Assembly (NCBI GenBank): GCA_001791305.1
Contig: MGEI01000005.1
Location: 340,208-404,207 of the forward strand
Reading direction: 5' to 3'
From: Candidatus Uhrbacteria bacterium RIFCSPLOWO2_01_FULL_47_17
Lineage (GTDB): Bacteria > Patescibacteriota > Patescibacteriia > UBA9934 > GWF2-40-263
Length of the DNA stretch: 64,000 nt
Part shown: positions 1 through 64,000 of the stretch, piece by piece
Layout of the letters: every line of letters starts with the position of its first letter
How positions within the stretch are numbered: the first letter of the stretch is position 1
The notes under the pieces: generated by a model
The model's database searches: none
What the model was told of the DNA's origin: nothing
What the model saw: the letters and a program-made list of their open reading frames with translations, nothing else
Made by a program: the position numbers and the translations under genes

Positions 1-173
1 CGTTCTTCAAACAGTGTTTGCGCGAGAAGTCGCCGAACGGAGGGAAGTGGATTCCCTGTGTCTTCCAACGCTTCTTTTGTGGCGATGAGATCATTCACGT
101 TCAAGTGAAAGACAAAGGTATGGGCTGTGCCAGCACAGACATTCTGTGTAAATTCATCCATCCAGGCGTGCAT
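1..173 (-). CDS. Hypothetical protein, 5' part only (gene runs off the window start). Minus-strand ATG at about 173 is preceded by GGAGGAA.
   Basis: The reverse complement of 160-185 reads cacGGAGGAAtcATG, and an open frame continues to position 1. It conflicts with the weaker + ORF 18..227, which has no RBS. Confidence 0.3.
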   Translation of the reverse strand, partial: MHAWMDEFTQNVCAGTAHTFVFHLNVNDLIATKEALEDTGNPLPSVRRLLAQTLFEE

Positions 174-412
174 GATTCCTCCGTGTTGAGTTGTGAAAAG
201 GTGCGTTTTTTGTTGGGAAAATACTGATTTCCGAACCGGAAAACTTACGTGTTTTCCGTAGTTTTGTCAAGTCTTTTCGCTGTTCGATCACTTTTTGACA
301 TCCAAGAGATTTGTTCGTATCATTGAGGTATTCGTTTTCCGCTTCTGGCATGCATCCATGCTTGCATAGGTCGACAGCTAAAGCAGAGACGAACATTCAA
401 GAACTGTAACAA

Positions 413-784
413 ATGAAAGAACTTGCTATGGCAGAAAAAGAATTCGACCAGACGTTTGTTGAATACGTTATTCGCGCGATTGTAAACAATCCAGATGACG
501 TGAAAACGGAACGTATTGTAGACGAACGTGGAGTACTCATTACGCTTCATATCAATCAAGCAGACATGGGATACGTCATCGGTCGCCAAGGTCAAACCGC
601 TCGCGCTGTACGAACCCTTCTTAAAATCGTCGGAGCAAAGGCAAACGCTCGCGTGAACCTGAAAATCTACGAACCAGAAGGATCTCGCCAACAACACATG
701 TCATCCCGCCAAGAGGCGATGGGTGGAAGCGTTGGAACAGACACACATGAGGACACATCAAGCGTGGACGACCTCGGAATCTAG
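413..784 (+). CDS. KH-domain RNA-binding protein (UPF0109/KhpA-like). It sits in the typical position upstream of trmD.
   Basis: A 123-aa ORF with a KH-like core (VIGRQGQTARAVRTLLK) and conserved synteny with rimM/trmD operons. Confidence 0.65.
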   Translation: MKELAMAEKEFDQTFVEYVIRAIVNNPDDVKTERIVDERGVLITLHINQADMGYVIGRQGQTARAVRTLLKIVGAKANARVNLKIYEPEGSRQQHMSSRQEAMGGSVGTDTHEDTSSVDDLGI

Positions 785-789
785 AATAA

Positions 790-826
790 AAATCAAAAAT
801 CAGCTACGATAATCGCAGCTGATTTT
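790..826 (+). terminator. Rho-independent terminator hairpin between the KH gene and trmD
   Basis: aaaaatcagctacgataatcgcagctgatttttatt is an imperfect inverted repeat followed by a T-run. Confidence 0.4.
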
Positions 827-830
827 TATT

Positions 831-1493
831 ATGAAAAAATTGCAATTCGACATTCTCACGATTTTTCCGGATATGATCGATTCTTACGCGAAAGAATCGA
901 TTCTTGGTCGTGCGCAAAAAGCGAAGTTGATCGATGTGCGTGCGCATGATCTTCGCGCATTCACAACCGACAAACATCACAAAGTTGATGACACACCGTA
1001 CGGCGGGGGGCCGGGAATGATCATGAAGGTCGAGCCGTTCGATCTCGCGCTCAAGAAAATAAAAAAAGGAAAAAAGGCGCGTGTGATTTTTACAGCCGCA
1101 AACGGAAAAACATTTTCGCAAGCGGATGCGCGACGACTCGCAAAATATGATCAAGTGATTTTTCTCTGTGGACGCTATGAGGGAATCGATCAACGTGTCG
1201 AGGATAATCTTGTCGACGAAACATTCTCGATTGGAAATTATGTTCTCACCGGTGGGGAACTGCCCGCGCTCGTAATGACAGACGCGATCGCAAGAAACAT
1301 TCCGGGTGTGCTCGGCGCAGAAGCATCGCTCGACAAAGAGTCACACACGGAAGAGGGCTATCTCGAGTACCCACAATATACAAAGCCGGAGAAATATAAA
1401 AAGTGGAGCGTGCCGGAAATTTTATTGTCGGGGGATCATAAGAAGATCGAAACATGGCGCGAGGAACAAAGCAAAAAAAAGAAGCGAGAGTGA
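831..1493 (+). CDS. trmD: tRNA (guanine37-N1)-methyltransferase TrmD
   Basis: N-terminus MKKLQFDILTIFPDM, a YGGGPGM-like motif and the SPOUT knot region (LCGRYEGIDQR); 220 aa. Confidence 0.9.
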   Translation: MKKLQFDILTIFPDMIDSYAKESILGRAQKAKLIDVRAHDLRAFTTDKHHKVDDTPYGGGPGMIMKVEPFDLALKKIKKGKKARVIFTAANGKTFSQADARRLAKYDQVIFLCGRYEGIDQRVEDNLVDETFSIGNYVLTGGELPALVMTDAIARNIPGVLGAEASLDKESHTEEGYLEYPQYTKPEKYKKWSVPEILLSGDHKKIETWREEQSKKKKRE

Positions 1494-1506
1494 TCTCGCT
1501 TTTACG

Positions 1507-1902
1507 TTACGGAGAATTTTCCGGATGATCCGGGTCGTAGGTACTCGGCGGTTGGCGCAGTTCGTGCGCGCGCGCGTCGTGGAGCATTTCTGCGGTGACC
1601 TTGCTTGAAGGCACTTCTGGTTTTGTGTCCGGTGTTTGGGTGGAAACGAGTTCCAGTTGTTTCACCTGACGAACCGTTTTCGCTTTCGCCTGACTGCGTC
1701 GCGTCATCTCATTCATGATGGCTCGGTACATGCGCGAGCGTTCCGCGTCTTTGTAGCCGTGATTGTCGAGCGCACGAAAAACCGCAAGGGGGAGTCTGTC
1801 GAATTTTGGTTTGAGAAGCAAAGCTTCATCCGTCAATTTTTTGAGGGTTTGCATTTCTGCCTCACGTCGTGCTCCTTCAGGGTTTCCGCGTTCGAGTACC
1901 AT
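1507..1902 (-). CDS. Hypothetical protein (131 aa), last gene of the minus-strand ABC/AAA operon
   Basis: An ORF with no recognisable motif, co-directional with and downstream of the AAA+ ATPase. Confidence 0.35.
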   Translation of the reverse strand: MVLERGNPEGARREAEMQTLKKLTDEALLLKPKFDRLPLAVFRALDNHGYKDAERSRMYRAIMNEMTRRSQAKAKTVRQVKQLELVSTQTPDTKPEVPSSKVTAEMLHDARAHELRQPPSTYDPDHPENSP

Positions 1903-2005
1903 ACGTAGGGAAGGATAGCATGGGAAAGGCTTGAGAGGCTAGAGAGGCTTGAGTGGCCGAAAAGAAAGATAAAAAAATCGAGAACGGGTGTTCTCGATGA
2001 GGGGG

Positions 2006-3856
2006 CTAGTAGCCTGTGACTCCTTGAGCTGTGAGATCGCGGAGTTCTTGTGCCCATTTCTTGCGATCGCTATCTGCGTTTTCCGGATCCGGAAGCAGCG
2101 AGCGACGCGTGGTGTTCATGTAGGCCTGAAGGGTCTGAAAGCGACGCGTGGTTGCAATGTCTGCAGGGAGCTGATCATGAATCACCGCGAGTGCATCCTG
2201 AAGCGTTGCATCTTTCTTGCGAATGATGAGCGCTTCGAGTTCTGAGCCAAGCAATTGGAATGCTCCAGCCGAATAGCCTTTCAAAGCATCTTGCACCTGT
2301 TTCCATTCTTCCCCTTCCCGATTTGGGATGAGGTGTTTGATGGGGCGAAGCGTGAGCTCGATGAAATCATCGTAATCTTCTGCGATCGGATCATCCATCG
2401 GAATCACAATACTGAGACGCCCGGGCCTGCGCATGTCGGGCGAGAGCATGTGAAAGCGTGCGGTCATGAGGAGCCACACCACTTTTCCGCGCAAGCGCGG
2501 ATCCGCCATCCATCCCTGAATCGTGCCTGTCAGACGGCGTTCGGATTCGTGGGCGTTTGGTCCGACGCCACCGAAAACCGTATCCGCTTCATCAACGAGA
2601 ACCATCACTTTCGCAAGCGACTTCAGGACGCGATACAACTTTTCGATGATCACGTCTGTTTGTCCGAACCATTGCGAGCGGATATTTTTGAGGACAAGAA
2701 CCGGCATGCCGACTTGTGCCGCAAGCCCTTCAAAGACGAAAGACTTTCCGCCACCGATAGGTCCTGCAACACCCATGCCCGTTACCGCATCTTTGCCAGT
2801 TGATTGGATGCGACAGATGAGCTCATCCACAAACAATGCTTTGATCTTTCGACAACCGACCACATCCGCAAGCGAATGCATGGGTTGTTTGAACTCGACA
2901 ACGTCTTCACCAAGCTGGGACTTGATGTAGATTTCCACCCGCTTGATCACATCTTTCAACGTGACGGGGGACTTGTCATGAATCGCGCCTTTCAAGAGCT
3001 GACCGAGTGCCTGCAAGTTGAGGCCGGCCGTGTACGTCGCGAGTGTCTCTTTCGTGCTCCAAAGCGGCAACATACCGCTCACCTTCGCCGCTTCAAACCA
3101 CTCAATGAAATGCATGCGCGCGGTTTCATCCGGCGCCGGAACTTCCACTTTCATGACTTGCGGGAGTGATGTGAGACGACTGTTCATGAGGCCGATCGAT
3201 TCCGTGAGCAATACGACGGCATTGCGACCATGCGTGAAACTCGGATCTGAGAACCAATCCTGACAGATGGACAAACGCAGTCGATCGATTTCGGACAGAC
3301 GCGAGATTTCCGCTTCGGGAAGAAGCATGTCCGCCCATTCGATGATGATGATCAGCCGACTTGGCTTGACCACGTTGTTGTCATCCGTATCTTTGAACGT
3401 GATCGGAATTTGGCAGAAGGACCGCAGCAGCTGAAGTGCATAGGCGGGCCGTTCCAAACTCGTTTTCATCGAAAGATCGAAAGAGGTACCTGGCTCATCG
3501 AGCTTTTTGCGATCTGTATCCGTTGCCGTGAGTTGCATGAGGGAAAGCATACTTGCATCCATCCCCATTTTTGCCGCAGCCCAAGCATCGCGTACACGTT
3601 TTTTGTCTCCCTCGTTTACGAATCGAATTTGACGATTGGGTTCGTACACGATCGGAATGATGTCCGGACGGTCCCCCCACTTTTTCGTGAGATATTCCGT
3701 GAGGCTGATGTACTTACCATTTTTCCCTTCCGTCTTTTCAGGGAGAAAAAACAGGTCATGCACATTGCCGGAGAGTACAACAGAGCTCGATTGCCCTGAG
3801 TTCAAAATGCGATTGATCTGTGAACGGAACGGATGGTCGAATGTCTGATCGATCAT
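2006..3856 (-). CDS. AAA+ family ATPase with a large N-terminal domain (616 aa), translationally coupled to the ABC ATPase gene
   Basis: Walker A GPIGGGKS, Walker B VLVDEAD, and a sensor/arginine-finger region MTARFHMLSPDMRRPGRL. Its start overlaps the stop of the upstream ABC ATPase by 4 nt. Confidence 0.7.
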   Translation of the reverse strand: MIDQTFDHPFRSQINRILNSGQSSSVVLSGNVHDLFFLPEKTEGKNGKYISLTEYLTKKWGDRPDIIPIVYEPNRQIRFVNEGDKKRVRDAWAAAKMGMDASMLSLMQLTATDTDRKKLDEPGTSFDLSMKTSLERPAYALQLLRSFCQIPITFKDTDDNNVVKPSRLIIIIEWADMLLPEAEISRLSEIDRLRLSICQDWFSDPSFTHGRNAVVLLTESIGLMNSRLTSLPQVMKVEVPAPDETARMHFIEWFEAAKVSGMLPLWSTKETLATYTAGLNLQALGQLLKGAIHDKSPVTLKDVIKRVEIYIKSQLGEDVVEFKQPMHSLADVVGCRKIKALFVDELICRIQSTGKDAVTGMGVAGPIGGGKSFVFEGLAAQVGMPVLVLKNIRSQWFGQTDVIIEKLYRVLKSLAKVMVLVDEADTVFGGVGPNAHESERRLTGTIQGWMADPRLRGKVVWLLMTARFHMLSPDMRRPGRLSIVIPMDDPIAEDYDDFIELTLRPIKHLIPNREGEEWKQVQDALKGYSAGAFQLLGSELEALIIRKKDATLQDALAVIHDQLPADIATTRRFQTLQAYMNTTRRSLLPDPENADSDRKKWAQELRDLTAQGVTGY

Positions 3857-4776
3857 TGCGAGACTCCTTGTTGTTGCCAGTATTGGCAGTAGGTTTTGGG
3901 ATCAAGCACACTATCTTTCGTCCCCTCCTTTTCTTCCTTCGAAGGAAACACGACCGCTCGCAATTCATCCGCTTGCAGCATGATGCTGCCTGCGGAATCT
4001 TTGTCTGCATGTGCGAATACGGGACACGCTTTGTCGTACACCGTTGTTGCGCCGGGGAAGGATGTGTGTCCTTGTTCTCTCCAATTCCAGTACTTCGAAA
4101 GTCCGATCACACGATCTCCGATACTCACCGCTTCTTCAAGCGAGTGGGTGATCATGAGAACGGTGACCTTCGAGCGAAGATCACGCAGAATTTGTCGAGC
4201 ATCCCCGCGCGTTTCTTCATCGAGTGCACCAAACGGTTCGTCGAGAAGAAGAATTTGCGGTTCCATGATGAGTGCTCGCGCAATCGCAACGCGCTGCTGC
4301 ATGCCACCCGAAAGTTGGGAGGGATAGCGATGAAGGGCGTCACCGAGGCCGAGCCTCACGAGGAGTGCTTCTGCTTTCTCAAGATGTTCCTGGCGTTTGT
4401 GTGACCAAGAACCACTTACTCTTCCAACGGCACGTCCCGGAATGGTTGTTTCATTCACCATCGGTCCGAAGGCGACGTTTTGAATGGCAGTGAGATGCGT
4501 AAACAAGGAATATTTTTGATACACCATGCCACGATCACGACCATGTCCATCCACTTCGCGTTCCGCTCCAGAAGTGGAGATGAGCACACGTCCCGCTGAG
4601 GGAGGAAGGGAACCGACAATGATGTTGAGGAGGGTGGACTTTCCGCATCCGCTTGAACCAACAATGCCGACGATTTGACCATGCTCGATTTCGATGTCGA
4701 GCGGGGCGAGAACTTTGGTAGGTCCAAAGTGTCGCGACATCGCTTCACATCTGAGAATGATGTCTCGTTTGCTCAT
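3853..4776 (-). CDS. ABC transporter ATP-binding protein (nitrate/sulfonate/bicarbonate family, TauB/SsuB-like)
   Basis: Walker A GSSGCGKST, signature LSGGMQQRVAIARAL, Walker B LLLDEPFGALD. Confidence 0.85.
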   Translation of the reverse strand: MSKRDIILRCEAMSRHFGPTKVLAPLDIEIEHGQIVGIVGSSGCGKSTLLNIIVGSLPPSAGRVLISTSGAEREVDGHGRDRGMVYQKYSLFTHLTAIQNVAFGPMVNETTIPGRAVGRVSGSWSHKRQEHLEKAEALLVRLGLGDALHRYPSQLSGGMQQRVAIARALIMEPQILLLDEPFGALDEETRGDARQILRDLRSKVTVLMITHSLEEAVSIGDRVIGLSKYWNWREQGHTSFPGATTVYDKACPVFAHADKDSAGSIMLQADELRAVVFPSKEEKEGTKDSVLDPKTYCQYWQQQGVSQ

Positions 4777-5705
4777 GAGGCGGTCTCCTTTTTGCGTTCG
4801 TGACGCATGAGAGTTTGGATGTTGTTTTTCATCCGCGCCAAAAATCGATCCACGAAATCCGGCGGCGTCTCGTTTTCATGCCATGGGCATGAGACGCGTT
4901 GGATCTTTCGAAACGCGTATGAAATGAAGAGGCCGATGAGGCCAAGCGCCATCACATACGGAAAGGTCATGAATGCTCGTGGCGAACGATTGAGCTGCAT
5001 GAACCGGTGACCGATGCCATCGGAACCAACGATCCACTCCGTACCCATGAGAAACACGATGGCAGGAGAGATGGATTGGCGAACCGCTTCGATGATCTGC
5101 GGAATGATTTGTGGAAACACTACATACCACGTGACTTCCTGCTCAGACGCGCCGAGCGTTTTTGCCGTGAACACGTGTTCATCGGAAACGGATTTGGAAG
5201 CGAGGTAGACGTTTTTCGTGATCCCGACACAAATGCCAAACGCCATCACCCCCCAAAAGAGGGGATTCGACGTATGGAAAAGCGCGAGGAAGAAAATCAT
5301 CATGCCGTTTGCGGGAATGTGTTCCACAATCTCCATGATCGGCAAACACATTCTGCGCAGAAAATCGTAGAGACCCATATAGATCCCGACTGTGACGCAC
5401 AGCAGACTCGTTCCGCCGACGGCAATCAAGAGACGCGGTCCGGACACAAGAAAATCTTTCCAAAAAATGTAATCCCCTGATTGCGGATCAAGAAAGACGA
5501 GGAGTTTCAATCCCTCATAAAGACGATCGAACTTTGGCACGAGAGGAAATCTCGGCATGGGGGGAATGGTGTCTGTCTCGGCATAGGCGAGCGCTGTGTA
5601 GGCAAGAATCAGAAGCGCGATGCCGAGCACCGAGAAAAACATTCCAAGTTTTGGAGTCAAAGGCTTTCGTTGTGTAAAGATCAGCTTCAGTGTTTTTTGA
5701 AACAC
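4773..5705 (-). CDS. ABC transporter permease (TauC/SsuC-like, binding-protein-dependent inner membrane component)
   Basis: Multi-pass membrane protein with an EAA-like loop, overlapping the ATPase gene. The GTG start is preceded by GGAGGTGATAC. Confidence 0.8.
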   Translation of the reverse strand: MFQKTLKLIFTQRKPLTPKLGMFFSVLGIALLILAYTALAYAETDTIPPMPRFPLVPKFDRLYEGLKLLVFLDPQSGDYIFWKDFLVSGPRLLIAVGGTSLLCVTVGIYMGLYDFLRRMCLPIMEIVEHIPANGMMIFFLALFHTSNPLFWGVMAFGICVGITKNVYLASKSVSDEHVFTAKTLGASEQEVTWYVVFPQIIPQIIEAVRQSISPAIVFLMGTEWIVGSDGIGHRFMQLNRSPRAFMTFPYVMALGLIGLFISYAFRKIQRVSCPWHENETPPDFVDRFLARMKNNIQTLMRHERKKETAS

Positions 5706-5820
5706 GTATCACCTCCATTGCAGATTTTCAGTTCATCAGTCTTTCTGATGCGCTGAAAAAAAGAGCCAAGAGAGCGAGTCTCTTGGCAGAATGTCCGAAT
5801 CGTTCGCTCGCAAGAGGCGA

Positions 5821-7047
5821 TTACGGATTGGCACCCACGGTCGGGTTCGTGACGTAGCTCGCGTCGAAACGCAGGACGGCCGAAGGCGCTTCCGCCTTGG
5901 TGCCGAACGCCGTCACGACAGGACCGGAAATGGTCTTCGTAACCGACTTCGCGAACTCGGTCGTGAGCGGAATGGTCTTCTTGAAGTCCTCGGAGCCAAA
6001 CACGGCTTGCGCCTGGTCGGGCTTGATCGCGAGGGTCAGCGTCAGCGCGAGCTTGATCGTGTCGGCCGGCGTGTCCGAGAAGTTCTTCGACACAGCCGCG
6101 AGGGTCGCGGCCTGCGTCGTCGTGTTCTCCGCGCGGTTCACCATGGTGGTGTACGCTTCGGCGAGAGCCTTCACGGCTTCCTTGCCACCGGCGCGGTCGA
6201 GGGCGGACTGGCCGACCACGAACATGTCGGTGATTTCGTACTTGCCGAGCTTCGACGAGTTGAACAGGTCGTTGACATCCGGACGCGCCGCTGCAACCTT
6301 CAGGGTCTCCGGGCTCCAACCACCGAACGCGCGCATTTCGGGATTCGAATTCGCTGCGAACTGGTTGCTGCCGTCGACCGGATTCAGGTTCTGGAACGGG
6401 TAGTCCTTCACGTCGGTCTTGTTGATCGCGCAGCCACGCCAGTGCAGGTACCGCGTGACCGACATTTCGTCACCGAACACGGGCACACCCTTCAGCTGGG
6501 CCCAGTTCTTGATGTCGGGGTTGGTCTGGATCTTGTCCGCACCTTCCGAGACACTCGTCGCGAACGCGGCAACGGACGAATCCTTCACCGTGTCGAAACG
6601 CGCCTGAGCAACGGACAAGGCATCCGTATTCGTGATCACGACCGAGTCCACGATGCCACCCTGGTATTGCTCCATGGTCTTGCCGTAGTCCGCCTTGACG
6701 AGGACGATGTCCACGCCGTACTTGCGCTCAAGCTCACCGTGCTTGCCTTCGGCGGCATCGATGAGACCGACATCCTTTGCGGTGACGAGCAGCGACCACG
6801 TCGTGTACTCGCTCCACGCGAGGGTGAACTTCGGCAGATTCGCCGGAGCGGCTTCGGGCGCGGGGTTTGCGACCGCGGTCGGCGCGGGATTCGCGGCGGC
6901 GGCGGGCGGGGTCTCGGCCACGGGGGCCTTTTCGGCGACGACGGGTTCGTCCTTCACGGGCGTCTGCGGAGCCTCGCTCTTGCCGCACGCGGTGATCGCG
7001 AGGGCCGAGGCGAGGGCCATGATGTACTGAATGTTGCGCTTCAACAT
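5821..7047 (-). CDS. ABC transporter substrate-binding lipoprotein (NMT1/TauA/SsuA-like periplasmic binding fold)
   Basis: Signal peptide with lipobox (ALAITAC) at M58 of the listed ORF, RBS GGAG, an Ala/Pro-rich linker, then an SBP-like domain. It lies in a high-GC segment. Confidence 0.65.
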   Translation of the reverse strand: MLKRNIQYIMALASALAITACGKSEAPQTPVKDEPVVAEKAPVAETPPAAAANPAPTAVANPAPEAAPANLPKFTLAWSEYTTWSLLVTAKDVGLIDAAEGKHGELERKYGVDIVLVKADYGKTMEQYQGGIVDSVVITNTDALSVAQARFDTVKDSSVAAFATSVSEGADKIQTNPDIKNWAQLKGVPVFGDEMSVTRYLHWRGCAINKTDVKDYPFQNLNPVDGSNQFAANSNPEMRAFGGWSPETLKVAAARPDVNDLFNSSKLGKYEITDMFVVGQSALDRAGGKEAVKALAEAYTTMVNRAENTTTQAATLAAVSKNFSDTPADTIKLALTLTLAIKPDQAQAVFGSEDFKKTIPLTTEFAKSVTKTISGPVVTAFGTKAEAPSAVLRFDASYVTNPTVGANP

Positions 7048-7238
7048 GTTGAGGAACTCCTGTACCTCGATGTGCTCGAGGTGTCTGTGTGTTGAAAGAT
7101 CACGGCCCGATCTTTGTAGGCTCCGTGTGTCGGCTTGTCCGACGCACGGATGGGAACAGTTCTTTCCCACGAATGTCGATTCAATCGGCACTCGTGTAAA
7201 AGGGTGATTGAGAATCAATCACCAGAGGGTTCAAAGAA

Positions 7239-8081
7239 CTAGTTGAGCACACCGGTTTCGGTCGTAGCAACGGGCTTGTCGACCGTTGCCTTGGCTGCGT
7301 CTTCTGCACGCCTGGCACCGAAGAGCATACCTTCGAGCTCGTTGTCTGAGGTGTGACTTTCCGCGAGGGCGATGAGTTCTGCTTCACGCATGTCGGCATT
7401 GGTGCCGGCGATTTCCGCGACAACTTCCGACTTTGCGACGAGCTGATTGACCGCGCCTTCGATGTTGGCTTGGAGTTCGCCTGTCTTGTCGGACTGCAGA
7501 CCAGCGATGATCGACTGAGCGCGAATGGCGCTCTGGGCCGCTGCAGCCTTTGCCGCAAGCGTACCGCGCTTTTCAACCGTCTCCTTCAGATCGCGTTGCA
7601 TCCCTTCCAGGCTGAACATGAGCTTCTTCTTTTCTGCTTCTCCACGCGTGATTTCTGCCTGCAGTTCATTGCAACGCTTTTGCCGACTCTCCAGAATGCC
7701 GCCAGCATCGCTGTAGGCCTTCATCAGGCGAGTGTATTCGATGTCGGCGGTGATTTCCGCTTCGGTCTTGCCGGCGGCGAGTTGCTTTTGACCGTACTGC
7801 ATGTACTCGATTTTCGCACCAGCGCGAAGTTTCGTCGCACGCTCCAGTTTGACATCTGCCTCAGCCTTGCTCGTCTCGCTCGTGGTCAGATTGGCTTTGA
7901 CGGTGGAGATTGCGTTGATCATTTCATCGACGCCCTTTTGCTTCGACTTGATGACTTCATCCATACCGGCCCGAACAACGTTCGGATCCGTGTACATCTT
8001 GTTGGTCGCGTTTTGAATCGCGCCAGCCGCCTGGTAATCTTTGACGCCGAGCCAACGCATGAGAGCTGAAAACCACTTCAT
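7239..8081 (-). CDS. Coiled-coil protein, PspA/IM30-like (uncertain family assignment)
   Basis: N-terminal amphipathic helix MKWFSALMRWLG followed by about 250 aa of coiled-coil with PspA-like periodicity. The start was chosen at M14 because it has RBS GGAGAAAG. Confidence 0.4.
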   Translation of the reverse strand: MKWFSALMRWLGVKDYQAAGAIQNATNKMYTDPNVVRAGMDEVIKSKQKGVDEMINAISTVKANLTTSETSKAEADVKLERATKLRAGAKIEYMQYGQKQLAAGKTEAEITADIEYTRLMKAYSDAGGILESRQKRCNELQAEITRGEAEKKKLMFSLEGMQRDLKETVEKRGTLAAKAAAAQSAIRAQSIIAGLQSDKTGELQANIEGAVNQLVAKSEVVAEIAGTNADMREAELIALAESHTSDNELEGMLFGARRAEDAAKATVDKPVATTETGVLN

Positions 8082-8156
8082 GATGTCTTTCTCCGTGTCC
8101 CGGTTGTTGATTTGGGACATTCTGGGTTTGATCGCGTTTTTTAAGCCCGCAATCGT

Positions 8157-8972
8157 TTAGCTTTGACTCAGTTTGGCATACCTTGCCAACTGAGCCTCTT
8201 CCTCTTTATCACTCGCACCACTCAGAAGCTGTTGGCGGAAATCTTCTGCGCTTTTGGCTGTCGTGAGCAGTGCTTCCATTTCCTTGATGTTATCTCGGAC
8301 ATTCGACTGATCAACGGTTGCACCGATCAATCGTTTGATGCTGAGCTTGTTCACCATCGCAAGATATTTTCCAAGCTCTTCGATGGCGTTTTGAACATCA
8401 TCAAGCTCGCTTTCGGCGGTCTGAAGAAGTTCTGCCTTGCCTTCGCCACGAATACTTTTCGCTGTTTGTCGCAGTTTGAAGGATCGCTCGAGTTTTGCAA
8501 TGCATGCATTAAACGTGCTGTCGACGCGTTCGAGCATTCCAACGGAAAGTGATTCAGGAACGTTTTCCACCCATGTGCGATCAGATCTGAATGCGTCTGC
8601 GATGCTGCGCAGATCGTAAAGCAGATTTTCGTCACGTCTTTCCTCATCAGATGCAAGCAATCGATGGAAGTCATCGAGCTCTTGATTTCGCTTGTCCGCA
8701 ATCGCGTTGCGTTCTGCTTCGAATTTCGCTCGTGCTTTTGCGACTTCCGTTTCGATGAGCTTGTCTCGCCTTACGAGGATCCCGTAAAAAAATCCACCAA
8801 TACTTCCAATCAGGCAGGCCACTCCGCCAAAGACCGGAAGTTTCCAGTCGTCAGCAAGGAGCAATCCATACCCGAAGGGAACGGCGGCTCCGACAAGTGG
8901 ACCAAGAACACTCCAGTGACCGAACACTTGGGCACGGACACTTTTCTGAATGGCTTTTTTGTCGAAAGGCAT
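8157..8972 (-). CDS. Membrane-anchored coiled-coil hypothetical protein
   Basis: Two N-terminal transmembrane helices, then a long charged coiled-coil; 271 aa. Confidence 0.45.
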   Translation of the reverse strand: MPFDKKAIQKSVRAQVFGHWSVLGPLVGAAVPFGYGLLLADDWKLPVFGGVACLIGSIGGFFYGILVRRDKLIETEVAKARAKFEAERNAIADKRNQELDDFHRLLASDEERRDENLLYDLRSIADAFRSDRTWVENVPESLSVGMLERVDSTFNACIAKLERSFKLRQTAKSIRGEGKAELLQTAESELDDVQNAIEELGKYLAMVNKLSIKRLIGATVDQSNVRDNIKEMEALLTTAKSAEDFRQQLLSGASDKEEEAQLARYAKLSQS

Positions 8973-8982
8973 CCGAGCCCCC

Positions 8983-10527
8983 TTAGTAGGGACGTTGGGA
9001 GAGTTGGAACGTCACGCTTTGTGCGCTCCCGCTCTGGGTTTGTGAAGGTTCTGCGGTCGCTCGCACACGTGTGGGAGCGACACCGATCGAAACGAGTTCA
9101 TCGACCACGCTTTTTGCGCGCGCTTTTGCGAGCGCAAGATTTGCGGCCGGATCACCGTCGCCACGTGCGTGACCAATCACCGTGAGGTAATACGTTGGCC
9201 AAGCCTTGAGGCGTTCCGCAACGTCTTTCACGTCGCGCGTTCCTTGAATCTCGAGTGTGGCTCTGCCGCGCCCGAAACTGATTGTGTGTGCATCCATGTC
9301 GCCAACGGTCATGAGCGTTTTCCACTCGGCGTCCGTAAGCGCAGGGAGTGCCGCGACACCGCGCACCACTTCGTCCTGACCTTCGCCTGGATGAAAGTTT
9401 GCGGTTTGCATCGCGAGCAGAATCTTGTTGTCAAACAGTGCAGACTCTTTTCCATCCGTCGGATTGGTTTTGAGTTTGCCAGTCTTCACCAAGAATGCCG
9501 AGATCGATGCGATCATTTCGCGCATGGTCGGAAGGCCGTGGAGATCTGCGGCAGTCAGGAGTCCCATCTGCGCGTAGTTTTCCATGGTGTTCTTCCACTG
9601 AATGCCGTTCGCGATTTTCTTCGCCTGCTCTTCGGTGAGCGTGTCGCCGTTCAACTTTGCATCATCCATCACAAGCTTCGCCATTCCACCCGGTGCATTC
9701 TGATACGAGTGCAGCGCGCGGAAGTAGGCTTCCTCCACCGAACGCACCACCTTGGGTTGCTCGATGAGGAACTTGCGATTCACGACGAGAACGTCGACGA
9801 TTGTCCCAGACACCTTGGAGGTGTCATAGACCAGAATGACGTCGGGCAACGCAAGTGCTTTTGACAGTGCAGGTTCCCAAAGGAAATACACGGCCGGATC
9901 ACTTTTGTTTGCCTTCTTCAATCGATCAAGAACATCGTCTGCATCTTTCGCGGCCACGAGCCAGTCTTCTGAGGCAAGCGCGGGCAGCATGTTGGCGATT
10001 AAATGACGGGCAAGTGTTTCACTCGGCGAGTCCGCGGTGGCAACAATCTTCGCATCACGTCGGTTCAGCGCGGACACATTCGGAACGGCTTGCTTGTAGG
10101 CAACACCGCCGTCTGCGCCGTGTGATTCGTCGATGATGAGGGTGATTGCCCCCGGGAAAATGTCGAAGTCCGCGCCAGCCGCGATGTTCGTGTCGATCGT
10201 GAAGACCGCTATGTCGAGCTCGCCTTTCGCGAGCGCTTTCATGCGATCCGGATAATTCGCTTTGTCATCGATCGTACGCACGCCAATTTCACTTCGACCA
10301 AGTTGGTCTCGGAAATTCGGCGAACGGATGACCGCGTAGCCCGCGAACGAATCGAGGCCAATGCGGACATTGGTCTTGAATTTCGTCTCGGAACTCGTTT
10401 GGGTCACGAGGTCAGCTTGGAGCTTCGGAAGGATCAACACCTTGATGGCGAAGAAAATTACGAAGATGATTCCGATCGCCACAAAGGCGGTGATGATAAG
10501 ACGAATGGCTCTCGTGGTTGGGTCCAT
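8983..10527 (-). CDS. OmpA/MotB-family membrane protein with a periplasmic-binding-like domain
   Basis: Start at M140 of the listed ORF with RBS AGGAGG. N-terminal transmembrane helix. The C-terminal OmpA_C-like peptidoglycan-binding motif is YYLTVIGHARGDGD...AKARAKSVVDELV. Confidence 0.6.
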   Translation of the reverse strand: MDPTTRAIRLIITAFVAIGIIFVIFFAIKVLILPKLQADLVTQTSSETKFKTNVRIGLDSFAGYAVIRSPNFRDQLGRSEIGVRTIDDKANYPDRMKALAKGELDIAVFTIDTNIAAGADFDIFPGAITLIIDESHGADGGVAYKQAVPNVSALNRRDAKIVATADSPSETLARHLIANMLPALASEDWLVAAKDADDVLDRLKKANKSDPAVYFLWEPALSKALALPDVILVYDTSKVSGTIVDVLVVNRKFLIEQPKVVRSVEEAYFRALHSYQNAPGGMAKLVMDDAKLNGDTLTEEQAKKIANGIQWKNTMENYAQMGLLTAADLHGLPTMREMIASISAFLVKTGKLKTNPTDGKESALFDNKILLAMQTANFHPGEGQDEVVRGVAALPALTDAEWKTLMTVGDMDAHTISFGRGRATLEIQGTRDVKDVAERLKAWPTYYLTVIGHARGDGDPAANLALAKARAKSVVDELVSIGVAPTRVRATAEPSQTQSGSAQSVTFQLSQRPY

Positions 10528-10636
10528 TACTGTTTCCTCCTTGTTGAAATAGGTCAGTTCGACTTTCGAACTTAGGTCACGTCCGACATTCGGATATGAA
10601 CTAAGAGAAAAGGTCGTTTTTTTTAAGGTGAAACGA

Positions 10637-11632
10637 CTAGGTTCGTACGCGCACTCGCTGTGAGGATCGACGCGTGATGAGAAGAGCGATGAGGCACAGG
10701 GTGAGAAGACTTGTCGGAACAGGATTGACTCCCGTTTCCGACGCACTGCATCCCTTTTGCCGACCTTGATTTGCTTCCGGTGCGGGTTGCTGATCCGGTG
10801 GCTGATTGCTCTTTGCATTCGGATCGGCATTCTGCACGGTTGCGGGTGGTGGCGGTTCCGGCTTCTGTTCGCCGATGGGCCAGTTCGCAAGGTCCATGTT
10901 GGTGACCTCGCCAAGCCAAGCTTTCGCCACATCATCCGGCACACCCTTCAGCAGATCGTAATCCGCTTGGGCCGCATCGGCATTTGTAGTTTCTACTTGG
11001 ACAGCGGTCGCGAGCGCCTTGTTGAGAGCGATCTCATCATTCGCGCCCCAGTACTTTTGTGCCGTTTGGGAAAGCATGTGCTTGCCCGGCATTCCAATTC
11101 CGATGACATTGAGTTCGATGCGACGATTTGGACTCACAACTTCTTGTGCATACGTTTGCATCTTGGCTTTTTCATCGTCCGGTGTCGCTTCACCATCGGT
11201 GACGACGAGGAGTTTGTAATTGCCACGGTTGAACTGACGCTTTCGAACTTCGAGAAGTGCGTCCGCAGCCATCTTGATGGACGTCCCAAGCGGAGTTCCA
11301 CCATTTGGCTGGATCGCATCGATCGATGCTTTGATTGAATCCTTGTTCATCGGACCAATGGGCGTGAGCCAATCGATCGTCATCTTTCCCCAGTTGTCAC
11401 TCACGAACAGCAGAATGCCGACGTGGGTGCTTTGTGGGATTTGATCGATCACCTTCTTGAGCGCGGTCTTTGCGACCGTGATCTTGCTATCGTTACTTCC
11501 GTCGGAAATGGACTCCTTCATGGAGCCAGATCCATCGAACACGATCACGAGGTTGTCATGCGTCACCTCCTCCGCAAACGCGAGGGAGGGAATGATCAGA
11601 GCTGCAAGCACGAGTGCGAGAATCGTTTTCAT
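10637..11632 (-). CDS. Secreted von Willebrand factor A (vWA) domain protein with a C-terminal membrane-anchor / sorting-signal-like tail
   Basis: Signal peptide (MKTILALVLAALIIPSLAFA), MIDAS motif VFDGSGSM, LVVTDGEAT, a Pro/Gln-rich linker, then a C-terminal hydrophobic helix followed by RRSSQRVRVRT. Confidence 0.7.
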   Translation of the reverse strand: MKTILALVLAALIIPSLAFAEEVTHDNLVIVFDGSGSMKESISDGSNDSKITVAKTALKKVIDQIPQSTHVGILLFVSDNWGKMTIDWLTPIGPMNKDSIKASIDAIQPNGGTPLGTSIKMAADALLEVRKRQFNRGNYKLLVVTDGEATPDDEKAKMQTYAQEVVSPNRRIELNVIGIGMPGKHMLSQTAQKYWGANDEIALNKALATAVQVETTNADAAQADYDLLKGVPDDVAKAWLGEVTNMDLANWPIGEQKPEPPPPATVQNADPNAKSNQPPDQQPAPEANQGRQKGCSASETGVNPVPTSLLTLCLIALLITRRSSQRVRVRT

Positions 11633-11645
11633 GTGGCACCTCCTC

Positions 11646-13610
11646 TTACAGTTCGTAGTCGGAAGCGGTGGCAGCCTCGGCCGAAACTCGGACGATGCTG
11701 AACTCCACACGACGATTCTTTGCGGCTTCATCCGGACTCCGAGGCTTCACGATGAACGGGTCGCTTGCGCCCGCACCGACGACGGTGATCTGGCTCTCAT
11801 CGAGCTTCGCACCCTTCTTCGCCGCGTATGCAATCAGCGACTGCCGTACCTGATTTGCGCGATCGCGCGAGAGCGCGGTCGCAGCCTCCGCAACGCGCGA
11901 AGGACTTGCCGCACGACGCGACGGATCCGGATCGTCCCGCGTATCGTCGATACCGGGCTGATGCACGAGCGCGAGCACTTGCTTCGCGTTTGCGAGATCG
12001 AGCGGCTTGCCGTCGATCGAGTAGCTGAAGTTGCCGGGCGTTCCGGCTTGCTTCACAAGGCCTGTCGCCATGCCCTTCTTCAGGATCATAGAAACGAGCA
12101 GCGTCGTGTCCGTGTGACCACGGATGACGATCGGTGCGCGCGTATACTTGGCCGCAAGCTTGATGACGTCATCGAACTGCGCGCCGTACTGACCTTCGTT
12201 GAACTCCACTTGGTTTTCCAAGAAGTAGGCGACAAACGAGAGCATGGTGTTTTCCCCAATCGCGCCCGTCTGATTCAACTTCTCGATGTCTGCCTGAACG
12301 GCTTCTGCGTTGAAACGCGCGGTGCGCTTCACGTTGCCGGAGGCAAAACCGTTGAACACACTGTGTGCCCAGTCGATCTTCGCACTTGGAACATCGACGC
12401 GCACGGTTGTGACACCGAGGGCTGCGGCGAGGTCGTTCGTGAGATCGGAGAAGTACTTGTGACCGGTCGGGTTTGCGGGGTCATCCCACTCCACGTTTCC
12501 GGCAATGCCGACAAAGGATGCGTCGAGCAGAAGACCGAACGTATCGGTTTCCGACGGACATCCACCCTTCCAAACGTCATTCACTCCCATCGCAAACGCG
12601 AGGAGGGCACGCATTTCTTCCGAGCCCTTGTTTTCGTAGTCGTGGCGAAGCGCCGTGACCTGTTCGACCGACTTCGTGTACGCGGCCGCGAATTTCGTGA
12701 CCGTGTCGCGATTGGTCGTGTTGAACTTGTGACTGACAAAGTAGACATCCGGAATCGACTTGCGCCGATCCGCCGTGGACACGAGTACGTGAGCGCCCTT
12801 CACAGAGCCTTCCGCACCCGAGCCCTTGCTCGTGAGACCGCCCGTGAGCGCTGCCATGTCCGGAGACACCGCAAACGCACAGTCCACTTTCGCGTTGTCG
12901 CGAAGATGATTCGGTGGGTCGTCTTTCTTCGGGTCATTGCTGATGCCGTTTGCCCAAACGATGGTCACGTCCGACATCTTCAAGTTCACGTCCCGAAGGA
13001 TGTCGAACAAGAAGCTTTCGTGCGGACCTGCCTTCTGGATCGACACTGTTGCGCCTTTCAATTGCTTGATGTCCGTGATCTTGTCGCGGCAAACCAAGTG
13101 ATCGCCCGCCGACAGCGTGAGCACGAATGCCTTTTCCGGACACAGATCTGCATTCGGGGTGGGGCACAGCTCCGCGAGGTAGCGGTTGATGGTTGGAAAG
13201 GTCATGCGCAGGAACGGTGTTTCGCCGCTCTTGTACTTTGCAATCTGTGCGGCCGTGTCGTCTGCCGGAAACAGCTTGAAGTTCAAACCGTACTCGGCAA
13301 AGATGGTGCCGACATGCGTCTGCAATCCGCCAAGACCCCAGAAAAGAGGAATCTCAGCACCCCAGAAGATGTACCCGAGGTTGATCGGTTCTCCTGGAAG
13401 GACGTCGCCGCCAGGCAGCTTTGCCTGGACGGGAGCGGCAGCAGCGGGTTCCACTTGCGCGGGTGTTGCTTCCTGTCGCTGTCCTTGCGCGGGCGCGCCT
13501 TGCGCCGCTTGGTTGCCGTTCTGTGCCGGCTCTTCTTTCTTTTCACATCCGCCAATCACACTCGCGAGCGCGAGGGTCATGGCAAACAGAATCATGCGAG
13601 AATTTCGCAT
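11646..13610 (-). CDS. Lipoprotein with an SBP-like domain fused to a C-terminal OmpA-like peptidoglycan-binding domain
   Basis: Lipobox VIGGC (start at M23 with RBS AAGGAG), an Ala/Gln-rich linker, and the C-terminal motif PIVIRGHTD...AASPSRVAEAATALSRDRANQVRQSL typical of OmpA_C. Confidence 0.6.
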   Translation of the reverse strand: MRNSRMILFAMTLALASVIGGCEKKEEPAQNGNQAAQGAPAQGQRQEATPAQVEPAAAAPVQAKLPGGDVLPGEPINLGYIFWGAEIPLFWGLGGLQTHVGTIFAEYGLNFKLFPADDTAAQIAKYKSGETPFLRMTFPTINRYLAELCPTPNADLCPEKAFVLTLSAGDHLVCRDKITDIKQLKGATVSIQKAGPHESFLFDILRDVNLKMSDVTIVWANGISNDPKKDDPPNHLRDNAKVDCAFAVSPDMAALTGGLTSKGSGAEGSVKGAHVLVSTADRRKSIPDVYFVSHKFNTTNRDTVTKFAAAYTKSVEQVTALRHDYENKGSEEMRALLAFAMGVNDVWKGGCPSETDTFGLLLDASFVGIAGNVEWDDPANPTGHKYFSDLTNDLAAALGVTTVRVDVPSAKIDWAHSVFNGFASGNVKRTARFNAEAVQADIEKLNQTGAIGENTMLSFVAYFLENQVEFNEGQYGAQFDDVIKLAAKYTRAPIVIRGHTDTTLLVSMILKKGMATGLVKQAGTPGNFSYSIDGKPLDLANAKQVLALVHQPGIDDTRDDPDPSRRAASPSRVAEAATALSRDRANQVRQSLIAYAAKKGAKLDESQITVVGAGASDPFIVKPRSPDEAAKNRRVEFSIVRVSAEAATASDYEL

Positions 13611-13881
13611 CTTCCTTCTCCTTATCCTGCCGTTGAATAGGAAACGAATCGTGACAGGCCGACCCATTTTTGTCATTCGACAACTGACTCCGGAATTTTT
13701 CCGAAGTCAAGAACTTACCCGAAAATCCAAAAAATGTCAAGCGCTTTTTGCAGAATTCGCGTTGCGGCTTTGTCTAATCAAACTCGATGGGAAAATGGCT
13801 TTGTTTTGTGTTTGCTCTATGGAAATGTCAGAGAAAGCTGACAAAAAAACACCACGATATTTTGTCGTGGTGTTTTTAGGA

Positions 13882-14355
13882 TTATTCTGCGGGTGTTTCT
13901 GTTGGCGCTGGAGCTTCTGCTGGTTTTTCTGCCTCAGCCTTTGCGGCCTCAGCTTCTGCCTTTGCAGCTTCAGCAGCGGCTTTCTTTGCTTCTTCTTCCG
14001 CAAGTTTAGCAGCTTCTGCCTTTGCTTTCGCTGCGTCTTCTTTGGCCTTTTTATCAGCTAAATCCTTCTCCAAGTCCGCTTTTTTGCGGTCACTAATGTG
14101 AGATTTTGCGATTTTCTTTCCTTCTACGAATTTATGGTCGAGAAAGAGGTTCCAAACGGTCGGGGAGCATTGTGCGCCTTTTTCCAGCCAATGTTTGACC
14201 TGATCTGCAGCCACAACCAATGCTTTGGTTCGTGGGTTGTAGTGACCAAGGATTTCAATGGATTTTGCCCATGGATCGCGTGTTTTTGGTTGAACAATCA
14301 CACGAAAAAGAGGCGCTTTTTTCTTTCCAACGCGGGAAAGGCGAATAGTGAGCAT
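13882..14355 (-). CDS. rpsP: 30S ribosomal protein S16 with a long Lys/Ala/Glu-rich C-terminal extension
   Basis: N-terminus MLTIRLSRVGKKKAPLFRVIV; 157 aa, of which about 75 aa form a low-complexity KAEAA tail. Confidence 0.9.
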   Translation of the reverse strand: MLTIRLSRVGKKKAPLFRVIVQPKTRDPWAKSIEILGHYNPRTKALVVAADQVKHWLEKGAQCSPTVWNLFLDHKFVEGKKIAKSHISDRKKADLEKDLADKKAKEDAAKAKAEAAKLAEEEAKKAAAEAAKAEAEAAKAEAEKPAEAPAPTETPAE

Positions 14356-14470
14356 AGGGGAGGGGAAAGTGAAAGAGTGAAAAAGTGGAAGAGTGATGGA
14401 AGGGGCTTTGCTTTATATAAAAAGACAAATACCTTCACTTTTTGACTCTTTGACTTTTTGACTTTGTTTT
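14356..14470. repeat. GTGA-rich palindromic repeat element (copy 1 of 4), upstream of rpsP
   Basis: Arms gtgaaagagtgaaaaagtggaagagtgatggaagg and ccttcactttttgactctttgacttttt flank an AT-rich core. The same family occurs at 34595, 46310 and 55755. Confidence 0.55.
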
Positions 14471-14619
14471 AAATTCTTCAAAACGGCTAGATACACCATT
14501 TCTTCGAGGTCTCAGGTCATTTTTGAGCGTGATGACGTTGTCGGAAGAATAAGGGAACGAGAGTGAAAAGTCAAGGATTCAAATAGTGCCCATTTTAGGC
14601 TATTTTTTAGCTAAAACCC

Positions 14620-14655
14620 TTGACAAAAAGTCCAAAATGTGATATATTAAGGACG
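14620..14655 (+). promoter_or_regulatory. Sigma70-like promoter (TTGACA, 17 nt, TATATT) followed by a roughly 150-nt leader with a terminator-like hairpin
   Basis: ttgacaaaaagtccaaaatgtgatatatt, with a downstream hairpin aaccaatgatt...aatcattggttttttt at about 14775-14815. Confidence 0.35.
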
Positions 14656-15178
14656 TAAAAATCTTTACAATTATGGGGAGAGAGCTGCGCTATCCAGTCC
14701 CATTTTGATAGCAAATTCAAGGTATTGCCCGAGTCACATCGTGGCCGTATTTTTGAGAACCAATGATTGGGTATTTCTCTCGTTTGAAATAAGTAATCAT
14801 TGGTTTTTTTGTTCATCACCATTCGGGAGGCAGCGTGCACAAGCTCATTCTGGATCTGAAGAAGTTCTGGTTCCTGTGGAACAAGGTCCAGCCGGATTGC
14901 CGGTCGACCCTCCTCGAGGAGTTCCTGTTCAACCCTCGTCGATTCGAAATGCGGTTCCAAGCGGAACTCAACTTCCAACTCGAATACAGCCGTCGTTGGC
15001 GGTAAGGAGAGCGACATGACGTTCAAGCAAACGCTGTTCGTGAACGTCGGTCTCGCGGTTCTCATGATGGGTGCGCTCGCGTATGCGGCCATCAATCCGT
15101 GCCGGGAGCCGTCGACGTCGAGGAAGTAACCCCACAAAAACAACGCTCGGCGAATTCGCGGAGCAAGAGGAAAAGGAA

Positions 15179-15418
15179 ATGTCTCAACGGAAAGATGAGC
15201 AGCGTGCGTATGTAGAACGGAAAGCGTTCGCAGAAACCTTGACACGGCAATTTGCCGGTAAAAAGGTACTGAAGATTCGTTTCGATGATATGCAGCAATG
15301 CACGATTGTATTCGATGACGGATCAACGCTGAAGATCGCAAGCAGCCTGTCTTCGTATGACGGTCACCACGAACTGGAAGTCCAAGACCAAAATATCCGT
15401 TACGATTATTGGGAATAG
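15179..15418 (+). CDS. Small hypothetical protein (80 aa), last of three small ORFs in a high-GC stretch
   Basis: RBS aaaaggaa before the ATG; internal start of listed ORF 15071..15418. Two shorter upstream ORFs (about 14836-15006 with a GTG start, and 15016-15129) also have Shine-Dalgarno sequences. Confidence 0.35.
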   Translation: MSQRKDEQRAYVERKAFAETLTRQFAGKKVLKIRFDDMQQCTIVFDDGSTLKIASSLSSYDGHHELEVQDQNIRYDYWE

Positions 15419-15619
15419 GTCAACATCCTCTCACTTAGCCTCGCGCGAATGAGAGACCTGCTCTTTGAAACATTTTCGATCTGCCCGCAGCTGCTTCACA
15501 GCTGCGGGACTCGACTCTGAACATCACTTTGCGTCTCTCGCGAATGTGGTGGTCGGACTGAGTCTGGTTAGTGAGTTTTTTCAACAACATGATCGGCATG
15601 TCCGGTCGGAGGTTCTTTC

Positions 15620-16786
15620 ATGAAGTACAGCATCCTGTTCCTGGTGTCCTTGTTCCTTCTCGGTGCGTGCGGGACGTTCGAAGAATCGAATGCTCCGGCG
15701 CCTGCGACCGAAGAGGATTTGGAAATGGCCGAGTTTCTCGACTGCTCGGAAGTCGGTGACTGTGACGATTCGTTTCCGGACATCAACATCACGATCGAAC
15801 TCGATTGCGAGTCGGTCGATTCGAAGAAAAAAGGCGACATCTGCGTGTCGGTCTGCAACGAGTGCCAGAGCGGCTCCGACTGCATCGACACGGATGCCGA
15901 CTGGTATCCGGACACGTGCGTGACGCCCGTCGAAGCTCCGCCTGCGCGTGAACCGCCGCCGGTTTTGGTGGCTTGCGGTGGGACATTTTTTCCGCTCGGT
16001 GAACTGTGCAGTGGTGCATCCGGTGTGTGTCAGGAAAACGGCACACGCGAATGTTTCGAAGGCAAGCTCATCTGCTCGACGGATCCAAAGGGAAGCGCAT
16101 CGCTCGCGACCAATGAAGTCTGCGACGGTAAGGACAACGATTGCGACGGAGAGACGGATGAAGGTACGTCGCTCGTTTGGTACTTTCCGGACGTGGACGG
16201 TGATGGCTACGGCACAAGCGGCAATGCGCTTCTGAAGCCGGTCGAAGTCTGCACGAATGGATTGATTCCATCCGGCTACGTCTACAAAAGCGGTGACTGC
16301 GATGACAGCTACGATACAATCTACCCTGGCAAGAATTGTCCGTTTCCTGACAGTAACAGTGCATCCAAGTTGATCGTGATCCTCAAGTCATCGAAGAAGA
16401 CAAATATGGTTGGGTACGAAGATGACCCTACAACGTTCTACTTCAAGATTGCAAAGACTCTCGAGGAAGTCGCCGGCAAGTGGAGCAGTGATTATTTTCA
16501 GTTCGATACAGAAAGCGGATTCGCCGAGCTTGCTTTGAACGCGACGGATAAGTATGTCCGGTTCAACACGATCGACGCACCTGGGTGGTGGTCGACGTGC
16601 GGTGGGGCGTTCAACGCATTCAACGCAATTGATGGGGGATTCGCGCTCAATCCTAAGCTCAAGGTTTATCAGCTCAAGAACGGAGCATGGATCAACATGA
16701 CGAGCAAGGTGGAGATGTACGAGCAACCCAACGACGCAAGCAAGACCGACAGCGGTGACCTGTGCTCGGCTCTGCTCAAGCTTTAG
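15620..16786 (+). CDS. Cys-rich lipoprotein with MopE-like putative metal-binding repeats (DGxDNDCDGxxDE), paralogue 1
   Basis: Signal peptide plus lipobox LLGAC, repeated CDGKDNDCDGETDEG motifs, and a C-terminal domain homologous to that of the 16926 gene. Confidence 0.6.
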   Translation: MKYSILFLVSLFLLGACGTFEESNAPAPATEEDLEMAEFLDCSEVGDCDDSFPDINITIELDCESVDSKKKGDICVSVCNECQSGSDCIDTDADWYPDTCVTPVEAPPAREPPPVLVACGGTFFPLGELCSGASGVCQENGTRECFEGKLICSTDPKGSASLATNEVCDGKDNDCDGETDEGTSLVWYFPDVDGDGYGTSGNALLKPVEVCTNGLIPSGYVYKSGDCDDSYDTIYPGKNCPFPDSNSASKLIVILKSSKKTNMVGYEDDPTTFYFKIAKTLEEVAGKWSSDYFQFDTESGFAELALNATDKYVRFNTIDAPGWWSTCGGAFNAFNAIDGGFALNPKLKVYQLKNGAWINMTSKVEMYEQPNDASKTDSGDLCSALLKL

Positions 16787-16799
16787 TTCCTTTCAACTC

Positions 16800-16881
16800 G
16801 TTCGACCAACTTCGGAAATTCCGAAGCTGGTCGAACCTTTTTCAGAGACATCAATCAAAGTGATTGAGTGATCTGAGAAAG
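16800..16881 (+). repeat. Conserved intergenic leader unit, copy 1 (variant): palindrome, CTTTTTCAGAGA box, second hairpin
   Basis: gttcgaccaacttcggaaattccgaagctggtcgaac followed by ctttttcagaga, catcaatcaaagtgattgagtgatctgagaaag. Confidence 0.5.
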
Positions 16882-16894
16882 TTTCTGGGTTCCT

Positions 16895-16923
16895 GTTATA
16901 GGCGGGGTCCCTTGACCCCGCGG
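16895..16923. repeat. GC-rich hairpin element gttataggcggggtcccttgaccccgc (copy 1 of 3), in the 5'UTR of the lipoprotein gene
   Basis: Near-identical copies at 24106 (upstream of smc) and 22607 (inside smc). Confidence 0.5.
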
Positions 16924-16925
16924 AG

Positions 16926-18275
16926 GTGTTTTCCATGAAGTACGGAATTTCGTTTCTGGTGTCCTTGTTCCTGCTCGCGGCGTGCGAGACGACCAATGTG
17001 TACCCGACCGAGGTGGTCGAGGTACCGAAGGCGGAAACCGCGGTGAGTTGCAGTGCGGTCGATCCGACTCAGATCGAGATCAAACTCGACTGTGCGTCGG
17101 TCGGCGCGTTCCAGCACGGCGATTCTTGCATCAGCAACTGTACGCTCTGCAGCTCGCAAGAGATCTGCATCGATACGGACGGCGACAAGTGGAAGGACAC
17201 GTGCGTGCAAGGTGAGACGCCTCTTGAAACCCCGCCGGCTCACGAGCCGACGGCGACAACGGAAGCTCCGCCCGCTCGCGAACCGCCCGTCGAAGTTCAG
17301 TGCGGCGGTACGTTCGGCATGATCGGAACTCCGTGCAGTGGCGCGTTCGGCGCATGTGCGGAAAACGGCGTACTCGAGTGTGCTGACGGCGAATGGGAAT
17401 GTTCGACGGACGTGAAGGGAAGTGAATCTCTTGCGACTGTCGAACTGTGCGACGGCAAGGACAACGATTGCGACGGGGAGACGGATGAAGACTACACGTC
17501 TGACCTTGGCAAGCAGTGCTTCGGCCTGAATCAGTGCGGTCTTGGCCCGGGCGTCGTGGTTTGCAACAAGAAAGGAGAAATCGCGCAGTTGTCCTGCACG
17601 GTCGGAACCCCGTCGACGGCATATGCAACTCTGGATTCGCCGGAGCTCTGCGATGACATCGACAACAACTGCGACGGAAAGATCGACGAAGGCTGCGCGC
17701 TGAAAGTCGATCCATCCGAAGAAGACAATGACAAGGACAGTTACATGGCTCTGAATGACTGCGACGACAACGACGCGTTGATCCATCCCGGTCTCGACAA
17801 CTGCCCGACATTCCAAGGTCTGACCAAGGACAGTTACAAGCTGGTTCTGGTCTGGGGCGGAGCGGAAAACAGTCCGTACACCGCCAACGCGTATTTCAAG
17901 TTCGGAAAGAGTGCGGTCGAGTTGCAGTTCAGCTCGAAAGTGTTCTTCGACAACACGTGGGAAGTGAAAAGTTTCCCGCAATACAATTACACGGCGACGG
18001 ATCTGGAAAAGCAGTCGTCGCACGTCGCGTTCAACGTGTTCGGATATCCGGGTTACTGGTATCTGTGTTCGGGGAACGTCGTCGATACGATTTCATTCGC
18101 GCTCTCGAAGGAGCTTCCGAAGGTGTACCTCATCTCGGGCGGCGTCTGGAAGGAGGTGGGCAGCAAGCTTGAAGTGCTCGCAGCAAATGATCTCGAGGTC
18201 GTCAAAGGACCGATTTACGGCGGCGACTACAACAAGAGCAAGCCGGCCTACTGTGCAGCCATGCTGCAACTGTAA
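16926..18275 (+). CDS. Cys-rich lipoprotein with MopE-like metal-binding repeats, paralogue 2
   Basis: Signal peptide plus lipobox LLAAC, CDGKDNDCDGETDED and CDDIDNNCDGKIDEGC motifs, and a C-terminal domain paralogous to the 15620 gene. Confidence 0.6.
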   Translation: MFSMKYGISFLVSLFLLAACETTNVYPTEVVEVPKAETAVSCSAVDPTQIEIKLDCASVGAFQHGDSCISNCTLCSSQEICIDTDGDKWKDTCVQGETPLETPPAHEPTATTEAPPAREPPVEVQCGGTFGMIGTPCSGAFGACAENGVLECADGEWECSTDVKGSESLATVELCDGKDNDCDGETDEDYTSDLGKQCFGLNQCGLGPGVVVCNKKGEIAQLSCTVGTPSTAYATLDSPELCDDIDNNCDGKIDEGCALKVDPSEEDNDKDSYMALNDCDDNDALIHPGLDNCPTFQGLTKDSYKLVLVWGGAENSPYTANAYFKFGKSAVELQFSSKVFFDNTWEVKSFPQYNYTATDLEKQSSHVAFNVFGYPGYWYLCSGNVVDTISFALSKELPKVYLISGGVWKEVGSKLEVLAANDLEVVKGPIYGGDYNKSKPAYCAAMLQL

Positions 18276-18290
18276 GCTCCTTCATCAACT

Positions 18291-18377
18291 GTTCGACCCG
18301 CTTCCTGGAAGTTCCAGAAGTCGGTCGAACCTTTTCCAGAGATCCCGATCGAAGGTCGATCGAGGGATCTGAGAATG
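18291..18377 (+). repeat. Conserved intergenic leader unit, copy 2 (hairpin type A)
   Basis: Palindrome gttcgacccgcttcctggaagttccagaagtcggtcgaac, box cttttccagaga, hairpin tcccgatcgaaggtcgatcgaggga, then tctgagaatg. SD aaaggaggg follows. Confidence 0.6.
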
Positions 18378-18403
18378 TTTTGTTCAACAAAGGAGGGTGT
18401 CCC

Positions 18404-18850
18404 ATGGGTTCAACGGCAACGTCGGCGGTTGTGGTTCAACTGGAACATGAGATCGAGACCACAAAAGATCACCTTGACCAACTCAATGAGCGTTTGCGCG
18501 AGCAGACGACGGTCGGGTGGCTGGCGATCGTCAATTTCATGTTCGGCGGCAGGATTCAGTACGTCCGTATTTCGGATCGGGCCAACAATCCGTTCGATCA
18601 CTTCGACTCCTCGTCGAAACCTCACCGACAGCGCAGCTATGTGAAGGGCTGTTCCGACATTGATCAGGTGCGGGTGCTCTTTAGCGGTTGGAACGAACCT
18701 GAGTTTGAGATGAAGCTCGAAGACGGCCGCTCGCGGATTCCGGGATCGTTTGTTTTCCTAACCAACACGAACTTGGATGCGCTGACCCGGAAGGCTGAAG
18801 CTGTCCTTTCGAGTGAACGGCGCAACAAGAGTTCTGCGCTCGGTCAATAA
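18404..18850 (+). CDS. Small hypothetical protein (149 aa), cassette gene 1
   Basis: Start at M9 of the listed ORF, 6 nt after SD aaaggaggg. No recognisable motif. Confidence 0.45.
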   Translation: MGSTATSAVVVQLEHEIETTKDHLDQLNERLREQTTVGWLAIVNFMFGGRIQYVRISDRANNPFDHFDSSSKPHRQRSYVKGCSDIDQVRVLFSGWNEPEFEMKLEDGRSRIPGSFVFLTNTNLDALTRKAEAVLSSERRNKSSALGQ

Positions 18851-18853
18851 TCT

Positions 18854-18940
18854 GTTCGACCCGCTTCCTGGAAGTTTCAGAAGTTGGTCGAACCTTTTCC
18901 AGAGATCCCGATCGAAGGTCGATCGAGGGATCTGCGAAAG
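18854..18940 (+). repeat. Conserved intergenic leader unit, copy 3 (hairpin type A)
   Basis: Nearly identical to copy 2 (gttcgacccgcttcctggaagtttcagaagttggtcgaac, cttttccagaga, tcccgatcgaaggtcgatcgaggga, tctgcgaaag). Confidence 0.6.
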
Positions 18941-18982
18941 GTAATAGTGCCCGCGCAGGAATGCGTCGGCTTGGAGAGGAAG

Positions 18983-19339
18983 ATGATGACCATGCAAGAC
19001 AAAGCGGCGATGGCTGCGTTCGAGACGATTGTCGCGCGCGGGCTTGTGGGGCGTGAGGAACTGAAGCGGTGGATCGTCGATACGCACCTGGATTGGCGCA
19101 AGACTCACTTCAAGATCTTGTTTCGGAACGCCAACAACTCGCGGCGCATCGAGTGCGAAGTGCTCAACCGGCTCGAACCGCTTTCGGATGGTGGTGTGAA
19201 GATGTCGGTCGAGATCACGATGATCACGGCCGGCGCAAGCTCGCAGGTTCCGGAAAGTCCGTGGACCGATGTGCTCTTCGACGCGGACAGGCCGCGCACG
19301 GTTCGAATGAGCAGCATGCTTCGTAAGCGTGCGGCGTAA
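18983..19339 (+). CDS. Small hypothetical protein (about 118 aa), cassette gene 2
   Basis: Start at the MMTMQDK methionines, preceded by ggagaggaag. Weak similarity to cassette gene 1 (RNANN/DRANN region). Confidence 0.4.
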   Translation: MMTMQDKAAMAAFETIVARGLVGREELKRWIVDTHLDWRKTHFKILFRNANNSRRIECEVLNRLEPLSDGGVKMSVEITMITAGASSQVPESPWTDVLFDADRPRTVRMSSMLRKRAA

Positions 19340-19559
19340 AACAAGGAGTTCCGTGGAGACTGTCATCAAATGGTTTCCCGCTGCGTGTTTCTTCTTGCTT
19401 GTGCTCGTGATGCTCTTCATCACGGCGCATGTGGGAATGTGGATGTGGCCTGGCATGATCAAAACGTGGCATGGTGTCGCGTATGTGGTCACGCATCCGG
19501 CGGAAGTTGTGGTGGGCTTGCTCATCGCATTCTGTCTGCTCGCAAACGCACTCAAGTAG
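19329..19559 (+). CDS. Small membrane protein with two transmembrane helices (about 70 aa), cassette gene 3
   Basis: Two hydrophobic helices. A possible GTG start after aaggag sits at about 19353. Low confidence because an alternative overlapping frame exists (19370..19564). Confidence 0.3.
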   Translation: MRRKTRSSVETVIKWFPAACFFLLVLVMLFITAHVGMWMWPGMIKTWHGVAYVVTHPAEVVVGLLIAFCLLANALK

Positions 19560-19577
19560 TTTGAATACAGGAGGAAC

Positions 19578-19787
19578 ATGCAGATTCAGTTTCGACTGAT
19601 CAACGGACACATCGTTCGCGCGTCCTTCGAAAACAAACCTGAACTCGCCGGATTCGGCGATACGGAGGGGCAAGCGATTGCGGCACTTCTGAAAAAGGAA
19701 AAGGCTCGCAACCTTGAGCTCCAAGCGCTTTACTTCTTGTTACGCAGTTTGCTCGGTTCACATCAGGACGGGTTCCTGGTGAACTGA
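19578..19787 (+). CDS. Small hypothetical protein (69 aa), cassette gene 4
   Basis: Strong SD acaggagg 5 nt before the ATG. Confidence 0.45.
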   Translation: MQIQFRLINGHIVRASFENKPELAGFGDTEGQAIAALLKKEKARNLELQALYFLLRSLLGSHQDGFLVN

Positions 19788-19809
19788 GATTCGTTCTTTT
19801 CACAACTTT

Positions 19810-19880
19810 CCACGTCGTCTCGAAACGACGTGGCTTTTCCAGAGACTCGCATCGACAGGCGATGCGGTGATCTGCGAAAG
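19810..19880 (+). repeat. Conserved intergenic leader unit, copy 4 (hairpin type B)
   Basis: ccacgtcgtctcgaaacgacgtgg, cttttccagaga, ctcgcatcgacaggcgatgcggtg, atctgcgaaag. Confidence 0.6.
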
Positions 19881-19939
19881 TGTTCTGGTGTCTGCACATT
19901 CAATTGCCCACACTAAAACGTGTCGGCTTGGAGATAGGC

Positions 19940-20227
19940 ATGTTGTTTTTCTTTTTGTTCGATCTGGTGTGTCTCTACATCACGGGCAATACGACCATCG
20001 ATCTTTGGGCTGCCAAACTGGTTGTCGTGTTTGGTGGAACCAACCAGGTGGTGAGCATCAACTTCTTGTTCGGTTCGGTGAACATCACAGAGGAAAATTT
20101 GACGCTGTGGATGTGGATCTCAACCGCAATTACCGCTTGGATCCTTTGGGATTTGTTCAAACAGGCGCGTCACTTTTGGCGATGGTTGATGAAACAATCA
20201 CGCGACGAAGCTCAAGTAAAATCGTAG
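19940..20227 (+). CDS. Small membrane protein (about 95 aa), cassette gene 5
   Basis: Start MLFFFLFDLV after ggagatagg; multiple transmembrane segments. Confidence 0.45.
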   Translation: MLFFFLFDLVCLYITGNTTIDLWAAKLVVVFGGTNQVVSINFLFGSVNITEENLTLWMWISTAITAWILWDLFKQARHFWRWLMKQSRDEAQVKS

Positions 20228-20237
20228 ACCTCAACTT

Positions 20238-20323
20238 GTTCGACCTGCTTCGGAAATTCCGGAGCCGGTCGAACCTTTTCCAGAGACTCGCATCGAACAG
20301 GTTGATGTGGTGATCTGCGAACG
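20238..20323 (+). repeat. Conserved intergenic leader unit, copy 5 (hairpin type B variant)
   Basis: gttcgacctgcttcggaaattccggagccggtcgaac, cttttccagaga, ctcgcatcgaacaggttgatgtggtg, atctgcgaacg, then SD taaggagg. Confidence 0.6.
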
Positions 20324-20345
20324 TTTCTCGTAAGGAGGTTTATAC

Positions 20346-20708
20346 ATGGGAATGACCTTCTGGTTTTTCTTCAGCCTGACCGCCCTTTCGGGTCTTTCGT
20401 TGTTTGTCGACGAATGGCAAAACAATGATCGACTTCGGGCGTTTTTCATCAAAGAGTGGAAGGCGTTTGTTTATTCCTCGTTCTTTCACAAATGTGCGTT
20501 TGCCCTAACAGTGGCTCTCGCCATTGATCACTACAACGAAGTGTTGCCCGTGATCTCGCTCACAAGTTACGTTTGGTCCAGCTGGTTCGTTTCTCGGATC
20601 TTGAATCCAGAACTTGGCGATGACGCAACACAAGACATGTACTCGTCATACACACCCTCACTTCCAGATCCGCTTTCAAACAACCCCCATCCTCATCATT
20701 GGAGTTGA
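20346..20708 (+). CDS. Small membrane protein (120 aa), cassette gene 6
   Basis: SD taaggagg 7 nt upstream; 3-4 transmembrane helices. Confidence 0.5.
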   Translation: MGMTFWFFFSLTALSGLSLFVDEWQNNDRLRAFFIKEWKAFVYSSFFHKCAFALTVALAIDHYNEVLPVISLTSYVWSSWFVSRILNPELGDDATQDMYSSYTPSLPDPLSNNPHPHHWS

Positions 20709-20736
20709 TGCGGTTGCGTAGCGGTTCACATTCCCT

Positions 20737-20800
20737 GGCGATGTCTCATCGCCCTTTTCCAGAGACTCGCATCGATAGGCGATGCGGAGATCTGCGGAAG
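20737..20800 (+). repeat. Conserved intergenic leader unit, copy 6 (hairpin type B)
   Basis: ggcgatgtctcatcgcc, cttttccagaga, ctcgcatcgataggcgatgcggag, atctgcggaag, then SD acaggagg. Confidence 0.6.
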
Positions 20801-20816
20801 AAACAGGAGGTAGGAT

Positions 20817-21137
20817 ATGCCCGTTCCAAACGTTTGGGATCTCATTCGGTACATCATGTGCGGACTCTTGATGGGTCTTTTCATAGTCGGCTGCAAAAGG
20901 CCTGTGGAAGAGTCTGCGGGAAAACCTGCGTACATTGCGCAGACGACTTGCTTCAAGCCTCTCAACTTCAAGGAGACCGGGAACCGCGATAATTCGCAAT
21001 GGTGCGAATACATCATTGTGGATCATCCTGAGATTCCGCCCATTTGCTGGGCAGTGGAATATCCCGATTCAACTTCCTCAACCCGGTTCGACATCTCGTG
21101 TGCCGTATTCGAAAAGGTGCAGAAGTTGAGCAAGTAA
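20817..21137 (+). CDS. Small putative lipoprotein (106 aa), cassette gene 7
   Basis: SD aggagg; signal peptide with lipobox LFIVGC; Cys-containing mature part. Confidence 0.5.
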   Translation: MPVPNVWDLIRYIMCGLLMGLFIVGCKRPVEESAGKPAYIAQTTCFKPLNFKETGNRDNSQWCEYIIVDHPEIPPICWAVEYPDSTSSTRFDISCAVFEKVQKLSK

Positions 21138-21160
21138 CGTTCACCAACTGGAGGTCTGAC

Positions 21161-21658
21161 ATGTATTGGTTTCTTCTCGGCTATCTCGTTCTCACGTTCT
21201 TCCTGAACCACATCTGTGCGCAAGTGCATCACGCTCGAGCGTGTGAGCATCCGGTTCGGAAGTCGAACATCGTGCTCGATGTCGTGACGTTCATTGCCGT
21301 TCTGTTACGTCTGCCGTTCTACGCGCTCGGCGTCGTGCTCTACAACGCTTGTTGCCTGGGTACGGTTGTCGCAGCGATGACGGACGTGATTCCAGAACAC
21401 GCAACCACGCTCTGGATCTACGTACTCGCCGATAACCTCGGCTACGCGTCTTATGCGATGCGCGAGTTCCTCGTGCTTCAATTCACGTTTCTCTCCCAGT
21501 ACGCAAAGAGCGACTGGTCGTTCACCTATTACGACTACCGCCTCGGCAACGGCAAACTGTTCAGCTTCTACGCGCAGCCGCAACACGGCCATCGCGAGCA
21601 CTACGTCGTAGGTTCGCTTTATGGGCGAATCAAAGAGGAAGAGCAGAGGCATGAATAA
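21161..21658 (+). CDS. Membrane protein (about 165 aa), cassette gene 8
   Basis: Start MYWFLLGYLV after ctggagg (M40 of the listed ORF); 4-5 transmembrane helices. Confidence 0.5.
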   Translation: MYWFLLGYLVLTFFLNHICAQVHHARACEHPVRKSNIVLDVVTFIAVLLRLPFYALGVVLYNACCLGTVVAAMTDVIPEHATTLWIYVLADNLGYASYAMREFLVLQFTFLSQYAKSDWSFTYYDYRLGNGKLFSFYAQPQHGHREHYVVGSLYGRIKEEEQRHE

Positions 21659-21667
21659 TTTTTCTTA

Positions 21668-21697
21668 CCAGACGTAAAATGTCTGGTCTTTTTTTTG
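21668..21697 (+). terminator. Rho-independent terminator closing the small-gene array
   Basis: accagacgtaaaatgtctggt followed by a T-run of 8 or more. Confidence 0.55.
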
Positions 21698-21811
21698 TGG
21701 TAACGCGCTCTGAACCTCCCCCAGCCCCTCCTTGGCAGGAGGGGTGAACGAGCTCTGTAACGTTTCGGAAAACGTTTACCTCCCCTGCCAAGGGGAGGCC
21801 GGGAGGGGTTC

Positions 21812-24103
21812 TTACCGTCTCGCCGTTCCGCCACTCGCCATCTCTTCGAGCTTCACGCTCAACAAATTACTGATGCCGTCATCTCCCATTGTCACGCCGT
21901 ACAAGATGTCCGCCTTTTCCATGGTTGCACGGTTGTGAGTCACAACAATGAACTGTGAGTTCTTCGACAAGTCATCGAGGATAGATGCAAATCGAAGCGT
22001 GTTTGATTCGTCGAGCGCCGCGTCAACCTCGTCGAGCACCACGAACGGCGCTGGATTCACGGCCATGATCGCGGAGAGAAGAGCGATCGAGGTAAGTGCG
22101 CGTTCTCCACCAGAGAGCAAGTTCAACGATTTTAATTTTTTTCCAGGTGGCGTTGCTTGAATATCAATTCCGACGACGCCGTCGTCGTACGCAGCGATGC
22201 GTTCGCGGATCGCATCCGTTTTATCACGCTCCGCTTCGCCCGTGTCTTCGAAGACGCGTTCCGGTGTGACTTCCGTCTCCTCATCGGCTTTCAAATCTTC
22301 TTTCGATAATTTGATGAGCGAACAGGATCCACCGTTGAACAGAATTTTGAAATATTTTTCGAACTCTTTGTTGATCAGAGCAAAGACTTTTTTGGATTGC
22401 GTAGCAATATCTTCGTCGAGTTCGATGACAATCTTCTCTGTCGCGTTGATCGCACTTCGTAAATCTTTTAACTGCTCATCGAGGAACTCGAAACGTTTCT
22501 TCGTATCTTCAAACTCGACCACAATCTCCGGATCGATTCCGCCGATGAGTTCGATTTTGTATCGCAAGCGCTGAATTTCAGGGTAGAGCACATCGGTATC
22601 TATCTTGTTATGGGTGGGGTCCCCAGACCCCGCCAGTGTCTGCCTGTTTGTCCTGGCTTTCACAGCAAAATTCCCCATCGCTTCATCCATTTCACGATTC
22701 AAATTTTTTTGTCGTTCATCAATGCGCGCTGCTTCGATTTGGATCGAGTTGCGTTGATTTTCGAGCAAGTGAATTTGCGTTTGCTTCTCGCGCAACTCGC
22801 GTTGCATATCGATGAGCTCGGTGCGCACTTCTTTTTCTTTTTGTGCGTACGCATCGATCTCGCGCTCTTGCTCGACGAGTTCTGCTTTGATGCGTTGTTC
22901 CTCAATCGCGAGCGAAGCTTTTTTCTCGAGGAGCGCAGGATCTGGTTTGATGTCTTCCGGATTTGGTTTGCGCAAACGTTTGTTGAGTCCGACGACTTTG
23001 TCGAGCACGCCGTCGATTGCGGTGTGAAGTGCGTCGATATCTTTCAGTGATTTTAAATTCTTAAGAAGGACATCCAGTCCGTCGATTTCCTCGACAATCT
23101 TCAACAAGGGAAGTGGCGCCCAGTTTGATTGCGCGCGCACCTTTGTCAGTTCGATTTCTTTTTCAACCTGAAACTGCGCCTGACGACACGCGTCACGCTC
23201 ACGTTGTTTCTCGCGGTACACTTTTTGCAAAGCTGCGAGTCCTGCATCTTCTCCCGTCTCCGAATTCTCAACCGCTTTCGTTCGAGTCTCGATCACCTCG
23301 AGTTCGGAGCGCTTCTCGAGAATGCGCGCATCGATTTCTGTGAACTGTGATTTGATGCCTGCGAGTTCGTCGATCAATTTCCACCAAAGTGTTCCGTAGT
23401 ACGACGTTTCCATTCCGCGCAACTCTCTTTCGACCTCCTCACGTTCCGAGAGTCTCGAAACTTGTCGCTTGAGCGAACGGAGGCGCGGTTCAATTTCCTG
23501 TACGAGCATTTCTACGTCCGTTAAATTTTCGAGTGTGCGCTTCAATTTCAAAATCGCTTCATGGCGTTTGAGCTGAAGCGGCTTTACTCCCGTCGCATCG
23601 TCGAAGAAACTTTTGCGTTCTTCGGGAGTCGACACGAGAATGTGATCGATCATCCCTTGGCCGATCACAGAGTAGGAACGTTGACCAACGTTTGCTTGTG
23701 CGAGGAGGAGTTGAATGTCCGCGAGGCGGGCACTTCCGTCGTTTAAAAGATATTCCGAGTTTCCGTCACGATAGAGGCGTCGGGTGATGGTGACCTCCGA
23801 ATAATCGATTGGCATCATCTTGTCCGAGTTGTCGAGTGTGATCGAAACTTCCGCGAAGCCACTTCGACCTCGACCTTCCGAGCCAGAAAAAATCACATCC
23901 TCGGATTTTTTTCCGCGAAGAAGTTTCATGCTTTGCTCACCCAAGACCCAGCGAATGGCGTCCGCAAGGTTGGATTTCCCCGAACCGTTTGGACCAACGA
24001 TCGATGTTAAAGGATAGCGATCCGCGGCTGGAGGAAGAAAGGATAGCGAGGTTTTTTTTGCAAAGGTTTTGAATCCTTGGACGGAGAGTTTCGACAGGTA
24101 CAT
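21812..24103 (-). CDS. smc: Chromosome segregation protein SMC, short form (763 aa) with no obvious hinge domain
   Basis: N-terminus MYLSKLSVQGFKTFAKK...GPNGSGKSNLADAIRWVLGEQS (Walker A); C-terminus LSGGERALTSIALLSA...VLDEVDAALD (signature plus Walker B). Confidence 0.8.
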   Translation of the reverse strand: MYLSKLSVQGFKTFAKKTSLSFLPPAADRYPLTSIVGPNGSGKSNLADAIRWVLGEQSMKLLRGKKSEDVIFSGSEGRGRSGFAEVSITLDNSDKMMPIDYSEVTITRRLYRDGNSEYLLNDGSARLADIQLLLAQANVGQRSYSVIGQGMIDHILVSTPEERKSFFDDATGVKPLQLKRHEAILKLKRTLENLTDVEMLVQEIEPRLRSLKRQVSRLSEREEVERELRGMETSYYGTLWWKLIDELAGIKSQFTEIDARILEKRSELEVIETRTKAVENSETGEDAGLAALQKVYREKQRERDACRQAQFQVEKEIELTKVRAQSNWAPLPLLKIVEEIDGLDVLLKNLKSLKDIDALHTAIDGVLDKVVGLNKRLRKPNPEDIKPDPALLEKKASLAIEEQRIKAELVEQEREIDAYAQKEKEVRTELIDMQRELREKQTQIHLLENQRNSIQIEAARIDERQKNLNREMDEAMGNFAVKARTNRQTLAGSGDPTHNKIDTDVLYPEIQRLRYKIELIGGIDPEIVVEFEDTKKRFEFLDEQLKDLRSAINATEKIVIELDEDIATQSKKVFALINKEFEKYFKILFNGGSCSLIKLSKEDLKADEETEVTPERVFEDTGEAERDKTDAIRERIAAYDDGVVGIDIQATPPGKKLKSLNLLSGGERALTSIALLSAIMAVNPAPFVVLDEVDAALDESNTLRFASILDDLSKNSQFIVVTHNRATMEKADILYGVTMGDDGISNLLSVKLEEMASGGTARR
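22607..22636. repeat. GC-rich hairpin element (copy 2 of 3), in-frame inside the smc coding sequence
   Basis: gttatgggtggggtccccagaccccgccag encodes LAGSGDPTHNKI within SMC. Related copies lie in the 5'UTRs at 16895 and 24106. Confidence 0.45.
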
Positions 24104-24105
24104 AC

Positions 24106-24135
24106 GTTATAGGCGGGGTCCCCTGACCTCGCGCG
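24106..24135. repeat. GC-rich hairpin element (copy 3 of 3), immediately upstream of the smc start
   Basis: gttataggcggggtcccctgacctcgcgcg. Confidence 0.5.
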
Positions 24136-24196
24136 AATTGGAGATATTAGTCGGAAATAATTATAGCATGGTTGACCAGCGGCTCAGGATTGGATA

Positions 24197-25228
24197 GTGT
24201 ATGGAATTCCTATGGAGTTATTGACCCACAAACGTATTCACGATCTTCTTCTCTCCGCGCAGAACCCTGTGCTTGTTTCGGACGTTCGTCTCGACGGCGA
24301 TTCTCTTGGTTCTGTGATGGCGATGTATCATTTTTTGCGTGAGCATGGGAAGTCTTCGAGAGTCTATGTGGCAGAAGCGGTGCCAGAACAATATCGATTT
24401 TTACCAGACGTTCATGTCTGTTCAACAAATGCAACGATCTTCGATGATTCGACGATAGACCTTGTGGTGGTGTTTGATTGTTCGGAAGCGGCTTTCGTCG
24501 AGAGTCTTGTTGAACGTATTGATGGAAACCCGACGGTCATCAACATGGATCACCACAAAACGAATCCTCGCTATGGACACGTGAATCAAGTTTTGGTCGA
24601 CGCACCCGCGACGGCCGAGGTTGTGTTTCGATTTCTCGAAGCGAATCATGTGGTGATCACGAAGCACGTTTCGACCTGTCTTCTTGCAGGTTTGTGTTTC
24701 GACACAAACATGTTTTCAAACTCCGCAACGAACGAGCGGGCTCTCGACACAGCCTCGCACTTGATTCTGCACGGCGCCCGCGTGCAAGATGTTATCCGCA
24801 CCATGTTTCAAAATCGTTCTGTCGGCGCGCTCAAAGTCTGGGGCGCCGCACTCGAGCGTTTAACCGACCACCCCGAGATTCGCGTCATGACAACCGTGCT
24901 TACGCGCAAAGACATCGAGACGCATCAAGTGACCGACGATGAAATTGACGGCCTCTCGAACTTTTTGAATCTTGTTGCGGATACAGATACCTTGTTTGTG
25001 CTGCGAGAAACCAAAGAAGGCGGAGTGAAAGTTTCTGGACGCTCACGCACGCAAGATGTCTCGAAGATCGCAAGCGCACACGGCGGGGGAGGGCATGCAA
25101 AAGCGGCGGGCTTCACCCTCGTAAACGCGTGCATCGTCGAAAAGGATACTGTGTGGTGTGTCTCGAGAAACAACGAAACACATCCGATCGCGCATGCATT
25201 ACGATTTGAAGAATTCTTTCGGGTATAA
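24197..25228 (+). CDS. nrnA: DHH/DHHA1-family phosphoesterase (NrnA-like oligoribonuclease / pAp phosphatase)
   Basis: DHH-region motifs ([14 protein letters not shown]) and the DHHA1 motif [11 protein letters not shown]. Confidence 0.7.
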
Positions 25229-25286
25229 CCTTTCAAACATTTCCGACCTTTCCGACTTTTCAAACCAATGTTACTATCCACCTACT

Positions 25287-25904
25287 ATGAATCACAAAAT
25301 CACTTCCAAATTCCAGACCATCGAGGACAACTACCTCATTCCAACGGTTATTGAAAAAAACAGCATGGGGGAGCGTGCGTATGATATTTATTCGCGTTTG
25401 CTCAAGGATCGCATTATTTTTCTTGGAACCGAGATTGATGACACAGTTGCAAACTTGGTTATTGCACAGCTTTTGTTTCTTGAGAGCCAAGACAAGACCA
25501 AAGAGATCAAACTTTACATTAACTCTCCAGGTGGATCCGTTACGTCAGGGCTCGCGATTTATGATGCGATGCAGTACGTGAAACCAGATGTCTCGACCAT
25601 CTGCGTTGGAATGGCGGCGTCCATGGCGGCCGTACTTCTCGCATCCGGTGCAAAGGGAAAGCGCTTTTGTCTACCAAACTCAGAAGTCATGATTCATCAA
25701 GTTTTGGGTGGAGTTTCTGGGCAAGCAACGGACATTAAAATCCACGCGGAACGCATCATGAAGACTAAAGATCAGTTGAATACGATTCTTTCCAAGCACA
25801 CCGGAAAAAAGAAATCTCAAGTCGAACAAGACACCGAACGGGACTATTTTCTTGATCCATCCGAGGCGCTCGCTTACGGATTAGTCGATAAGGTGATAAA
25901 ATAA
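25287..25904 (+). CDS. clpP: ATP-dependent Clp protease proteolytic subunit ClpP
   Basis: [29 protein letters not shown], catalytic Ser in the GMAASMAA context, His in MIHQ. Start taken at MNHKIT. Confidence 0.9.
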
Positions 25905-25914
25905 AGAGGTCAAA

Positions 25915-25945
25915 AAACGAGCCGGAGATTGGCTCGTTTTTAAAT
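25915..25945 (+). terminator. Rho-independent terminator after clpP
   Basis: aaaaacgagccggagattggctcgttttt. Confidence 0.55.
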
Positions 25946-26360
25946 CAGTTTCAGAGAAAGGAAACAAGTTTTTTGGGTTTTTCTTTTGATTTGGCTCGAT
26001 TCTGCATTTCTGTGTCAGCATCTGGCTTACAAAATAGAGTACACTAATGCTTGACAGGAGGTGCCCACACTGATAAACTCCTCTCTTCCGCTATGGAAGC
26101 ACTGATTTCCCTGTAACTGACTCGTTTCATTATGGTGGTACCTTATCGCGACTGACCTGCAGGCACGACAAGCATGGGATTTCAAAAAATGGTTACATCA
26201 GGTCGCAAGACTCGATCTATCCATTTGTGAAATTTCTTGCCTGCAGCTTAGTCACGAGAAGTTTTCTGAAAAAGATCGTTCGCATCATGCGCGCGATTTT
26301 TTTGTTCCTGAATTGATCTTACTCGTCTTGAAATTTCATGCAAGAAATTCTGTGGATAGG

Positions 26361-28211
26361 TTAAGGGGTTGGTGTTTCTGGATTCGTGATTGCTATTAGA
26401 GGATCTATTCCAACTAAACAAATTTTTGGAAGCGGGCGATAGTGTGAAGCAAAGATTTTGTCGATCTTTGTTCCGTCCGGATTTTCTATTGTATAGGTAA
26501 AAGATGCATCTGCCCCCTTGTGTGCTTCCTGACATTTTTCTTCTCCTGGTTTTAAGTTTGTTGAAGTTTGCACGATTTTTTCTCCGTAAGGAATCCATCG
26601 TGTGACAACAGGGGGTGTATAAGAACCTTTTCTTCCGTCAGATGTACCCCAGAATGTGAATTTTAATTCTTGTTTTGCGATGATATTTTCTGCCTGGAAG
26701 AGAATGTACTGTTCTGTGTTGTTTGTGAATTTAAAGTCTGGTGCCGGGTTGAAGATGGTGGCATCTGTTCCTGGGTTGTTGTTTGCAGGGTCGTTGTAGT
26801 AGGAAACAACGAGCGAGTGGTTTTGTCGTGTGACAATCGGGAGCCCGGAATGCATGGCGGCTCGAAAGGTAGTGGTTCCAATCTGACAAAGCCCCCCGCC
26901 AATATCCGGTTCAATTTTTGTTCCTTTGATTACGAGTTCTGGAAAATATCCATTTGCAAGCGTGAAAGGCTTGAGGGAATCAAGAAGGGAAAATGTTTCT
27001 CCTGGAGCAATCAATAATCCATTTAAGAGATTGACACCATTTTGAATATTTAGTTTTCGGTTCTTTGGGCTGTTTTTATAATTGGATATTCCGTACCCAA
27101 GAATTTCTGTGATGCCAATATTGTTAACATCCGCGGTTTTTACACTTGGTTTTTCTATGATGGTTGCGATTTCAATGGGGTTTGTGGATCCTTGGGTGAT
27201 TTGTGCAAGGGTGTCTTGAAAAAGTTTGTCTTGATCAATGATGTGTCCATCTTTGCTTTCCGCAAATTTTTCTGCGCGACTTCCTTTGATTTCAAATCGG
27301 GCATTTTGTGCAGGGACGTTTACGTCTTTCATGATGGGCTCAAGGAATTTGTTGAATGCAACCTTGTCCATGCTCACTGTTCCTTCTGGTGTTGGAATCA
27401 ATAAGGTCGCAAGAACGTGGGCGCTTAATTTCCATGAGTCCACCGTTCCGTCTTCCTGTTTATAGACAAGGCGATAGGGAGCTGCCATTAAAATAGCGCG
27501 TACGATGGGAACTTCTTGTCGCGCGACTTCTTCGGACACGAGCGGTTTACGCTCGGTGCGAATGAGATCAACGGGATCCGTACTGAGTGTTTCAAATGCT
27601 TTTGAGAGGGATTTTGCAAAGATTTCCTCATCCATCTGATCACCAGAGACTCCAGGTTTTACATCAATATCCCAATCCGTTCCTGCGGGTTTGATGAGAA
27701 AGGATGTTTCGGAAGCAAGGTGTTCTTCTGAGGCAAAAAGCGCATGCAGAGATTGATTCAATTCCCGTGTTTGAATCGTAAAACGCATGGCAGTACGGAA
27801 TGGACGGATGAGTGCGTACAAAATTTTACTCGTGTTGATAATAGGGTTTGCATCATGACGAACAAATTCGGTTGTCTTAAGTGTTTGGTCTAAATCGAAA
27901 TTCACGTACTCGATAAGATCAGAACCAATCAAGGTTGAAAGAGGAAGATTTTTTGTTTCGCCATTAAAGCGTATATTGACGCCGTGAGTGAGCAACTCAT
28001 CTGTGCGTTTTTGCAAAATTTCTCTGGCTTGTTCAGGAGTTTTGCGTCCAATATCAAGCGCGCCAATAAAAACATTCGGAGCAATCACTCCGTTATATTT
28101 TTCCGCATACGTCCATGCTCCCCAGCCGAGTCCGGTAAGGATAAGAACACTCGCCGCAACTCCACCCGCGACGTATTTCAAGAAGTGTCTTTGTTTTTGT
28201 TCCTCGTTCAT
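26361..28211 (-). CDS. VanW-family protein with an N-terminal transmembrane helix and a peptidoglycan-binding-like region
   Basis: Conserved VanW core (GETFSLLDSL...GGGLCQIGTTTFRAAMHSGLPIVTRQNHS). Confidence 0.7.
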   Translation of the reverse strand: MNEEQKQRHFLKYVAGGVAASVLILTGLGWGAWTYAEKYNGVIAPNVFIGALDIGRKTPEQAREILQKRTDELLTHGVNIRFNGETKNLPLSTLIGSDLIEYVNFDLDQTLKTTEFVRHDANPIINTSKILYALIRPFRTAMRFTIQTRELNQSLHALFASEEHLASETSFLIKPAGTDWDIDVKPGVSGDQMDEEIFAKSLSKAFETLSTDPVDLIRTERKPLVSEEVARQEVPIVRAILMAAPYRLVYKQEDGTVDSWKLSAHVLATLLIPTPEGTVSMDKVAFNKFLEPIMKDVNVPAQNARFEIKGSRAEKFAESKDGHIIDQDKLFQDTLAQITQGSTNPIEIATIIEKPSVKTADVNNIGITEILGYGISNYKNSPKNRKLNIQNGVNLLNGLLIAPGETFSLLDSLKPFTLANGYFPELVIKGTKIEPDIGGGLCQIGTTTFRAAMHSGLPIVTRQNHSLVVSYYNDPANNNPGTDATIFNPAPDFKFTNNTEQYILFQAENIIAKQELKFTFWGTSDGRKGSYTPPVVTRWIPYGEKIVQTSTNLKPGEEKCQEAHKGADASFTYTIENPDGTKIDKIFASHYRPLPKICLVGIDPLIAITNPETPTP

Positions 28212-28213
28212 AG

Positions 28214-28612
28214 TTATAAATCATCCAAATCTAAAATGCTTATTGGTTTATCTTGTTCTATTTTTTTGAGGCGGATGAGGAGGACGCCTTTTTTCAGAAC
28301 GGCGTCGACGGAATTTGGATCCACGTGACTCGGGAGAATGATGGAGCGCGAAAACGCACCCCAGTGACATTCTTGCACGTGTGTTTTTCCGCGTGCGAAT
28401 TCCGAAATTTCATGTGCACGCGTCCCGCGGATGGTGAGTGTATCTTCGTGAAGCGTAATGTCAAGATCTTCTGCGTTTACGCCTGCAATTGCGGATCGCA
28501 CAACAATTTCGCGCGCAGTTTCCATCACATCAACCGAAAGCTGGCCTTCATTTTGGGCAAACCAAGAAGCATCGGTGAAATCATTTTGGATGTGCTCACG
28601 AAGCGGTGACAT
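28214..28612 (-). CDS. Hsp20/alpha-crystallin family small heat-shock protein
   Basis: ACD core (VDVMETAREIVVRSAIAGVNAEDLDITLHEDTLTIRG, then GAFSRSIILP...AVLKKGVLLIRL). Confidence 0.8.
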   Translation of the reverse strand: MSPLREHIQNDFTDASWFAQNEGQLSVDVMETAREIVVRSAIAGVNAEDLDITLHEDTLTIRGTRAHEISEFARGKTHVQECHWGAFSRSIILPSHVDPNSVDAVLKKGVLLIRLKKIEQDKPISILDLDDL

Positions 28613-28625
28613 AGATAACTCTATT

Positions 28626-29417
28626 TTACCCGTTTTTTTTCTCTTGCGCCAGCGTTTCCATCTTTCCCGAAACCGACCAAAGCAGTTCGAAGATTTGTTC
28701 GATCATCTCGCGAATGGTTTTGCTTGTGATCATCACGTGCGAGCCTTCGGATTTAGTCGAGAAAATGGCGACCGTGTCGTCCCAGAAGAGGATTGAGGCT
28801 TGGAATGAGAGGTCGGCGGGAAGAAATCGAGCTTCACGTAATTCTCGAGCATGCGTTGCGGAGCTGTACTGTTTAATTTCCTGTGATCGCACACGCAAAC
28901 TTTTCAATTTAATTCCTTTTTGTACACGTCGCTTCGAATAATGGAATTTTTCTCCAATAACATCTTGAAATTCTTTTGCCGAGACAATCTCATAAACGAT
29001 TTTCGATTTTGCGTTCAAGGATTCATTGAGAATATCCGTCACACGTTCGCGCTCGAAAATCTTAATGCGAGCCTGTTCGAGCGTTTCTGTTTTGAGTGAT
29101 GCAAGGAGGGGTAAAATTCCCGCAACAGATTTGGCCTGTTCGGTCAGAAGCGTTTTGAAGACGTCTGGGTGGTGTGCTTGAAACACGCTGCGTGATTTAT
29201 TTTTTGTGACATCAACTACGCCTTTCTTTACGAGGCGCTGCATTGTGGACTGGATTGTAGTGACAGGCAGGGAGAGTTTTCGAGAAAGGGGAGTGAGTGT
29301 CGTGGAACCCATCTCGAGGAGCGCAAGGTAAACATACTCATCTTTTGGATTGAATCCAAAGCTGGTAAGAACCTCGGTGATTTCTTGTTTTTGTTTGGAA
29401 GTGAATGTGTTTGGCAT
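28626..29417 (-). CDS. TrmB-family transcriptional regulator
   Basis: N-terminal wHTH (YVYLALLEMGSTTLTPLSRKLSLPVTTIQSTMQRLVKKGVV) and a TrmB-like C-terminal region. Confidence 0.55.
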   Translation of the reverse strand: MPNTFTSKQKQEITEVLTSFGFNPKDEYVYLALLEMGSTTLTPLSRKLSLPVTTIQSTMQRLVKKGVVDVTKNKSRSVFQAHHPDVFKTLLTEQAKSVAGILPLLASLKTETLEQARIKIFERERVTDILNESLNAKSKIVYEIVSAKEFQDVIGEKFHYSKRRVQKGIKLKSLRVRSQEIKQYSSATHARELREARFLPADLSFQASILFWDDTVAIFSTKSEGSHVMITSKTIREMIEQIFELLWSVSGKMETLAQEKKNG

Positions 29418-29611
29418 ATGAAAATACTAATTACGAAAAAAATCGTAACAAATTTTTGCATCTTCGTCAACCAATTTAGCAAAATTTTGTTGAATACAAA
29501 ATAAAACTGCGAATTTTTATCGCGTAAAGCGTTCACCTCGATTATTCTGTCGTTGTGAGTGATCGAACGCGGTCGCCCACACGGAATTGTTCCTTACAAC
29601 AGAGGTGAATC

Positions 29612-29872
29612 ATGAAAGTTTTGCGAAAGGGCCGGCCGCAAAGCGGTTGGGCTTCGGAGTTCGAGTGTACGGGCAAGGGCAATGGTGGCGGCGGGTGCCG
29701 TGCGAAGCTGCTTGTTGAGTTCTCGGATCTCTACAAGACATATCATGAGTCTTATGACGGCAGTCGTGAAACATACGTGACATTTCAATGTCCCGAATGC
29801 CATATTCAAACGGATATTGATTACCGTGGACCGGGTTACAGCCTGATTCCAGATCGTCGGAGGGTGTCGTGA
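29612..29872 (+). CDS. Zinc-ribbon microprotein, paralogue 1 (86 aa)
   Basis: Starts MKVLRKG; Cys pairs C..C(RAKLLVEFSDL) and CPEC. SD agaggtg. Confidence 0.5.
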   Translation: MKVLRKGRPQSGWASEFECTGKGNGGGGCRAKLLVEFSDLYKTYHESYDGSRETYVTFQCPECHIQTDIDYRGPGYSLIPDRRRVS

Positions 29873-30117
29873 AGTTGCTCAAGAAAGGCTCCAAGTTATG
29901 GAAGTCTGAATGTGTTTGTAAGGGGTGTGGCTCAAGACTCCTGGTCGAGTTTTCCGATCTGAAGCGTTTGACGTATGTCGGTGAGGATGAAGATTTTGTG
30001 AGTTGTTCCCAAACGTTTACCGAAATCTTTTTCATCTGTTCTGAATGTTCGCACAGGAATCTCATCAAGGTTGATCTGAATCCTTCGGACATTCCGCGCG
30101 TAAAAGGATCTTTATGA
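29869..30117 (+). CDS. Zinc-ribbon microprotein, paralogue 2 (82 aa)
   Basis: MKLLKKG, CVCKGCGSRLLVEFSDL, CSEC. The GTG start overlaps the TGA of paralogue 1 (GTGA). Confidence 0.5.
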   Translation: MKLLKKGSKLWKSECVCKGCGSRLLVEFSDLKRLTYVGEDEDFVSCSQTFTEIFFICSECSHRNLIKVDLNPSDIPRVKGSL

Positions 30118-30551
30118 TTCTCACCGTCGACATTCTGGTCACGATCGCACAAAAAGACGTTCTTCTCATTCGCCGTGCAAAGCACCCATTCGAAGACAGA
30201 CTTGTGATGCCGGGCGGACACGTTGAAGACGGAGAAGAACTCTGTGAGGCGGCGGCGCGGGAGCTTGAAGAAGAAACACGACTGACCGTTTCTTCGAAAG
30301 ACCTCTCGCCGCTCCTCGTCCTTAATGCGATCGATCGCGATCCTCGTCCTGGCCGTCGCGTTTCCTATGTGTTCTGGATCGACCTTGTTGATCGGACATT
30401 GGTTGAGACGTGTCGCGCCGAGAGTGATGCGAGAGAGATTGTGATTCGATCAATCGATTCGCTTGTCGAGTCGGAGATCGGGTTCGATCACTGGCTCGCG
30501 CTCGAAAAAATGAAAGAGGAGATTGCGCATGAAAGTGCTCGAGTATCCTGA
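30114..30551 (+). CDS. NUDIX hydrolase
   Basis: Nudix box GGHVEDGEELCEAAARELEEETRL. The ATG overlaps the stop of the preceding gene (ATGA). Confidence 0.8.
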   Translation: MILTVDILVTIAQKDVLLIRRAKHPFEDRLVMPGGHVEDGEELCEAAARELEEETRLTVSSKDLSPLLVLNAIDRDPRPGRRVSYVFWIDLVDRTLVETCRAESDAREIVIRSIDSLVESEIGFDHWLALEKMKEEIAHESARVS

Positions 30552-30780
30552 CATGACTTGGACAGAAGAAGTGGTATGCAAAAAATGCACTTCGCGGCTT
30601 CTCGTAGAGATACCAGACATTCTGCGTGAGAAATACCAACCTTTTCGATTCTACGCGAACTGTCCTGTCTGTCATGAATCCGTCTTCGCCGTGAAACCAC
30701 TTCCTTGGTACGTCGAGGCACACGCGCGAGGAAATCATGTTGGTTGGCCACCAGGAAAACACCCAAAACCACGAAACTAA
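30529..30780 (+). CDS. Zinc-ribbon microprotein, paralogue 3 (about 83 aa)
   Basis: MKVLEYP, CKKCTSRLLVEIPDIL, CPVC. SD gaggag; overlaps the 3' end of the Nudix gene. Confidence 0.5.
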   Translation: MKVLEYPDMTWTEEVVCKKCTSRLLVEIPDILREKYQPFRFYANCPVCHESVFAVKPLPWYVEAHARGNHVGWPPGKHPKPRN

Positions 30781-30815
30781 ACCCGAGAGGTTCACTCTCG
30801 GGTTCTTTTTTTTGA
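30781..30815 (+). terminator. Rho-independent terminator after the ZnR/Nudix operon
   Basis: aaacccgagaggttcactctcgggttctttttttt. Confidence 0.55.
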
Positions 30816-30859
30816 CGGCTCATGCGCTTCATGATACAGTCGCACGTACGGAGGTTCCT

Positions 30860-31579
30860 ATGAACGCACCTTTGACGAGCGAAACGTTTCGAACAATTCT
30901 TCGAACGTTCAGTGAAGACTGTTCGTTCATGAGTCTCTCGCACATGTGGCGAAAAAAACCAGAGTTTGCCGAATTGCTTGCATGGGCTCAGAAAAATAAA
31001 CCATCGAGTCTTACGATCTTGTTTGAAGAAATCGAAGCCTGTGGATGGCAAGCACTCGATTTGATTCATGCTTTGCTTGGTGAAAAGCATGAAGTCTTGT
31101 CGGAAACGTTTAGCATGCAGAATAATTACGATCAGAAAGTTTTGCGTTTATATCGTTTCGCCATGCGACAAGGATACAACACACCAAAGATTTTTACCGC
31201 GTATAGTATTCTTCATCAGAAGTTGAAGGTTGAACGTGAAATGGAACGAGTGATTGCGGATTTGGATTATCGTCGAGCAAATCGCACGTGGAAAAATTTG
31301 GATTGGATTCGTGTGCGTAAAAAATTCATGCGCATCGCCAAAAAATACCCCGCTCGATTTTTTGACTGCGCGTTGAATCACCACTTGCTTTTGAGAGGAT
31401 TCCGTTCAGTAGAACCGGATGCGGAATTGGTTCAACTTCTTTCTGATGTGATGGCGACGATCATTCCTGCGCCACCGAAACTTGCGCGGGCAAAAACCCC
31501 CGCAGAAATCTACTACGCGTGGTTTCGACGAAACAGTCATGACGACGAAGGAAATTACACCGGCTTCACCAAGAACTGA
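30860..31579 (+). CDS. Hypothetical protein (about 240 aa)
   Basis: Start MNAPLTSETF (M42 of the listed ORF). No recognisable motif. Confidence 0.45.
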   Translation: MNAPLTSETFRTILRTFSEDCSFMSLSHMWRKKPEFAELLAWAQKNKPSSLTILFEEIEACGWQALDLIHALLGEKHEVLSETFSMQNNYDQKVLRLYRFAMRQGYNTPKIFTAYSILHQKLKVEREMERVIADLDYRRANRTWKNLDWIRVRKKFMRIAKKYPARFFDCALNHHLLLRGFRSVEPDAELVQLLSDVMATIIPAPPKLARAKTPAEIYYAWFRRNSHDDEGNYTGFTKN

Positions 31580-31629
31580 ACACATCAGTTCTTTTTTCAT
31601 TTCAAAACCTCGAGATTACCCCGAGGTTT

Positions 31630-32031
31630 TTAAATGGCGAATTTGAGGAATTTTTTGTCTGACGCGCGAATTCCTGCAATGATGTCGTGCTTCAGGTCTA
31701 AGAATTTGGCGTCCAGTCGATCTGTAAAATGTATAAACTGATCTTTGGTCGCCATTTCACAGCGAATGTCGTGGATGGTTTGATCAAATTCTGTTTTTGT
31801 AACCGCGGTTTCAACCATGAATTCAAATCGTTCTTGTATTTCACTGAATTGTTCATTTGTTTCTGATCGAAAATCATTGAATTCAGAACGAAAATCAGTC
31901 ATTTCTGATTTGATACCAGTGATCTCCGACTTCATTCCGGTCATTTCAGTTTTCATGGATTGCAAAACATCCAAAATTTGGACATTAGTTTGTTCGAGTC
32001 GATCAAGTTTTGTATTGAGGATGTTGTCCAT
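31630..32031 (-). CDS. Coiled-coil hypothetical protein (133 aa) with repeated MTGMKSEITGIKSEMTDFRSE heptad-like segments
   Basis: ORF with internal tandem sequence repeats. Confidence 0.45.
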   Translation of the reverse strand: MDNILNTKLDRLEQTNVQILDVLQSMKTEMTGMKSEITGIKSEMTDFRSEFNDFRSETNEQFSEIQERFEFMVETAVTKTEFDQTIHDIRCEMATKDQFIHFTDRLDAKFLDLKHDIIAGIRASDKKFLKFAI

Positions 32032-32130
32032 AAATTTTATGTCGAAATGTTTTTCTTCACCTCTTCATTTCAACAAAAAAATTTGCGTTTGTCAATGCCT
32101 GCCTGCCGGCAGGCAGGGATATCTTGTGGA

Positions 32131-32823
32131 TTATTTTATCGAATATCGTCTCAGCCATTCGTACATGGGACCGATCGTAAATCCGACGACACCGGCCCAT
32201 AAAATTTCTTCAAGCGGGATGCCACCAAGGATAAACTTTGAGAGGGTTTCCCATTCCCAATAGTTTGTAGCGATGTTTGGGAACAATCGAATAAAAAATA
32301 ATTGTTCGACGATGAAAATAAGGGCAGCGGTCATGAGTCCAGAAAGCAGCGCATCAACAAGAAGATCGTTTCGACTTGCAATGATGTACACGCCTATCAT
32401 TGCACCTCCAAAGAGGATGGCTTGAATCGGAGCGATTGAAAATAAAACGATTGCTCCAAGTGACAGACAGATCCAAGCGCCGAGCGCAAGAATCAGATGC
32501 GCCATCCAATGGGCGACCGGATTTTTTAAGCGCAGACGATCGCCTTTAAATGTGTGAACATGCTTTCCGAGAAGCACATGATAAATAATGGACGCGATTC
32601 CAAAAAGGGAAAAACTAAACAACAAATCTTCAATGCCAAACGTGAGCGGCTGATCGGGAACAATCGCACGATAACTTGAACCTGCAATGAGCAAAAGGGC
32701 AGGGGCGAGCACGAGTCCAACGATACTCATGATCGTTTGTTCTTTGCGTGTTTCTTTTGAGACGAATAAAAATAGGAGCCAGACAAGAAACAAAATAAGA
32801 GAAGAAAAAAAGAATGGGGTCAT
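32131..32823 (-). CDS. Polytopic membrane protein (230 aa), function unknown
   Basis: About 7 hydrophobic helices. Confidence 0.5.
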   Translation of the reverse strand: MTPFFFSSLILFLVWLLFLFVSKETRKEQTIMSIVGLVLAPALLLIAGSSYRAIVPDQPLTFGIEDLLFSFSLFGIASIIYHVLLGKHVHTFKGDRLRLKNPVAHWMAHLILALGAWICLSLGAIVLFSIAPIQAILFGGAMIGVYIIASRNDLLVDALLSGLMTAALIFIVEQLFFIRLFPNIATNYWEWETLSKFILGGIPLEEILWAGVVGFTIGPMYEWLRRYSIK

Positions 32824-32935
32824 AGATGATTATAGTATAGAGGAGATGGCGACTTTTTCCAATGTGTTTTTTAACAAAAAAACAGGACAAGAGCAAAATC
32901 TGCTTCTTCGTTGAATTACGAAGTGAGAGGGAGTC

Positions 32936-33913
32936 ATGCCGCTTGTTATGCATGTGAATCCAGAAGCATTTCCGATCACATGGGATCAGTTTTGCGAGAG
33001 CACTCCGCCATACTCCATCGCTCTTGATGGATATGTGAGCGACGTCTCTTTGTTTGATGCCTCTGCACCTCGCGCAAACTTCGATCATCACAGTTTGAAC
33101 AAGAATGATTCAACGAAACGGGATTTTCCCGGAAAACGAATCGATCGGCTCATCACGCGCGCGACGTGCGGACAGCTGCTCATCGCGATTCGGACAGGAT
33201 TGCTTCAATGTTTTCGCGATGAAAGCGGAGTGCGTGCGGAATTGTATGTGCTTGATGGAGATCAAGATGTTTGTACCTCTTGGCACCTTGTGAAACATTC
33301 TGAGCAAATCGAACGGGAATACAATCCTCGTCTCAATCGACTTGTGTCGCTTGAGGACACGCTCGATTGTTTCGGTGGTGCCTATCCACTCCCGATCGAT
33401 CTTCCGGATCTGCAAGAGCTCGCATGGGTTTTTGAACCGTATACGAATTTTCGATTGTCTGGAGGGGTTGATCGAAAGAATGGAAATGAATTTGTTTCCA
33501 TGATTCAAGAAACCGAACAGCGCATTTGTTTGTACGTGAAGGAAGAAGGATCTTCGATTCCGCTTCAGACCAAGTACGACATTATTTCCAGTGGAATTGG
33601 TTGGTACATGGTGCATGAAGAAGGAGCTCAGGCCCGTACGGCGATGGTGGCAGACGGTATTCGGGCGTTCATTTCTGTGCGAGAGCGTGGAGATGGACGT
33701 TATACATATACGGTTGCACGCACCGCTCCATTTGTTCGATTCTCTGTTCCTACCATCCTGGACGCGCTCAATGCGGCCGAAGGGTGCACGCTCGATCGTT
33801 GGGGTGGATCCGACACGATCGGTGGAAGCCCGCACGTTGCGGGGAGCAAGCTGAATCCGGAAGAAGTCAAAGACATCGTCGATCACGTCCTTTCGCTTTG
33901 CAGATATCCTTAG
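32936..33913 (+). CDS. Hypothetical protein (325 aa), possibly a distant DHH-like phosphoesterase
   Basis: An FDHHS motif near the N-terminus and a Gly-rich C-terminal motif DTIGGSPHVAGS. Weak evidence. Confidence 0.4.
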   Translation: MPLVMHVNPEAFPITWDQFCESTPPYSIALDGYVSDVSLFDASAPRANFDHHSLNKNDSTKRDFPGKRIDRLITRATCGQLLIAIRTGLLQCFRDESGVRAELYVLDGDQDVCTSWHLVKHSEQIEREYNPRLNRLVSLEDTLDCFGGAYPLPIDLPDLQELAWVFEPYTNFRLSGGVDRKNGNEFVSMIQETEQRICLYVKEEGSSIPLQTKYDIISSGIGWYMVHEEGAQARTAMVADGIRAFISVRERGDGRYTYTVARTAPFVRFSVPTILDALNAAEGCTLDRWGGSDTIGGSPHVAGSKLNPEEVKDIVDHVLSLCRYP

Positions 33914-33967
33914 ACCCGAACCTCGGGTCTTTTTTCTTTTTCGGTTTTCTGCTTTACTACCTTTACT

Positions 33968-34582
33968 ATGTTCACCGGAATCATCAAAGGCAAATTTCCC
34001 GTTGTTTCGATTGCGGATCGCGAAGGATTGCGATCGTTTATTGTTCAATTATCGCCTGAGCTTGTCGAAGGCCTTTCGACAGGCGCATCTGTTGCGATCG
34101 ACGGCGTTTGTTTTACGGTGACGCAGATCGATGGCACACGCGTCTCGTTCGATGCGATGGAAGAGACGTTGCGAAAAACGACGATCGGTTCGCTCAAAGA
34201 AAACGATCACGTAAACATCGAACGCTCGGCGCGCATAGGAGATGAAATTGGTGGACATGTGATGTCGGGGCATGTCTCGACCATGGCGGAGATTGTTGCG
34301 GTGAACGAAACAGAAAATAATAAAGCGGTGACGTTCAAGGTGTCACCCGAGTGGATGCGATTTATTTTCTCGAAAGGATTTATTTCTCTCGACGGTGCAT
34401 CACTCACGGTTGTCGATGCAGACAAGATAAACGGAACATTTCAAGTCTGGTTTATTCCCGAGACATTACGAATCACAAAATTTGGAGAGAAGGGAATTGG
34501 AGATCGTGTAAATCTCGAAATCGATCCACAGACGCAAGTCATCGTCGAGACCGTTGAGAATTACTTGAGACAACAGCGATAA
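33968..34582 (+). CDS. ribE: Riboflavin synthase alpha subunit
   Basis: MFTGIIKG...; duplicated lumazine-binding half-domains. Confidence 0.85.
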   Translation: MFTGIIKGKFPVVSIADREGLRSFIVQLSPELVEGLSTGASVAIDGVCFTVTQIDGTRVSFDAMEETLRKTTIGSLKENDHVNIERSARIGDEIGGHVMSGHVSTMAEIVAVNETENNKAVTFKVSPEWMRFIFSKGFISLDGASLTVVDADKINGTFQVWFIPETLRITKFGEKGIGDRVNLEIDPQTQVIVETVENYLRQQR

Positions 34583-34594
34583 AAATAAAAAAAG

Positions 34595-34640
34595 ATCCCC
34601 CTTCACTCACTCTTCCACTCCATCACTCTTTCACTTTTCC
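34595..34640. repeat. GTGA-rich palindromic element, single-arm copy (copy 2 of 4), just upstream of ribH
   Basis: cccttcactcactcttccactccatcactctttcacttttccc matches the right arm of the element at 46310 and 55755. Confidence 0.45.
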
Positions 34641-34643
34641 CTT

Positions 34644-35045
34644 ATGTCCCACCGCATCGCTCTCGTCCTCGGATCATTTCACAAAAAAGAAGCAGACGAC
34701 ATGTTGGTCGTGGCTCATGAAACAGCGCTCGAGAATCATCTCGAAATTGTCGAGATCGTTTGGGTTCCAGGTTCCATGGAAGCGCCGCTCGCACTCAAGC
34801 GCTTGCTGATGCGCGACGACATCGACGCAGCTGTCGCGCTCGGCATTATCGAGCGCGGAGAAACCAAGCACGGGCTCGTGATGGGAGAAGTTGTGTATGA
34901 CGCAATCATTCGCCTTCAACTCGAGTTCATGAAACCAATCGGCTTCGGAATTCTCGGACCGGAAATTTTGCCGGAGCAGATCGAGAAGCGTGTAAAACCG
35001 TACGCACGCGCTGCGGTTGAGGCGGCGGCGAAAATGCTTGCATAA
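34644..35045 (+). CDS. ribH: 6,7-dimethyl-8-ribityllumazine synthase
   Basis: IALVLGSFHKKEADDML...VPGSMEAPL; 133 aa. Confidence 0.8.
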   Translation: MSHRIALVLGSFHKKEADDMLVVAHETALENHLEIVEIVWVPGSMEAPLALKRLLMRDDIDAAVALGIIERGETKHGLVMGEVVYDAIIRLQLEFMKPIGFGILGPEILPEQIEKRVKPYARAAVEAAAKMLA

Positions 35046-35153
35046 CTATTGACAAAATCACAAAAAGCCGATACGCTCGCGGAAGTTCTTTTTCGCGGGT
35101 GTTTTGTTTTCGATGGTCGAAAATGAATTACGCGCATTGTGTGTGAGGCGAAC

Positions 35154-36260
35154 ATGTCTTCTTCATATCCGAGACTCATGAGCGTTGATGGTCTGTCGAT
35201 TGGTGTCAATCTTCCGTACAGGCAGATGCATGGCGGACGGGGACTTGCCGCGTTTGCACCGCACATGGTTCACAACGTGGCAGACTTCAAGGAGTCGCCG
35301 CAAGGGTGGCCGCGCGCAGTCGGAGAAAAAGAAGCTTCGTACTTTACGGGCGTGATGGATGACCGCGAGATGTGGTTTGACTTCAAAGCCATGAATCAGC
35401 ATCCGCATTTCGTTGCGATCGCCGTGATTGTGCAGCGCGTGAATGCGGTGAGCGGTCGCAAGGCGGAGCATGTCTACCTTGAACAGTACAAGACCACGTG
35501 TCCGAATCACGACATCGCGTTTGAGTCGGAACGCTACTGCCCGGAATGCAAATTCAAGTGGCCGGCTCAGAACTACGTGACGAATGTGGTTGGAGGTGGT
35601 GAGTTCTGGCTCGACGGTTGGCGCAGCCAGGATGGCGAGATTCGTCAGTTCGTGTTTGCGGATGTCGAGGCTGGTCTCGGTGTCGCACAGCAACTGATCG
35701 GCGAGGAACGCACGGCAGACATTCGATTCGCAGTCTTCCTTTCGAAGAACCCGAAGCCGGTTTCGCCGCGTATGGATGTGTTGCGTCGAGGGATCGGGAG
35801 TCCGATCGTCACCGCACATCAGCAGCACTATGGCACTCTTGGCGGACACGATCTCGAATCGTTTGGTTCACAAACGAAGGGTGGTTTCGAAGTTCACACC
35901 ATGCTTTACAACAGTCCCGCTGTTGCCATGGGAACGCGTTCCATGGATCCCGCATCGGTGACCCTTGGTGGTGGTGAGGAGAGGGGGATCCCGTTTTGCG
36001 ACGATCTCGCAGAATCGGTCGGTACCATGCGTCGCATTGGCGCTCCGGTGAAGCAAGAGGTTTCGTTCGGTCGCGCGGTGGATCAGAAGATTCACGCGGA
36101 TCCGAACGACATCGACTTCTGGCAGTCGGAACCTGCCGCGGTCATCATGCTCACGCCCGCACCTGCGGATTGGGTGGCAACGGTCACGCGCAACGGCGCT
36201 ACCGTTGATCGCACGAAAGGCGGCATGGGTCCGCTTGCGGGAATCAAAGGCGTTGGCTAA
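35154..36260 (+). CDS. Hypothetical protein with a CxxH...CxxC motif (about 368 aa), island gene 1
   Basis: SD gagg before the MSSSYPRL start; TTCPNHD...YCPECKF. High GC. Confidence 0.5.
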   Translation: MSSSYPRLMSVDGLSIGVNLPYRQMHGGRGLAAFAPHMVHNVADFKESPQGWPRAVGEKEASYFTGVMDDREMWFDFKAMNQHPHFVAIAVIVQRVNAVSGRKAEHVYLEQYKTTCPNHDIAFESERYCPECKFKWPAQNYVTNVVGGGEFWLDGWRSQDGEIRQFVFADVEAGLGVAQQLIGEERTADIRFAVFLSKNPKPVSPRMDVLRRGIGSPIVTAHQQHYGTLGGHDLESFGSQTKGGFEVHTMLYNSPAVAMGTRSMDPASVTLGGGEERGIPFCDDLAESVGTMRRIGAPVKQEVSFGRAVDQKIHADPNDIDFWQSEPAAVIMLTPAPADWVATVTRNGATVDRTKGGMGPLAGIKGVG

Positions 36261-36302
36261 GACACGACTTCTTGAAAGCTGAAAGGCTTTCTTTTTTTGT
36301 TC

Positions 36303-36345
36303 TTGACAATTCTGTAGTATGTGTACATACTACACTATGTGACAG
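36303..36345 (+). promoter_or_regulatory. Strong sigma70-type promoter, copy A of a duplicated about 45-bp promoter module
   Basis: ttgacaattctgtagtatgtgtacatactacactatgtgacag, near-identical to 37825-37870. Confidence 0.45.
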
Positions 36346-36513
36346 GTGTTGCCTGGAAAATAGACAAGAAACCCTTGACGAATTCCAAATACGCGGCTAG
36401 TCTGCTGTATTGGTGAGCGGCTTTTAGGAGATTCACTCGAGTCTCTTGAAAGCCGTTCGTCAACAAACGCTGTGTTTGCCTCGTCGTTCGGTGTTTCAGC
36501 TAGGAGAAGTTCC

Positions 36514-37773
36514 ATGGCAAAGCCCAAGGCGCCCGTCGCCCCCGAAGTCGCTGTTTCCGGCGAAATCCCCGCTCCCGCAAGTGCGAAGTGGACCGACAAG
36601 GTCAAGGCGTTCGCCGAGACCTGCGAACTCGAAGCAGCGGATGTCGAAGCGAAGTTCGTCGGTCTCGTCGGAAAAGCGTCCGACAAGGCCGCGGATCGTC
36701 TCGGTAACGAGAAGTTGTCGCCCTACGAAGATCTGAGCGCGCTGTTCCCCGATGTCCCGAAGGCTGTGCTGCGTGAAGCAGTGAACGGTCTGCGTGACAT
36801 CCAGGTGACGGCGGCTCCGGTTGCAACCCATGAGGGTGCCAGTGATGGTGCGGAAGAAGCTCCGTTCGTTTCTCTGCTCCCCACGGTTCCTGACGATACC
36901 AATCTGCTCGCCTCCCTCGGAACGTTCCAGGGTGCGCAGATCGATCCGATCGACGTGATTGCGGCCATGCGCGTGAAGCTCATGCAGCAGTTGTCTCTTT
37001 CGGACATCGAGTCGCGTATCGCCGACGCCATCGAAGAGCGTGCGGTCAACGCGGGCGAACAGTGCCCGCCGATCTGGGATGAAATCGAGATGCAACGCAA
37101 GCGGTTTGCGCATGCGGAAGTCCTGAAGGCGCTCGGCAAGCCGGGCGATCTCATCTCGGCAGCTCGCAAGAAAGAATTGCTCGCTCGCGTGAGCGACATC
37201 TTCGAACGTGTGCATGACTACAAGCTCGTGCTCGACGCCTACCGTGAAGAGTACGATCGTCGTACCAACAATCCTGCGCACATGATGACAGCGATCACGC
37301 AAGCGCTCGGTCGTGCGAGCTCGGGTCGTGGTCGGCGTTTGAGCGAAGCTCCGAGCCCCAACAACGTGGTGGCGGCAACGGAAGCACTCATCCAGTCTTT
37401 CAACGCGATGTTTGCTGGTAATGGCCGCGCGGTTGCGCGTGGCATGGCTGCAGACGCGATCGCGACGAAGGCCATCCTCGATCGTACGGATTTGCCCGCC
37501 GCGCTCGGTGCGGCGAGTCGAGTTCAGATGATCAAGGATCTCAAGCTCGGTGTCGAATCGGATCTCATCAATGCCGAGAAGGACATCCAGCAGTTCATTT
37601 TGGGCGCGATGCAGCTCCTGCAGGTTCCGACGAACCAGTTGCCGGACTACATCGTTGACCTGAGCGAACTCGGCTGCGTCATCCCGTGGCCTCGCCTCGG
37701 TGTTCGCGGTACGGTTCCCGGCAACGGCGCCGCTCGTCCGCTTCCCGGCGCTGGCAATCGCTCTTTCGGCTAG
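36514..37773 (+). CDS. Hypothetical acidic Ala-rich protein (about 419 aa), island gene 2
   Basis: SD gctaggag before MAKPKAP. Confidence 0.5.
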   Translation: MAKPKAPVAPEVAVSGEIPAPASAKWTDKVKAFAETCELEAADVEAKFVGLVGKASDKAADRLGNEKLSPYEDLSALFPDVPKAVLREAVNGLRDIQVTAAPVATHEGASDGAEEAPFVSLLPTVPDDTNLLASLGTFQGAQIDPIDVIAAMRVKLMQQLSLSDIESRIADAIEERAVNAGEQCPPIWDEIEMQRKRFAHAEVLKALGKPGDLISAARKKELLARVSDIFERVHDYKLVLDAYREEYDRRTNNPAHMMTAITQALGRASSGRGRRLSEAPSPNNVVAATEALIQSFNAMFAGNGRAVARGMAADAIATKAILDRTDLPAALGAASRVQMIKDLKLGVESDLINAEKDIQQFILGAMQLLQVPTNQLPDYIVDLSELGCVIPWPRLGVRGTVPGNGAARPLPGAGNRSFG

Positions 37774-37824
37774 TCCGAACTTTCCGTCTCAGAACGTCCC
37801 AAAAAGACGTTCTTTTTTATTACT

Positions 37825-37870
37825 TGACAGTTTGTAAGTATGTGTATAATCTACACTATGTAAGACAGAT
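37825..37870 (+). promoter_or_regulatory. Strong sigma70-type promoter, copy B (TTGACA, 17 nt, TGTGTATAAT)
   Basis: ttgacagtttgtaagtatgtgtataatctacactatgtaagacag. Confidence 0.5.
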
Positions 37871-37951
37871 CGCTCAGGAATCATTGACTCCTGACGCATT
37901 TTGTCTTACTGTTCGCCCTCGTTCTTTCAAAACGAGAAGGAGATCCTGAAC

Positions 37952-39571
37952 ATGCAAACGTTGCCGGATATTCGTACGCTTCCACTTCCGTCCAAGTTCA
38001 CCACGGCGCTTCTCAAACTCGCGATTCGCACGCTTGAAATGGCCGAATCGAACGAGACGGGGAATCTCCTCGTCGCTGCTCGACTCTGCACTGCGACGGT
38101 TGGATCACGTACAACCTTTGGTCAGCTCTCGATTCCGTCCATCTCGGACTGGAACAATGCGATCATGATTGAAGGGATTGCGGCTCCTAGTGTTCGCATT
38201 CACGAACTTGTGGATCTTTTGAAGATGATCGATCCGACAACGCCTGTGTGCGATGCATGCGGCGAATTCGCGATCAATCAGATCGGCGGAAAGTTCATGT
38301 CGCTCGCACCGAGCGAAGTCTGTCCGTTCTGTCTCACGGGACATGTGCACATCGTGCCGATGATTCTGCGCACCGTGAACTGGGTAACCGGTGAACTGGT
38401 CGCGCCGAACATTGAGTACGATTCGCGCTCGCATGTCGGTGTCGGCATTCCACTGACCGACGAAGCGATCATGGATTGGGCGAAAGAGATTCATCCATCA
38501 CTCACGAAATCTCTTGAGAAGTACGGCGTGTCGATTCACGGATTTCTTGCATATGCTTTTTTGTATGCGCATGCATTTTCTTCGATCGAAGAAGCACCCG
38601 AGTTCCTCGCGCACGCGCCGTTTCATAGCACAGTGAATGCAACAGACCTTGCTGTAAAAGCAGCTTGGTTCATGGATGATCGCGAGATCACGAATCTTCC
38701 GCACAAGAAGTTTCTCTCCGACGGTCGTCGTCGCGATGAGTTTCAACCTGTCGTGATTGGCGGTCGATTGTATTTGATTGATCGACACATCGGCACGGGT
38801 GATAAGAGCGATGTGTTTCTTGCACGCACCGATGATGAAACGCCCGAGCGTCTCGTGCTCAAGCGTTTGCGTGAAACGGCCGACGGCGATTTGCACGATC
38901 ATGAAATTGACGTGCTGAATCGATTGGCGAAAAGTGTTGTGCGCGGTTCCGTGCACTTCAGTCAGTTCGTTCCGCAAATCGCGTTTTCGCAGAACAGCAA
39001 AACGGAAAAGCCGGTGATCGCCTTTCGTGAACGTGGAACATTCCATTTCACGGTTGCGGACGTTATGCGTGAATATCCAGAAGGAGCGGATTTCAAAACC
39101 GCGGTCTGGATTTGGAAGCGCATGCTCATGATTCTTGATTGGGTGCACGCGAACCGTTTGGTTCACGGCGCAATCCTTCCGGATCATATCTTGCTCGACG
39201 TGCCGAATCACAACGCACGACTCTTGGATTGGGGATACGCCGAATTGTTTGGTGGATCTCTTAAAGCCTTCAGTGAATCAAATCGTGCATTCTATCCCGC
39301 AGAAGTTTTGGGTGGTTCGCCACTTGATCCACGTCTGGACATTGCGATGATGACACGATGTGTCATCGCCCTTCTTGGCGGAGATCCCGTCCGGAAAATC
39401 CTTCCTTCTTCTGTGCCGGATGCGTTCCGTGTGTGGATGTTGGAAGAAGCAGGATACGACTCGTTGCGGACGGTCTGCGACAATGCGTATGCACTGCACG
39501 AGCGTGTGAGTGCGACGGCCAAACAAGTGTATGGTCCGCCGTCATTTCACGCGCTTTCCATGCCGCGCTAA
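37952..39571 (+). CDS. Protein-kinase-like fold protein with an N-terminal zinc ribbon (about 539 aa), atypical catalytic loop, island gene 3
   Basis: Zinc ribbon CDACGEF...CPFC. Kinase-like elements are LVLKRL (beta3 Lys), HEIDVLNRL (alphaC Glu), VHGAILPDHILLD in place of HRDLKPENILL, and LLDWGYAE in place of DFG. SD gaaggag. Confidence 0.55.
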   Translation: MQTLPDIRTLPLPSKFTTALLKLAIRTLEMAESNETGNLLVAARLCTATVGSRTTFGQLSIPSISDWNNAIMIEGIAAPSVRIHELVDLLKMIDPTTPVCDACGEFAINQIGGKFMSLAPSEVCPFCLTGHVHIVPMILRTVNWVTGELVAPNIEYDSRSHVGVGIPLTDEAIMDWAKEIHPSLTKSLEKYGVSIHGFLAYAFLYAHAFSSIEEAPEFLAHAPFHSTVNATDLAVKAAWFMDDREITNLPHKKFLSDGRRRDEFQPVVIGGRLYLIDRHIGTGDKSDVFLARTDDETPERLVLKRLRETADGDLHDHEIDVLNRLAKSVVRGSVHFSQFVPQIAFSQNSKTEKPVIAFRERGTFHFTVADVMREYPEGADFKTAVWIWKRMLMILDWVHANRLVHGAILPDHILLDVPNHNARLLDWGYAELFGGSLKAFSESNRAFYPAEVLGGSPLDPRLDIAMMTRCVIALLGGDPVRKILPSSVPDAFRVWMLEEAGYDSLRTVCDNAYALHERVSATAKQVYGPPSFHALSMPR

Positions 39572-39594
39572 CAGCGGCGATTCAGGAGTTCCCC

Positions 39595-40557
39595 ATGGGG
39601 TACGGTCGTAGTGATCACGACGCGCATGTGGCGCGTTCGGCAGTTCGGGCATCTCTTCCGCGTGAAGAGGTGTTCAAGCAACGTGTCCTCAATCCGGAAA
39701 TGGATCCGCGCGGACTCACGGTTCGCGAAAGTCGCGACAGTGCGGAACATCCGAACTCGCTCGGCGTCATGTTCTGGATCGATGAGACGGGTTCCATGTG
39801 CGAAATTCCGGAAAACCTCGCGAAGCACACACTCCCGCATTTCGTTGGCGACCTCATGAAGGTCGAGCCGGATGCGCAAGTGTTCTTCGGAGCGATCGGC
39901 GACGCAACGACGGGTGAAGCGTCTCCGCTTCAAGTGGGCCAGTTCGAAAGTTCGGACGAACTCATGGACAAGTGGCTGACCGCGGTTCACCTCGTCCGTG
40001 GCGGTGGTGGCAACGCGGGTGAGAGTTACGATCTCGCCATGTACGTCGCCGCGCGCCATACGGCCATGGACTGCTTCGAGAAGCGTGGTCGCAAGGGCTA
40101 CTTCTTCTTGTGCGGTGACGAACCGCATCTCGGCAGCGTGAAGAAGCGCGAGATCAAGCAGTTGATCGGCACGGACATCCCGAAGGATATCCCGATTGTG
40201 GAGATTGTTCGGGAACTGAAGCGCACGTTCCATCCGTTCTTCTTGATTCCGGATCCGGATCGGGCGCACCGTGTGGAGCGCATCTGGCGCGAGTTGTTTG
40301 GCGACAACGTCATCACGCTCGCGGTGCCGGAAGATACTGGTGTCGTCTCCGCGATTCTCATCGGTCTCACCGAAGGGCATCTTGCGGACATGCAGTCGGT
40401 GAAGGCCAAGCTTGAAAGCGACTTCGGCCGCAAAGGTCAGGAACGCGATCGCGTCTTGCGCGCAGTCGAAGCCTATGCGGTTTCGATCGGTCGTGCGGGA
40501 CAAGGCGAACGTCCGTCGAGCACAAACTCGCGTCCGTACGGCAACTCGCGTCCGTAA
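39595..40557 (+). CDS. Cytoplasmic vWA-domain protein (TerY-like), island gene 4
   Basis: MIDAS motif WIDETGSM, RGGGGNAGESYDLA and FLCGDEPH. SD aggag. Confidence 0.6.
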   Translation: MGYGRSDHDAHVARSAVRASLPREEVFKQRVLNPEMDPRGLTVRESRDSAEHPNSLGVMFWIDETGSMCEIPENLAKHTLPHFVGDLMKVEPDAQVFFGAIGDATTGEASPLQVGQFESSDELMDKWLTAVHLVRGGGGNAGESYDLAMYVAARHTAMDCFEKRGRKGYFFLCGDEPHLGSVKKREIKQLIGTDIPKDIPIVEIVRELKRTFHPFFLIPDPDRAHRVERIWRELFGDNVITLAVPEDTGVVSAILIGLTEGHLADMQSVKAKLESDFGRKGQERDRVLRAVEAYAVSIGRAGQGERPSSTNSRPYGNSRP

Positions 40558-40649
40558 GTTCTTTCCATCTTGAGGTTCAACGCGAACCTCTTTTTTTACA
40601 AGCAATGATCAACAGGATGATTGCTGGTAGAAAAACAAACGGAGGTTTC

Positions 40650-42035
40650 ATGAATCAACATGCTCACATTGTCATCGACCTTGGATTCGGTGATTGTGGA
40701 AAAGGCACGATCGTTGATGCACTCGTGCGTAAACACAAAGCCCATTCCGTGTTTCGTTTCAATGGTGGTGCGCAAGCCGCACACAATGTTGTGACGTCGG
40801 ACGGAAGGCATCACACATTTCAACAGTTTGGTTCTGGAACATTTGTTCCGGGCGTACGAACGATTCTTTCTGAATTCATGCTCGTACAGCCATGGATCTT
40901 GTCTTCAGAAGAAGCACTGCTTCAGCAAGTTGGTGTGACTGATGCGTTTGATCGACTGTTCATTCATGAGCGCGCACTCATTACGACTCCTTTTCATCGT
41001 GCGGCAAACCAAATGCGCGAACGCGCTCGAGGGGACGGTCGCCACGGGAGTTGTGGAATAGGCGTTGGTGAAACAGCGAAGGATGCGACGGAGTGCGGAG
41101 AAGAGTTGATTCTTCGTATGGGCGACCTTTGCGATCGCGAAACGTTTGTGACGAAAATGCATCGTGTACGCAAGTACAAGCATAATCAAATGCGTTTGTT
41201 CATTGCGGCGCAACGTCGTGATCCAGATGCGGAAGCAAATATTCTTGCATTCGAGGATCCGGATGAAGTGATGTACTGGGTTGATCAACTCTACACATCG
41301 ATCGAACGATTTCATATTGTTGACGACGCGTTTGTTGCATCGATCTTGGAAGAAGATGGTCACGTTGTTTTCGAAGGCGCACAAGGCGTGCTCATCGACG
41401 AATGGCGCGGATTCCATCCGTACACCACATGGTCCACATGCACATTCAAAAACGCGCTCGAACTGCTCGAGCGCGCAAATTATGCAGGTGAAGTTCATCG
41501 GATCGGGGTTGTACGTGCGTACGCAACGCGGCATGGCGCGGGACCGTTTCCAACGGAAGATGCAGGACTCACGGAACGCATTCCAGACACGCACAACCAA
41601 ATGGAAACATGGCAACGCGAATTTCGCGTTGGCCACTTCGATTGTGTCTCCACGCGTTACGCGATCAATGCCTGTGGCGGCATCGACTCGCTTGCGATCA
41701 CGTGTCTCGATCGCTTGCGCGATGAACATGTATGGAATGTCTGCACGCATTACGAGCTCGCGGCGGAAGATCAAGATTCCGCGTTGTTCGACCAAGACGA
41801 TGTTTCGGAACATCTCGTGACGGACATAAGACTCGGAACCTTTCAAGATCTCGCACATCAAGAGCGACTCACGAACGCACTTCTTCGCGCAAAGCCTGTG
41901 TTGCGCATTACGGCATCATCCGGCACGTTCAGCGAAAGTGTCGAAGATCACGTCCATCGAATCTCGCGCGAACTCGACGTTCCGGTCTCGATCCTCTCAT
42001 TTGGTCCCACGGCCGAAGACAAGAAATTTCTCTGA
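40650..42035 (+). CDS. Adenylosuccinate synthetase family paralogue (PurA/PurZ-like) with substituted catalytic motifs, island gene 5
   Basis: Shows collinear similarity to PurA (VIDLGFGDCGKGTIVD, FEGAQGVLIDEWRGFHPYTTWS, VRAYATRHGAGPFPTE, LAITCLDRL). GDEGKGK becomes GDCGKGT, GGHNAGHT becomes GGAQAAHN, GTTGRGIGP becomes GSCGIGVGE, and TTGRRRR becomes TWQREFR. Confidence 0.65.
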   Translation: MNQHAHIVIDLGFGDCGKGTIVDALVRKHKAHSVFRFNGGAQAAHNVVTSDGRHHTFQQFGSGTFVPGVRTILSEFMLVQPWILSSEEALLQQVGVTDAFDRLFIHERALITTPFHRAANQMRERARGDGRHGSCGIGVGETAKDATECGEELILRMGDLCDRETFVTKMHRVRKYKHNQMRLFIAAQRRDPDAEANILAFEDPDEVMYWVDQLYTSIERFHIVDDAFVASILEEDGHVVFEGAQGVLIDEWRGFHPYTTWSTCTFKNALELLERANYAGEVHRIGVVRAYATRHGAGPFPTEDAGLTERIPDTHNQMETWQREFRVGHFDCVSTRYAINACGGIDSLAITCLDRLRDEHVWNVCTHYELAAEDQDSALFDQDDVSEHLVTDIRLGTFQDLAHQERLTNALLRAKPVLRITASSGTFSESVEDHVHRISRELDVPVSILSFGPTAEDKKFL

Positions 42036-42159
42036 TGCGATTCACTTCGCATCTTTTTTGTTTCCTAACCTTGACATAAGCGAGTTCATTTGATAGGCTT
42101 TCGCTCGTTGTGTACAGATGGTCTGCACGCAATTTGTTCCTCAAACACAAAGGAAAGCC

Positions 42160-43080
42160 ATGTCGAAGAAGATCGGTGCAGAACTCGCGGCGGCCATTTT
42201 GGCCATGTTCAAGGATCCCTCCAAGCTCGCGGTTGAGCTCAAGGTTCACATCTTTCCGTGTCCGCACGGCGATGAAAAATCCCATTCGCATTTCAAGGTG
42301 ACGTCCCCGTTCGTTGGGGAAAACGCGCCCAGTCCGAAGCTCGAAAGTGATCTGATGATCCAAGCGTCCATGCAGCCTTTCACGCCCGTCAACGGCAATT
42401 ACATCTTCCGTCAGAGTCTGCTCGAGGGCACCAAGTGCACGAATGCGGAAGGGGCGGATGAGGCAACGGTCGAGTTCTTGCTCCAAAACGGCGTGACCAA
42501 GGCCCTGTTCGATCTGAGTTGTTTCCTGAACGAAGCGCTCGCCGAGTGGCCGACCGAAGTTGTGACTGAGCACGCGCTCGCACGTGCGTATTCGGAAAAC
42601 CTGCGCCGCAAGGTCTGGCATGGCAGTGATACGAATCCGATCGATGTCGAGGTGATCGGTGCGGTGGAAGATGCCCATCAGGCAACTCTCATCAAGCTCA
42701 ACTCCGTACTCTCCGGCCTGTTCGGTCGCCCTCCGCGGCCGCCACAGAATGACAAGATCGTTCTCGTTGCGTTCAGTGACAACAATCCGTGTGCACCCGT
42801 GGTCCGCAAGGTCTATGCTGCGTACGCAACCGAGATCCTGAACACGAAGATCGAACCCGAGATCGCTCCCAAGATCGTGGAGCGCGTGCAGCTCGCTCTC
42901 GACACGCTCGCAACGCGCCTCGCAAAGCAGCAGGCTCCGAAGACGGAAGCAATCACCAACGCTCCGACAGCAACGTCCGGCGCGGTCGAGGGTGACTCGA
43001 CCAAGAACAACAGTTCGTCGATCGGCGAAACCTCGGAAGACACCGAAGGCCACAGTTCCTCGATCGGCGCCACGGCGTAG
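42160..43080 (+). CDS. Hypothetical protein with a low-complexity Ser-rich C-terminus (about 306 aa), island gene 6
   Basis: SD aaaggaaag before the MSKKIGAE start. An upstream TTGACA...TAGGCT promoter-like site lies at about 42061-42095. Confidence 0.5.
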   Translation: MSKKIGAELAAAILAMFKDPSKLAVELKVHIFPCPHGDEKSHSHFKVTSPFVGENAPSPKLESDLMIQASMQPFTPVNGNYIFRQSLLEGTKCTNAEGADEATVEFLLQNGVTKALFDLSCFLNEALAEWPTEVVTEHALARAYSENLRRKVWHGSDTNPIDVEVIGAVEDAHQATLIKLNSVLSGLFGRPPRPPQNDKIVLVAFSDNNPCAPVVRKVYAAYATEILNTKIEPEIAPKIVERVQLALDTLATRLAKQQAPKTEAITNAPTATSGAVEGDSTKNNSSSIGETSEDTEGHSSSIGATA

Positions 43081-43254
43081 GTCGATCCAGTCTCACACTC
43101 TCCCTCGCGAGAGTGTTTTTTTATTTTGTTCGACAAAATAATCCCTCGAAGCCTTCTGCTTACTGGAGGATATTATCGAAGATGACGGCGAAGTGGGATG
43201 TGTTATGTAAAGATTTCGTCGTATACAAAATAAAAAGAGGATCAAGATTGATCC

Positions 43255-43809
43255 TCAAGCCGCGATCGCTTCCGGAATGAGACCGATCGCCATGCGTCCG
43301 GCCTGATGTTGCGCGAGTGTGTCCTGCATAGCCTTCTCTCCGGCCATGATGGAAAACGCGTGTTCGTGGAATTCCTCTTGGGGAAGAATGCGGCCGAAGA
43401 CGGCGCGCACGTCTGCGGGGGCGGACGTGTCTGCGACGATCGCGCGAATGCGCTCGAGGCGCATGTGCTCCGCGTGCGCCGCAACCGCCGCGCCCGTCTC
43501 GAACGACTCGATGCCACCGAGCGTCTTGTCCCAGTAGCGTTCTTCTTTGGCGAGAACTTCCGGCGTGATGCCTCGCGCGGTCAGCAGTTCGCCAACCCAC
43601 GCAGCGTGCGTGCGCTCTTGGTCTGCAATCGTGAGCAGTACGCGCTCTGCACGGCTGTCTTGCTGCACATACCGTTTTGCGAATGCTTCGATCCGCTCAG
43701 CTGCGGTGACTTCGCCATGATACTGCTTCATGAGCCAGTCCGTGAACCGCGCCTCGTCGATCTTGATTGCGTTCCACCACGCACTCGAACTTCGTTCAAG
43801 GTTACGCAT
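43255..43809 (-). CDS. Ferritin-like diiron-carboxylate protein (about 184 aa)
   Basis: Start MRNLERS after AAGGAG. Repeated ExxH motifs (QERTHAAW, AHAEHMRLE, EEFHEHAF). Confidence 0.5.
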   Translation of the reverse strand: MRNLERSSSAWWNAIKIDEARFTDWLMKQYHGEVTAAERIEAFAKRYVQQDSRAERVLLTIADQERTHAAWVGELLTARGITPEVLAKEERYWDKTLGGIESFETGAAVAAHAEHMRLERIRAIVADTSAPADVRAVFGRILPQEEFHEHAFSIMAGEKAMQDTLAQHQAGRMAIGLIPEAIAA

Positions 43810-43964
43810 GACACACTCCTTGGGTTGTGATTCTCTCTCTCCCTGGTGACAGACTAACGCGCAGAGCGGAATGTGTGAATACGTGTTTATAATCGTTATT
43901 GACAACGCCTGCTTTTCTTCTAAAATAAGCGTATCGTGTTTTTCAAATTCATTTTAAAACCTTT

Positions 43965-44732
43965 ATGAAAAATCCCGAATCATTTTTGCAAAGTCTCGGA
44001 CTCACCCAGACAGAATCCACGGTGTATCTCGCAGGACTTTCACACAACGGAACAAACGCGCAGGCGCTCGCAAAACAAACGGGCATCAAACGCCCGACCG
44101 TTTATTATGCGCTTGAGACGCTTATGCAAAAAGGATTGGTAACAAAAAAGGGCGTGGGGAATCGCCGTGTGTATTCCATGACGTCGCCCGAGAATCTGAA
44201 GACATTTGTGGATGCGCAGATTTCGGAAATGCAAACCAAAAAACAATCCCTCGACGGATTTGTCGAAACACTTTTGAAACAACAGGGTGTGGTCACGCCA
44301 ACATCGAGTGTCTCGCACTATGAGGGGATCGAAGGCGTGAAGCTTGTTGTCGAAGAAGCGCTGTACTGCAAGTCGCGTCACTGGGATATTCTCGCACCAA
44401 AGAAAAATTTCTTTTCCGAGTTTGATGCCGAATACGCAAAGTACTACCTCGATGCACGCAAGCGTCGACGTATCACATCACGTTCGCTTTGGGAGAAAGT
44501 AGGAGGGAAGTCGTCTGTGTCTCGTGAAGTGATCGCCGAGCGCCAGCCAAGATACTTGCCAGAGGTGATGTCTGGTCGATTTCAGTCTGTGATGATTCTG
44601 TTTGACGATAGGGTTCTGTTTATCTCGTCGTACAAGTCATTGTCCGCGATTCTCATCCAGTCCGACGAAATGCATCAGTTTCTCCTCGCGATGTTCGATG
44701 GTTTGTGGGCGGGGGCGGAGAAGATTGGATAA
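43965..44732 (+). CDS. TrmB-family transcriptional regulator
   Basis: wHTH TVYLAGLSHNGTNAQALAKQTGIKRPTVYYALETLMQKGLV; paralogous to the 28626 gene. Confidence 0.55.
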   Translation: MKNPESFLQSLGLTQTESTVYLAGLSHNGTNAQALAKQTGIKRPTVYYALETLMQKGLVTKKGVGNRRVYSMTSPENLKTFVDAQISEMQTKKQSLDGFVETLLKQQGVVTPTSSVSHYEGIEGVKLVVEEALYCKSRHWDILAPKKNFFSEFDAEYAKYYLDARKRRRITSRSLWEKVGGKSSVSREVIAERQPRYLPEVMSGRFQSVMILFDDRVLFISSYKSLSAILIQSDEMHQFLLAMFDGLWAGAEKIG

Positions 44733-44833
44733 ACCTTTGATTTTTCTTAAAAGATCGATCTTGACGTTTCGAAGGAAATTGCTTATTATACCGCCACTGA
44801 AACAGGCGCTTATTCGCCCATTTCTGCGGCTAC

Positions 44834-44908
44834 GGCCCCATCGTCTAATGGTTAGGACATCAGGTTTTCATCCTGGTAACAGGGGTTCAATTCCCCTTGG
44901 GGTCACCA
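44834..44908 (+). tRNA. tRNA-Glu (anticodon UUC), CCA encoded
   Basis: Cloverleaf: acceptor GGCCCCA/TGGGGTC, D arm GTCT-AATGGTTA-GGAC, anticodon stem-loop TCAGG-TTTTCAT-CCTGG, T arm AGGGG-TTCAATT-CCCCT, and 3' ACCA. Confidence 0.85.
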
Positions 44909-45036
44909 CAAAACTTCCAAAAACAAAAAGAATTTTGCACAAACAAAAATACGTATCCGAGTGACTTTTTCGCTACCGGTCACAGAAGATGCGTATTTTT
45001 GTTTGGTTTTGAGCGTCATGTTAAACTATCCCCACT

Positions 45037-45939
45037 ATGAAACACCAAACACACGTCTCGTTTATTGGGGCAGGGGAGATCGGTTCGGCTTTGGTGACAC
45101 TTGTTTCACGATCCGACGCACATATTGAACAGTGGGATGTTGACGCATCGAAAGTCCCGAAGCAAAAGCCTCTTGAGGACGTCGTGTCCTCAGCCGACAT
45201 CCTTTTTTTCTGCGTGCCGTCTTGGATTTTGCGGGTCGCGGTAAAACCAATCATTCCACACCTCAAAAAGAAAACGATTTGCGTGTTTGTTTCAAAGGGA
45301 ATCGAAGCAAAGACGAAATTGTGCATCGACGGCCTCGCAAAAGACATTTTGCCAAAAGGTCAGCCGATTGTGTTACTATCTGGACCCATGCTTGCAGAGG
45401 AGCTGATCGACGGACATGGAGGCGCGGCGTGTGTGGGAACAAAATCGCTTGCCGATTTTAAGCGCATCGACGCAATTTTTTCTGAACAAGATTTGCACCT
45501 GACATTTGCATCAGACGTAAAGAGTGTTGCGATCGCCGGCGTGCTCAAAAACGTGTACGCGATTGCGTTTGGAATCGCGGCCGGTCTTGAGTGGGGCGAT
45601 AACCGAAAAGGTTGGCTCATTGCGCAATCGGTTCAAGAAATGATTACGATCATGGTCGCGCTGAAGGCTGACCCATCATACGCGCTGAGCCTTGCCGGAC
45701 TCGGAGATTTTATGGCGACCGGAATGAGCAAACACTCATCGAATCATTCCGTTGGTCGCGCGCTTGCAACGTCATCAACCTGTGACATAAAAAGCGAAGG
45801 GTGCGAAACGCTTCCATCGCTCGTAAAAATGCTCGGGGCAAAAACGGTGAAGACGCTGCCAATCATTCAGGCGCTTCGAGCCGTTCTCGAAAATCACGCA
45901 AACACAAAAGATACGTTTGAAGAATTATTTCACTGTTAA
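45037..45939 (+). CDS. gpsA: NAD(P)H-dependent glycerol-3-phosphate dehydrogenase
   Basis: IGAGEIGSAL Rossmann motif, VSKGIE, LSGPMLAEEL, KNVYAIAFGIAAG, LAGLGDFMATG. Confidence 0.75.
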   Translation: MKHQTHVSFIGAGEIGSALVTLVSRSDAHIEQWDVDASKVPKQKPLEDVVSSADILFFCVPSWILRVAVKPIIPHLKKKTICVFVSKGIEAKTKLCIDGLAKDILPKGQPIVLLSGPMLAEELIDGHGGAACVGTKSLADFKRIDAIFSEQDLHLTFASDVKSVAIAGVLKNVYAIAFGIAAGLEWGDNRKGWLIAQSVQEMITIMVALKADPSYALSLAGLGDFMATGMSKHSSNHSVGRALATSSTCDIKSEGCETLPSLVKMLGAKTVKTLPIIQALRAVLENHANTKDTFEELFHC

Positions 45940-45941
45940 GT

Positions 45942-47069
45942 ATGCGCATTTTAGGAATCGAATCAAGCTGTGACGAAACCGCGATGGCGCTTGTTTCGGA
46001 AAACGAAGGCGGCATTGTGATTGAAAAAAGTTTGGTCGCATCACAAATCGATCTTCACAAAATTTACGGTGGCGTTGTGCCAGAAGTTGCGGCGCGTGAA
46101 CACGTGAGTGCTATTTTTCCAATGCTCCTCGAGATGGGTATTTCACGCGATGGTCATGAGATCGACGCTATTGCCGTGACGGCGGGCCCCGGACTTGTTG
46201 CTGCGCTCCGCATCGGCGTCGAACTCGCAAAAACACTTGCATGGATGTGGAACAAGCCGCTTGTTGCGGCGAATCACCTTGAGGGGCACGTGTATTCGGT
46301 GTGGGGGCAGGGGAGCAAGAGTGAAAGAGTGATGGAGTGTAAGAGTGAAGGTAAGGGGAAATTCTTTGATTTTATTAACAAACAAAAAAAGGTTTTTCTT
46401 CCATCACTCAACCACTCCATCACTCAACCACTCTGTCTCCCTCCCCAATTTCCCGCCCTGTGTCTCCTCGTCTCCGGTGGTCATACGGAACTTTTTCTCA
46501 TGCGTGATCATGGACAATACGAACTCATTGGTATGACGCGTGATGATGCGGCGGGGGAAGCGTTTGATAAAGTTGCGAAGCTTCTTGGACTTGGATATCC
46601 AGGCGGACCCGCTATCTCGAAGATCGCGCTCGAAGGGAACCCAAACGCGATTGCGTTTCCGCGTCCAATGATTGAAAGCGGAGATTCTGATTTTAGTTTT
46701 TCAGGATTAAAGACGGCTGTGCGAGTGTATCTCGAAGCGCATCCGGAAGCATCCGTCGCAGATGTTGCCGCGTCATTCCAACAAGCTGTCGTCGAGATTC
46801 TTACGATCAAAACGCTTGCGGCCGTCAATCAATTTTCACCTAAATCTGTTATTTTATCCGGTGGCGTCTCTGCAAATCGCGCGCTGCGAGATTTACTCTC
46901 GAGCGAACTCACGAAACAATTTCCGGATGTGACGTTTCATGCTCCAGATCTTTCACTCTCTGGCGATAACGCCGCAATGATCGCGATTGCAGGACTCTTC
47001 CGCGCAAAGCAAAAAGATTTTACAGACCCGCTTTCACTCGAAGCCCAGCCGAATCTTCGGCTGGTATAG
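45942..47069 (+). CDS. tsaD: tRNA N6-adenosine threonylcarbamoyltransferase TsaD (Kae1/Qri7 family) carrying an in-frame insertion of about 42 aa
   Basis: MRILGIESSCDETA, HLEGH, LLVSGGHTEL, GEAFDKVAKLLGLGYPGGP. The insertion sits between GHVYSVW and FPALCLLVSGGHT. Confidence 0.85.
   Translation: MRILGIESSCDETAMALVSENEGGIVIEKSLVASQIDLHKIYGGVVPEVAAREHVSAIFPMLLEMGISRDGHEIDAIAVTAGPGLVAALRIGVELAKTLAWMWNKPLVAANHLEGHVYSVWGQGSKSERVMECKSEGKGKFFDFINKQKKVFLPSLNHSITQPLCLPPQFPALCLLVSGGHTELFLMRDHGQYELIGMTRDDAAGEAFDKVAKLLGLGYPGGPAISKIALEGNPNAIAFPRPMIESGDSDFSFSGLKTAVRVYLEAHPEASVADVAASFQQAVVEILTIKTLAAVNQFSPKSVILSGGVSANRALRDLLSSELTKQFPDVTFHAPDLSLSGDNAAMIAIAGLFRAKQKDFTDPLSLEAQPNLRLV
46310..46445. repeat. GTGA-rich palindromic element (copy 3 of 4) inserted in-frame in tsaD
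   Basis: Left arm gagcaagagtgaaagagtgatggagtgtaagagtgaagg, AT-rich centre, right arm ccatcactcaaccactccatcactcaaccactctg. It is translated as GQGSKSERVMECKSEGKGKFFDFINKQKKVFLPSLNHSITQPLCLPPQ. Confidence 0.55.
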
Positions 47070-47094
47070 GTCCTATTGGTCCTATACGACTTAT

Positions 47095-47520
47095 ATGATT
47101 TCAAATTCCCTTGAACAAACAAAAAAACTTGCCCATGACTTTGCCGCCACACTTCGTGGTGGCGATGTTGTGTTCCTTGAAGGCGACCTTGGAGCGGGGA
47201 AGACGAGTTTTGTGCAGGGCGTTCTTGAAGCGCTCGGTTATACAGAACCCGTTCGTTCCCCCACATTTTCGATTTTGAACACCTATCCAATTGCGAATCA
47301 TCCAACAATGGCTCGTGTGATCCACTTAGATTTTTATCGCTTCGAAACACCAAAAGAAGTTCAATCGCTTGGACTCGAAGAAATGATGCAAGACACAAAA
47401 AATATTTTTTTGATCGAGTGGCCCGAAAAAGGAATTGAAAGCGCGTCGCCGATTCGGTATACTAAACGTATTCAGTTTCGCACGATGGATGAACAGACGC
47501 GAGACATAACCATTTCCTGA
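47095..47520 (+). CDS. tsaE: tRNA threonylcarbamoyladenosine biosynthesis protein TsaE
   Basis: P-loop LEGDLGAGKTSFVQG, then PTFSILNTY. Confidence 0.75.
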   Translation: MISNSLEQTKKLAHDFAATLRGGDVVFLEGDLGAGKTSFVQGVLEALGYTEPVRSPTFSILNTYPIANHPTMARVIHLDFYRFETPKEVQSLGLEEMMQDTKNIFLIEWPEKGIESASPIRYTKRIQFRTMDEQTRDITIS

Positions 47521-47521
47521 T

Positions 47522-48631
47522 ATGACATTTGCAGAAGTTGGAGGCTATCGAGCGGGTGGTGCGCCCCCTCGAGCGACCGTGTCAAAGTTTGACGTCATCT
47601 ACCCCGCAAGTGGAGATTCCGAGGCTGCTGCGTTGTATTTGCGCGAGGTGTATCGCGGACTTGATGGTCAGCCAAAGATCGATGAATTTACAAGAGTCCC
47701 GCTCTCAAAGCGTGAGGCAGATAAAAAGTTGGAGCGCGAGCTTGGAAAGGAATATCGTGGATCCGGAACAGAAGAAGGGGTTGTGCTCGAGCAATTTTTG
47801 ATTCAGGAAGTGGATCGCAATGACTGGCTCGGAGGTGCGGCGTTTCGTACAACCAGGTTTGATGATTTGAAGGGGATTGATACGGTCCTCGAATGGGATG
47901 AAGCGGGTCGATTCGGTCGATATCCTCGATTGCTTGTTGATTACACAACTTCACAACTTCCAGAACGCGTAGCGGAGAAAAAAGAAAAACTGGTGAGGGG
48001 AGGAGATGTTATTTATTATCGTTCGCCGTTTGAAACGGATGAAGCAGGAGAAGAAAAACAGCTGTCTTTGTATGGCATGCCGGTTGTGATTTTAGGGATT
48101 GATAAGTCGTTCATGCCGCGCATTGCCGGAATGGCAAAACAAAATGAAAAACCTCGCACGATGCGTGATGGCATGCTGAGTAAAAACATTAGCCCTATCA
48201 CGTATAAGGATCATCCGTTGCAGGTTTTATTGCTCGAACAAGCGCTCGCGCAAGTGGATGTACAAGTGCGTGCGGCTGCAGCGCGATTGTTGAACTTGGA
48301 GAAAACCATCGGAGATCGAGGTGCGGCAGATACGCTGGATGCCCTGCGATTCAAAATTGGAAGTGGCCGCATCACGCCCGAGGAAATGATTAAAATGCTG
48401 AAAGGAATTGAACCTGCCTTGCGTGTGTATCAAGAAAAAAATAAAGGGAACACGGCTGTTATAAGTAATGTCCTTGCGATTCCGAAATGGGAAAATCTTG
48501 CGGCGGTGTATCAGTTGCTTTCAGAAAAAATGGCGGAAGTTCAAGCAAATAAAAATGCCGACCAATTGATGGCGGCACGAGCTTGGAAGACGGCATCCAC
48601 AACCCATAAACTTCTTATGAAGGCTGCGTAG
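47522..48631 (+). CDS. Hypothetical protein (369 aa)
   Basis: ORF starting 2 nt after the tsaE stop. No recognisable motif. Confidence 0.5.
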   Translation: MTFAEVGGYRAGGAPPRATVSKFDVIYPASGDSEAAALYLREVYRGLDGQPKIDEFTRVPLSKREADKKLERELGKEYRGSGTEEGVVLEQFLIQEVDRNDWLGGAAFRTTRFDDLKGIDTVLEWDEAGRFGRYPRLLVDYTTSQLPERVAEKKEKLVRGGDVIYYRSPFETDEAGEEKQLSLYGMPVVILGIDKSFMPRIAGMAKQNEKPRTMRDGMLSKNISPITYKDHPLQVLLLEQALAQVDVQVRAAAARLLNLEKTIGDRGAADTLDALRFKIGSGRITPEEMIKMLKGIEPALRVYQEKNKGNTAVISNVLAIPKWENLAAVYQLLSEKMAEVQANKNADQLMAARAWKTASTTHKLLMKAA

Positions 48632-48842
48632 ATGATTTGATTGTATCTCCAAAGTACTGATCGAACAGTTCTCCAAGCGAGGGGATTTCTGTTGCGCCAT
48701 TTCGAACGAGTTCTGTCTGCCGTTCGAGAAGCGCACGTTGAACTTCCATCGCATCGATCACATTTGGATCGGTTCCCTCAAGACGTATACGCAAGTTTGG
48801 AGGGAGCCGTTTGATGAGAAGCAGGTATTGCTTCCGAGTCAT
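48615..48842 (-). CDS. Small hypothetical protein (75 aa)
   Basis: Minus-strand ORF with GGAGGAA upstream; overlaps the 3' end of the 47522 gene. Confidence 0.3.
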   Translation of the reverse strand: MTRKQYLLLIKRLPPNLRIRLEGTDPNVIDAMEVQRALLERQTELVRNGATEIPSLGELFDQYFGDTIKSSTQPS

Positions 48843-48960
48843 GGTTCCTCCATCCTCACGTGTTGCGAGGGAGGACAGAATCTACCATGTCGGTTGCGGT
48901 GCGTCAAGAAATTTATCGAGAAACAAGAAAAAAACAAGGCTTTTAAGCCTTGTTTTTCGA

Positions 48961-50700
48961 TTATGCACTTTCTCCCGCAACACGGAGAATCTCGTCGACG
49001 GTTGTAAGGCCGTCGAGAACTTTGAGAATTCCATCTTGTTGCATGGTGGTCATGCCTTGTTTTTTGGCGAGTTCGCGAACTTGATATTCCGAAATTTGTT
49101 CAGACATGCTTGCTTTGATTTCGTCACTCATCGTGAGGATTTCGTAAATTCCGAGTCGCCCTTTGTAACCAGATTTGTTGCACGCATCGCATCCTTTTCC
49201 TTTAAAAAATTTCCATTCAGTTTCTGCTGCAACAACCTCGCCGGATTCAGGAGGAATTGTGCTCGCAACTTTTTTTACAAATTCAAGTTGCTCAGGAGTG
49301 AGTTGAACTTGTTCTTTACAGTTCGTACAAATTTTTCGGGTAAGGCGCTGTCCAATGATCGCGTTTAAGGCTGGGGCGAGGAGGAAGGGTTTGACACCCA
49401 TCGAGATAAAGCGGGGGATCGCTCCTGCAGCGTCATTCGTGTGGAGTGTCGAGAGAAGCAAGTGTCCCGTAAGCGCGGCGTTGATCGCGACATCAGCGGT
49501 CTCGAGATCGCGGATTTCCCCGACCATCACAACGTCTGGATCTTGGCGCAAGATGGATCGAAGTCCTCCGGCGAACGTATAATTCTTTGCGTGATCAATT
49601 TGGGACTGGTTGATTCCTTCGAGCTTGTACTCGACTGGATCTTCGAGCGTAATGATTTTCACGCCTGGTGTATTCAGTTTACGAAGAATGGCGTACAGCG
49701 TCGTTGTTTTTCCGGAACCGGTTGGTCCCGTTGTCATGACCATACCGTGAGGCTTTTCGATCTCTTTGAGCAATCGTTTTTCTGCGAGTGGGCGATATCC
49801 GAGCTGTGAAAACTCCACGTTAATGGCACTCGGTTTCAAAATACGCATAACGACAGACTCTCCGTACGCTGTTGGGATCGTTGAGACACGCACGTCCGTG
49901 TCGCCTGATTTCAGAAAAATTGTGAAGCGTCCGTCTTGTGGGCGATCGATGACGTTAATCTTCAATCCAGAAATAAGTTTGATGCGCGCAATGATTTTTT
50001 TCCAAAGGTCGGCGTCCAGTGATGCGACCTCTTGGAGAATGCCGTCGATACGCAAGCGGATAATAATTTTCTTTTCCTCTGCTTCAACGTGAATGTCAGA
50101 TGTTCCAAATTGGAGAGCGGCTGCGATAACAATGGTGATGATGTCTGTAATGGACGCCGCGCCGATTACGCCCTGAACGTCGCCGTAGGATTTCATTTTG
50201 GATTGGAAGATTTGGAGTTCTTCATCGGTGATTTTTACTCCTTTGATAATGGCTTTAATGATGGGGAGCGTGTCATACGCCTTAATGGCAATACGCAAGC
50301 TTTCTTCTGAAATTTGATACACCCCTCCGTTTGCTTTTGTGCGCTCACCAATTTGGTACACCAATTCTTTTACGGCCGGACTTTTTGGATCAACCGCTGC
50401 GAGCCGCACTTCTGTTCCGGTGTACAAAAAACAGATCGCTTTCAGCGTTTCAGCTTGTTCTTTTGGAACCTGTCGCAAGGCATCTGGTGAGATGGGAAAT
50501 CCTTTTATGTTCACATACGGAATTCCTGCTTTTTTGGCAAGCTCTGCGGTTTCCGCTTCTTTTTCTTTGAGGCGAACATCATGCATTTTATCGGTGAGGG
50601 CATTGATGGCAGAAGGGGATCCCGCGGGAGCAGCCGCACTTTTTGCCCCTACATGTTGCAACAGGTCTTCGATGCTTTGGGTATCGTTCGACATAAACAA
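48961..50700 (-). CDS. pilB: Type II/IV secretion system ATPase (PilB/GspE family)
   Basis: Walker A GPTGSGKTTT, Asp/His boxes, and a C-terminal tetracysteine CTNCK...CDACNKSGY. Confidence 0.85.
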   Translation of the reverse strand: MFMSNDTQSIEDLLQHVGAKSAAAPAGSPSAINALTDKMHDVRLKEKEAETAELAKKAGIPYVNIKGFPISPDALRQVPKEQAETLKAICFLYTGTEVRLAAVDPKSPAVKELVYQIGERTKANGGVYQISEESLRIAIKAYDTLPIIKAIIKGVKITDEELQIFQSKMKSYGDVQGVIGAASITDIITIVIAAALQFGTSDIHVEAEEKKIIIRLRIDGILQEVASLDADLWKKIIARIKLISGLKINVIDRPQDGRFTIFLKSGDTDVRVSTIPTAYGESVVMRILKPSAINVEFSQLGYRPLAEKRLLKEIEKPHGMVMTTGPTGSGKTTTLYAILRKLNTPGVKIITLEDPVEYKLEGINQSQIDHAKNYTFAGGLRSILRQDPDVVMVGEIRDLETADVAINAALTGHLLLSTLHTNDAAGAIPRFISMGVKPFLLAPALNAIIGQRLTRKICTNCKEQVQLTPEQLEFVKKVASTIPPESGEVVAAETEWKFFKGKGCDACNKSGYKGRLGIYEILTMSDEIKASMSEQISEYQVRELAKKQGMTTMQQDGILKVLDGLTTVDEILRVAGESA

Positions 50701-50752
50701 AAAACTGAAGATAATTCTTCTTCAGTTTACTTGTTTTTTTGGATCGCCGCAA

Positions 50753-51742
50753 TTAGGCGCGTTTGAACATTCGGAGGATTTTTGCGATGGGGAGTTTTGA
50801 GTGTGAACGGTGTTCTGTACGCTTATAAAAAAGGTACCATGCGCTGTATTGGAAGGTCACCATCGCCCCACCAAAGGCAAAGACAATCAGAAGCGCAAAT
50901 ATTCCGTAAAGGACGTTTGTGAGGACAAAAATGACAAAGGATCCCGTGAGAAGGGAGGCTGTATAAAGAAGGCCGTAAGGAATACTGAGGGCGATGACGA
51001 GTCCGAGTAAGACAAAACAAGCAAGACTCATGAGACAAAAAAGGATGAAGGCGTATTCAAGTGTTGCGAGCCAGTGAGTTTTGAAAATAGTCCAAGCGGT
51101 TGTAATCGCTTCCGAAACCGTTGATTCCGTTTCAATGACGTGAATGACAGACAAGATGGAAAGAATGCTTACGATCAATACCGCTGGGAAAAAGACAAGG
51201 GTTTGAACAAAGGCGATGGTAAAACTGTAAGAGGAGTGTTGGACGTAGTACCAAAGCATCGGAAGGGTTGTGAGAGAAACAAGGATTGCACCAAGGATTT
51301 TTGTAAGGGCATCAATGGTGAAGATGCGAAAAAGGTGGTCGTGCGCACGCTTGCGAACAATGTTTGGGTGTTCATGCGTTGGGGCTTTGATGCCATGAAT
51401 GAGCGCGGTTTGCGAGAGGACAGCAAGAAATAACAAGCCGATAAAGATAAGGGTCATGCAAATAATCATGGCACCGAGTCTGAAGGAGCCGAATGCTTGC
51501 ATTTGGCCTATGTATTTTCCCATGAGTGCGTACCCAGAAAAGGACGTATCAAGTAACTGATGCATGAACGAACCCCCGCGTTGAACGCGGCGCATGCTGG
51601 TTGTTGCAATGTCCATGACACCTCCCGTTGAGATAAATGCCGCGAAGATACCAAAAATCCACAGCGTTTTACGTTGCCAGGTGAGGCGAAAGGCCTCACG
51701 CAAAAGCGTACGATAAATCGCTGTGGAATTTTTGATGTTCAT
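50753..51742 (-). CDS. Polytopic membrane protein (329 aa), function unknown
   Basis: About 8 transmembrane helices. Confidence 0.5.
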   Translation of the reverse strand: MNIKNSTAIYRTLLREAFRLTWQRKTLWIFGIFAAFISTGGVMDIATTSMRRVQRGGSFMHQLLDTSFSGYALMGKYIGQMQAFGSFRLGAMIICMTLIFIGLLFLAVLSQTALIHGIKAPTHEHPNIVRKRAHDHLFRIFTIDALTKILGAILVSLTTLPMLWYYVQHSSYSFTIAFVQTLVFFPAVLIVSILSILSVIHVIETESTVSEAITTAWTIFKTHWLATLEYAFILFCLMSLACFVLLGLVIALSIPYGLLYTASLLTGSFVIFVLTNVLYGIFALLIVFAFGGAMVTFQYSAWYLFYKRTEHRSHSKLPIAKILRMFKRA

Positions 51743-51754
51743 ATCTCCGATAAG

Positions 51755-53602
51755 TTATGCGGTGTACGTATTAGGTTGTACCGCATTGCTGCCTGCAAAG
51801 AGTGCATCGAATTCTTCTTTTTCAAGAACTTCTTTTTCAAGAAGCGCTTTTGCAATCTTATCCAGGTGCATTTTTTCTTTTCGGATTATACCACGAGTTG
51901 TTTCAAGGGCGCCATTGACGAGCTTTTCAACTTCAAGGTCAATGAGCTCTGCGGTTTTTTCAGAATAGTTACGTTGTTCATGGATGTCTCGTCCAAGAAA
52001 GACCATTTCTTGATGCTCTCCAAACACACGAGGTCCAAGCGTTTCGCTCATTCCGTAACGTGTGACGAGTTCACGCGCAAGACGTGTGCACTTTCGAAGG
52101 TCATCGGACGCTCCGGTTGTTACATCTCCAAATGTTTCTTTTTCCGCAACGAATCCTCCAAGCATAACTGCGAGGTCTGCAAGGAATTCTCCGCGCTTGT
52201 GAAGACGCTTGTCTTCACCGGGAACTTTCATGGTGTAACCACCAGCGCTCCCGCGAGGAATAATGGAAACTTTGTGAACAGGGTCTGAATTTGGAAGGAT
52301 ATGCGCAATGATCGCGTGTCCCGCTTCATGATACGCCGTCACCTTCTTTTCTTCTTTGCTCATGACAGAACTTCGGCGCTCAGGTCCAAGCATGACTTTT
52401 TCAATCGAATCAAGAACGTCTTCTTGAGTAATTTTTGTATCATTGCGACGAGCCGCGCGAATGGCAGCTTCGTTTAAAAGATTCATGAGATCCGCTCCGG
52501 CCATTCCGGCTGTGCGTTCTGCCACGCGACGCAAATTGATTTCGGGGACGAGCGGTTTGTTTTTTGCATAGATCGTGAGAATGGCCTCACGTTCGTTGAT
52601 GTCTGGAAGATCAAGGATTACGCGGCGGTCGAATCGACCTGGGCGCAAAAGCGCTGGGTCGAGAACATCCGGACGGTTTGTGGCCGCAATGACGATGACG
52701 CCAAGGTTTGCTTCAAATCCATCCATCTCAACCAAGATTTGGTTGAGTGTCTGTTCACGTTCGTCATGAGATCCGCCCATTCCGGAACCGCGTTGGCGAC
52801 CAACGGCGTCAATTTCATCAATGAAGATGATACATGGTGCGGATTTTTTTGCGCGGGCAAAGAGGTCGCGCACACGTGATGCTCCGACCCCCACAAACAT
52901 TTCTACAAACTCCGATCCGCTCATGTGGAAGAAGGGAACACCGGCTTCTCCTGCAACCGCACGCGCAAGCAAGGTTTTTCCGGTTCCAGGACGTCCCATG
53001 AGGAGAACTCCTTTTGGAATTTTTGCGCCAAGATCGGAAAACTTTTTTGGATTCTTTAAGAATTCAACCACTTCCTGTAATTCTTCCTTAGACTCTTTTG
53101 CCCCTGCAACGTCTGCAAAGGTGACTTTTAGTTTTTGTTCTTTGTTGAATTCTTTGGCGTTTGAATTACCAAATTGCATCGCTTTGCTGTTTGCCCCTTG
53201 CATTTGGCGAAGCATGAACCAAAACACAAGCATGAGAAGAAGGAGCGGAAGTAACGACGGCAGAATCACGCCAAGAATATACGAGCGCGTTGAACGATCT
53301 TTGACCGTGATGTTTGCGCCACGTAATTGTTCTGCGGTCACACCATAATCGATAAAGACTTCCGGAAGCGACACGCTTGATTCTTTGCGTGTGGTTTGTT
53401 TGGTCCCATCTTTAAGGGTGATCGCAATATCTGTTCCTTCAATATCTATTGCTTGCACGCTTCCATTTTGGATTTCTTCAACCACTTTCGCGATGTTCAC
53501 GTCAATCGGTTTCTCTTTTTTGAAGGTGTAGTTTGAGAAGATGATCGCAATAACCAAAACGGTTAAAATGGCGACAATCACGTTTTTTGAAAGTGGTTTC
53601 AT
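51755..53602 (-). CDS. ftsH: ATP-dependent zinc metalloprotease FtsH
   Basis: AAA motifs GRPGTGKT and IIFIDEIDA, second region of homology, and HEAGHAI zinc motif. Confidence 0.9.
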
Positions 53603-53605
53603 AGA

Positions 53606-54715
53606 TTATTCAACTGCTTGTTCTACAGTTGCTGGTTCACTTTTGGTTTTAAGTGAAAGGCCAAGGCGGTGTTCTTTTGGTTCAATGGAAACAATCTTAA
53701 AGCTCATGACGTCTCCTGGTTTTGCAATTTGGGTTACGTCTGTTACAGGCTTGTCAGACAATTCAGAGACGTGGGCAAGACCATGGATTTCTGCATCCAA
53801 TTCCACAAACAATCCAAATGGATTTACTTTGAGCACGGTTCCTTCAACCATTTCTCCAATTCTGTATTTTTCCGCAACGCCTGCCCATGGGTCTTGAATG
53901 AGTTTCTTCATGGACAAGAAGATCTTGCTTCCTTCAATGCCAATAATTTCGGCTTTGACGGTTTGGCCGATCTTAAGTAAATCGCGTGGATGATCAATTC
54001 GTTGCCATGCGATCTCGGAAATGTGCACAAGACCCTCGAGTGAATCAAATTTTACGAACGCTCCGAAGTCGGCAACCGCCGTTACTTCTCCTTCAATCAC
54101 ATCACCAACACCAAACTTTGAGATGACATTCTTTTGTGTGTCTTCCCAAACTGTTTTTTCGGAAACAATCATTTTTTCTTCGCCTTCTGATACGTCAATG
54201 ACACGTACGTTCATTTTTGAACCAACGTAAGAGCGAAGTTTCTCGAGAATTTTATTTTTGTCTCCACCGCTTACGCGTGGGTAGTGTTCTGGAGAGAGTT
54301 GAGAAACAGGCAAGAATCCTGTGATGTTCTGAACCGCCACAATAAGACCACCTTTGTTTGCTTCCAAAATTTTGACGTCGAATGTTTCGCCTGTGGTGAA
54401 CAAACGGCGCAATTCTTCCCAAGCTTTCTTTTGACCCGCAAAGCGGAACGAAAGTTCCATTTCTCCGTTTTCGTTTTCAAGTTCAATCACGGTTGCTTCA
54501 ACGTCGCTTCCGGCCTTCATGTCTCCTACTTCTGTGCCGCCCGTGAAAAGCTCACGGCCACGCACAACTCCTGTGGCGATTCCGTTCAAGTCGATACGGA
54601 TTTCACGGCGTCCGGATCCAACGATTTTTCCGGTTACAACGTCGCCCACCTTTGGGATATTTAAATATTGTCCTTCCTCCATCAGTTTCTGAAATTCTGT
54701 TTGTGTGTCTTTCAT
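53606..54715 (-). CDS. rpsA: 30S ribosomal protein S1 (four S1 domains)
   Basis: Repeated S1/OB domains (GDVVTGKIVG..., GQTVKAEIIGIE..., GDVIEGEVTAV..., GDVMSFKIVSIE...). Confidence 0.7.
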   Translation of the reverse strand: MKDTQTEFQKLMEEGQYLNIPKVGDVVTGKIVGSGRREIRIDLNGIATGVVRGRELFTGGTEVGDMKAGSDVEATVIELENENGEMELSFRFAGQKKAWEELRRLFTTGETFDVKILEANKGGLIVAVQNITGFLPVSQLSPEHYPRVSGGDKNKILEKLRSYVGSKMNVRVIDVSEGEEKMIVSEKTVWEDTQKNVISKFGVGDVIEGEVTAVADFGAFVKFDSLEGLVHISEIAWQRIDHPRDLLKIGQTVKAEIIGIEGSKIFLSMKKLIQDPWAGVAEKYRIGEMVEGTVLKVNPFGLFVELDAEIHGLAHVSELSDKPVTDVTQIAKPGDVMSFKIVSIEPKEHRLGLSLKTKSEPATVEQAVE

Positions 54716-54865
54716 ACAAAAATATTCCGCCAGACGGTTCGCTCGAAAAAGCTCGAGAACGGTCCAACGGGGCTAGGATTAATAAGTGGTGAAAGCTTAA
54801 TAGATCTGGGGATTTTTGGCAAGGGCGATGATCGTACATAGAAAAAACTCGACCTTGTGGTCGAG

Positions 54866-55405
54866 CTAGAGAACAATCTTCATGATGAAAGCGAACACGG
54901 CGGTGTTCAGAATGAGAAGACCGATGGTTGAGTTGAGGGTGATTAAGGTGTTTTGTGCGCGCCATCCTGTGTTTTCCGGCGTTGGATCGTATGGGCCTGT
55001 AGCGAGGGTGATGATTGCCGCTACGGCAAGGCAAGACCATCCATCCCAGGAAATAGGTTCGAAGACGAGTGCGCCTTCTAAGTTTTCAAGGAAGCTATAG
55101 AGGAATATCGCCGAAAACATGAAGATAAGTCCGAGAAGAAAGACAAGCTCTGTAAAAAACACGCAAAAAATACAGCTCATGAATCGAACGTCTGTGCGCA
55201 CGAATCCAAGCGAGGCGAGTGTGGCGACGAATGCAGTGAGTTGGCCCGCATAGACGGCCGCTGCCGGTACGTTTTTTGACCCAAGCAGGATCAAGGCGAA
55301 GAGCGCGAACCCGAGAATGGACATGCCACAGCGAAAGGTCAGGTACCTCGTGATGGGCGAAAGATTCTTGTGCCAGTTGAGCACATTCGAAAGTGCATCG
55401 ACCAT
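54866..55405 (-). CDS. Membrane protein (179 aa), function unknown
   Basis: Five hydrophobic helices. Confidence 0.4.
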   Translation of the reverse strand: MVDALSNVLNWHKNLSPITRYLTFRCGMSILGFALFALILLGSKNVPAAAVYAGQLTAFVATLASLGFVRTDVRFMSCIFCVFFTELVFLLGLIFMFSAIFLYSFLENLEGALVFEPISWDGWSCLAVAAIITLATGPYDPTPENTGWRAQNTLITLNSTIGLLILNTAVFAFIMKIVL

Positions 55406-55419
55406 TCGTTCCTCCTCAA

Positions 55420-55644
55420 CTACCGCGCGGGCAGTCGTTCCTGAAGGGTTTGATTCAATCGGTTGATCGCTTCTGTTTGCGCTTGAACCGCAGCGGACAG
55501 TTTTTGTGTTTCGCCAAGTTTTTGGTTCATTTCCGTTCTCGTGTCATCGATCTTGCGTTCGAGGGAGTCGTTGGATGTATTGCACATCATCGAACAAAAT
55601 AGAAAGAAAACCATGAACCAAATGAGATCAATATCTTGCTTCAT
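55420..55644 (-). CDS. Small single-pass membrane protein (74 aa) with a coiled-coil tail
   Basis: Start MKQDIDLIWFMVFF preceded by AAAAGGAGGAAC. Confidence 0.35.
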   Translation of the reverse strand: MKQDIDLIWFMVFFLFCSMMCNTSNDSLERKIDDTRTEMNQKLGETQKLSAAVQAQTEAINRLNQTLQERLPAR

Positions 55645-55754
55645 CGAAGTTCCTCCTTTTTTCCGTCGGCCTGTTTTGTTGGTCGACACATGAGAATAGG
55701 CAGATTTCCACGAATTGTCAATATGACGGGGGTCTTGTACCATGAGGGGAGAAA

Positions 55755-55885
55755 ATTGGATTAATCTTAAGAAGTGAATGAGTGACTGAGTGAAAGAGTG
55801 TTGGACGGTGCGATTTATTTATTTCAAATAAATAAAAAGTTGTCTCTTTTCCTTCACTTTACCACTCCATCACTCAACCACTTTG
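55755..55885. repeat. GTGA-rich palindromic element (copy 4 of 4), upstream of the 55898 gene
   Basis: Left arm gaagtgaatgagtgactgagtgaaagagtg, central AT palindrome gatttatttatttcaaataaataaa, right arm ccttcactttaccactccatcactcaaccactttg. Confidence 0.55.
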
Positions 55886-55897
55886 CCGCCCTCTCCT

Positions 55898-56578
55898 ATG
55901 TCCCATCCACAAAAAGCTCTTCTTGATGAGTTTCAGTACGCCATTCATCATTTCGTCCCAACGCTTCCAGATGAAATCAAAGTTGAGGCACAGAAGGTGC
56001 ACGATGATTTGCTCGCCGACAAAACTGTTGACGAGGCGATTATTCGTCGTACGTTTCATGATGTTGGGGTGAAAGAGTATCCGTATCGCCATGCATATGA
56101 CGAACTCATCCATACAAAGGAAGAAGGGAAGATGAATCAGTTAGTTCTCGAACATGTGGATGATGCGGTTCGCAAAGTGATCGAACCACATTTGAATGCT
56201 GGAGTGCACCTCGACGAACTTGTGCGCAGCGATTTGCTTACGGAATCTCTGACGCCAGAACAAATCTATCAAGTGGTTGATGGAATTGCGGTTGCAAAGT
56301 CGAAATTGGGTGAAGCAATCAAGTCGCATGTAAGTGCAGATACGGCTGCGTATGATGCTTTGCTTCAAAAATGGAATGATCACGTCAAAATGATTGAAGG
56401 CAAACTCGCAGAACTTCTTGAACTTGCAAAACAAGGCGATGAAGGACAAGCGTCTGAAATTAAAGGCAAAGTGCAAATGTACAAAGAAGGATTTTTGGTC
56501 ACAGAACCAGATCCAGATGTAAAAGAAATCGACGAAGAAATTGCCTACTGGAAAGAAGCGTTTGCCGAGGAAGCTTAG
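55898..56578 (+). CDS. Hypothetical acidic helical protein (about 226 aa)
   Basis: ORF starting MSHPQKALLDEFQY. Confidence 0.45.
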   Translation: MSHPQKALLDEFQYAIHHFVPTLPDEIKVEAQKVHDDLLADKTVDEAIIRRTFHDVGVKEYPYRHAYDELIHTKEEGKMNQLVLEHVDDAVRKVIEPHLNAGVHLDELVRSDLLTESLTPEQIYQVVDGIAVAKSKLGEAIKSHVSADTAAYDALLQKWNDHVKMIEGKLAELLELAKQGDEGQASEIKGKVQMYKEGFLVTEPDPDVKEIDEEIAYWKEAFAEEA

Positions 56579-56604
56579 GATGAATGTGCTATAATCTCCC
56601 ACGT

Positions 56605-57255
56605 ATGCAAATTATCTGGAACGGACTTTCGTGTTTTGAGATCATTACGAATACTTCAGAAGGGGAGGTCACACTTGTTGTGGATCCTTATGATAATGCA
56701 ACTGGACTGCGTTTTCCTCGTACGCTTGAGGCGAACGTTGTTTTGGTTTCGCATGATGAAGAGGACGCAAATAATCTCGCGGCCATTGCAGGAACACCAC
56801 AAGTCATTGATATGCCTGGCGAGTTTGAGGTGCGACAAGTGTTCATGTATGGCGTGGATGCTCCGCTTAAGCGCGAAGTAAAAGGGGTGCATGTGGCAAA
56901 CAATTTGTTTCGCATTGAGTGCGAGGGAATGCATATTGCGCATTTGGGATCCCTCGACCGCGCGCTTTCTGATAAAGAACTCCAAGAACTTGAGAACATC
57001 GACATCTTAATGGTACCTGTTGGAGGTGGACGCGTGCTTACACCAAAACTTGCCGCAGAAGTCATTGCACAAATTGAACCACGCGTTGTTATTCCAATGA
57101 CATATGAGCTTCCGAACCTGAAAGAATCTCTGCAGCCATTAAGTGCGTTTATGAAAGAAATGGCCGGTGCAAAGAAAGAAGAAATGAACAAGTATAAAGT
57201 GGCACGCAAAGATTTGCCGGAAGAAGATTTGTTGATCGTTACCCTCTCGAAGTAA
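56605..57255 (+). CDS. MBL-fold metallo-hydrolase family protein with a degenerate metal-binding motif
   Basis: MQIIWNGLSCFEI...TLVVDPY...VVLVSHDEEDANN parallels the MBL HxHxDH region but reads SHDEED. Confidence 0.55.
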   Translation: MQIIWNGLSCFEIITNTSEGEVTLVVDPYDNATGLRFPRTLEANVVLVSHDEEDANNLAAIAGTPQVIDMPGEFEVRQVFMYGVDAPLKREVKGVHVANNLFRIECEGMHIAHLGSLDRALSDKELQELENIDILMVPVGGGRVLTPKLAAEVIAQIEPRVVIPMTYELPNLKESLQPLSAFMKEMAGAKKEEMNKYKVARKDLPEEDLLIVTLSK

Positions 57256-57265
57256 ACCTTCGACT

Positions 57266-57619
57266 ATGCCACGTACCAAACCTCGTTCTCTTCGACCCAT
57301 GACGAAAGAGCAGAAGCTTTGGCTCGTGCTCACCATCCTTTTGTTTGTGGTGTTTATGGCGGTCGGTTGGTATTTCACGGTTGCGCAAGCACTAAAGCGA
57401 TCCATTCAGGATTCCAAGCAGACAATCTCTCTTGAACTTGGCGAGACGAAACAACAAGTGATTGGAGATGAAGATGTTGGAAAGAAAACACAAGAAACAA
57501 TTGATAAAATGAAGGACTTTTTTGGAAACATCAAACAGTATTTAGAAAATAAACAACAAGCCGAACAAGCGATTTTAGAAAATGTGAAAGAGGAATTGAA
57601 ACAATCTTCCACGCAATGA
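57266..57619 (+). CDS. Small membrane-anchored coiled-coil protein (117 aa)
   Basis: N-terminal transmembrane helix [20 protein letters not shown]. Confidence 0.45.
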
Positions 57620-57620
57620 T

Positions 57621-60125
57621 ATGGCACAAAAAAAACAACATTCTGAACCGGAAGAACCCGTTCAAGATATCACGACAAATGGGATTGGACGCATTGAGCG
57701 CCGAAACATTGCCGATGAAATGCAAACCGCATATCTCGACTACGCCATGTCCGTCATTGTTGGTCGTGCGCTTCCGGATATTCGCGATGGACTGAAACCA
57801 GTTCACCGCCGCATTTTGTATTCCATGTGGCAGACGGGACTCCGATCAAGTGCAAAGTTCAAAAAGTGTGCGTCTGTGGTTGGAGATGTACTCGGAAAGT
57901 ATCACCCACACGGAGATTCCGCTGTGTATGACTCGCTCGTGCGTATGGCGCAAGATTTTTCGATGCGCTATCCACTGATCCGCGGACAAGGGAACTTTGG
58001 ATCTCTCGATGGCGACCCGGCTGCGGCGTATCGATATACAGAAGCAAAGCTTGAAACCATTTCGGAAGAATTGCTTGTTGATATCGAGAAGGAGACGGTC
58101 GACTTCATTCCAAACTTTGATGGCACACACAAAGAACCAAAAGTGTTGCCTGCAAAACTTCCAAACTTGCTCATCAACGGAACAGTTGGAATCGCGGTTG
58201 GAATGGCGTCGAATATCCCTCCGCACAACCTCGGAGAAGTTTGTGATGCGGTACTCGCATTGATTCGCGACAAGGATACATCGATCGAGGATCTGTCAGA
58301 GATCGTTAAGGGTCCAGATTTTCCAACGGGTGGAATTGCGTACAGTAATGCGGACATCAAAACCGCCCTCGCAACCGGTCGTGGGGGGGTGGTCGTTCGA
58401 GGCAAAACGGATATTGTGGAAGATAAGAAAGGCAATTTCGCCATTATCATCACAGAAATTCCGTACCAAGTGAACAAAGCAAACTTGCTTATTCGCATTG
58501 CACAGAATGTTCGCGATAAGAAGATCGAAGGGATTAAAGATTTGCGCGACGAATCAACATCCGCCGGTGTTCGTGTTGTTGTTGAGTTAAAAAAAGATGC
58601 GTATCCAAAGAAAGTGTTGAATCGTTTGTATCAAACAACACAACTTCAGGAATCCACACACTACAACATGCTCGCACTTGTGGAGGGTGGAATTTTGCCG
58701 CGCGTACTCAACCTCAAGATGATTCTTGAGGAGTATCTCAAACATCGCCAAGAAGTGGTGAAGCGCCGCACACAGTTTGAACTTACGCGCGCGCTTGATC
58801 GTGCACATATCCTCGAAGGATTGCGCATTGCGCTCGCGCAGATCGACAAGATTATTGCGTGTATCAAGAAATCAAAAGACAAAGAAGAAGCGCGATTGAA
58901 CTTGATCAAACAATTTAAACTTTCCGAGAGACAAGCGGTCGCGATTCTCGACATGCGTTTGCAACAGCTTGCGAACCTAGAGACGTTGCGCATCGAACAA
59001 GAATATGCGGAAAAGATGGCGCTCATCAAAGAGCTTGAGTCTATTCTTGCAAGCGCAAAAAAGATGATGATGGTGATTGCGGAAGAAGTGGAAGGATTGA
59101 AACTCAAGTACGCGTCCCCTCGAAGAACTCAAATCATCAAGTCGGGAATTAAAGAATTCTCGATCGAAGACGTCGTTCCAGACACGGAAACGGTCGTAAT
59201 GATCACAAAAGCCGGATACATCAAGCGCATCGACCCAGACACATTCCGCACACAAAAGCGTGGAGGGAAGGGGGTCGTCGGCATGGCGTCCAAAGATGAG
59301 GATGAGGTCGAGCAAGTATTCTCGACAACCACACACAAAGATCTTCTGTTCTTCACGAGTAGAGGTCGTGTGTTCCAACTTAAAGCTTACGATGTTCCAG
59401 AGGCGTCGCGCATTGCGAAAGGCCAAGCGCTCGTAAACTTCCTCCAACTCGCGCCAGGTGAATCGGTATCCGCGTCGTTGTCGATGGACGAGCTCGCGGA
59501 CTCGAAATATCTTCTCATGGTGACAAACAAGGGAACGATCAAGAAAACAGATTTGTCCGAGTATGATTCCGTTCGCAAGTCGGGGTTGATCTCGATCAAA
59601 CTCCGAGACGGCGACAACCTCCAATGGGTTCGTCCAACGTCCGGAAAAGATCAGATCATGCTCGTGACATCCGGTGGACAAGCGGTTCGCTTCGAAGAAA
59701 AAGGCGTGCGCCCAATGGGTCGTGTCGCCTCTGGTGTTCGAGGAATCAAGCTCAAGGGTGATGATTCTGTGGTTGGAATGGGAATCATTCCAGGCTCCTC
59801 ATCGAAGAAACCGGGAGAGAAAGAGATTTTGGTTGTGATGGAAAACGGATACGGAAAACGCTCGGACCTTATCGAGTATAAGGTCCAAGGACGTGGCGGA
59901 TCCGGAATTAAAACCGCAAATATCAGCAAAAAGACAGGAAAAATCGTCGCGGCGCATATCGTCGATACGAAAGACGAGCGTGATATGTTCATTATTTCCG
60001 GCGCGGGTCAGGTGATCCGATCTGAACTGAAGTCCGTCTCTGTCCTCGGTCGCGCAACCCAAGGAGTTCGCATTATGCGATTCAAGAAGCCAGATGACAC
60101 GGTCGCGAGTGCTGCCCTCATTTAG
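57621..60125 (+). CDS. gyrA: DNA gyrase subunit A
   Basis: [26 protein letters not shown], active-site Tyr region [10 protein letters not shown], and C-terminal beta-pinwheel repeats; 834 aa. Confidence 0.95.
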
Positions 60126-60163
60126 CCAAAAAGACTGTGGTTTTTGCCACAGTCTTTTGATTT
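60123..60163 (+). repeat. 41-bp direct repeat, left copy (includes the gyrA stop and a perfect terminator hairpin)
   Basis: tagccaaaaagactgtggtttttgccacagtcttttgattt, identical to 63349-63389. Confidence 0.8.
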
Positions 60164-60177
60164 TTCTAACAAATCAT

Positions 60178-60206
60178 TGACATTTTTGGGATTTTATGTT
60201 ATTATC
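60178..60206 (+). promoter_or_regulatory. Sigma70-like promoter for the DGR target gene (TTGACA, 17 nt, TATTAT)
   Basis: ttgacatttttgggattttatgttattat. Confidence 0.4.
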
Positions 60207-60333
60207 TTCCGTCATTTGAATTTCGCACAAGGTGATTTTCGGTGACATGCAGTGTCTACTTTTTGTTCGCTCCGAGCCTCGCGACGGAATTTCCGTCACA
60301 ACCGCTTGATCGGAACAAAATGCGGAGGAAGAT

Positions 60334-60993
60334 ATGGCAAAGCAGTCTTGGAGAATCAAGCTCGAGCAATGGCTCGCGGCAAATGGTGATGAAGGCATGT
60401 CCGGAGTAGTGGATCATCTTGCGATTTTGACTCGCGCGACGAGTCTTGTTCGTAAGCCCGGATTCAAAAAAGCTCTGGAGAAATTTTTGGACGAATGGGC
60501 CGGTCTTCCCGAACAAAAGGCCGATCCGATCCTCCGTCGCCTCTTTGAAGACGAAACGATCACCATCGCTCCGTGCGACGGTTCCCGGTACGTCGCCAAA
60601 GAAAAAGGCGTGTTCAAAGCGTACATCGAAGGTCTCTTCGCAAGTTGGGGTCTCGACAAGCCTGGACAGTCCACGGTTGCCGCGAATGTCTCCGTCTACG
60701 AGATGATCCGGGACGCGACCTTCGCTCAGATGTTCGGCTCTCTCGGGCCAGATCTCGACAAACTGTGTCTCTCACAGCATCAGATCGTCGAGTTCTGCGA
60801 AACGCATTCGGCACGTCTTCGGCAAGAAGGCTACGCCACATTCTTTCTTTTTAAGGAAGGCGATCAGTTCTACGTTGCGGGCGTGCGTGTCCACGCGGGC
60901 GGCCTGAGCGTGTACGTCCGCCGTCTCGAGCGCGACGATGTCTGGTATGGCGAGTTTCGTCATCGTCTCGTAGTCCCGCAACTGACCGTTTGA
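60334..60993 (+). CDS. DGR variable (target) protein with the C-terminal VR; no signal peptide
   Basis: The C-terminal 38 codons are matched by the TR with adenine-specific differences. Residues at the variable positions are G, R, H, G, S, Y, R, R, D, Y, F. Confidence 0.8.
   Translation: MAKQSWRIKLEQWLAANGDEGMSGVVDHLAILTRATSLVRKPGFKKALEKFLDEWAGLPEQKADPILRRLFEDETITIAPCDGSRYVAKEKGVFKAYIEGLFASWGLDKPGQSTVAANVSVYEMIRDATFAQMFGSLGPDLDKLCLSQHQIVEFCETHSARLRQEGYATFFLFKEGDQFYVAGVRVHAGGLSVYVRRLERDDVWYGEFRHRLVVPQLTV
60865..60978 (+). repeat. DGR variable repeat (VR), 114 nt
   Basis: Aligned with the TR at 61294-61407 there are 16 mismatches, and every one falls at a TR adenine. Confidence 0.85.
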
Positions 60994-61057
60994 AACTTAT
61001 TCGGATGACACTTTGTTTCTTTGTCCCTTTGACTCTTTTGAGTCCGGGGGATTTTTT

Positions 61058-61066
61058 TGTATAATG
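61058..61066 (+). promoter_or_regulatory. Extended -10 promoter element (TGTATAAT) positioned to transcribe the TR-containing RNA
   Basis: tgtataatg lies 25 nt downstream of the target-gene terminator hairpin gactcttttgagtc and about 230 nt upstream of the TR. Confidence 0.35.
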
Positions 61067-61293
61067 CATTTGCAATCGTGCGATATCTTGTGGCCAAGGC
61101 TACAAGGTCACGATTGTTTGGAATCGTTGTTGAGAATTTTGTTGGCTACGGCTTGCAAAAGAGTGATAATGATTCTGACAAACAAAAACTTTTCAGTTGG
61201 TGCGGTGCGCTTGTGGACTTCTTCGTCCCAAATAAAATTCAGCCGAATTTCTCGTGCACGATAAATCGGCAGTGATCTGGATGGCCCATCGTA

Positions 61294-61407
61294 CAATTCT
61301 ACGTTGCGAACGTGAATGTCAACGCGGACGGCCTGAACGTGAACGTCAACCGTCTCGAGAACGACAATGTCTGGAATGGCGAGTATCGTCATCGTCTCGT
61401 AGTCCCG
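61294..61407 (+). repeat. DGR template repeat (TR), 114 nt, in the same orientation as the VR
   Basis: The adenine-rich template consists of AAC/AAT codons at the variable positions. Confidence 0.85.
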
Positions 61408-61419
61408 AAAATGAAATGT

Positions 61420-61446
61420 TCTCCTCCCTATTGTTTGGGAGGAGTT
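61420..61446. terminator. Bidirectional terminator hairpin between the TR and the convergent avd gene
   Basis: ctcctccctattgtttgggaggag, followed by ttttcttttc on the + strand. The avd stop codon lies in its loop. Confidence 0.45.
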
Positions 61447-61769
61447 TTCTTTTCAATATCTTTTTTCCATCCGCCAAGCATTCTTCCAATTTCATCTAAA
61501 TCAACGGAAAGCGCAGTATATTTATCATTCGGCAGGCATTTGTTTTCCCACGCAATTTGTAAAAAGAATTTCACTCCGTCCAGTTTTGAAATACAGATGG
61601 TGAGTCGATTCATTTTTTGCTCACCGGAAAGATATTGCGAAACAAAAATTTGCTCAAGCATTTCGAGAAAGTATCCCTCAATCTTTCCACCAAGATTATG
61701 ACGCGATGTTTTTGGAAAATCTGTAAGCAATTTAAACCAATTTGTATAGGCACTCCTCGTTTTTGTCAT
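61428..61769 (-). CDS. avd: Avd-like accessory variability determinant (four-helix-bundle / 23S rRNA-IVS protein family), encoded on the strand opposite to the TR and RT
   Basis: FPKTSRHNLGGKIEGYFLEMLEQ and LDEIGRMLGGW match the Avd/IVS four-helix-bundle family consensus; 113 aa. Confidence 0.7.
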   Translation of the reverse strand: MTKTRSAYTNWFKLLTDFPKTSRHNLGGKIEGYFLEMLEQIFVSQYLSGEQKMNRLTICISKLDGVKFFLQIAWENKCLPNDKYTALSVDLDEIGRMLGGWKKDIEKKTPPKQ

Positions 61770-61824
61770 GACCGAAGGAGTTCGGGGGGGGGGTGAGAAT
61801 ATTAGACATATTCATTGAGCGTTT

Positions 61825-62829
61825 ATGAAAAAATTTAACCGCCGTTACGATGATATTATAACACTCGATAATTTACTTCGTGCATGGGAACAGTTTTTAT
61901 CGGGGAAGAAAAATCGTACGGATGTTGTGGAATTTCAAAATCATCTCATGGATAATATTTGTGATCTACAGCGATCACTCGAAGATAAAACGTATGTGCA
62001 TGGTGCATATCACGCATTTAATATTTCCGATCCAAAACCAAGGAGTATTCATAAGGCAACCGTCCGCGATCGGTTGCTTCACCATCTGATACATTCAGAG
62101 TTGTATGAATACTTCGATCAGAAATTTATTTACGATTCTTATTCGTGCCGAATGGAGAAGGGGACGCATAAGGCTATGAATCGATTCAGAGACTTTGGCA
62201 GAATTGTTTCAAAAAATAATACACGCACCTGTTGGGTATTGAAATGCGATATTCGAAAGTTCTTTGCAAATATCGATCACACAATCTTGAAAGATATTTT
62301 GGCAAAGCATATTGAGGATCGTGATGTGTTGAATCTTCTCGGTAACATCATCGATAGTTTTTCGACGCTCGGAAGAAAAGAGGTTGGTCTCCCGCTTGGA
62401 AATCTCACTTCGCAACTTCTCGTAAACATCTACATGAACGAGTTTGATCAGTTTATGAAGCGAACGGTCAAAGCGGAATATTACATTCGGTATGCAGATG
62501 ATTTTGTGATTTTGCATGAGGATGAGGAATATCTAAAACAGCTCATTCCAAAGATTTCAAATTTCCTCCAGGATCAGCTGGGACTTTGTTTGCACCCGGA
62601 TAAGTTGTTTCTGAAGACGCTTGTGTCCGGCGTTGATTTTCTAGGATGGGTACACTTTCCGCATCATCGGACGTTACGTACGGCCACAAAACGACGGATG
62701 TTCATACGGATTCAGGATCACTCGACACAAGAAACAATTCAATCGTATTTGGGGCTTATGAGACATGGGAATACCCATCAGCTTCAAAAGAATCCTTTAT
62801 TTCTTGACGTAAAGATCAAAGATCGATAA
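61825..62829 (+). CDS. DGR reverse transcriptase
   Basis: RT motifs include the DGR-diagnostic motif 4 (LPLGNLTSQLLVNIYM) and the YADDF catalytic box. Confidence 0.9.
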   Translation: MKKFNRRYDDIITLDNLLRAWEQFLSGKKNRTDVVEFQNHLMDNICDLQRSLEDKTYVHGAYHAFNISDPKPRSIHKATVRDRLLHHLIHSELYEYFDQKFIYDSYSCRMEKGTHKAMNRFRDFGRIVSKNNTRTCWVLKCDIRKFFANIDHTILKDILAKHIEDRDVLNLLGNIIDSFSTLGRKEVGLPLGNLTSQLLVNIYMNEFDQFMKRTVKAEYYIRYADDFVILHEDEEYLKQLIPKISNFLQDQLGLCLHPDKLFLKTLVSGVDFLGWVHFPHHRTLRTATKRRMFIRIQDHSTQETIQSYLGLMRHGNTHQLQKNPLFLDVKIKDR

Positions 62830-62862
62830 AGTAGAAAAGTAAGAATGTAAGAAATAACTCCT

Positions 62863-63105
62863 ATGATCAATATTGTAAAAACGACGAGCAAAGGACAAGT
62901 CACATTGCCCATGCACTGGCGTAAAAAATTTCACACAAATCGCTATACAATGAAAGAGGTTAATGACACGCTTGTTATTTCTCCACTTGAGGTTGAGTCG
63001 CTCGAAGAAGAGAATTGGACAACAATTTTTGATGCGAAACGTGACAATGAAGGGAAGGGAATCCCGATCGATCAGCTTATTGATACATTGAAGCGCACAC
63101 TCTAG
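62863..63105 (+). CDS. AbrB/MazE/SpoVT-type antitoxin
   Basis: Swapped-hairpin motif TTSKGQVTLPMHWRKKF; 80 aa. Confidence 0.55.
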   Translation: MINIVKTTSKGQVTLPMHWRKKFHTNRYTMKEVNDTLVISPLEVESLEEENWTTIFDAKRDNEGKGIPIDQLIDTLKRTL

Positions 63106-63111
63106 CTTTCT

Positions 63112-63351
63112 ATGGATAAAATCGAAAAGCTTTTACGTAAAGCAAAGAAAGCAGATCGTGAGCGGTTATTGGCAGTATTGGAGGCTGTTCGAGAGGGGAA
63201 ACTCGAGGGATTGCACGTAAAACGACTGACAAATTCCGCTTTTTATCGGGTTCGTGTTGGAGATTTCAGGATTATTTTCTCAATCGATCACGCAAATAAA
63301 CGTATTTTGATCGAATCTGTCTCATCTCGAGACGAGAATACATACAAATAG
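63112..63351 (+). CDS. RelE/ParE-family toxin
   Basis: AFYRVRVGDFRIIFSIDHANKRILIESVSSRDE is a typical RelE/ParE C-terminal core; 79 aa; 6 nt after the antitoxin. Confidence 0.6.
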   Translation: MDKIEKLLRKAKKADRERLLAVLEAVREGKLEGLHVKRLTNSAFYRVRVGDFRIIFSIDHANKRILIESVSSRDENTYK

Positions 63352-63389
63352 CCAAAAAGACTGTGGTTTTTGCCACAGTCTTTTGATTT
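63349..63389 (+). repeat. 41-bp direct repeat, right copy (includes the toxin stop and terminator hairpin)
   Basis: tagccaaaaagactgtggtttttgccacagtcttttgattt. Confidence 0.8.
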
Positions 63390-63446
63390 CTTGACGCGAG
63401 GGCTGAAAAATGATAGTATTTGTGTATTAAATTCTGTTTATTTCCT

Positions 63447-63668
63447 ATGCCAGTACCAGCCCGTAAGAAATCCAATCCGTCCGGCAAACGCCGACGTTCC
63501 CATGACCATCTTACAAAGAAAGTCATTCCAGCCTGCCCACAGTGTGCCGCTCCTATAAAACCACATAACGCCTGCCTCACATGCGGTTTTTATGCTGGTC
63601 GTCAAGTTATTACGGTTGGAAAAGCCATTGCGAAAGCGGTAAAAAAAGTAGCAAAAAAGAAAGCTTAA
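63447..63668 (+). CDS. rpmF: 50S ribosomal protein L32
   Basis: MPVPARKKSNPSGKRRRSHDHL plus a CxxC...CxxC zinc ribbon. A TTGACG/TGATAGTAT promoter lies upstream. Confidence 0.85.
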   Translation: MPVPARKKSNPSGKRRRSHDHLTKKVIPACPQCAAPIKPHNACLTCGFYAGRQVITVGKAIAKAVKKVAKKKA

Positions 63669-63743
63669 TGCTTTCTTTTTTTTAAACGACCCCACCCAAC
63701 CTCCCCTTCATAAAGGGGAGGGGCTATAAATTCCGTTCTTTTT

Positions 63744-64000
63744 TATGTCGAACCGTCACCTTTCACGAACCATCGCTATGCAATCCCTGTATCAATGGGA
63801 TTTTCTTGGAATGGAGGATGAAAAAATTGAAGAGATCATTGCGTTTAATCGCCAAGAGTTTGCGCCGAAGTTTGATGATCAGAAATTCGTGGAGGATTTA
63901 GTCCATGGCGTCATGGAGAAACGTGATGTCATTGATGAATTCATCACACGCTTCGCCCCAGACTGGCCACTCGAGTCGCTCACACTCATCGATCGAAATA
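63744..64000 (+). CDS. nusB: Transcription antitermination factor NusB, 5' part (truncated by the window end)
   Basis: MSNRHLSRTIAMQSLYQWDF... matches the NusB N-terminal helix pattern. Confidence 0.65.

Follow-up and report, generated by a model that had tools for sequence, protein, structure and literature searches.

A two-hairpin element repeated between the modules of a small-gene array in Uhrbacteria

The array and its intergenic units

The 64-kb window, by which we mean the whole stretch of Uhrbacteria DNA analyzed here, carries an array of small genes running along the + strand from a sigma-70-type promoter to a canonical intrinsic terminator (Table 1). By alignment, the promoter at the array head is conserved in six Uhrbacteria loci, and a scan of the array found no comparable promoter-like site inside it. 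The promoter is followed by a conserved leader RNA, whose terminator stem shows one compensatory AU/GC pair. This leader had no match in Rfam, and we regard it as a candidate attenuator or sRNA ahead of the array. A TM peptide homologous to the one encoded at the operon start also opens the L029 array, and the L029 and L033 arrays likewise end in T7-8 terminators.

Two paralogous MopE-motif lipoproteins, just as the earlier note described them, precede the small genes. That note had counted at least eight small ORFs, each behind a structured leader; there are indeed eight, mostly for TM proteins or lipoproteins, but only five directly follow a structured unit, the other three junctions (19339/19353, 19559/19578, and 21137/21161) being SD-only spacers of 13 to 23 nt. 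The array gene most widely common to related arrays is H2, for whose AF2 model (pLDDT 84) no fold match was found in the PDB.

Table 1. Features of the array in the 64-kb window.
Feature	Position	Strand	Details
Sigma-70-type promoter, array head	14620-14648	+	TTGACA, 17 nt, TATATT, with TG; score 11/12
Leader RNA, conserved	14655-14815	+	~150 nt; intrinsic terminator at end (stem 14758-14805, then T7)
Small ORFs, operon start	15016-15418	+	15016-15129 (37 aa, TM peptide), 15179-15418 (79 aa); SD sequences present
E', structured intergenic element	15422-15565	+	hairpin CTCTCA..TGAGAG, linker GCTCTTTGAAA, covarying hairpin, then GACTCGACTCTGAACATCAC
Lipoprotein A	15620-16786	+	388 aa, lipobox, MopE motif
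E1	16787-16881	+	box0 (pyrimidine) 16787-16799, hairpin 1 16800-16836, hairpin 2 16837-16881, box CTTTTTCAGAGA; 61.3 bits; z = -8.2
Lipoprotein B	16935-18275	+	446 aa, paralogue of lipoprotein A
E2	18276-18377	+	hairpin 1 18291-18330, hairpin 2 18331-18377, apex type A; family D2; 70.3 bits
ORF, family H25	18404-18850	+	148 aa; single-gene module between near-identical E2 and E3
E3	18851-18940	+	hairpin 1 18854-18893, hairpin 2 18894-18940, apex type A; 71.6 bits
Three-gene module, no internal E	18983-19787	+	18983-19339 (118 aa, H2), 19353-19559 (68 aa, TM), 19578-19787 (69 aa)
E4	19788-19880	+	box0 (GTTCTTTTCACAAC), hairpin 1 19810-19833, hairpin 2 19834-19880, apex type B; 67.6 bits
ORF, TM, singleton	19940-20227	+	95 aa
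E5	20228-20323	+	hairpin 1 20238-20274, hairpin 2 20275-20323, apex type B with G·U pair; 60.5 bits
ORF, TM, singleton	20346-20708	+	120 aa
E6	20737-20800	+	hairpin 1 20737-20753, hairpin 2 20754-20800, apex type B; 64.8 bits
Last module	20817-21658	+	20817-21137 (106 aa lipoprotein, H24), 21161-21658 (165 aa TM, H6)
Canonical intrinsic terminator, array end	21667-21695	+	9-bp stem, then C and T8

All six intergenic units of shared build that had been noticed earlier are present where described, co-oriented on the + strand between 16787 and 20800; we refer to them as element E. To these six we add a seventh structured unit, E', which lies upstream of the lipoprotein A gene and represents a second family unrelated to E, with 9 of 18 predicted pairs changed on both sides among its eight copies.

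Element E is ~90 nt long and consists of hairpin 1, which is variable, and an immediately adjacent hairpin 2. The box CTTTTCCAGAGA occurs exactly at 18331, 18894, 19834, 20275, and 20754 and with one mismatch at 16837; no further site with 0 or 1 mismatch exists anywhere in the 64-kb window, where simple arithmetic gives a chance expectation of ~0.008 occurrences of a given 12-mer on both strands. A second box, GATCTGCGAA, follows 21 to 25 nt downstream of the first, exact in three units and with one mismatch in the other three. These boxes had been read as separate invariant flanks; instead, CTTTTCCAGAGA and GATCTGnGAAAG are mutually complementary and make up the paired, conserved base of a single hairpin, in whose invariant helix CUUUUCCAGA pairs with UCUGnGAAAG. 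Above this base come a conserved GA/GA internal loop and then a covarying apex, amounting to ~20 to 22 stacked base pairs or pair equivalents over the length of hairpin 2. The two apex types proposed before hold for E2 and E3 (type A) and for E4 to E6 (type B), whereas E1 carries a third (CATCAATCAAAGTGATTGAGT).

Hairpin 1 has the form GTTCGACC...GGTCGAAC in four of the six units (E1, E2, E3, and E5), as claimed, CCACGTCG...CGACGTGG in E4, and GGCGATG...CATCGCC in E6. Immediately 3′ of hairpin 1 comes CUUUUCC. The palindromes, previously called perfect, are near-perfect, given an A·C mismatch in E1 and wobble pairs in E2 and E3. Two abutting hairpins are predicted in every unit (z = -3.7 to -8.2), and none of 200 shuffles folded equally well.

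Covariation, strand bias, and position of E

The covariation in hairpin 2 reported by the earlier note is borne out: all eight apical pairs have changed on both sides, and 94% of the cells are paired as compared to 31 to 50% with slid partners, a level that none of 500 shuffles reached (68 distinct copies). In the base helix, one pair shows a compensatory AU-to-GC change in four copies, and the most distant copy of E reads CUAGA/UCUA in place of CCAGA/UCUG. Similarly, 7 of 10 pairs in the long class of hairpin 1 have changed on both sides (92.6% of cells paired versus 22 to 43% when slid). The other hairpin 1 classes are unrelated in sequence yet keep their palindromy, and they end 0 to 2 nt upstream of the box. 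Judging from these substitution patterns, the hairpin structure is under selection.

On the sense strand, G·U outnumbers A·C by 39:7 in hairpin 1 and by 38:19 in the hairpin 2 apex, and the + strand version of hairpin 2 is the more stable one (Wilcoxon p = 6e-4). The stop codon of the upstream gene and hairpin 1 are tightly spaced (3 to 28 nt, median 19), whereas the spacing between the element and the start codon that follows is loose (16 to 97 nt, median 49). We therefore consider E to be an intercistronic element anchored to the upstream gene, rather than the leader of the downstream gene that it was initially taken for.

Distribution and gene-content variation among Uhrbacteria

A covariance model of E gave six matches of at least 60 bits in the 64-kb window, the next best scoring 11.7 bits. 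Beyond this locus, the motif was recovered in related Uhrbacteria, where at least 14 arrays together hold ~85 copies, all of them inside an array and co-oriented with its genes. There is one E-bearing operon per genome, usually located between rpsP and smc; on a 339-kb contig, every match to the E pattern falls into two adjacent 8-kb blocks. Searches of IMG/VR and Rfam returned no match to E, which is a new, previously undescribed element family.

The question of whether cassette content differs between homologous arrays can be answered in the affirmative at the species level, the differences often lying at E. Adjacency is kept in 12 of 48 informative gene pairs across E versus 8 of 17 pairs without E, a small difference between non-independent pairs. 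An illustrative example is H25, whose neighbors are H1 and H2 in the window but H3 and H10 in L032. The local hairpin 1 recurs on either side of it in both arrays (as part of a whole E in the window), and L033 and JAPLZK show empty sites; at the H25 sites, hairpin 1 goes with the upstream gene and the apex with the downstream gene. Three arrays have the same apex before H2 but a different hairpin 1. In addition, L005 and L022 share 99.8% identity over 1616 nt, after which, 7 nt past GATCTGAGAA, all similarity ends, although a chimeric assembly at a repeat could account for this break. E is also a marker of points of gene gain, loss, and movement.

One interpretation of this variability, which we consider unlikely, is that E is a DNA recombination site bounding mobile cassettes in an integron-like acquisition array that lacks a linked integrase; crossover would take place within the invariant box that separates hairpins 1 and 2, on a folded top strand or through a recombinase encoded elsewhere. 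Like attC sites in integrons, chromosomal cassette arrays, and CALIN, the copies of E conserve structure over sequence and sit just 3′ of co-oriented, tandem, small orphan ORFs, many of them singletons, at one chromosomal locus with variable content among relatives. Moreover, the conserved base, unpaired center, and variable top of hairpin 2 resemble the attC layout, and the module differences at E, the relocation of H25 with its flanking hairpin 1 copies, and the tandem build-up of hairpin 1 fit a recombination site, too.

However, E lacks the RYYYAAC/GTTRRRY cores, so the absence of an attC match noted before stands, and it has two hairpins where attC has one. Its array, unlike cassette arrays, comes with its own promoter, leader, and terminal terminator. 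The 64-kb window contains no integrase (intI), resolvase, transposase, or other recombinase, and integrase, resolvase, and transposase genes are likewise missing from the gene tables of two related arrays. While attC is used as the bottom strand, the wobble pairs of E favor the sense strand; this bias is compatible with a top-strand DNA site, as single-stranded DNA forms G·T pairs as well. Hallmarks of RNA are seen in the hairpin 1 and T-run just past stop codons and in the confinement of the canonical terminator to the end of the array. Over all pairs, the similarity of hairpin 1 and of the apex correlates weakly with flanking-gene homology (0.66 and 0.62, respectively, background 0.59), and ordinary homologous recombination in the conserved box accounts for the hybrid elements. 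Contigs of the same strain from several samples are 99.94 to 100% identical, and so no ongoing shuffling is seen.

A further system with long small-gene arrays and repetitive intergenic sequences, termed "reminiscent of integrons" by its authors, is given by the rAID-1 clusters of Bacteroidales, which are defined by a XerD-family recombinase at their head and by immunity-gene homology (bioRxiv 10.1101/471110). Neither feature was found in the E array, although by analogy a function of the small envelope proteins as immunity factors would be plausible.

A proposed role in the operon mRNA

We think that E is most likely a two-part intercistronic RNA element in the mRNA of one long, fast-evolving operon, a reading to which we give about an even chance. 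Between the functional RNA and the recombination site that the earlier note had offered, we favor a role at the RNA level because of the sense-strand G·U asymmetry, the single conserved promoter, the canonical terminator restricted to the array end, and the lack of a recombinase within 64 kb, while the breakpoints at E keep some weight on a DNA-level role. The operon would be transcribed into a single polycistronic mRNA, from the promoter and leader (14620-14815) to the terminator (21667-21695). Within it, hairpin 1 would protect the 3′ end of the module upstream and terminate transcription leakily, if at all. Hairpin 2 may be a duplex that an RNase III-like endonuclease recognizes and cleaves or, alternatively, the site of a dedicated RNA-binding protein. 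With its lower stem, internal loop, and upper stem, it matches in size known RNase III substrates such as R1.1 of phage T7, which has the same succession of parts. Yet neither the base helix nor the GA/GA loop varies in sequence, which suggests sequence-specific recognition atypical of RNase III, and no RNase gene was identified in the 64-kb window. Since E is restricted to one operon, a restriction that a site for a housekeeping RNase does not need, one has to postulate either a dedicated partner or local amplification.

It is also conceivable, albeit improbable in our view, that E acts mainly in transcription, with hairpin 1 and CUUUU forming a weak intrinsic terminator that grades expression along the operon and hairpin 2 folding cotranscriptionally to tune read-through, for example as a polymerase-modifying or antitermination signal like HK022 put or as a block to Rho loading. 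Consistent with this, a GC-rich hairpin (mean ΔG -17 kcal/mol) ends 0 to 2 nt before C plus U4-5 in nearly all copies, the array-end terminator shares the layout of stem, C, and T-run, and the first E of two arrays, where termination would be counterproductive, lacks hairpin 1 or the U-run. However, the U-tract of E comprises only four residues, followed by CC, as opposed to T7-8 at array-end terminators, and a terminator scan called none of the six units. Pairing of the U-tract in hairpin 2 otherwise explains its conservation, and hairpin 2, lying downstream of the putative termination point, cannot be a classical antiterminator of hairpin 1; nor did Rfam give anything resembling put, nut, or RAT.

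REP/BIME, ERIC, and Correia (NEMIS) repeats, which are transcribed and can be substrates of RNase III or stabilize the mRNA upstream, are likewise palindromic intergenic modules of mosaic build. The idea that E is a REP/BIME- or MITE-like repeat, either selfish or neutral, that has spread locally and lacks a function for the host would agree with its own mosaic (optional box0, several hairpin 1 classes, tandem hairpin 1 copies, optional extra hairpins) and with the tendency of neighboring copies within an array to be more alike (five in L024, and E2/E3 in the window, 95% identical across 92 nt), but is very unlikely: REP/BIME, ERIC, and Correia repeats are genome-wide, in both orientations, and near-copies of a master, whereas E keeps to one operon and one orientation, has no terminal inverted repeats, target duplications, or transposase, and shows much compensatory change around an invariant core, indicative of purifying selection on structure, among genomes whose shared flanking genes, where compared, are ~70 to 85% identical in DNA.

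For an intercistronic RNA element, a close likeness is found in phage T7, whose polycistronic mRNAs carry RNase III processing sites between genes (R0.3, R1.1, and others). These, too, are repeated irregular hairpins of ~20 bp between cistrons, built of lower stem, internal loop, and upper stem and partly conserved in sequence among sites, and they leave the upstream message with a stable 3′-terminal hairpin, as putative cleavage of E would. Different from the T7 sites, E has a variable hairpin 1 fused on and an invariant base helix with a GA/GA loop, and it belongs to a chromosomal operon of a CPR bacterium. [quoted passage not shown] Cleavage at hairpin 2 would uncouple adjacent modules, giving each its own stability and translation. 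As a side effect, repeats of ~90 nt between modules would supply homology for deletion, duplication, and exchange among relatives, which would explain the cassette-like variability of these arrays.

Anatomy and conservation of the intergenic element

The six similar intergenic units described in the earlier note are present in six gaps of the array, as copies (E1 to E6) of a two-hairpin element that we call E. The box CTTTTCCAGAGA, with which the downstream hairpin (hairpin 2) begins, is found without mismatch at 18331, 18894, 19834, 20275 and 20754 and with one mismatch at 16837. No further copy with 0 or 1 mismatch was found in the 64 kb. The motif GATCTGnGAA follows 21-25 nt downstream. The observation of the units is thereby confirmed and goes far beyond chance. 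While the two sequences had been read as separate invariant boxes, folding of each unit makes them the strands of one helix, in which CUUUUCCAGA pairs with UCUGnGAAAG, one position being bulged or mismatched. This 9-10-bp base of hairpin 2 is surmounted by a conserved symmetric GA/GA internal loop and a variable apical stem-loop of 7-8 bp. The proposed apical types A and B both occur, with E1 representing a third.

Hairpin 1, the variable upstream stem-loop, ends 0-2 nt ahead of the box, such that the two hairpins abut. All six units fold in this way (z = -3.7 to -8.2; equalled by 0 of 200 shuffles), and hairpin 1 carries a C-UUUU-CC tail (U5 in E1). An array's first E can be without hairpin 1 or without the U-run. 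Around this core, we observed box0, a pyrimidine stretch (GTTCYTT..CAACT) between stop codon and hairpin 1, in 29/56 copies; a GGGGTCCCYWGACCCC hairpin as an extra module downstream of some units; and a small conserved hairpin, GCCCGCG-N7-CGTCGGC, directly 5′ of the Shine-Dalgarno (SD) sequence (TTGGAGA) in several array genes. Some minimum-energy folds allow box0 to pair with the SD that follows it, and an anti-SD role might be imagined as speculation only.

The covariation suspected in hairpin 2 is borne out: 8/8 apical pairs change on both sides. Of the cells in a MAFFT alignment of 41 copies, 94% are paired, as compared to 31-50% with slid partners, and the observed score was reached by 0/500 shuffles, a figure that, like other shuffle-based statistics here, overstates independence because the copies are phylogenetically related. 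The covariation was unchanged on 68 distinct copies. The base helix is almost invariant, with one AU pair replaced by GC in four copies and CCAGA/UCUG replaced by CUAGA/UCUA in the most distant one. Similarly, 7/10 outer pairs in the long class of hairpin 1 show changes on both sides (92.6% of cells paired versus 22-43% when slid), an illustrative example being GTTCGA..TCGAAC to GCTCAA..TTGAGC. The other hairpin 1 classes are unrelated in sequence and keep position and palindromy. On the coding strand, G·U exceeds A·C both in hairpin 1 (39:7) and in the apex of hairpin 2 (38:19), and the + strand folds into the more stable hairpin 2 (p = 6e-4); since the copies are mutually related, these strand-bias figures are indicative rather than exact probabilities.

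Several other readings of E were rejected. We found no sigma-70-like promoter site inside E, and ECF-type (GAAC...CGT/TCTGA) and sigma-54-type promoters were discarded after inspection by eye because their positions fall in variable sequence or in only one hairpin 1 class. The GA/GA loop is a symmetric tandem G·A inside a continuous helix and lacks the 3-nt bulge of a kink-turn, and a classical antiterminator is incompatible with hairpin 2 lying downstream of the U-run.

The operon and its neighboring elements

The array forms one co-oriented block of 12 ORFs on the + strand (14600-21700). Besides two tiny ORFs and two lipoprotein genes (see the table), it comprises eight small ORFs, mostly with a lipobox or 1-4 transmembrane segments. 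Beyond the MopE motif, the array proteins match no Pfam family, and the four scanned against NCBIfam match none there. For the core gene H2, just 9 relatives were found among 5.8 billion proteins; its AF2 model is confident (pLDDT 84) and has no significant fold match in the PDB.

Coordinates of features in and around the array and elsewhere in the window
Feature	Position	Strand	Remarks
Consensus promoter	14620-14648		TTGACA, 17 nt, TATATT, with TG; perfectly conserved in six Uhrbacteria loci/genomes
Tiny ORF	15016-15129	+	
Tiny ORF	15179-15418	+	
Lipoprotein A	15620-16786	+	Paralogous lipoprotein with MopE motif CxDxDNDCDGxxDE
Lipoprotein B	16935-18275	+	Paralogous lipoprotein with MopE motif CxDxDNDCDGxxDE
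GTTATRGGYGGGGTCCCYWGACCCCGC module	16895-16922, 22607-22634, 24106-24133		Also in related loci L011 (three copies), L032 and L033
GCCCGCG-N7-CGTCGGC hairpin	18948-18977, 19905-19934		Three copies in related locus L032; with or without E upstream
Canonical intrinsic terminator ending the array	21667-21695		T8; called by terminator scan
DGR target ORF	60334-60993		219 aa
DGR variable repeat	60865-60985		121 nt, 3′ end of target ORF
DGR template repeat	61294-61414		85% identical to variable repeat
DGR ORF	61312-61701		129 aa
DGR reverse transcriptase	61825-62829		RVT_1
Direct repeats bracketing DGR	60123-60163, 63349-63389		Perfect, 41 nt; contain terminator-like hairpin

Behind the promoter, a ~150-nt leader is conserved in four of the six genomes and has a terminator at its end. 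It carries a 5′ hairpin (GGGGAGAGAGCUGYGCUAUCCAGUCCCA), closes with an intrinsic terminator (T7) and spans 14655-14815 in the window. The leader matches nothing in Rfam and is a candidate for an attenuator, a riboswitch or an sRNA that would gate the entire array. A promoter scan detected no site of comparable, consensus grade within the array, and the related L029 and L033 arrays likewise close with canonical terminators (T7-8).

Junctions without E are SD-only spacers of 13-23 nt. The distance from stop codon to E is short (median 19 nt, mostly 3-28), and the spacing between E and the following start codon is loose, at 16-97 nt. Taken together, the promoter and terminator layout, the stop-proximal position and the SD-only junctions indicate that E would lie inside one polycistronic transcript, tied to the 3′ end of the upstream module, i.e., the gene or genes preceding it. 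This anchoring makes the label "leader", given to these units in the earlier note, only partly apt.

Other structured sequences occur in the vicinity. Upstream of lipoprotein A, positions 15422-15565 hold a second, unrelated intergenic family, E', also seen in L007, L009 and L077 (twice each) and L075. It consists of a hairpin CTCTCA..TGAGAG, the linker GCTCTTTGAAA, a covarying hairpin with loop CTTCA, and GACTCGACTCTGAACATCAC; 9/18 predicted pairs show changes on both sides. The 28-nt hairpin module GTTATRGGYGGGGTCCCYWGACCCCGC recurs just 5′ of some start codons; one copy is part of the smc coding sequence, on the opposite strand, and there encodes ..GSGDPTH.., and another falls in the intergenic region between the divergent smc and DHH genes. 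A 100-nt inverted repeat (21712-21811), located between the array terminator and the smc 3′ end, has 50-nt arms that are 74% complementary and C/G-rich (CCCCTCC/GGAGGGG), and a related module, CCACCCCCTAACCCCCTCCTTGTGAAGGAGGGGG, follows some E copies in other arrays. Farther away, the window holds a diversity-generating retroelement (DGR; 60123-63389).

Distribution and turnover of the arrays

An exact-pattern scan returned multi-copy matches exclusively from Candidatus Uhrbacteria genomes and related metagenome contigs, with single chance matches in unrelated genomes. Judged by its proteins, the window itself derives from Candidatus Uhrbacteria bacterium RIFCSPLOWO2_02_FULL_48_18 (Patescibacteria group, Parcubacteria group, Candidatus Uhriibacteriota). 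The covariance-model search suggested earlier confirmed that the motif occurs beyond this locus, in related Uhrbacteria arrays: the hairpin 2 model R1 cleanly separates genuine copies, at 30-73 bits (67 of 69 aligned copies reach at least 42 bits), from chance pattern matches, at 19-29 bits. With filters off, R1 finds six matches in the window, all in the array, at 60-72 bits, the next best scoring 11.7 bits. More arrays were reached through homologues of two array proteins, bringing the total to ~85 copies in at least 14 arrays, all co-oriented with the genes and all within an array. On a 339-kb contig, every pattern match falls within two adjacent blocks, and the non-array flanks scanned at L029, L075 and L077 gave no match above noise.

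In IMG/VR, the strict pattern had 0 matches and a relaxed one 29 single matches, which we attribute to chance since none exceeds 26 bits with the covariance model; a phage origin of E was therefore rejected. At the gathering threshold, the sole Rfam 15 match in the whole window is a tRNA at 44834. At an E-value of 1 or below, nothing in 14300-21900 overlaps any copy of E; the sub-threshold matches are miRNA look-alikes at the 21712-21811 inverted repeat and at 14352-14469. We found no earlier description in the literature on CPR integrons, Uhrbacteria arrays, the box sequences or CPR structured RNAs.

In most genomes, the window included, the array is flanked by rpsP (- strand) and by smc (- strand) and DHH (+ strand); in the distant relative L077, it sits in a different genomic context. 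A contig labelled "uncultured Gammaproteobacteria" (L008/L011, CAYHDY010000009.1) also carries an array linked to rpsP, which has at least 10 copies of E and whose genes have homologues in Uhrbacteria arrays; the label or the binning of this contig is probably wrong.

Homologous arrays, whose comparison was proposed in the earlier note, vary in gene content between species: shared families appear in differing orders, and all-against-all BLASTP leaves many singletons, bearing in mind that genes in related loci are our own simple ORF calls, in which small genes may be missed or mis-started. All contigs with the window's exact proteins are the same strain, which is assembled in at least six ENA and JGI samples; these same-species contigs, from several samples, are 99.94-100% identical, so strain-level comparison covers that strain alone. 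The closer relatives L032, L033 and JAPLZK are largely colinear and differ by whole-module insertions or deletions. The clearest example is H25, a 148-aa ORF (18404-18850), which lies between lipoprotein B and H2 in the window and between H3 and H10 in L032; L033 and JAPLZK show empty sites matching its position. In both the window and L032, H25 has a local hairpin 1 copy on either side, and in the window it is the entire E that is present on both sides, as E2 and E3, which share 95% identity over 92 nt. Around H25, hairpin 1 goes with the upstream gene and the apex with the downstream gene, putting the junctions at the invariant box, between the two hairpins.

More globally, adjacency is kept in 12/48 informative pairs across E versus 8/17 without E, a suggestive difference that is not significant, and the similarity of hairpin 1 or apex follows flanking-gene homology as a weak trend. 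One near-identical contig pair diverges exactly after E, possibly as an assembly chimera at the repeat. In addition, several independent same-strain assemblies (L067, L068, L073 and L074) break within or just after lipoprotein A/E1 (16170-16924). This suggests that the paralogous lipoprotein genes or repeats fragment assemblies there and calls for caution with breakpoints inferred from contig ends.

Proposed function of E and competing explanations

On the best-supported reading, E would act at the RNA level as an intercistronic element. Its hairpin 1 would form a protective 3′ hairpin, or a leaky terminator, for the upstream module, while hairpin 2, spanning about two helical turns, might be where an RNase III-like enzyme or a dedicated RNA-binding protein recognizes or cuts the RNA. 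T7-type RNase III signals lie between the cistrons of polycistronic RNAs and are irregular hairpins, about two helical turns long, that include an internal loop. E has this shape and, assuming co-transcription, this position; on this reading, its hairpin 2 would be analogous to T7 RNase III sites and to hairpins of selective RNA processing and stabilisation (SRPS; PMC10667835). The repeated conserved core could secondarily favor deletion, duplication and exchange of modules.

A purely transcriptional device for graded termination is less well supported. Where a transcription unit ends, an intrinsic terminator has a GC-rich hairpin and, directly after it, a U-tract of ~5-8 residues; E has the hairpin, its tail is C-UUUU-CC (U5 in E1), and 0/6 units were called by the terminator scan, which does call the T8 terminator at the array end. 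The same grade applies to a selfish-repeat origin. REP/BIME sequences and MITEs are dispersed as many near-identical copies in both orientations, together with a RAYT or transposase, or with terminal inverted repeats and target site duplications, whereas E is confined to the array and its hairpin 1 classes are unrelated in sequence.

That E is primarily a cassette recombination site, a reading to which the whole-module differences around H25 are relevant, seems unlikely. The attC site of integrons is one imperfect hairpin with R'' (RYYYAAC) at its 5′ end and R' (GTTRRRY) at its 3′ end. The mismatch with attC stated in the earlier note holds for both hairpins: the two ends of hairpin 2 are CTTTTCCAGA and TCTGnGAAAG, and in the hairpin 1 copies with GTTCGAC...GTCGAAC, GTT and AAC come in inverted order and position 4 is a pyrimidine. 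Moreover, attC folds and recombines as the bottom strand, opposite to the cassette ORFs, whereas wobble bias and hairpin 2 stability in E favor the coding strand. Integrons also have the tyrosine recombinase gene intI next to the cassettes, along with attI and Pc. The recombinase that the earlier note had proposed to look for was not found within the window: called ORFs of at least 100 aa in the 64-kb window include no integrase, resolvase or transposase by Pfam, leaving the E array without an intI counterpart or other linked recombinase, and none is among the genes called around L029 and L075. A further analogue, the rAID-1 (recombinase-associated acquired interbacterial defence) clusters, is defined by a XerD-family recombinase (10.1101/471110), which stands at the array head, and has array genes homologous to immunity genes; neither was found for the E array.

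A reading that we consider distinctly improbable is that CPR bacteria acquire gene cassettes through the array, which would make it a system of a new kind. A cassette would then comprise, in this order, box, hairpin 2, leader, ORF(s) and hairpin 1; circularisation would rebuild a complete two-hairpin site; and crossover would take place in the invariant CTTTTCC box, through a recombinase that is unlinked or unknown or through a mechanism acting on top-strand single-stranded DNA. Such a system would be an integron in function, but its sites would be unrelated, its strand preference the reverse, and no integrase would lie next to it.

CPR bacteria (Patescibacteria) are uncultivated, and to our knowledge almost nothing is known about how their gene expression is organized or how their cell-surface proteins diversify. 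With its many copies, strong covariation and invariant core, the E family offers a testable handle on post-transcriptional operon punctuation in CPR. In addition, the element marks an operon that evolves fast and encodes lipoproteins and small membrane proteins specific to the lineage; such proteins, we speculate, could mediate interaction with a host or competitor. Were E a recombination site, it would reveal an integron-like system with unrelated sites; if E is an RNA processing site, it would be a natural version of the standard insulator parts between cistrons that synthetic biologists build artificially.

Follow-up and report, generated by a model that had tools for sequence, protein, structure and literature searches.

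What do three small cysteine-containing proteins do in an overlapping operon with a Nudix hydrolase? The question arises from a 64-kb stretch of DNA from a Candidatus Uhrbacteria genome (here called the window), in which three such genes surround a single Nudix gene. CPR/Patescibacteria account for a large part of bacterial diversity, have tiny genomes and rely on salvaged nucleotides. To our knowledge, most of their conserved small proteins are unstudied. An earlier note on the window had described the small genes as paralogous zinc-ribbon (ZR) microproteins and had suggested a nucleotide-sensing or toxin-antitoxin-like function. Here, the operon, its upstream region and its relatives in other genomes are analyzed, and possible functions are weighed.

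Architecture of the operon

In the window, a single operon is made up of four co-directional and overlapping cistrons (g1, g2, Nudix and g3).

29612..29872, + strand: g1, ATG start, 86 aa, ZR microprotein of the widespread 'type A' with a Gly-rich Cx9C first knuckle
29869..30117, + strand: g2, GTG start, 82 aa, lineage-specific ZR paralogue
30114..30551, + strand: Nudix hydrolase, 145 aa, of a ZR-linked ADP-ribose-pyrophosphatase-like subfamily
30529..30780, + strand: g3, ATG start, 83 aa, ZR paralogue of 'type C'
30780..30814, + strand: predicted intrinsic terminator, a 10-bp stem and then a T-run, closing the operon

The stop codon of g1 and the start codon of g2 overlap as GTGA, those of g2 and Nudix as ATGA, and g3 starts 23 nt inside the 3' end of the Nudix gene in a different frame. 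A Shine-Dalgarno sequence is present ahead of each of the four cistrons, and the terminator stem begins at the final base of the g3 stop codon. The interleaved arrangement and its overlaps are thus all found where the earlier note had placed them. A programmed frameshift from Nudix into g3 was also considered and is unlikely: a TGA at 30511-30513 closes the g3 frame, and no slippery run lies beyond it. In the NCBI and UniRef protein sets g1 is absent and therefore unannotated, and g2 is annotated as a hypothetical protein (OGL71797.1).

The junctions had been taken to imply tight translational coupling and a fixed stoichiometry. Coupling is plausible, with the 4-nt overlaps real and the 23-nt Nudix/g3 overlap found again in a related locus (L019). 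A fixed stoichiometry, on the other hand, does not hold up, since the number of ZR genes (1-4) and their subtypes vary among lineages and the gene order differs even in the closest relative. This variability argues against one fixed complex. Nor is the order g1, g2, Nudix, g3 a conserved layout, as g2 has no orthologue outside its own lineage.

The zinc-ribbon microproteins

The three small proteins resemble one another significantly in pairwise BLASTP comparisons (E-values of 4e-9 for g1/g2, 3e-10 for g2/g3 and 7e-6 for g1/g3). When all six-frame ORFs in the 64-kb window are searched with a hidden Markov model built from g1, g2 and g3, these three alone are found, and the best of the remaining matches has an E-value of 0.05. 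The proportion of synonymous differences (pS) between the paralogues is 0.80-0.93, and such saturation of synonymous sites shows that the duplications are old. The microproteins are therefore genuine, ancient paralogues. As dN/dS values of 0.22 (g1), 0.20 (Nudix) and 0.33 (g3) in comparison with the closest orthologous locus (L019) show, these three genes are under purifying selection.

All three proteins share an MK(V/L)L start, an LLVE(F/I)xD(L/I) motif and a C-terminal CxxC, as the earlier note had read them. The first cysteine pair of g1, however, is a Cx9C around the Gly-rich loop CTGKGNGGGGC and not a CxxC. The conservation of the microproteins is borne out by an alignment of 95 family sequences, in which C19 and C29 never vary and C60 and C63 reach a conservation of at least 90%. 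An AlphaFold2 (AF2) model of g1 (pLDDT 86) is all-beta with five strands. On the basis of the conserved cysteines and the predicted fold, g1, g2 and g3 are best regarded as C4 zinc ribbons.

Curated zinc-ribbon families do not capture the proteins. The best Pfam E-values lie between 0.005 and 0.6, all under the cut-off, NCBIfam gives no match, and structure and profile comparisons match the fold to nothing characterized. The family comprises 99 clusters at 90% identity and 1,116 at 50%, mainly from Patescibacteria with some phage members. To most of the 99 clusters g1 is 50-71% identical. Orthologues of g3 include P0021 (64% identity) and the copy in L019 (59%), whose position after the Nudix gene and whose overlap are identical to those in the window. 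For g2, none of the 307 family sequences exceeds 39% identity. The ZR also forms an N-terminal module that carries many different, unrecognized C-terminal extensions. The proteins are near-neutral (median pI 7.6), so that targeting of nucleic acids is not obvious.

The Nudix hydrolase

The 145-aa protein matches the Pfam NUDIX domain with an E-value of 5.8e-18 (65.6 bits against a cut-off of 21.1 bits). Its Nudix box, GHVEDGEELCEAAARELEEETRL, departs from the consensus GX5EX7REUXEEXGU only in the last Gly, which is replaced by Arg, and the catalytic residues R49, E50, E53 and E54 are invariant in the alignment of the ZR-linked subfamily. The protein is accordingly a member of the Nudix hydrolase superfamily with its catalytic residues intact.

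The best NCBIfam matches are NadM-Nudix models (E-value 7e-13), with all equivalog scores far under their cut-offs. The nearest structures are those of NadM-Nudix ADP-ribose pyrophosphatases and the ADP-ribose-bound NrtR Nudix domain (PDB 2qjt, 2qjo, 3gz8 and 2fml). The enzyme may thus be described as ADP-ribose-pyrophosphatase-like, its substrate being guessed from its relatives only. The clade of ADP-ribose pyrophosphatases that includes the NadM-Nudix and NrtR Nudix domains carries the label COG1051. Membership of the NudC/NADH pyrophosphatase family is not indicated: no Pfam or NCBIfam match rises above noise (NF001299, 21.6 against 158 bits), and the motif SQPWPFPxS, which we take to be the NudC downstream signature, is absent from the window Nudix.

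A divergent TrmB-like regulator and the intergenic region

Upstream of g1, and divergent from it, lies a gene for a putative transcriptional regulator (c1), separated from g1 by an intergenic region of 194 bp.

28214..28612, - strand: Hsp20 gene (Pfam HSP20, E-value 2e-17), 13 nt downstream of the regulator gene and co-oriented with it
28626..29417, - strand: c1, TrmB-like winged-helix regulator, 263 aa, divergent from the ZR operon
29432..29447, no strand: perfect 16-bp palindrome TACGAAAAAAATCGTA (TACGA-N6-TCGTA), candidate operator of the TrmB-like regulator
29508..29524, no strand: second palindrome TGCGAATTTTTATCGCG (imperfect), shortly before the ZR promoter region, with a putative function
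29543..29548, + strand: -10-like hexamer TATTCT, putative promoter of the ZR operon
29589..29600, + strand: conserved leader motif GTTCCTTACAAC, directly upstream of the g1 Shine-Dalgarno sequence

The N-terminal part of c1 contains a TrmB winged-helix domain (Pfam TrmB, E-value 4.6e-12, 46 bits against a cut-off of 25.6 bits), and residues 11-158 align with the TrmB chain 3qph. No Pfam domain, and hence no C-terminal sugar-binding domain, is found in residues ~90-263, and the NCBIfam TrmB/TrmBL1 equivalogs score 19-28 bits against cut-offs of 600-650. In 27 of the 30 ZR-seeded genome loci, a homologue of the regulator is encoded divergently ahead of the first ZR gene, and the other three loci are cut on that side. 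Six of seven Nudix-seeded loci likewise have a divergent homologue in this position. The TrmB-like regulator is the tightest and most constant partner of the ZR genes.

The perfect palindrome lies 15 nt upstream of the start codon of the regulator. TACGA-N6-TCGTA has a single exact match in the 64-kb window and occurs once in each of 23 related loci, with a second copy far away in one of them (L022). Wherever the intergenic region between the regulator and ZR genes was mapped, the palindrome is inside it or at its edge; in 79 unrelated Nudix loci it was found in none. From this distribution we infer that the TrmB-like protein binds the palindrome. A TACGAAAA half-site stands at the position equivalent to the imperfect palindrome in other loci and is present in 18 of 24 intergenic regions. 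TATTCT was not called in a scan for consensus promoters; it aligns with a conserved GGCATGATG, TATAAT or TATAGT that other loci have equally far from the start of their first ZR gene. Variants of the leader motif (YTCNTTACAAC) occur in most leaders of first ZR genes across lineages.

The likeness of the conserved leader motif (UUCCUU-ACAAC) to an anti-Shine-Dalgarno sequence, together with the nearby Hsp20/GroESL genes, suggested an RNA thermometer. Predictions did not bear out a leader that sequesters the Shine-Dalgarno sequence: the pairing probability was 0.478 as against 0.481 for shuffled sequences, and 10 of 24 loci lay above the control. A search of positions 29300-30900 against Rfam gave no relevant match at E<=10.

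Hsp20 is probably co-transcribed with the regulator and is a lineage-specific neighbour. The order regulator-Hsp20-VanW is seen in Uhrbacteria-type loci (L017, L019, L020, L022, L029, L130 and L131) and is missing in other lineages. The position of c1 resembles that of hrcA, and a role as a general heat-shock regulator was rejected because the genes downstream of the regulator vary by lineage: Hsp20/GroESL are found only in Uhrbacteria-type loci, and elsewhere there are genes for a methyltransferase, a DUF218 protein, a Germane-domain protein or a sigma-factor-like protein. Both the divergent regulator with its palindrome and the frequent occurrence of ZR genes without a Nudix gene had been overlooked in the earlier reading.

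Association of zinc-ribbon and Nudix genes

Of the 30 genome loci found from ZR seeds, 17 have a Nudix gene of the subfamily next to the ZR genes or fused to them, counting genes that score 125 bits or more with the A6 profile and genes truncated by the end of a contig; in four more, the adjoining or fused Nudix gene is of another type. In the opposite direction, look-ups of contigs with the exact protein showed that six of seven Nudix-seeded contigs carry a TrmB-like gene together with one to four ZR genes; L129 has kept the Nudix gene and lost the regulator and the ZR genes. A metagenome scan with back-translated patterns retrieved mostly generic Nudix genes of other phyla and one member of the subfamily. 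This sole in-subfamily Nudix gene also has a ZR gene upstream, and a ZR gene was found beside none of the 79 generic Nudix loci of the scan.

The two proteins also occur as natural fusions. Both orders are represented, ZR-Nudix (P0259, P0306, P0326, P0147 and P0349) and Nudix-ZR (P0268, P0363, P0275-7, P0285, P0312 and P0319), amounting to 13 of the top 120 members of the Nudix subfamily (~11%). The predicted fold of P0259 has a pLDDT of 94.7 and a pTM of 0.73, a value that does not establish a fixed interface between ZR and Nudix. In two further proteins (P0128 and P0237) the ZR is fused to an ITPase/XTPase-like NTPase_I-T domain. The co-occurrence of Nudix and ZR genes that the earlier note had proposed to look for is therefore recurrent in both directions and reinforced by fusions. 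The link between ZR and Nudix is not due to chance.

About a third of the CPR loci, such as L024, L025, L035 and L037, have ZR genes without any Nudix gene; the sequence of L046 ends just after its ZR genes. Together with the phage-like loci, all 11 of which have ZRs without a Nudix gene, these cases indicate that the ZRs have a function for which this enzyme is not needed. Neighbours of ZR genes elsewhere include a bona fide adenine phosphoribosyltransferase (APRT; 215 bits against a cut-off of 125 bits) and a ribose-phosphate-diphosphokinase-like (PRPP-synthetase-like) gene. In CPR genomes the cassette is in stable synteny with housekeeping genes and lies outside defence islands. No description of the cassette was found in Pfam, NCBIfam, PADLOC, Rfam or the literature searched, in agreement with the earlier view that this is not a described operon type.

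Phage homologues

Homologues of the ZRs are also encoded by phages, Sphingobium phage Lacusarx among them, and on IMG/VR contigs. The phage protein family PHROG 2834 gives weak but consistent profile matches to g1 (E-value 2.3e-5), g2 (1.8e-4) and g3 (3.2e-4). The protein gp141 of Lacusarx (ARK07537.1) is 45% identical to g1, and its BFVD model matches the g1 model with an E-value of 9e-7 and a TM-score of 0.75. This homologue from a cultured phage supports the relationship to PHROG 2834. Phage-borne ZR genes have no recurrent partner among their neighbours, which are a mixture of replication, DNA-modification and nucleotide-metabolism genes.

Possible functions of the cassette

Our preferred reading, held tentatively and with somewhat less than even confidence, is that of a TrmB-repressed operon for nucleotide salvage and sanitation, in which the ZRs are partner subunits of nucleotide hydrolases. 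The four cistrons would be transcribed from a promoter in the 194-bp intergenic region up to the terminator at 30780-30814, and the TrmB-like regulator would control them via the palindrome at 29432-29447 and a weaker site near the promoter. Most likely, the ZRs would then partner nucleotide-hydrolyzing enzymes for assembly, regulation or substrate targeting. The partner in the window would be the ADP-ribose-pyrophosphatase-like Nudix, by analogy with the zinc motif built into NudC, and physical binding between the two is what we infer from the conserved gene association and the fusions. The cassette may serve the salvage and sanitation of purine nucleotides or ADP-ribose in organisms that live by salvage. 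The nucleotide-related part of the function guessed in the earlier note fits the gene neighbourhoods.

Alternatively, though rather unlikely, the ZRs may be autonomous small regulatory or binding factors that form the core of a regulon, with the Nudix, APRT and PRPP-synthetase-like genes as co-regulated passengers that have no physical link to them. Such factors could, for example, influence transcription or translation or be partners of the TrmB-like regulator itself. The regulator-ZR pair is indeed more constant (27 of 30 loci) than the ZR-Nudix pair (17-21 of 30), operons with ZRs only exist, and the phage homologues, whose neighbours are early, replication and nucleotide-metabolism genes, have no fixed enzyme partner. 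The use of the ZR as an N-terminal module on many unrecognized extensions, and weak matches to the profile of the TFIIE-alpha zinc ribbon (E-values 0.06-1.6), would point in the same direction. However, the TFIIE matches are not significant and reflect only a generic CxxC knuckle, and the near-neutral pI does not suggest a nucleic-acid binder. Nudix fusions in both orders, and fusion with a second nucleotide hydrolase, are difficult to account for if the proteins are not functionally coupled.

Two further readings are both distinctly improbable. According to the first, the ZRs are exchangeable zinc-ribbon adaptors, distributed throughout the phylum and in phages, that assemble with different nucleotide hydrolases and set their target, under the control of a TrmB-like sensor of ribose phosphates or nucleotides. 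The adaptors could act in trans or as fusions, and the hydrolases could be ADP-ribose-type Nudix enzymes, ITPase-like NTPases or others; possible targets include NAD-capped RNA and signalling or damage products derived from ADP-ribose. If true, this would be a modular system of adaptor plus hydrolase without a described counterpart.

The second, which we judge just as doubtful, places the cassette in virus-host conflict as a module common to CPR and phages, with ZR adaptors and the Nudix destroying or editing molecules derived from NAD+ or ADP-ribose, for instance immune signals, NAD-capped RNA or the ADP-ribose that NADase effectors release. It would account for the ZR members in phage genomes (including that of Lacusarx), IMG/VR contigs and PHROG 2834, for the fast turnover of paralogues with varying partners and for the ADP-ribose-pyrophosphatase type of the Nudix. 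Phage Nudix domains have been proposed to process ADP-ribose arising from NAD+-centred conflicts (PMC7824862), which is in line with such a role. PADLOC, however, finds no system and nothing for the ZRs, its only match being the generic Nudix domain PDC-S07. The stable synteny with housekeeping genes and a dedicated regulator in CPR genomes, away from defence islands, also speaks against conflict, as do the APRT and PRPP-synthetase-like neighbours and the purifying, not diversifying, selection on the genes with orthologues.

The toxin-antitoxin-like module suggested in the earlier note is very unlikely; in it, one component would be toxic and the small proteins would neutralize it. The genes are small, overlapping and translationally coupled, but no toxin domain or family was found in the cassette proteins with Pfam, NCBIfam or PADLOC. 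The cassette consists of four genes, its number of paralogues varies, and its dedicated regulator is encoded divergently, outside the operon of small proteins. It is conserved throughout the phylum in synteny with core genes, and those of its genes that have orthologues evolve under purifying selection. The fusion of the putative partners into one polypeptide is untypical of such pairs. Finally, the idea that these short, Cys- and Gly-rich tandem paralogues do not encode folded proteins and are instead chance ORFs or precursor peptides of the RiPP type has a negligible probability and is already contradicted by the conservation data, with the four-Cys pattern kept across hundreds of homologues, dN/dS values of 0.2-0.3, a beta fold confidently predicted over the whole domain, no leader-plus-variable-core pattern in the sequences and no maturation enzyme nearby.

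Returning to the preferred reading of ZRs as partner subunits of nucleotide hydrolases, the analysis defines a microprotein family of more than 1,100 clusters (at 50% identity) that has no curated model, together with a specific enzyme partner backed by fusions in both orders, a dedicated regulator and a candidate operator precisely delimited to 16 bp. Of the genes in the cassette g1 is the most conserved, and yet it is missing from the NCBI annotation. What had been anonymous 'hypothetical proteins' now yields a hypothesis for whose testing a few recombinant proteins and a single DNA probe suffice.

Comparison with known systems

The cassette shares individual features with several described proteins. 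All three ZRs of the window give the weak profile matches to PHROG 2834, and g1 the match to Lacusarx gp141, described above. Unlike the ZRs of the window, the phage copies are single, lie among small early-type genes and have neither a TrmB-like regulator nor an adjacent Nudix gene. With the TrmB family, c1 shares the N-terminal winged helix and the dimerization helix that follows it, as well as its position divergent from the operon that it presumably controls, with a palindromic site. In contrast, its C-terminal half has no recognizable TrmB sugar-binding domain.

The C-terminal domain of NadM-Nudix and the Nudix domain of NrtR are the best matches to the window Nudix in both sequence and structure, and the Nudix box is intact. 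The window protein differs from them in having neither an NMN adenylyltransferase domain nor a DNA-binding domain.

The closest architectural parallel is offered by NudC and other Nudix enzymes with a built-in zinc ribbon (e.g. PDB 3cng), in which a C4 zinc module of at least two beta-hairpins is joined to the Nudix catalytic domain. NudC uses its zinc motif in forming dimers, and residues of the motif are in contact with the substrate (PMC5034116). The natural ZR-Nudix fusions share this overall architecture, and Foldseek aligns them to 3cng and NudC across both domains, with a high rmsd. However, no sequence similarity could be detected between the ZR and zf-NADH-PPase or any Pfam zinc ribbon, and the window Nudix lacks the NudC-type signature and falls in the ADP-ribose-pyrophosphatase clade. 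Unlike the built-in zinc motif of NudC, the ZRs are usually encoded by separate genes, in one to four paralogous copies on either side of the enzyme, and their cassette has a dedicated TrmB-like regulator.

Operon architecture

The Nudix hydrolase gene is interleaved with three zinc-ribbon (ZR) microprotein genes in the order g1-g2-Nudix-g3, and we recovered exactly the overlapping layout read by the earlier note, with GTGA at the g1/g2 junction and ATGA at the g2/Nudix junction:

29612-29872: g1, ATG start, 86 aa
29869-30117: g2, GTG start, 82 aa
30114-30551: Nudix gene, 145 aa
30529-30780: g3, ATG start, 83 aa
30780-30814: strong intrinsic terminator (10-bp stem and T-run), beginning at the final base of the g3 stop codon

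The g3 start lies 23 nt within the Nudix 3′ end in a different frame, and each of the four cistrons is preceded by its own Shine-Dalgarno sequence. These ribosome-binding sites, the overlapping junctions and the terminator define g1-g2-Nudix-g3 as a single bounded transcription unit. The paired cysteines described previously are present in all three microproteins, but the spacing of the first pair differs: it is CxxC in g2 and g3, and Cx9C in g1, where it encloses a Gly-rich loop (CTGKGNGGGGC). Although no other gene of the cassette is as widely conserved, g1 has no entry among the NCBI and UniRef proteins of these MAGs, which looks like a small-gene annotation gap. The other products are annotated as hypothetical proteins in Candidatus Uhrbacteria bacterium RIFCSPHIGHO2_02_FULL_47_44, which matches the window (g2, OGL71797.1; Nudix, OGL71796.1; g3, OGL71795.1).

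The leader of the first ZR gene (29543-29611) has a conserved layout: a -10-like box (TATTCT in the window, GGCATGATG in many loci), a 5′ hairpin whose sequence varies between loci, and the motif GTTCCTTACAAC immediately before the Shine-Dalgarno sequence. The leader has no match in Rfam. Occlusion of the Shine-Dalgarno sequence by the motif was tested, with a negative result.

Because a 280-aa ORF listed downstream (30737-31579, + strand) spans the 3′ end of g3 and the terminator, its translation probably begins only at the ATG at 30861, after GGAGG. Searches of Pfam, PHROG, NCBIfam and PADLOC gave no match for this ORF, and the related loci contain no homologue; it is possibly an orphan gene served by a promoter-like site of its own (30812-30840).

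The zinc-ribbon family

The three ZR proteins are mutually similar (BLASTP, 4e-9, 3e-10 and 7e-6 for the three pairs), and synonymous sites are saturated between them, indicating that the duplications are ancient. When all six-frame ORFs in the 64-kb window were searched with a profile built from g1-g3, no further ZR copy emerged. Relative to the closest orthologous locus, L019 from another Uhrbacteria MAG, dN/dS is 0.22 for g1, 0.20 for Nudix and 0.33 for g3. Orthologues of g3 likewise follow the Nudix gene; g2 has no orthologue beyond its own lineage. A ZR profile retrieved 99 clusters at 90% identity; searched exhaustively, 1.84 billion representative proteins gave 1,116 clusters (50% identity) at E ≤ 1e-3, with 536 at E ≤ 1e-10. 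An alignment of 95 sequences shows C19 and C29 to be invariant, with conservation of 90% or more at C60 and C63. g1, g2 and g3 are thus real genes.

No Pfam or NCBIfam model matches the ZR proteins at threshold. The AlphaFold2 model is all-beta with five strands (pLDDT 86), and the fold has no significant match among solved structures. All three proteins match PHROG 2834 weakly, and g1 shares 45% identity with a Sphingobium phage Lacusarx protein that carries no annotation; the predicted structures of the two also match (E 9e-7). Phage-borne homologues sit amid replication, DNA-modification and nucleotide-metabolism genes and have no fixed partner.

Loci carry one to four ZR copies in variable order. 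Subtype A is g1-like with a Gly-rich knuckle, subtype C is g3-like, and another subtype lies upstream of type A in loci L019 and L024. Subtype D starts MKVIKEGKWN and ends in a conserved ...KKRKYxSSxW(D) tail. Its extreme C-terminus follows the pattern (K/R)(K/R)xY-x-SS-x-W(D) (proteins P0268, P0275-P0277, P0285 and P0363; loci L025, 1313-1561, and L133, 2088-2363) and resembles a docking or recognition peptide. An LPxKxxW motif, frequent in type-A ZRs, is predicted to form the linker helix in a fusion model.

A TrmB-like regulator and candidate operator

Upstream of the ZR operon, the region contains the following features:

28626-29417, - strand: TrmB-like regulator, divergent from the ZR operon (Pfam TrmB, 46 bits)
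29432-29447: perfect palindrome TACGAAAAAAATCGTA (TACGA-N6-TCGTA), 15 nt from the regulator start codon
29508-29524: weaker palindrome, near the inferred ZR operon promoter

The regulator, overlooked in the earlier note, is the most constant neighbour of the ZRs: 27 of 30 genome loci have a homologue upstream of their first ZR, and the remaining three are truncated on that flank. Regulator and first ZR are typically 160-190 bp apart. TACGA-N6-TCGTA has one exact match in the 64-kb window and occurs in 23 related loci, one copy each, with a second, far-off copy in L022; none of 79 unrelated Nudix loci contains it. Wherever the region was mapped, the palindrome lies within or at the edge of the regulator-ZR intergenic region, beside the regulator start. 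Because it is single, position-fixed, 16 bp long and conserved across class-level lineages, it constitutes strong evidence for a candidate operator, to which the regulator would bind. Close to the inferred ZR operon promoter there is either a weaker palindrome or a TACGAAAA half-site.

An Hsp20 gene begins 13 nt after the TrmB-like gene (28214-29417, - strand, for the two), followed by a 616-aa VanW/PG_binding_4 protein; in L001 (1-3800) the genes after the TrmB-like one encode a 200-aa protein, GroES and GroEL. Chaperone genes co-oriented with the regulator are confined to Uhrbacteria-type loci. A second, distant TrmB-like paralogue (43965-44732, + strand; phmmer E 3.4e-10) has neither a ZR gene nor TACGA-N6-TCGTA nearby.

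Association of zinc ribbons with the Nudix enzyme

The Nudix box is intact, and the catalytic residues are invariant across the ADP-ribose-pyrophosphatase-like subfamily. By sequence and predicted structure, the nearest relatives are the ADP-ribose pyrophosphatase domains of NadM-Nudix proteins and the ADPR-binding Nudix domain of NrtR.

The association was examined from both sides. Among the 30 ZR-seeded genome loci, a subfamily Nudix (at least 125 bits against the subfamily profile, or cut off by the contig end) is directly downstream of or fused to a ZR in 17, and a different Nudix type is adjacent or fused in four more. Seven long Nudix-seeded contigs were picked by exact-protein look-up irrespective of ZRs; six have one to four ZR genes between the TrmB-like gene and Nudix. 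The seventh, L129, has lost the regulator and all ZR genes and is a natural deletion variant. Even the GGCATGATG promoter box is retained on this Uhrbacteria-type contig (2880-3430), as are Nudix and the Hsp20-VanW genes. A metagenome scan yielded a single in-subfamily Nudix (179 bits), which has a ZR upstream; the 79 generic Nudix loci (scores up to 96 bits) all lack one.

The strongest evidence comes from fusions of 222-236 aa, which account for 13 of the top 120 subfamily members and occur in both orders, ZR(A)-Nudix (e.g. P0259) and Nudix-ZR(D) (e.g. P0268); the model of a natural ZR-Nudix fusion has a pLDDT of 94.7 and a pTM of 0.73. The association claimed earlier stands: the microproteins are conserved, they retain their Cys pairs, and the Nudix is not mostly found alone.

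Further fusion partners of the ZR are an inosine/xanthosine-triphosphatase-like NTPase_I-T domain (P0128, P0237) and several C-terminal domains that match no recognised family. Regulator-ZR cassettes of other lineages include either a genuine adenine phosphoribosyltransferase, which scores 215 bits where the cut-off is 125, or a ribose-phosphate-diphosphokinase-like gene. In place of Nudix, L028 (1166-3022) and its L031 equivalent carry two other genes after the ZR, encoding an unrecognised 244-aa protein and a divergent ribose-phosphate-diphosphokinase-like protein that, at 89 bits, falls short of the 113-bit cut-off. With the ITPase-like fusion, salvage or sanitation of purine nucleotides and ADP-ribose is the recurring theme of these neighbourhoods.

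In two Falkowbacteria-type loci (L032, 3821-4756; L044, 5442-6167), the ZR-linked Nudix has an extra C-terminal Cys-rich extension ending in ...CPACGIQCPKPKIG or ...CPYCGKLLTSPIEE; this extension goes undetected by the ZR profile and may be another zinc module. L026, L027, L017 and other loci place a typical CPR cassette on contigs recorded as Acutalibacteraceae, Vicinamibacterales or 'uncultured Gammaproteobacteria', probably through bin contamination or placeholder taxonomy.

Proposed mechanism and comparison with known systems

The most likely mechanism, which we advance tentatively, is a TrmB-repressed operon with the ZR microproteins as Nudix partner subunits. It takes the observed operon anatomy, conservation, two-way association, fusions and conserved palindrome as its starting point. 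The TrmB-like protein would repress its own transcription unit and the divergent operon via the palindrome, and the translationally coupled ZRs would bind the Nudix enzyme as subunits that serve its assembly, regulation or targeting; substrate and physiology are likewise putative. Against this, the ZRs of about one-third of CPR loci, and those of phages, have no Nudix alongside, ZR copy number is variable, and the ZR fold has no characterised counterpart.

It is conceivable, if unlikely, that the ZRs are autonomous small regulatory factors and the Nudix a co-regulated passenger: the regulator-ZR link is the tighter one and ZR-only operons exist, but the fusions do not fit. We consider it improbable that the cassette serves in virus-host conflict by acting on molecules derived from NAD+/ADP-ribose, a reading that the phage homologues, the paralogue turnover and the proposal that phage Nudix domains process ADP-ribose (PMC7824862) favour, whereas the negative PADLOC result and the housekeeping synteny do not. 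The data contradict a toxin-antitoxin module, raised in the earlier note and now highly implausible, and they also contradict chance ORFs or RiPP precursors, the likelihood of which is negligible.

The ZR-Nudix cassette is genuine, broadly conserved and easy to put to the test, and we found no description of it in the literature examined. The partner-subunit proposal has its closest precedent in NudC, which also combines a zinc motif with a Nudix domain: its built-in C4 motif plays a part in dimer formation, and residues inside the motif touch the substrate (PMC5034116). Nudix enzymes assisted by a zinc ribbon are thus already known. In contrast to those, the present ZR family is unrelated by sequence and uncurated, is encoded by separate multi-paralogue microprotein genes that are occasionally fused to either side of the enzyme, belongs to a cassette with a dedicated TrmB-like regulator and a candidate operator, and is distributed across Patescibacteria, extending into phages.

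Follow-up and report, generated by a model that had tools for sequence, protein, structure and literature searches.

A candidate three-protein module of kinase-like, vWA and PurA-like proteins in a Candidatus Uhrbacteria genome, other bacteria and large phages

A six-gene block downstream of ribE-ribH

We analyzed a 64,000-nucleotide stretch (the window) of a Candidatus Uhrbacteria (CPR) genome, in which six plus-strand genes, denoted g1 to g6, lie within positions 35154-43080. The starts given below are the best start for each gene and agree with independent gene calls on identical contigs. Shine-Dalgarno-like sequences are found 5-10 nt upstream of all six genes, in line with the initial annotation, which had described a same-strand block with consistent ribosome-binding signals.

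35154..36260, + strand: g1, 368 aa, protein with a Cys/His-motif domain
36274-36291: intrinsic-terminator-like hairpin and T-run after g1
36282..36340, + strand: 59-nt promoter/operator element, copy 1, upstream of g2
36514..37773, + strand: g2, 419 aa, acidic Ala-rich protein
37791-37813: intrinsic-terminator-like hairpin and T-run after g2
37803..37861, + strand: 59-nt promoter/operator element, copy 2, upstream of the g3-g4 operon; inverted repeat at 37841-37856
37952..39571, + strand: g3, 539 aa, kinase-fold protein
39595..40557, + strand: g4, 320 aa, vWA protein
40572..40590, + strand: intrinsic-terminator-like hairpin and T-run after g4
40650..42035, + strand: g5, 461 aa, PurA-like protein
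42034-42053: intrinsic-terminator-like hairpin and T-run after g5
42160..43080, + strand: g6, 306 aa, protein with a Ser/Thr-rich tail
43095-43116: intrinsic-terminator-like hairpin and T-run after g6

A hairpin with a T-run also follows ribH, and the terminators placed after g1, g2, g4, g5 and g6 divide the block into the transcription units g1, g2, g3-g4, g5 and g6. Because g4 starts only 24 nt past the g3 stop codon, these two genes can be assigned to one operon. The 59-nt element occurs in two copies with 78% identity, before g2 and before g3. Copy 1 combines the terminator tail with TTGACA at 36303 and an inverted repeat, TGTGTA-N5-TACAC, at 36320-36335, which overlaps the -10 region. We found no further occurrence of this inverted repeat in the 64 kb beyond the two copies, and it is kept before g2 and g3 homologues in another Uhrbacteria genome (locus L059 for g2). 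The shared operator predicts that g2 is co-regulated with g3-g4. The repeat is also what stands of an earlier claim of repeated strong promoters, given that a generic sigma-70 scan returned 3 sites versus 3.2 in shuffled sequence, that is, no excess.

The same annotation regarded the block as a markedly GC-rich, horizontally acquired island. Its GC content (0.551) indeed exceeds that of the window (0.499) and of the immediate flanks (0.42-0.49), but segments at 5.8-13.7 kb and 15.6-19.6 kb equal or surpass it (GC3 0.60-0.82), and 31 of the 52 other ORFs of the window reach the lowest GC3 of the block. In five CPR genomes, where g3 identity ranges from 36 to 100%, the block lies directly downstream of ribE-ribH, which identifies it as an old resident of that locus and speaks against recent acquisition. 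Nor does it behave like core metabolism: block proteins share only 28-79% identity in comparisons that give 90-95% for the flanking RibH, and they diverge in a mosaic pattern. Relative to its flanks, the block evolves much faster.

Folds and residue patterns of the three core proteins

The g3 protein consists of an N-terminal helical region, a zinc ribbon (CxxC...CxxC, residues 100-127, nt 38249-38332) and a protein-kinase fold (residues about 262-539). It scores 32 bits against Pfam Pkinase, its sequence matches in PDB are to CK2, and its AF2 model (pLDDT 77) retrieves CK1, Aurora and CK2 with Foldseek. The catalytic loop reads HGAILPDH (residues 405-412, nt 39164-39187), so that g3 is predicted to be a pseudokinase or an atypical enzyme. 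Across the family, the consensus is vHGAvxPxH; the HRD Asp and the Asn are missing and the DFG Asp is mostly absent, whereas the beta3 Lys and alphaC Glu are retained. With neither catalytic residue, the family resembles pseudokinases, although several invariant His residues together with the beta3 Lys could point to an unconventional enzyme instead of a scaffold.

For g4, the AF2 model shows a vWA fold (pLDDT 88.5, pTM 0.88), and the best PDB matches in Foldseek are integrin beta I-like domains (E about 4e-7); no Pfam vWA model matched. The protein is cytoplasmic and carries an intact MIDAS-like motif, D63-E-T-G-S67 (nt 39781-39795). Its N-terminus, M-G-Y-G (nt 39595-39606), is invariant in the family. 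Of 178 vWA homologues from bacteria and viruses, 175 have the broader motif M-G-[YG]-[GS]-x-[YW]-S, even at identities as low as 32%; the underlying search tolerated an offset of up to 6 residues in either direction when looking for a start codon with a Gly after it, which favors detection. Gly2 is invariant throughout. The g4 homologues number 4741, at about 50% identity, and are spread across phyla. The initial descriptions of both proteins, a zinc ribbon joined to a kinase fold with an aberrant loop and a cytoplasmic vWA protein with an intact metal site, thus hold.

The g5 protein, with the P-loop GFGDCGKG (nt 40683-40706), is an adenylosuccinate-synthetase homologue, as originally proposed: it matches Pfam Adenylsucc_synt (PF00709) at 240 bits and PHROG phrog_1211 at 2e-80. 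However, it scores only 173-191 against the NCBIfam purA equivalogs (cut-offs 395-402), below every equivalog cut-off, and 51 against the NCBIfam PurZ model (cut-off 300). We compared the g5 clade with E. coli PurA (EC 6.3.4.4; E. coli numbering), which has the same fold. The clade keeps D13, K16, H41, Q224, T239 and the guanine-specifying D333, but the ligands of the IMP 5'-phosphate are replaced (N38 by Q, T129 by C or V, R143 lost), V273 is exchanged for H, and the Asp loop reads [WFY]-Q-G-x-F-R instead of TTGRRRR. HMMER and MAFFT align the 298-306 loop in different registers, but neither register retains the aspartate ligands Thr301, Arg303 and Arg305. In the amine pocket, the dicarboxylate-binding Arg and Thr residues give way to the aromatics [WFY]300, W240 and F305. 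The clade has invariant residues of its own (Gln38, His273, [WFY]300, Gln301, Phe305), and the pattern is consistent in 65 bacterial and 76 viral sequences. Invariant catalytic and GTP-binding residues, combined with invariant, clade-specific replacements in the substrate site, indicate a conserved but different substrate, not decay.

PurZ and PurZ0 offer a close parallel, being phage PurA paralogues that produce N6-succino-2-amino-2'-deoxyadenylate for Z-genomes; like the g5 clade, they occur in phages and are divergent members of the adenylosuccinate synthetase superfamily whose substrate specificity has changed. All phage members of PurZ have Ser in place of Asp13 (PMC12884076), whereas the g5 clade keeps Asp13 in 141 of 141 sequences. 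The partners of PurZ are DatZ, MazZ, DpoZ or DutZ, those of the g5 clade a vWA protein and a pseudokinase, and the g5 clade is common in bacterial chromosomes. By these sequence criteria, g5 belongs to a distinct vWA-linked clade of the superfamily, neither PurA nor PurZ.

Distribution, accessory genes and relation to described systems

Homologues of the vWA gene are present in at least 583 species genomes, and the kinase-like, vWA and PurA-like genes lie side by side in hundreds of genomes. Among 78 sampled bacterial loci, the clustering genes are the vWA gene (78), the PurA-like gene (75) and the kinase-like gene (66), in constant order and on a constant strand; about 70 of the 78, from many phyla, have the order kinase-like, vWA, PurA-like, and no fourth conserved neighbor of the trio emerged across these loci. 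In a sample of 80 viral loci from IMG/VR (GC 26-68%, contigs up to 421 kb), the vWA-PurA-like pair is found in 76 and the full trio in 46. Isolated phage records with the vWA gene comprise 201 from Mycobacterium, 10 from Rhizobium and 6 from Vibrio. The trio is carried by about 200 isolated cluster C mycobacteriophages, and in phage QBert it is annotated as adjacent genes 253-255. In phages, the genes around the module serve nucleotide and NAD metabolism. The bacterial versions and the viral ones fall into clades of their own, each conserved internally (median identities 53%, 44% and 38%). This recurrence in hundreds of bacterial species and hundreds of large phages marks the trio as a widespread system, not a local oddity. 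These gene neighborhoods support a functional link among the three genes, and the conserved unit comprises three genes (g3-g4-g5), or four with g2.

Homologues of g2 adjoin the long kinase-like gene in nine loci (L013, L015, L059, L100, L178, L179, L216, L217, L218), making g2 an accessory partner of the long-kinase subtype. The protein is acidic and Ala-rich, as first described (15.5% Ala, pI 5.2), and has no Pfam or PDB match. The g1 protein has an N-terminal domain of about 200 aa with the invariant motifs C116-P-x-H119...C129-x-x-C132 and WLDG[FW]R..DGxxRQ, followed by a low-complexity linker and, at the C-terminus, a conserved domain of about 70 aa; searches of Pfam, PDB, PHROG and PADLOC returned no match. 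Its relatives number 432 cluster representatives at E<=1e-3, several of which are fusions with one or two vWA domains placed N-terminal to the g1 domain. Among module loci, g1 is confined to the Uhrbacteria-type genomes L059, L216 and L217; it also occurs in 35 huge-phage contigs, at a distance from the trio. The g6 protein, without a match in Pfam, PDB or PHROG, had been called Ser-rich, which applies to its Ser/Thr-rich C-terminal tail only (7.8% Ser overall). Its homologues are likewise restricted to L059, L216 and L217, each time after the PurA-like gene, and L218 has neither g6 nor g1. The two genes occur together with parallel identity patterns and are lineage-specific accessory genes.

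The block fits no described family, as the initial annotation had surmised. PADLOC yielded only generic kinase-domain matches for it, leaving the vWA and PurA-like proteins unmatched, and none of the TerY-type vWA, PP2C, PurZ and purA equivalog models matched. A search of the full-text literature found no description of a kinase-like/vWA/PurA-like module. The g3-g4-g5 set would thereby constitute a previously undescribed three-protein module common to bacteria and large phages.

The suggested resemblance to TerY-P was not supported on closer comparison. The TerY-P triad of Ter-associated stress and conflict loci, reportedly described by Anantharaman, Iyer and Aravind in 2012, comprises a TerY vWA protein, a Ser/Thr kinase and a PP2C phosphatase. 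Here too, the gene for a cytoplasmic MIDAS vWA protein adjoins that for a zinc-ribbon kinase-fold protein, and extended variants of the module add an active kinase (L100, L217), a second vWA-like protein and, in L100, a metallophosphatase. However, no PP2C phosphatase is encoded among the block genes, as already noted in the annotation, the module kinase has no catalytic Asp or Asn, the vWA protein matches no TerY, TerF or Pfam VWA model, and the module's constant third partner, a PurA-like enzyme, is absent from the triad. The PrkA-YeaH-YcgB/SpoVR and MoxR-vWA pairs combine a vWA protein with an NTPase or a kinase-like protein. The module likewise encodes a nucleotide-binding protein in one operon with a cytoplasmic MIDAS vWA protein, but has no AAA+, DUF444 or SpoVR component, none of those Pfam models being matched.

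Proposed function and alternatives

Our leading, still tentative reading (probability roughly 0.45) is that g3-g4-g5 form a widespread module in which the PurA-like enzyme would provide the catalytic output and the kinase-fold and vWA proteins a regulatory or scaffolding pair. From the residue patterns, we infer that the enzyme is still equipped to activate a 6-oxopurine carbonyl at the expense of GTP and to displace it with an amine, its acceptor-phosphate and aspartate pockets being rebuilt. Most likely, the product would be an adenine-type nucleotide that carries an N6 substituent and differs from adenylosuccinate, or else the substrate would be a non-IMP purine. The degenerate kinase-fold protein and the MIDAS vWA protein would most likely control or target the enzyme, the invariant N-terminal Gly/aromatic peptide of the latter being a probable docking or modification site. 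Linkage of the genes, residue patterns and folds are direct observations, from which the chemistry and the regulatory roles are deduced.

A conflict system, as initially proposed, would also be compatible with the variable genomic context, the patchy occurrence across taxa and the fast, mosaic evolution. The bacterial trio could then serve anti-phage defense or abortive infection, with a pseudokinase-vWA sensor and a PurA-like effector that depletes GTP/IMP or makes a toxic or signaling purine nucleotide, and phage copies would be decoys, counter-defenses or tools in inter-phage competition. The module indeed has no conserved neighbors, is scattered over many phyla at about 50% identity and, in CPR, diverges in a mosaic pattern at 2-5 times the rate of its flanks, and the extended variants, with their active kinase and additional vWA-like protein, recall the kinase-vWA signaling triads of conflict systems. 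PIN, NADase, AbiGi-like or NAD-salvage genes are found close to the module at some loci. Yet the only PADLOC matches are generic ones to the kinase, the module encodes no recognizable toxic effector (nuclease, NADase, pore or protease), the Uhrbacteria block sits in a housekeeping neighborhood, and the separate, internally conserved bacterial and viral clades suggest a shared physiological function over an arms race. In addition, the cassette belongs to the regular gene complement of many large, strictly lytic phages, which makes a purine-nucleotide transformation in infection or stress likelier than classical abortive-infection defense. We therefore consider the defense reading unlikely, though the strongest of the alternatives.

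Considerably less probable is that g5 is simply the organism's adenylosuccinate synthetase for purine salvage, with unrelated neighbors and no system at all. CPR genomes often have reduced, divergent nucleotide metabolism, and the strong Pfam match, the retained catalytic residues, and the Shine-Dalgarno sequence and terminator of g5's own, together with the terminator dividing it from g4, would all suit such a role. It is difficult to reconcile with scores less than half of the purA equivalog cut-offs, with replacement of all six IMP-phosphate and aspartate ligands, and with the presence of the g5 clade beside the vWA gene at about 150 independent loci from bacteria and viruses, including those of large-genome Myxococcota, which possess a canonical purA. 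Slightly more remote still, and inferential, is protein modification, whereby the PurA-like enzyme would join a purine nucleotide to a protein amine, such as the alpha-amine of vWA Gly2, which, freed by Met removal, would substitute for aspartate, with the kinase-fold protein as an adaptor. The invariance of Gly2, the near-universal N-terminal motif, the aromatic amine pocket and the tight gene coupling are consistent with this, but the N-terminus could equally be a docking peptide, a kinase-fold pseudosubstrate or a stability signal, and the permissive motif search favored its detection. Under the preferred reading of an enzyme with a regulatory pair, the Uhrbacteria version would be an old module downstream of ribE-ribH, extended by the operator-coupled g2 and by g1 and g6.

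Organization and history of the ribE-ribH locus

The block consists of six plus-strand genes, designated g1 to g6, with the kinase-like, vWA and PurA-like genes (g3 to g5) forming the trio that defines the module. Independent gene calls were taken from contigs encoding a g5 protein identical to that of the window, of which 23 are public, including Candidatus Uhrbacteria MAGs from Rifle groundwater (GCA_001790985, GCA_001791565); an identical g3 protein was found on a 568,899-bp contig.

Genes of the block (each start set by a Shine-Dalgarno sequence and the same in the independent gene calls)
35154-36260, +, g1, accessory protein
36514-37773, +, g2, accessory protein
37952-39571, +, g3, kinase-like protein
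39595-40557, +, g4, vWA protein
40650-42035, +, g5, PurA-like protein
42160-43080, +, g6, accessory protein

Hairpins followed by T-runs, characteristic of terminators, lie 3' of ribH, g1, g2, g4, g5 and g6, and the transcription units are therefore g1, g2, g3-g4, g5 and g6. The initial annotation had credited the block with repeated strong promoters; a generic sigma-70 scan yielded no excess of sites, but a repeated element does exist, a 59-nt sequence present once before g2 and once before g3. Part of this element is an inverted repeat, TGTGTA-N5-TACAC, which overlaps the -10 region; across the 64 kb this repeat occurs only at these two upstream sites. In L059, the corresponding locus of a second Uhrbacteria genome, the repeat again precedes the g2 and g3 homologues. 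Because it is kept there even though the two proteins are just 28% and 48% identical to those of the window, there is good evidence for a predicted shared operator that would co-regulate g2 and the g3-g4 operon. The TrmB-family regulator encoded directly downstream of the block (43965-44732; 90% identical in L059) is a candidate for the putative protein binding TGTGTA-N5-TACAC.

The high GC content reported for the block is real (0.551; the window as a whole has 0.499, and the immediate flanks have 0.42-0.49) but modest. GC3 of the block genes is 0.49-0.72 against 0.52 ± 0.10 elsewhere, and two other segments of the window, 5.8-13.7 kb and 15.6-19.6 kb, equal or exceed the block (GC 0.54-0.64, GC3 up to 0.82). 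The large proteins encoded in 5800-13700 and 15600-19600 have Pfam matches only to an OmpA domain or a MopE-type metal-binding motif, or none. Thus, GC heterogeneity in this genome generally tracks lineage-specific, probably surface-related genes. The GC shift of the block by itself does not show horizontal transfer. The rubrerythrin-like gene between the block and the TrmB-family gene (43255-43809) has a GC of 0.59, like the block. A 133-aa ORF on the minus strand (31630-32031), with short peptide repeats in its interior (…TGMKSEITGIKSEMTDFRSEFNDFRSE…), matches nothing in Pfam; it is likewise conserved on the identical contigs.

The block was at first taken for a horizontally acquired island. 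That it is a recent one is refuted by its position: it lies 3' of ribE-ribH in five CPR genomes, those of the window, L216, L217, L059 and L218, and the module has thus long been resident there. Across these genomes the block diverges far faster than its flanks and in a mosaic pattern. The identities of g1 and g6 rise and fall together, both genes being missing in L218, and those of g2 to g5 co-vary as a second unit. To CPR biology, the module adds a marker of a rapidly evolving, mosaic locus in what is otherwise a housekeeping neighborhood.

Identity (%) to the window proteins in four CPR loci
L216: RibH 92, g1 50, g2 69, g3 72, g4 79, g5 73, g6 42
L217: RibH 95, g1 63, g2 49, g3 51, g4 44, g5 59, g6 55
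L059: RibH 90, g1 61, g2 28, g3 48, g4 49, g5 65, g6 57
L218: RibH 78, g1 absent, g2 32, g3 36, g4 41, g5 48, g6 absent

Distribution of the trio in bacteria and phages

Homologues of the vWA protein at about 50% identity number 4741 and come from Myxococcota, Binatia, Eisenbacteria, Patescibacteria and others; a scan of one genome per species returned at least 583 bacterial relatives. We analyzed 78 of these loci in detail, spanning Myxococcota, Planctomycetota, Burkholderiales, Chloroflexia, Verrucomicrobiota, Acidobacteriota, Patescibacteria and others. All-against-all clustering recovered three conserved families, the vWA protein (78/78 loci), the PurA-like protein (75/78) and the kinase-like protein (66/78), encoded in constant order on a single strand, and no fourth conserved neighbor family among the 78 loci. 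Several loci that lack a member of the trio are interrupted by contig ends.

The same genes are widespread in phages. In INPHARED, 219 records contain the vWA gene, those of 201 Mycobacterium, 10 Rhizobium and 6 Vibrio phages and of two others; 203 mycobacteriophage records contain the kinase-like gene. The trio is adjacent in the Bixzunavirus QBert, where genes 253, 254 and 255 are annotated as 'kinase', 'hypothetical' and '2-aminooxy adenylosuccinate synthetase', respectively. In Vibrio phage phiKT1024 and in Rhizobium phage RHph_Y65, the vWA-PurA-like pair lies amid genes of nucleotide and NAD metabolism. In the Vibrio and Rhizobium phages, a common Met- and Gly-rich protein with runs of M (MNMNMNMGAMGNKMM...) is encoded just upstream of the vWA gene (L018, 5217-5930; L019, 4777-5568) and has no homologue in the bacterial loci. 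Relatives are encoded on 262 IMG/VR contigs; among the best 80 of these loci, which range in GC from 26% to 68% on contigs of up to 421 kb, the PurA-like gene adjoins the vWA gene in 76 and the kinase-like gene is also present in 46.

When vWA proteins are compared, median identity is 53% for bacterial pairs, 44% for viral pairs and 38% for pairs of one bacterial and one viral protein, and nearest neighbors almost always belong to the same group. Given these separate bacterial and viral groups, the cellular copies are not recent prophage insertions. For the Uhrbacteria copy, a prophage origin was rejected on the distinctness of the vWA clades together with its flanks, which encode ribE/ribH, rubrerythrin, trmB, gpsA and tsaD/E.

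The three conserved proteins and their possible function

The g5 protein belongs to the adenylosuccinate synthetase superfamily (240 bits in Pfam) and falls well short of the purA equivalogs (NF002223, 190.7 against a cut-off of 402; TIGR00184, 173.1 against 395.6). Active-site residues were tallied for 65 bacterial and 76 viral sequences of the vWA-linked clade aligned to E. coli PurA. Asp13, Lys16, His41, Gln224 and the guanine-specifying Asp333 are each kept in at least 63 of the bacterial and at least 74 of the viral sequences, and Thr239 is also essentially invariant. In the IMP 5'-phosphate site, by contrast, Asn38 is always replaced by Gln, with one exception, Thr129 by Cys or Val, and Arg143 by a variable residue. 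Outside this site, His takes the place of Val273 in every case, the aspartate loop T300-T-G-R-R-R-R is replaced by [WFY]-Q-G-x-F-R, and the aspartate ligands Thr301, Arg303 and Arg305 are not conserved in either of the HMMER and MAFFT registers, which differ by one residue. Like canonical PurA, the clade thus has the catalytic and GTP residues, but it does not keep the ligands of IMP phosphate or aspartate. The replacement residues are in turn fixed throughout the bacterial and phage sequences, a pattern that points to a conserved, different substrate pair rather than loss of function.

We also considered whether the clade is PurZ or PurZ0, and rejected this identity: position 13 is Ser in every phage PurZ protein (PMC12884076), whereas Asp13 is kept in all sequences of this clade, and g5 scores 51 against the cut-off of 300 for the PurZ model NF038379. 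A 2026 survey found 481 viral PurA homologues, of which just 151 were placed with PurZ and the others were given no assignment (PMC12884076); the vWA/PurA-like module probably accounts for many of these others.

A CxxC...CxxC zinc ribbon at residues 100-127 of g3, nearly invariant in the family, is followed by a domain that marginally exceeds the Pfam Pkinase cut-off (32 bits against 31.7) and has CK2 as its top PDB sequence matches. The AF2 model (pLDDT 77) has a bilobal, eukaryotic-type kinase fold, and in Foldseek it matches CK1, Aurora and CK2 with a TM-score of up to 0.73 on the target; the beta3 Lys and alphaC Glu are conserved across the relatives. The Foldseek search was dominated by the kinase domain and returned nothing on the N-terminal region. 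The catalytic loop reads HGAILPDH in g3 and vHGAvxPxH across 63 relatives, so that the HRD Asp and the catalytic Asn are absent, and the DFG Asp, kept in the window protein (LDWG), is gone from most relatives. By the usual criteria, g3 is predicted to be a pseudokinase, and the invariant His residues of the family leave room for unconventional activity. Only the C-terminal kinase domain is universal among the bacterial loci, the commonest form being a short protein of ~340 aa with the zinc ribbon and the kinase fold. Apparent natural fusions among the trio were dismissed, the long ORFs in high-GC loci being out-of-frame, stop-free stretches, as was a J-domain in the QBert kinase-like protein, suspected from an 'HPD' tripeptide and unsupported by Pfam.

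The g4 protein has no match to PF00092, PF13519 or PF10138 at E<=0.1 in Pfam. Its AF2 model, built from a 24-sequence alignment (pLDDT 88.5, pTM 0.88), has a predicted Rossmann-like vWA fold with the D-x-[ST]-x-S motif, the top PDB matches being integrin beta I-like domains (E ~4e-7, probability 1.0). In the family's MIDAS-like D-x-[TS]-G-S motif, D63, G66 and S67 never vary, and residue 65 is either Thr or Ser. The N-terminus M-G-[YG]-[GS]-x-[YW]-S was found in 175 of 178 bacterial and viral homologues, a positional consensus that is striking even for a search biased toward a start codon followed by Gly, and it extends to phage proteins only 32-38% identical to g4. About a dozen loci (L011 from Pyxidicoccus parkwayensis, L023-L027, L059 and about ten others) encode two paralogous vWA proteins, in the order kinase-vWA-PurA-vWA or kinase-vWA-vWA-PurA, both with the M-G N-terminus.

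The likeness to TerY-P triads proposed in the initial annotation is not supported. As that annotation itself noted, the block encodes no PP2C phosphatase (none of the six proteins matches one in Pfam), and no conserved fourth family is there to supply it in the 78 loci. Instead of a competent Ser/Thr kinase, the module has one without the HRD Asp, the catalytic Asn and mostly the DFG Asp, and g4 matches no TerY/TerF-type model, although its fold is vWA. The PrkA AAA+/kinase, DUF444 vWA and SpoVR Pfam families of the PrkA-YeaH-SpoVR module are matched by none of the six proteins. In PADLOC-DB v2, g3 has weak kinase-domain matches only (MkoA, PD-T4-6, PglW, mad6), and g1, g2, g4, g5 and g6 have no match. 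The earlier impression that no described family fits is thus borne out for PurA, PurZ, TerY-P, PrkA-YeaH-SpoVR and all PADLOC systems. Full-text searches of the openly accessible literature found no description of the module, and a detailed comparative review of jumbo phages mentions neither the module nor PurA or purine. Since known-system features fail and no description was found in that literature, we regard the module, whose members are linked by gene neighborhood, as a putative system of a novel kind, assembled from familiar folds.

The data show the linkage of the genes, the residue patterns, the folds, the synteny and the conservation of the operator; for chemistry, interactions and biological role, we infer, with a probability of roughly 0.45, a purine-nucleotide-transforming module. 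Its catalytic output would be a GTP-dependent PurA-family ligase with rebuilt acceptor and amine pockets, which the pseudokinase and the MIDAS vWA protein would regulate, scaffold or target. Such a module probably serves nucleotide chemistry at times of infection or stress, as it is standard in many lytic phages. A bacterial defense system, close to the conflict role first suggested for the block, appears unlikely; both the PADLOC result, limited to weak kinase-domain matches of g3, and the numerous phage-borne copies weigh against it. That g5 is an ordinary salvage PurA with unrelated neighbors is very improbable: it shares the superfamily and the catalytic residues, yet misses both purA cut-offs and lies in a neighborhood kept across phyla and phages.

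Adenylosuccinate synthetase-type enzymes normally couple an amine to a purine, and the free N-terminal Gly of a vWA protein encoded beside such an enzyme is suggestive. The trio as a protein N-terminal modification system is nevertheless the least probable of the readings considered. A broader and quite speculative proposal is a third functional branch of the superfamily, which would couple a 6-oxopurine nucleotide to a non-aspartate amine under the control of a pseudokinase-vWA switch. The amine could be the invariant N-terminal Gly of the vWA partner, giving a new nucleotide-protein modification, or a small amine, in which case the product would be a novel N6-substituted adenine nucleotide that jumbo phages and bacteria might use for signaling or for building DNA or RNA.

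Returning to the purine-nucleotide-transforming module, its scale is considerable: the trio cassette occurs in >580 bacterial species genomes, >260 IMG/VR contigs and about 200 cultured mycobacteriophages and, as far as the searchable literature goes, has never been named or studied. To our knowledge, PurZ is the only other divergent PurA branch, and a new pathway for a DNA base came to light through it. That another PurA active site has been rebuilt, here in an enzyme paired with a pseudokinase and a MIDAS protein, suggests that more novel purine chemistry or regulation operates where phage and host meet. The hypothesis is directly testable, since both cluster C mycobacteriophages and Myxococcus are amenable to genetics.

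Accessory genes and extended variants

The accessory proteins g1, g2 and g6 have no match in Pfam, PDB, PHROGs or PADLOC and nothing informative in NCBIfam. Among the module loci, g1 and g6 occur only in Uhrbacteria-type genomes, and g2 only beside genes for the long-form kinase, like g3. Members of the g1 family (432 cluster representatives) share an invariant CPxH...CxxC motif and, at the C-terminus, a conserved domain; in several of them, one or two vWA domains are fused N-terminal to the g1-type domain, Rosetta-stone evidence that this domain works with vWA proteins. The family is also present on 35 huge-phage contigs from IMG/VR (L181-L215, up to 548 kb), away from the trio. There, the g1-like gene (~6000-7100) is always preceded on the same strand by a gene for a ~310-aa protein (~4950-5930), forming a conserved pair separate from the trio. 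The partner is not a vWA protein (hhalign probability 0.2% against the vWA family); its N-terminal 70 aa weakly resemble the N-terminus of g2 (probability 67%).

In L217 and in L100, a 124-kb IMG/VR contig, two extra genes lie between g2 and the pseudokinase gene, encoding a divergent vWA-like protein, with the N-terminus M-(G)-S-G-N-S-[YF] and the motif DNSGS, and an apparently active kinase. L100 could represent either a CPR phage or a CPR fragment that was misclassified; a calcineurin-like phosphoesterase gene follows its module.

Extended modules (gene order: g2-like, vWA-like, active-looking kinase, pseudokinase, vWA, PurA-like)
L100, 315-10310
L217, 5327-14175

In L180 (ENA ERZ27253378 contig), a second gene set at 4719-7783 directly follows the long-kinase/vWA/PurA-like trio and encodes a fusion of a DnaJ domain with an apparently active kinase (Pkinase, 119 bits) and two uncharacterized proteins of 326 and 330 aa. 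This fusion is genuine, but its kinase is separate from the kinase-like protein of the trio. Next comes an NAD salvage/ADP-ribose cluster, comprising an NrtR-type Nudix protein, an isochorismatase, an ADP-ribosylglycohydrolase and NAPRTase.
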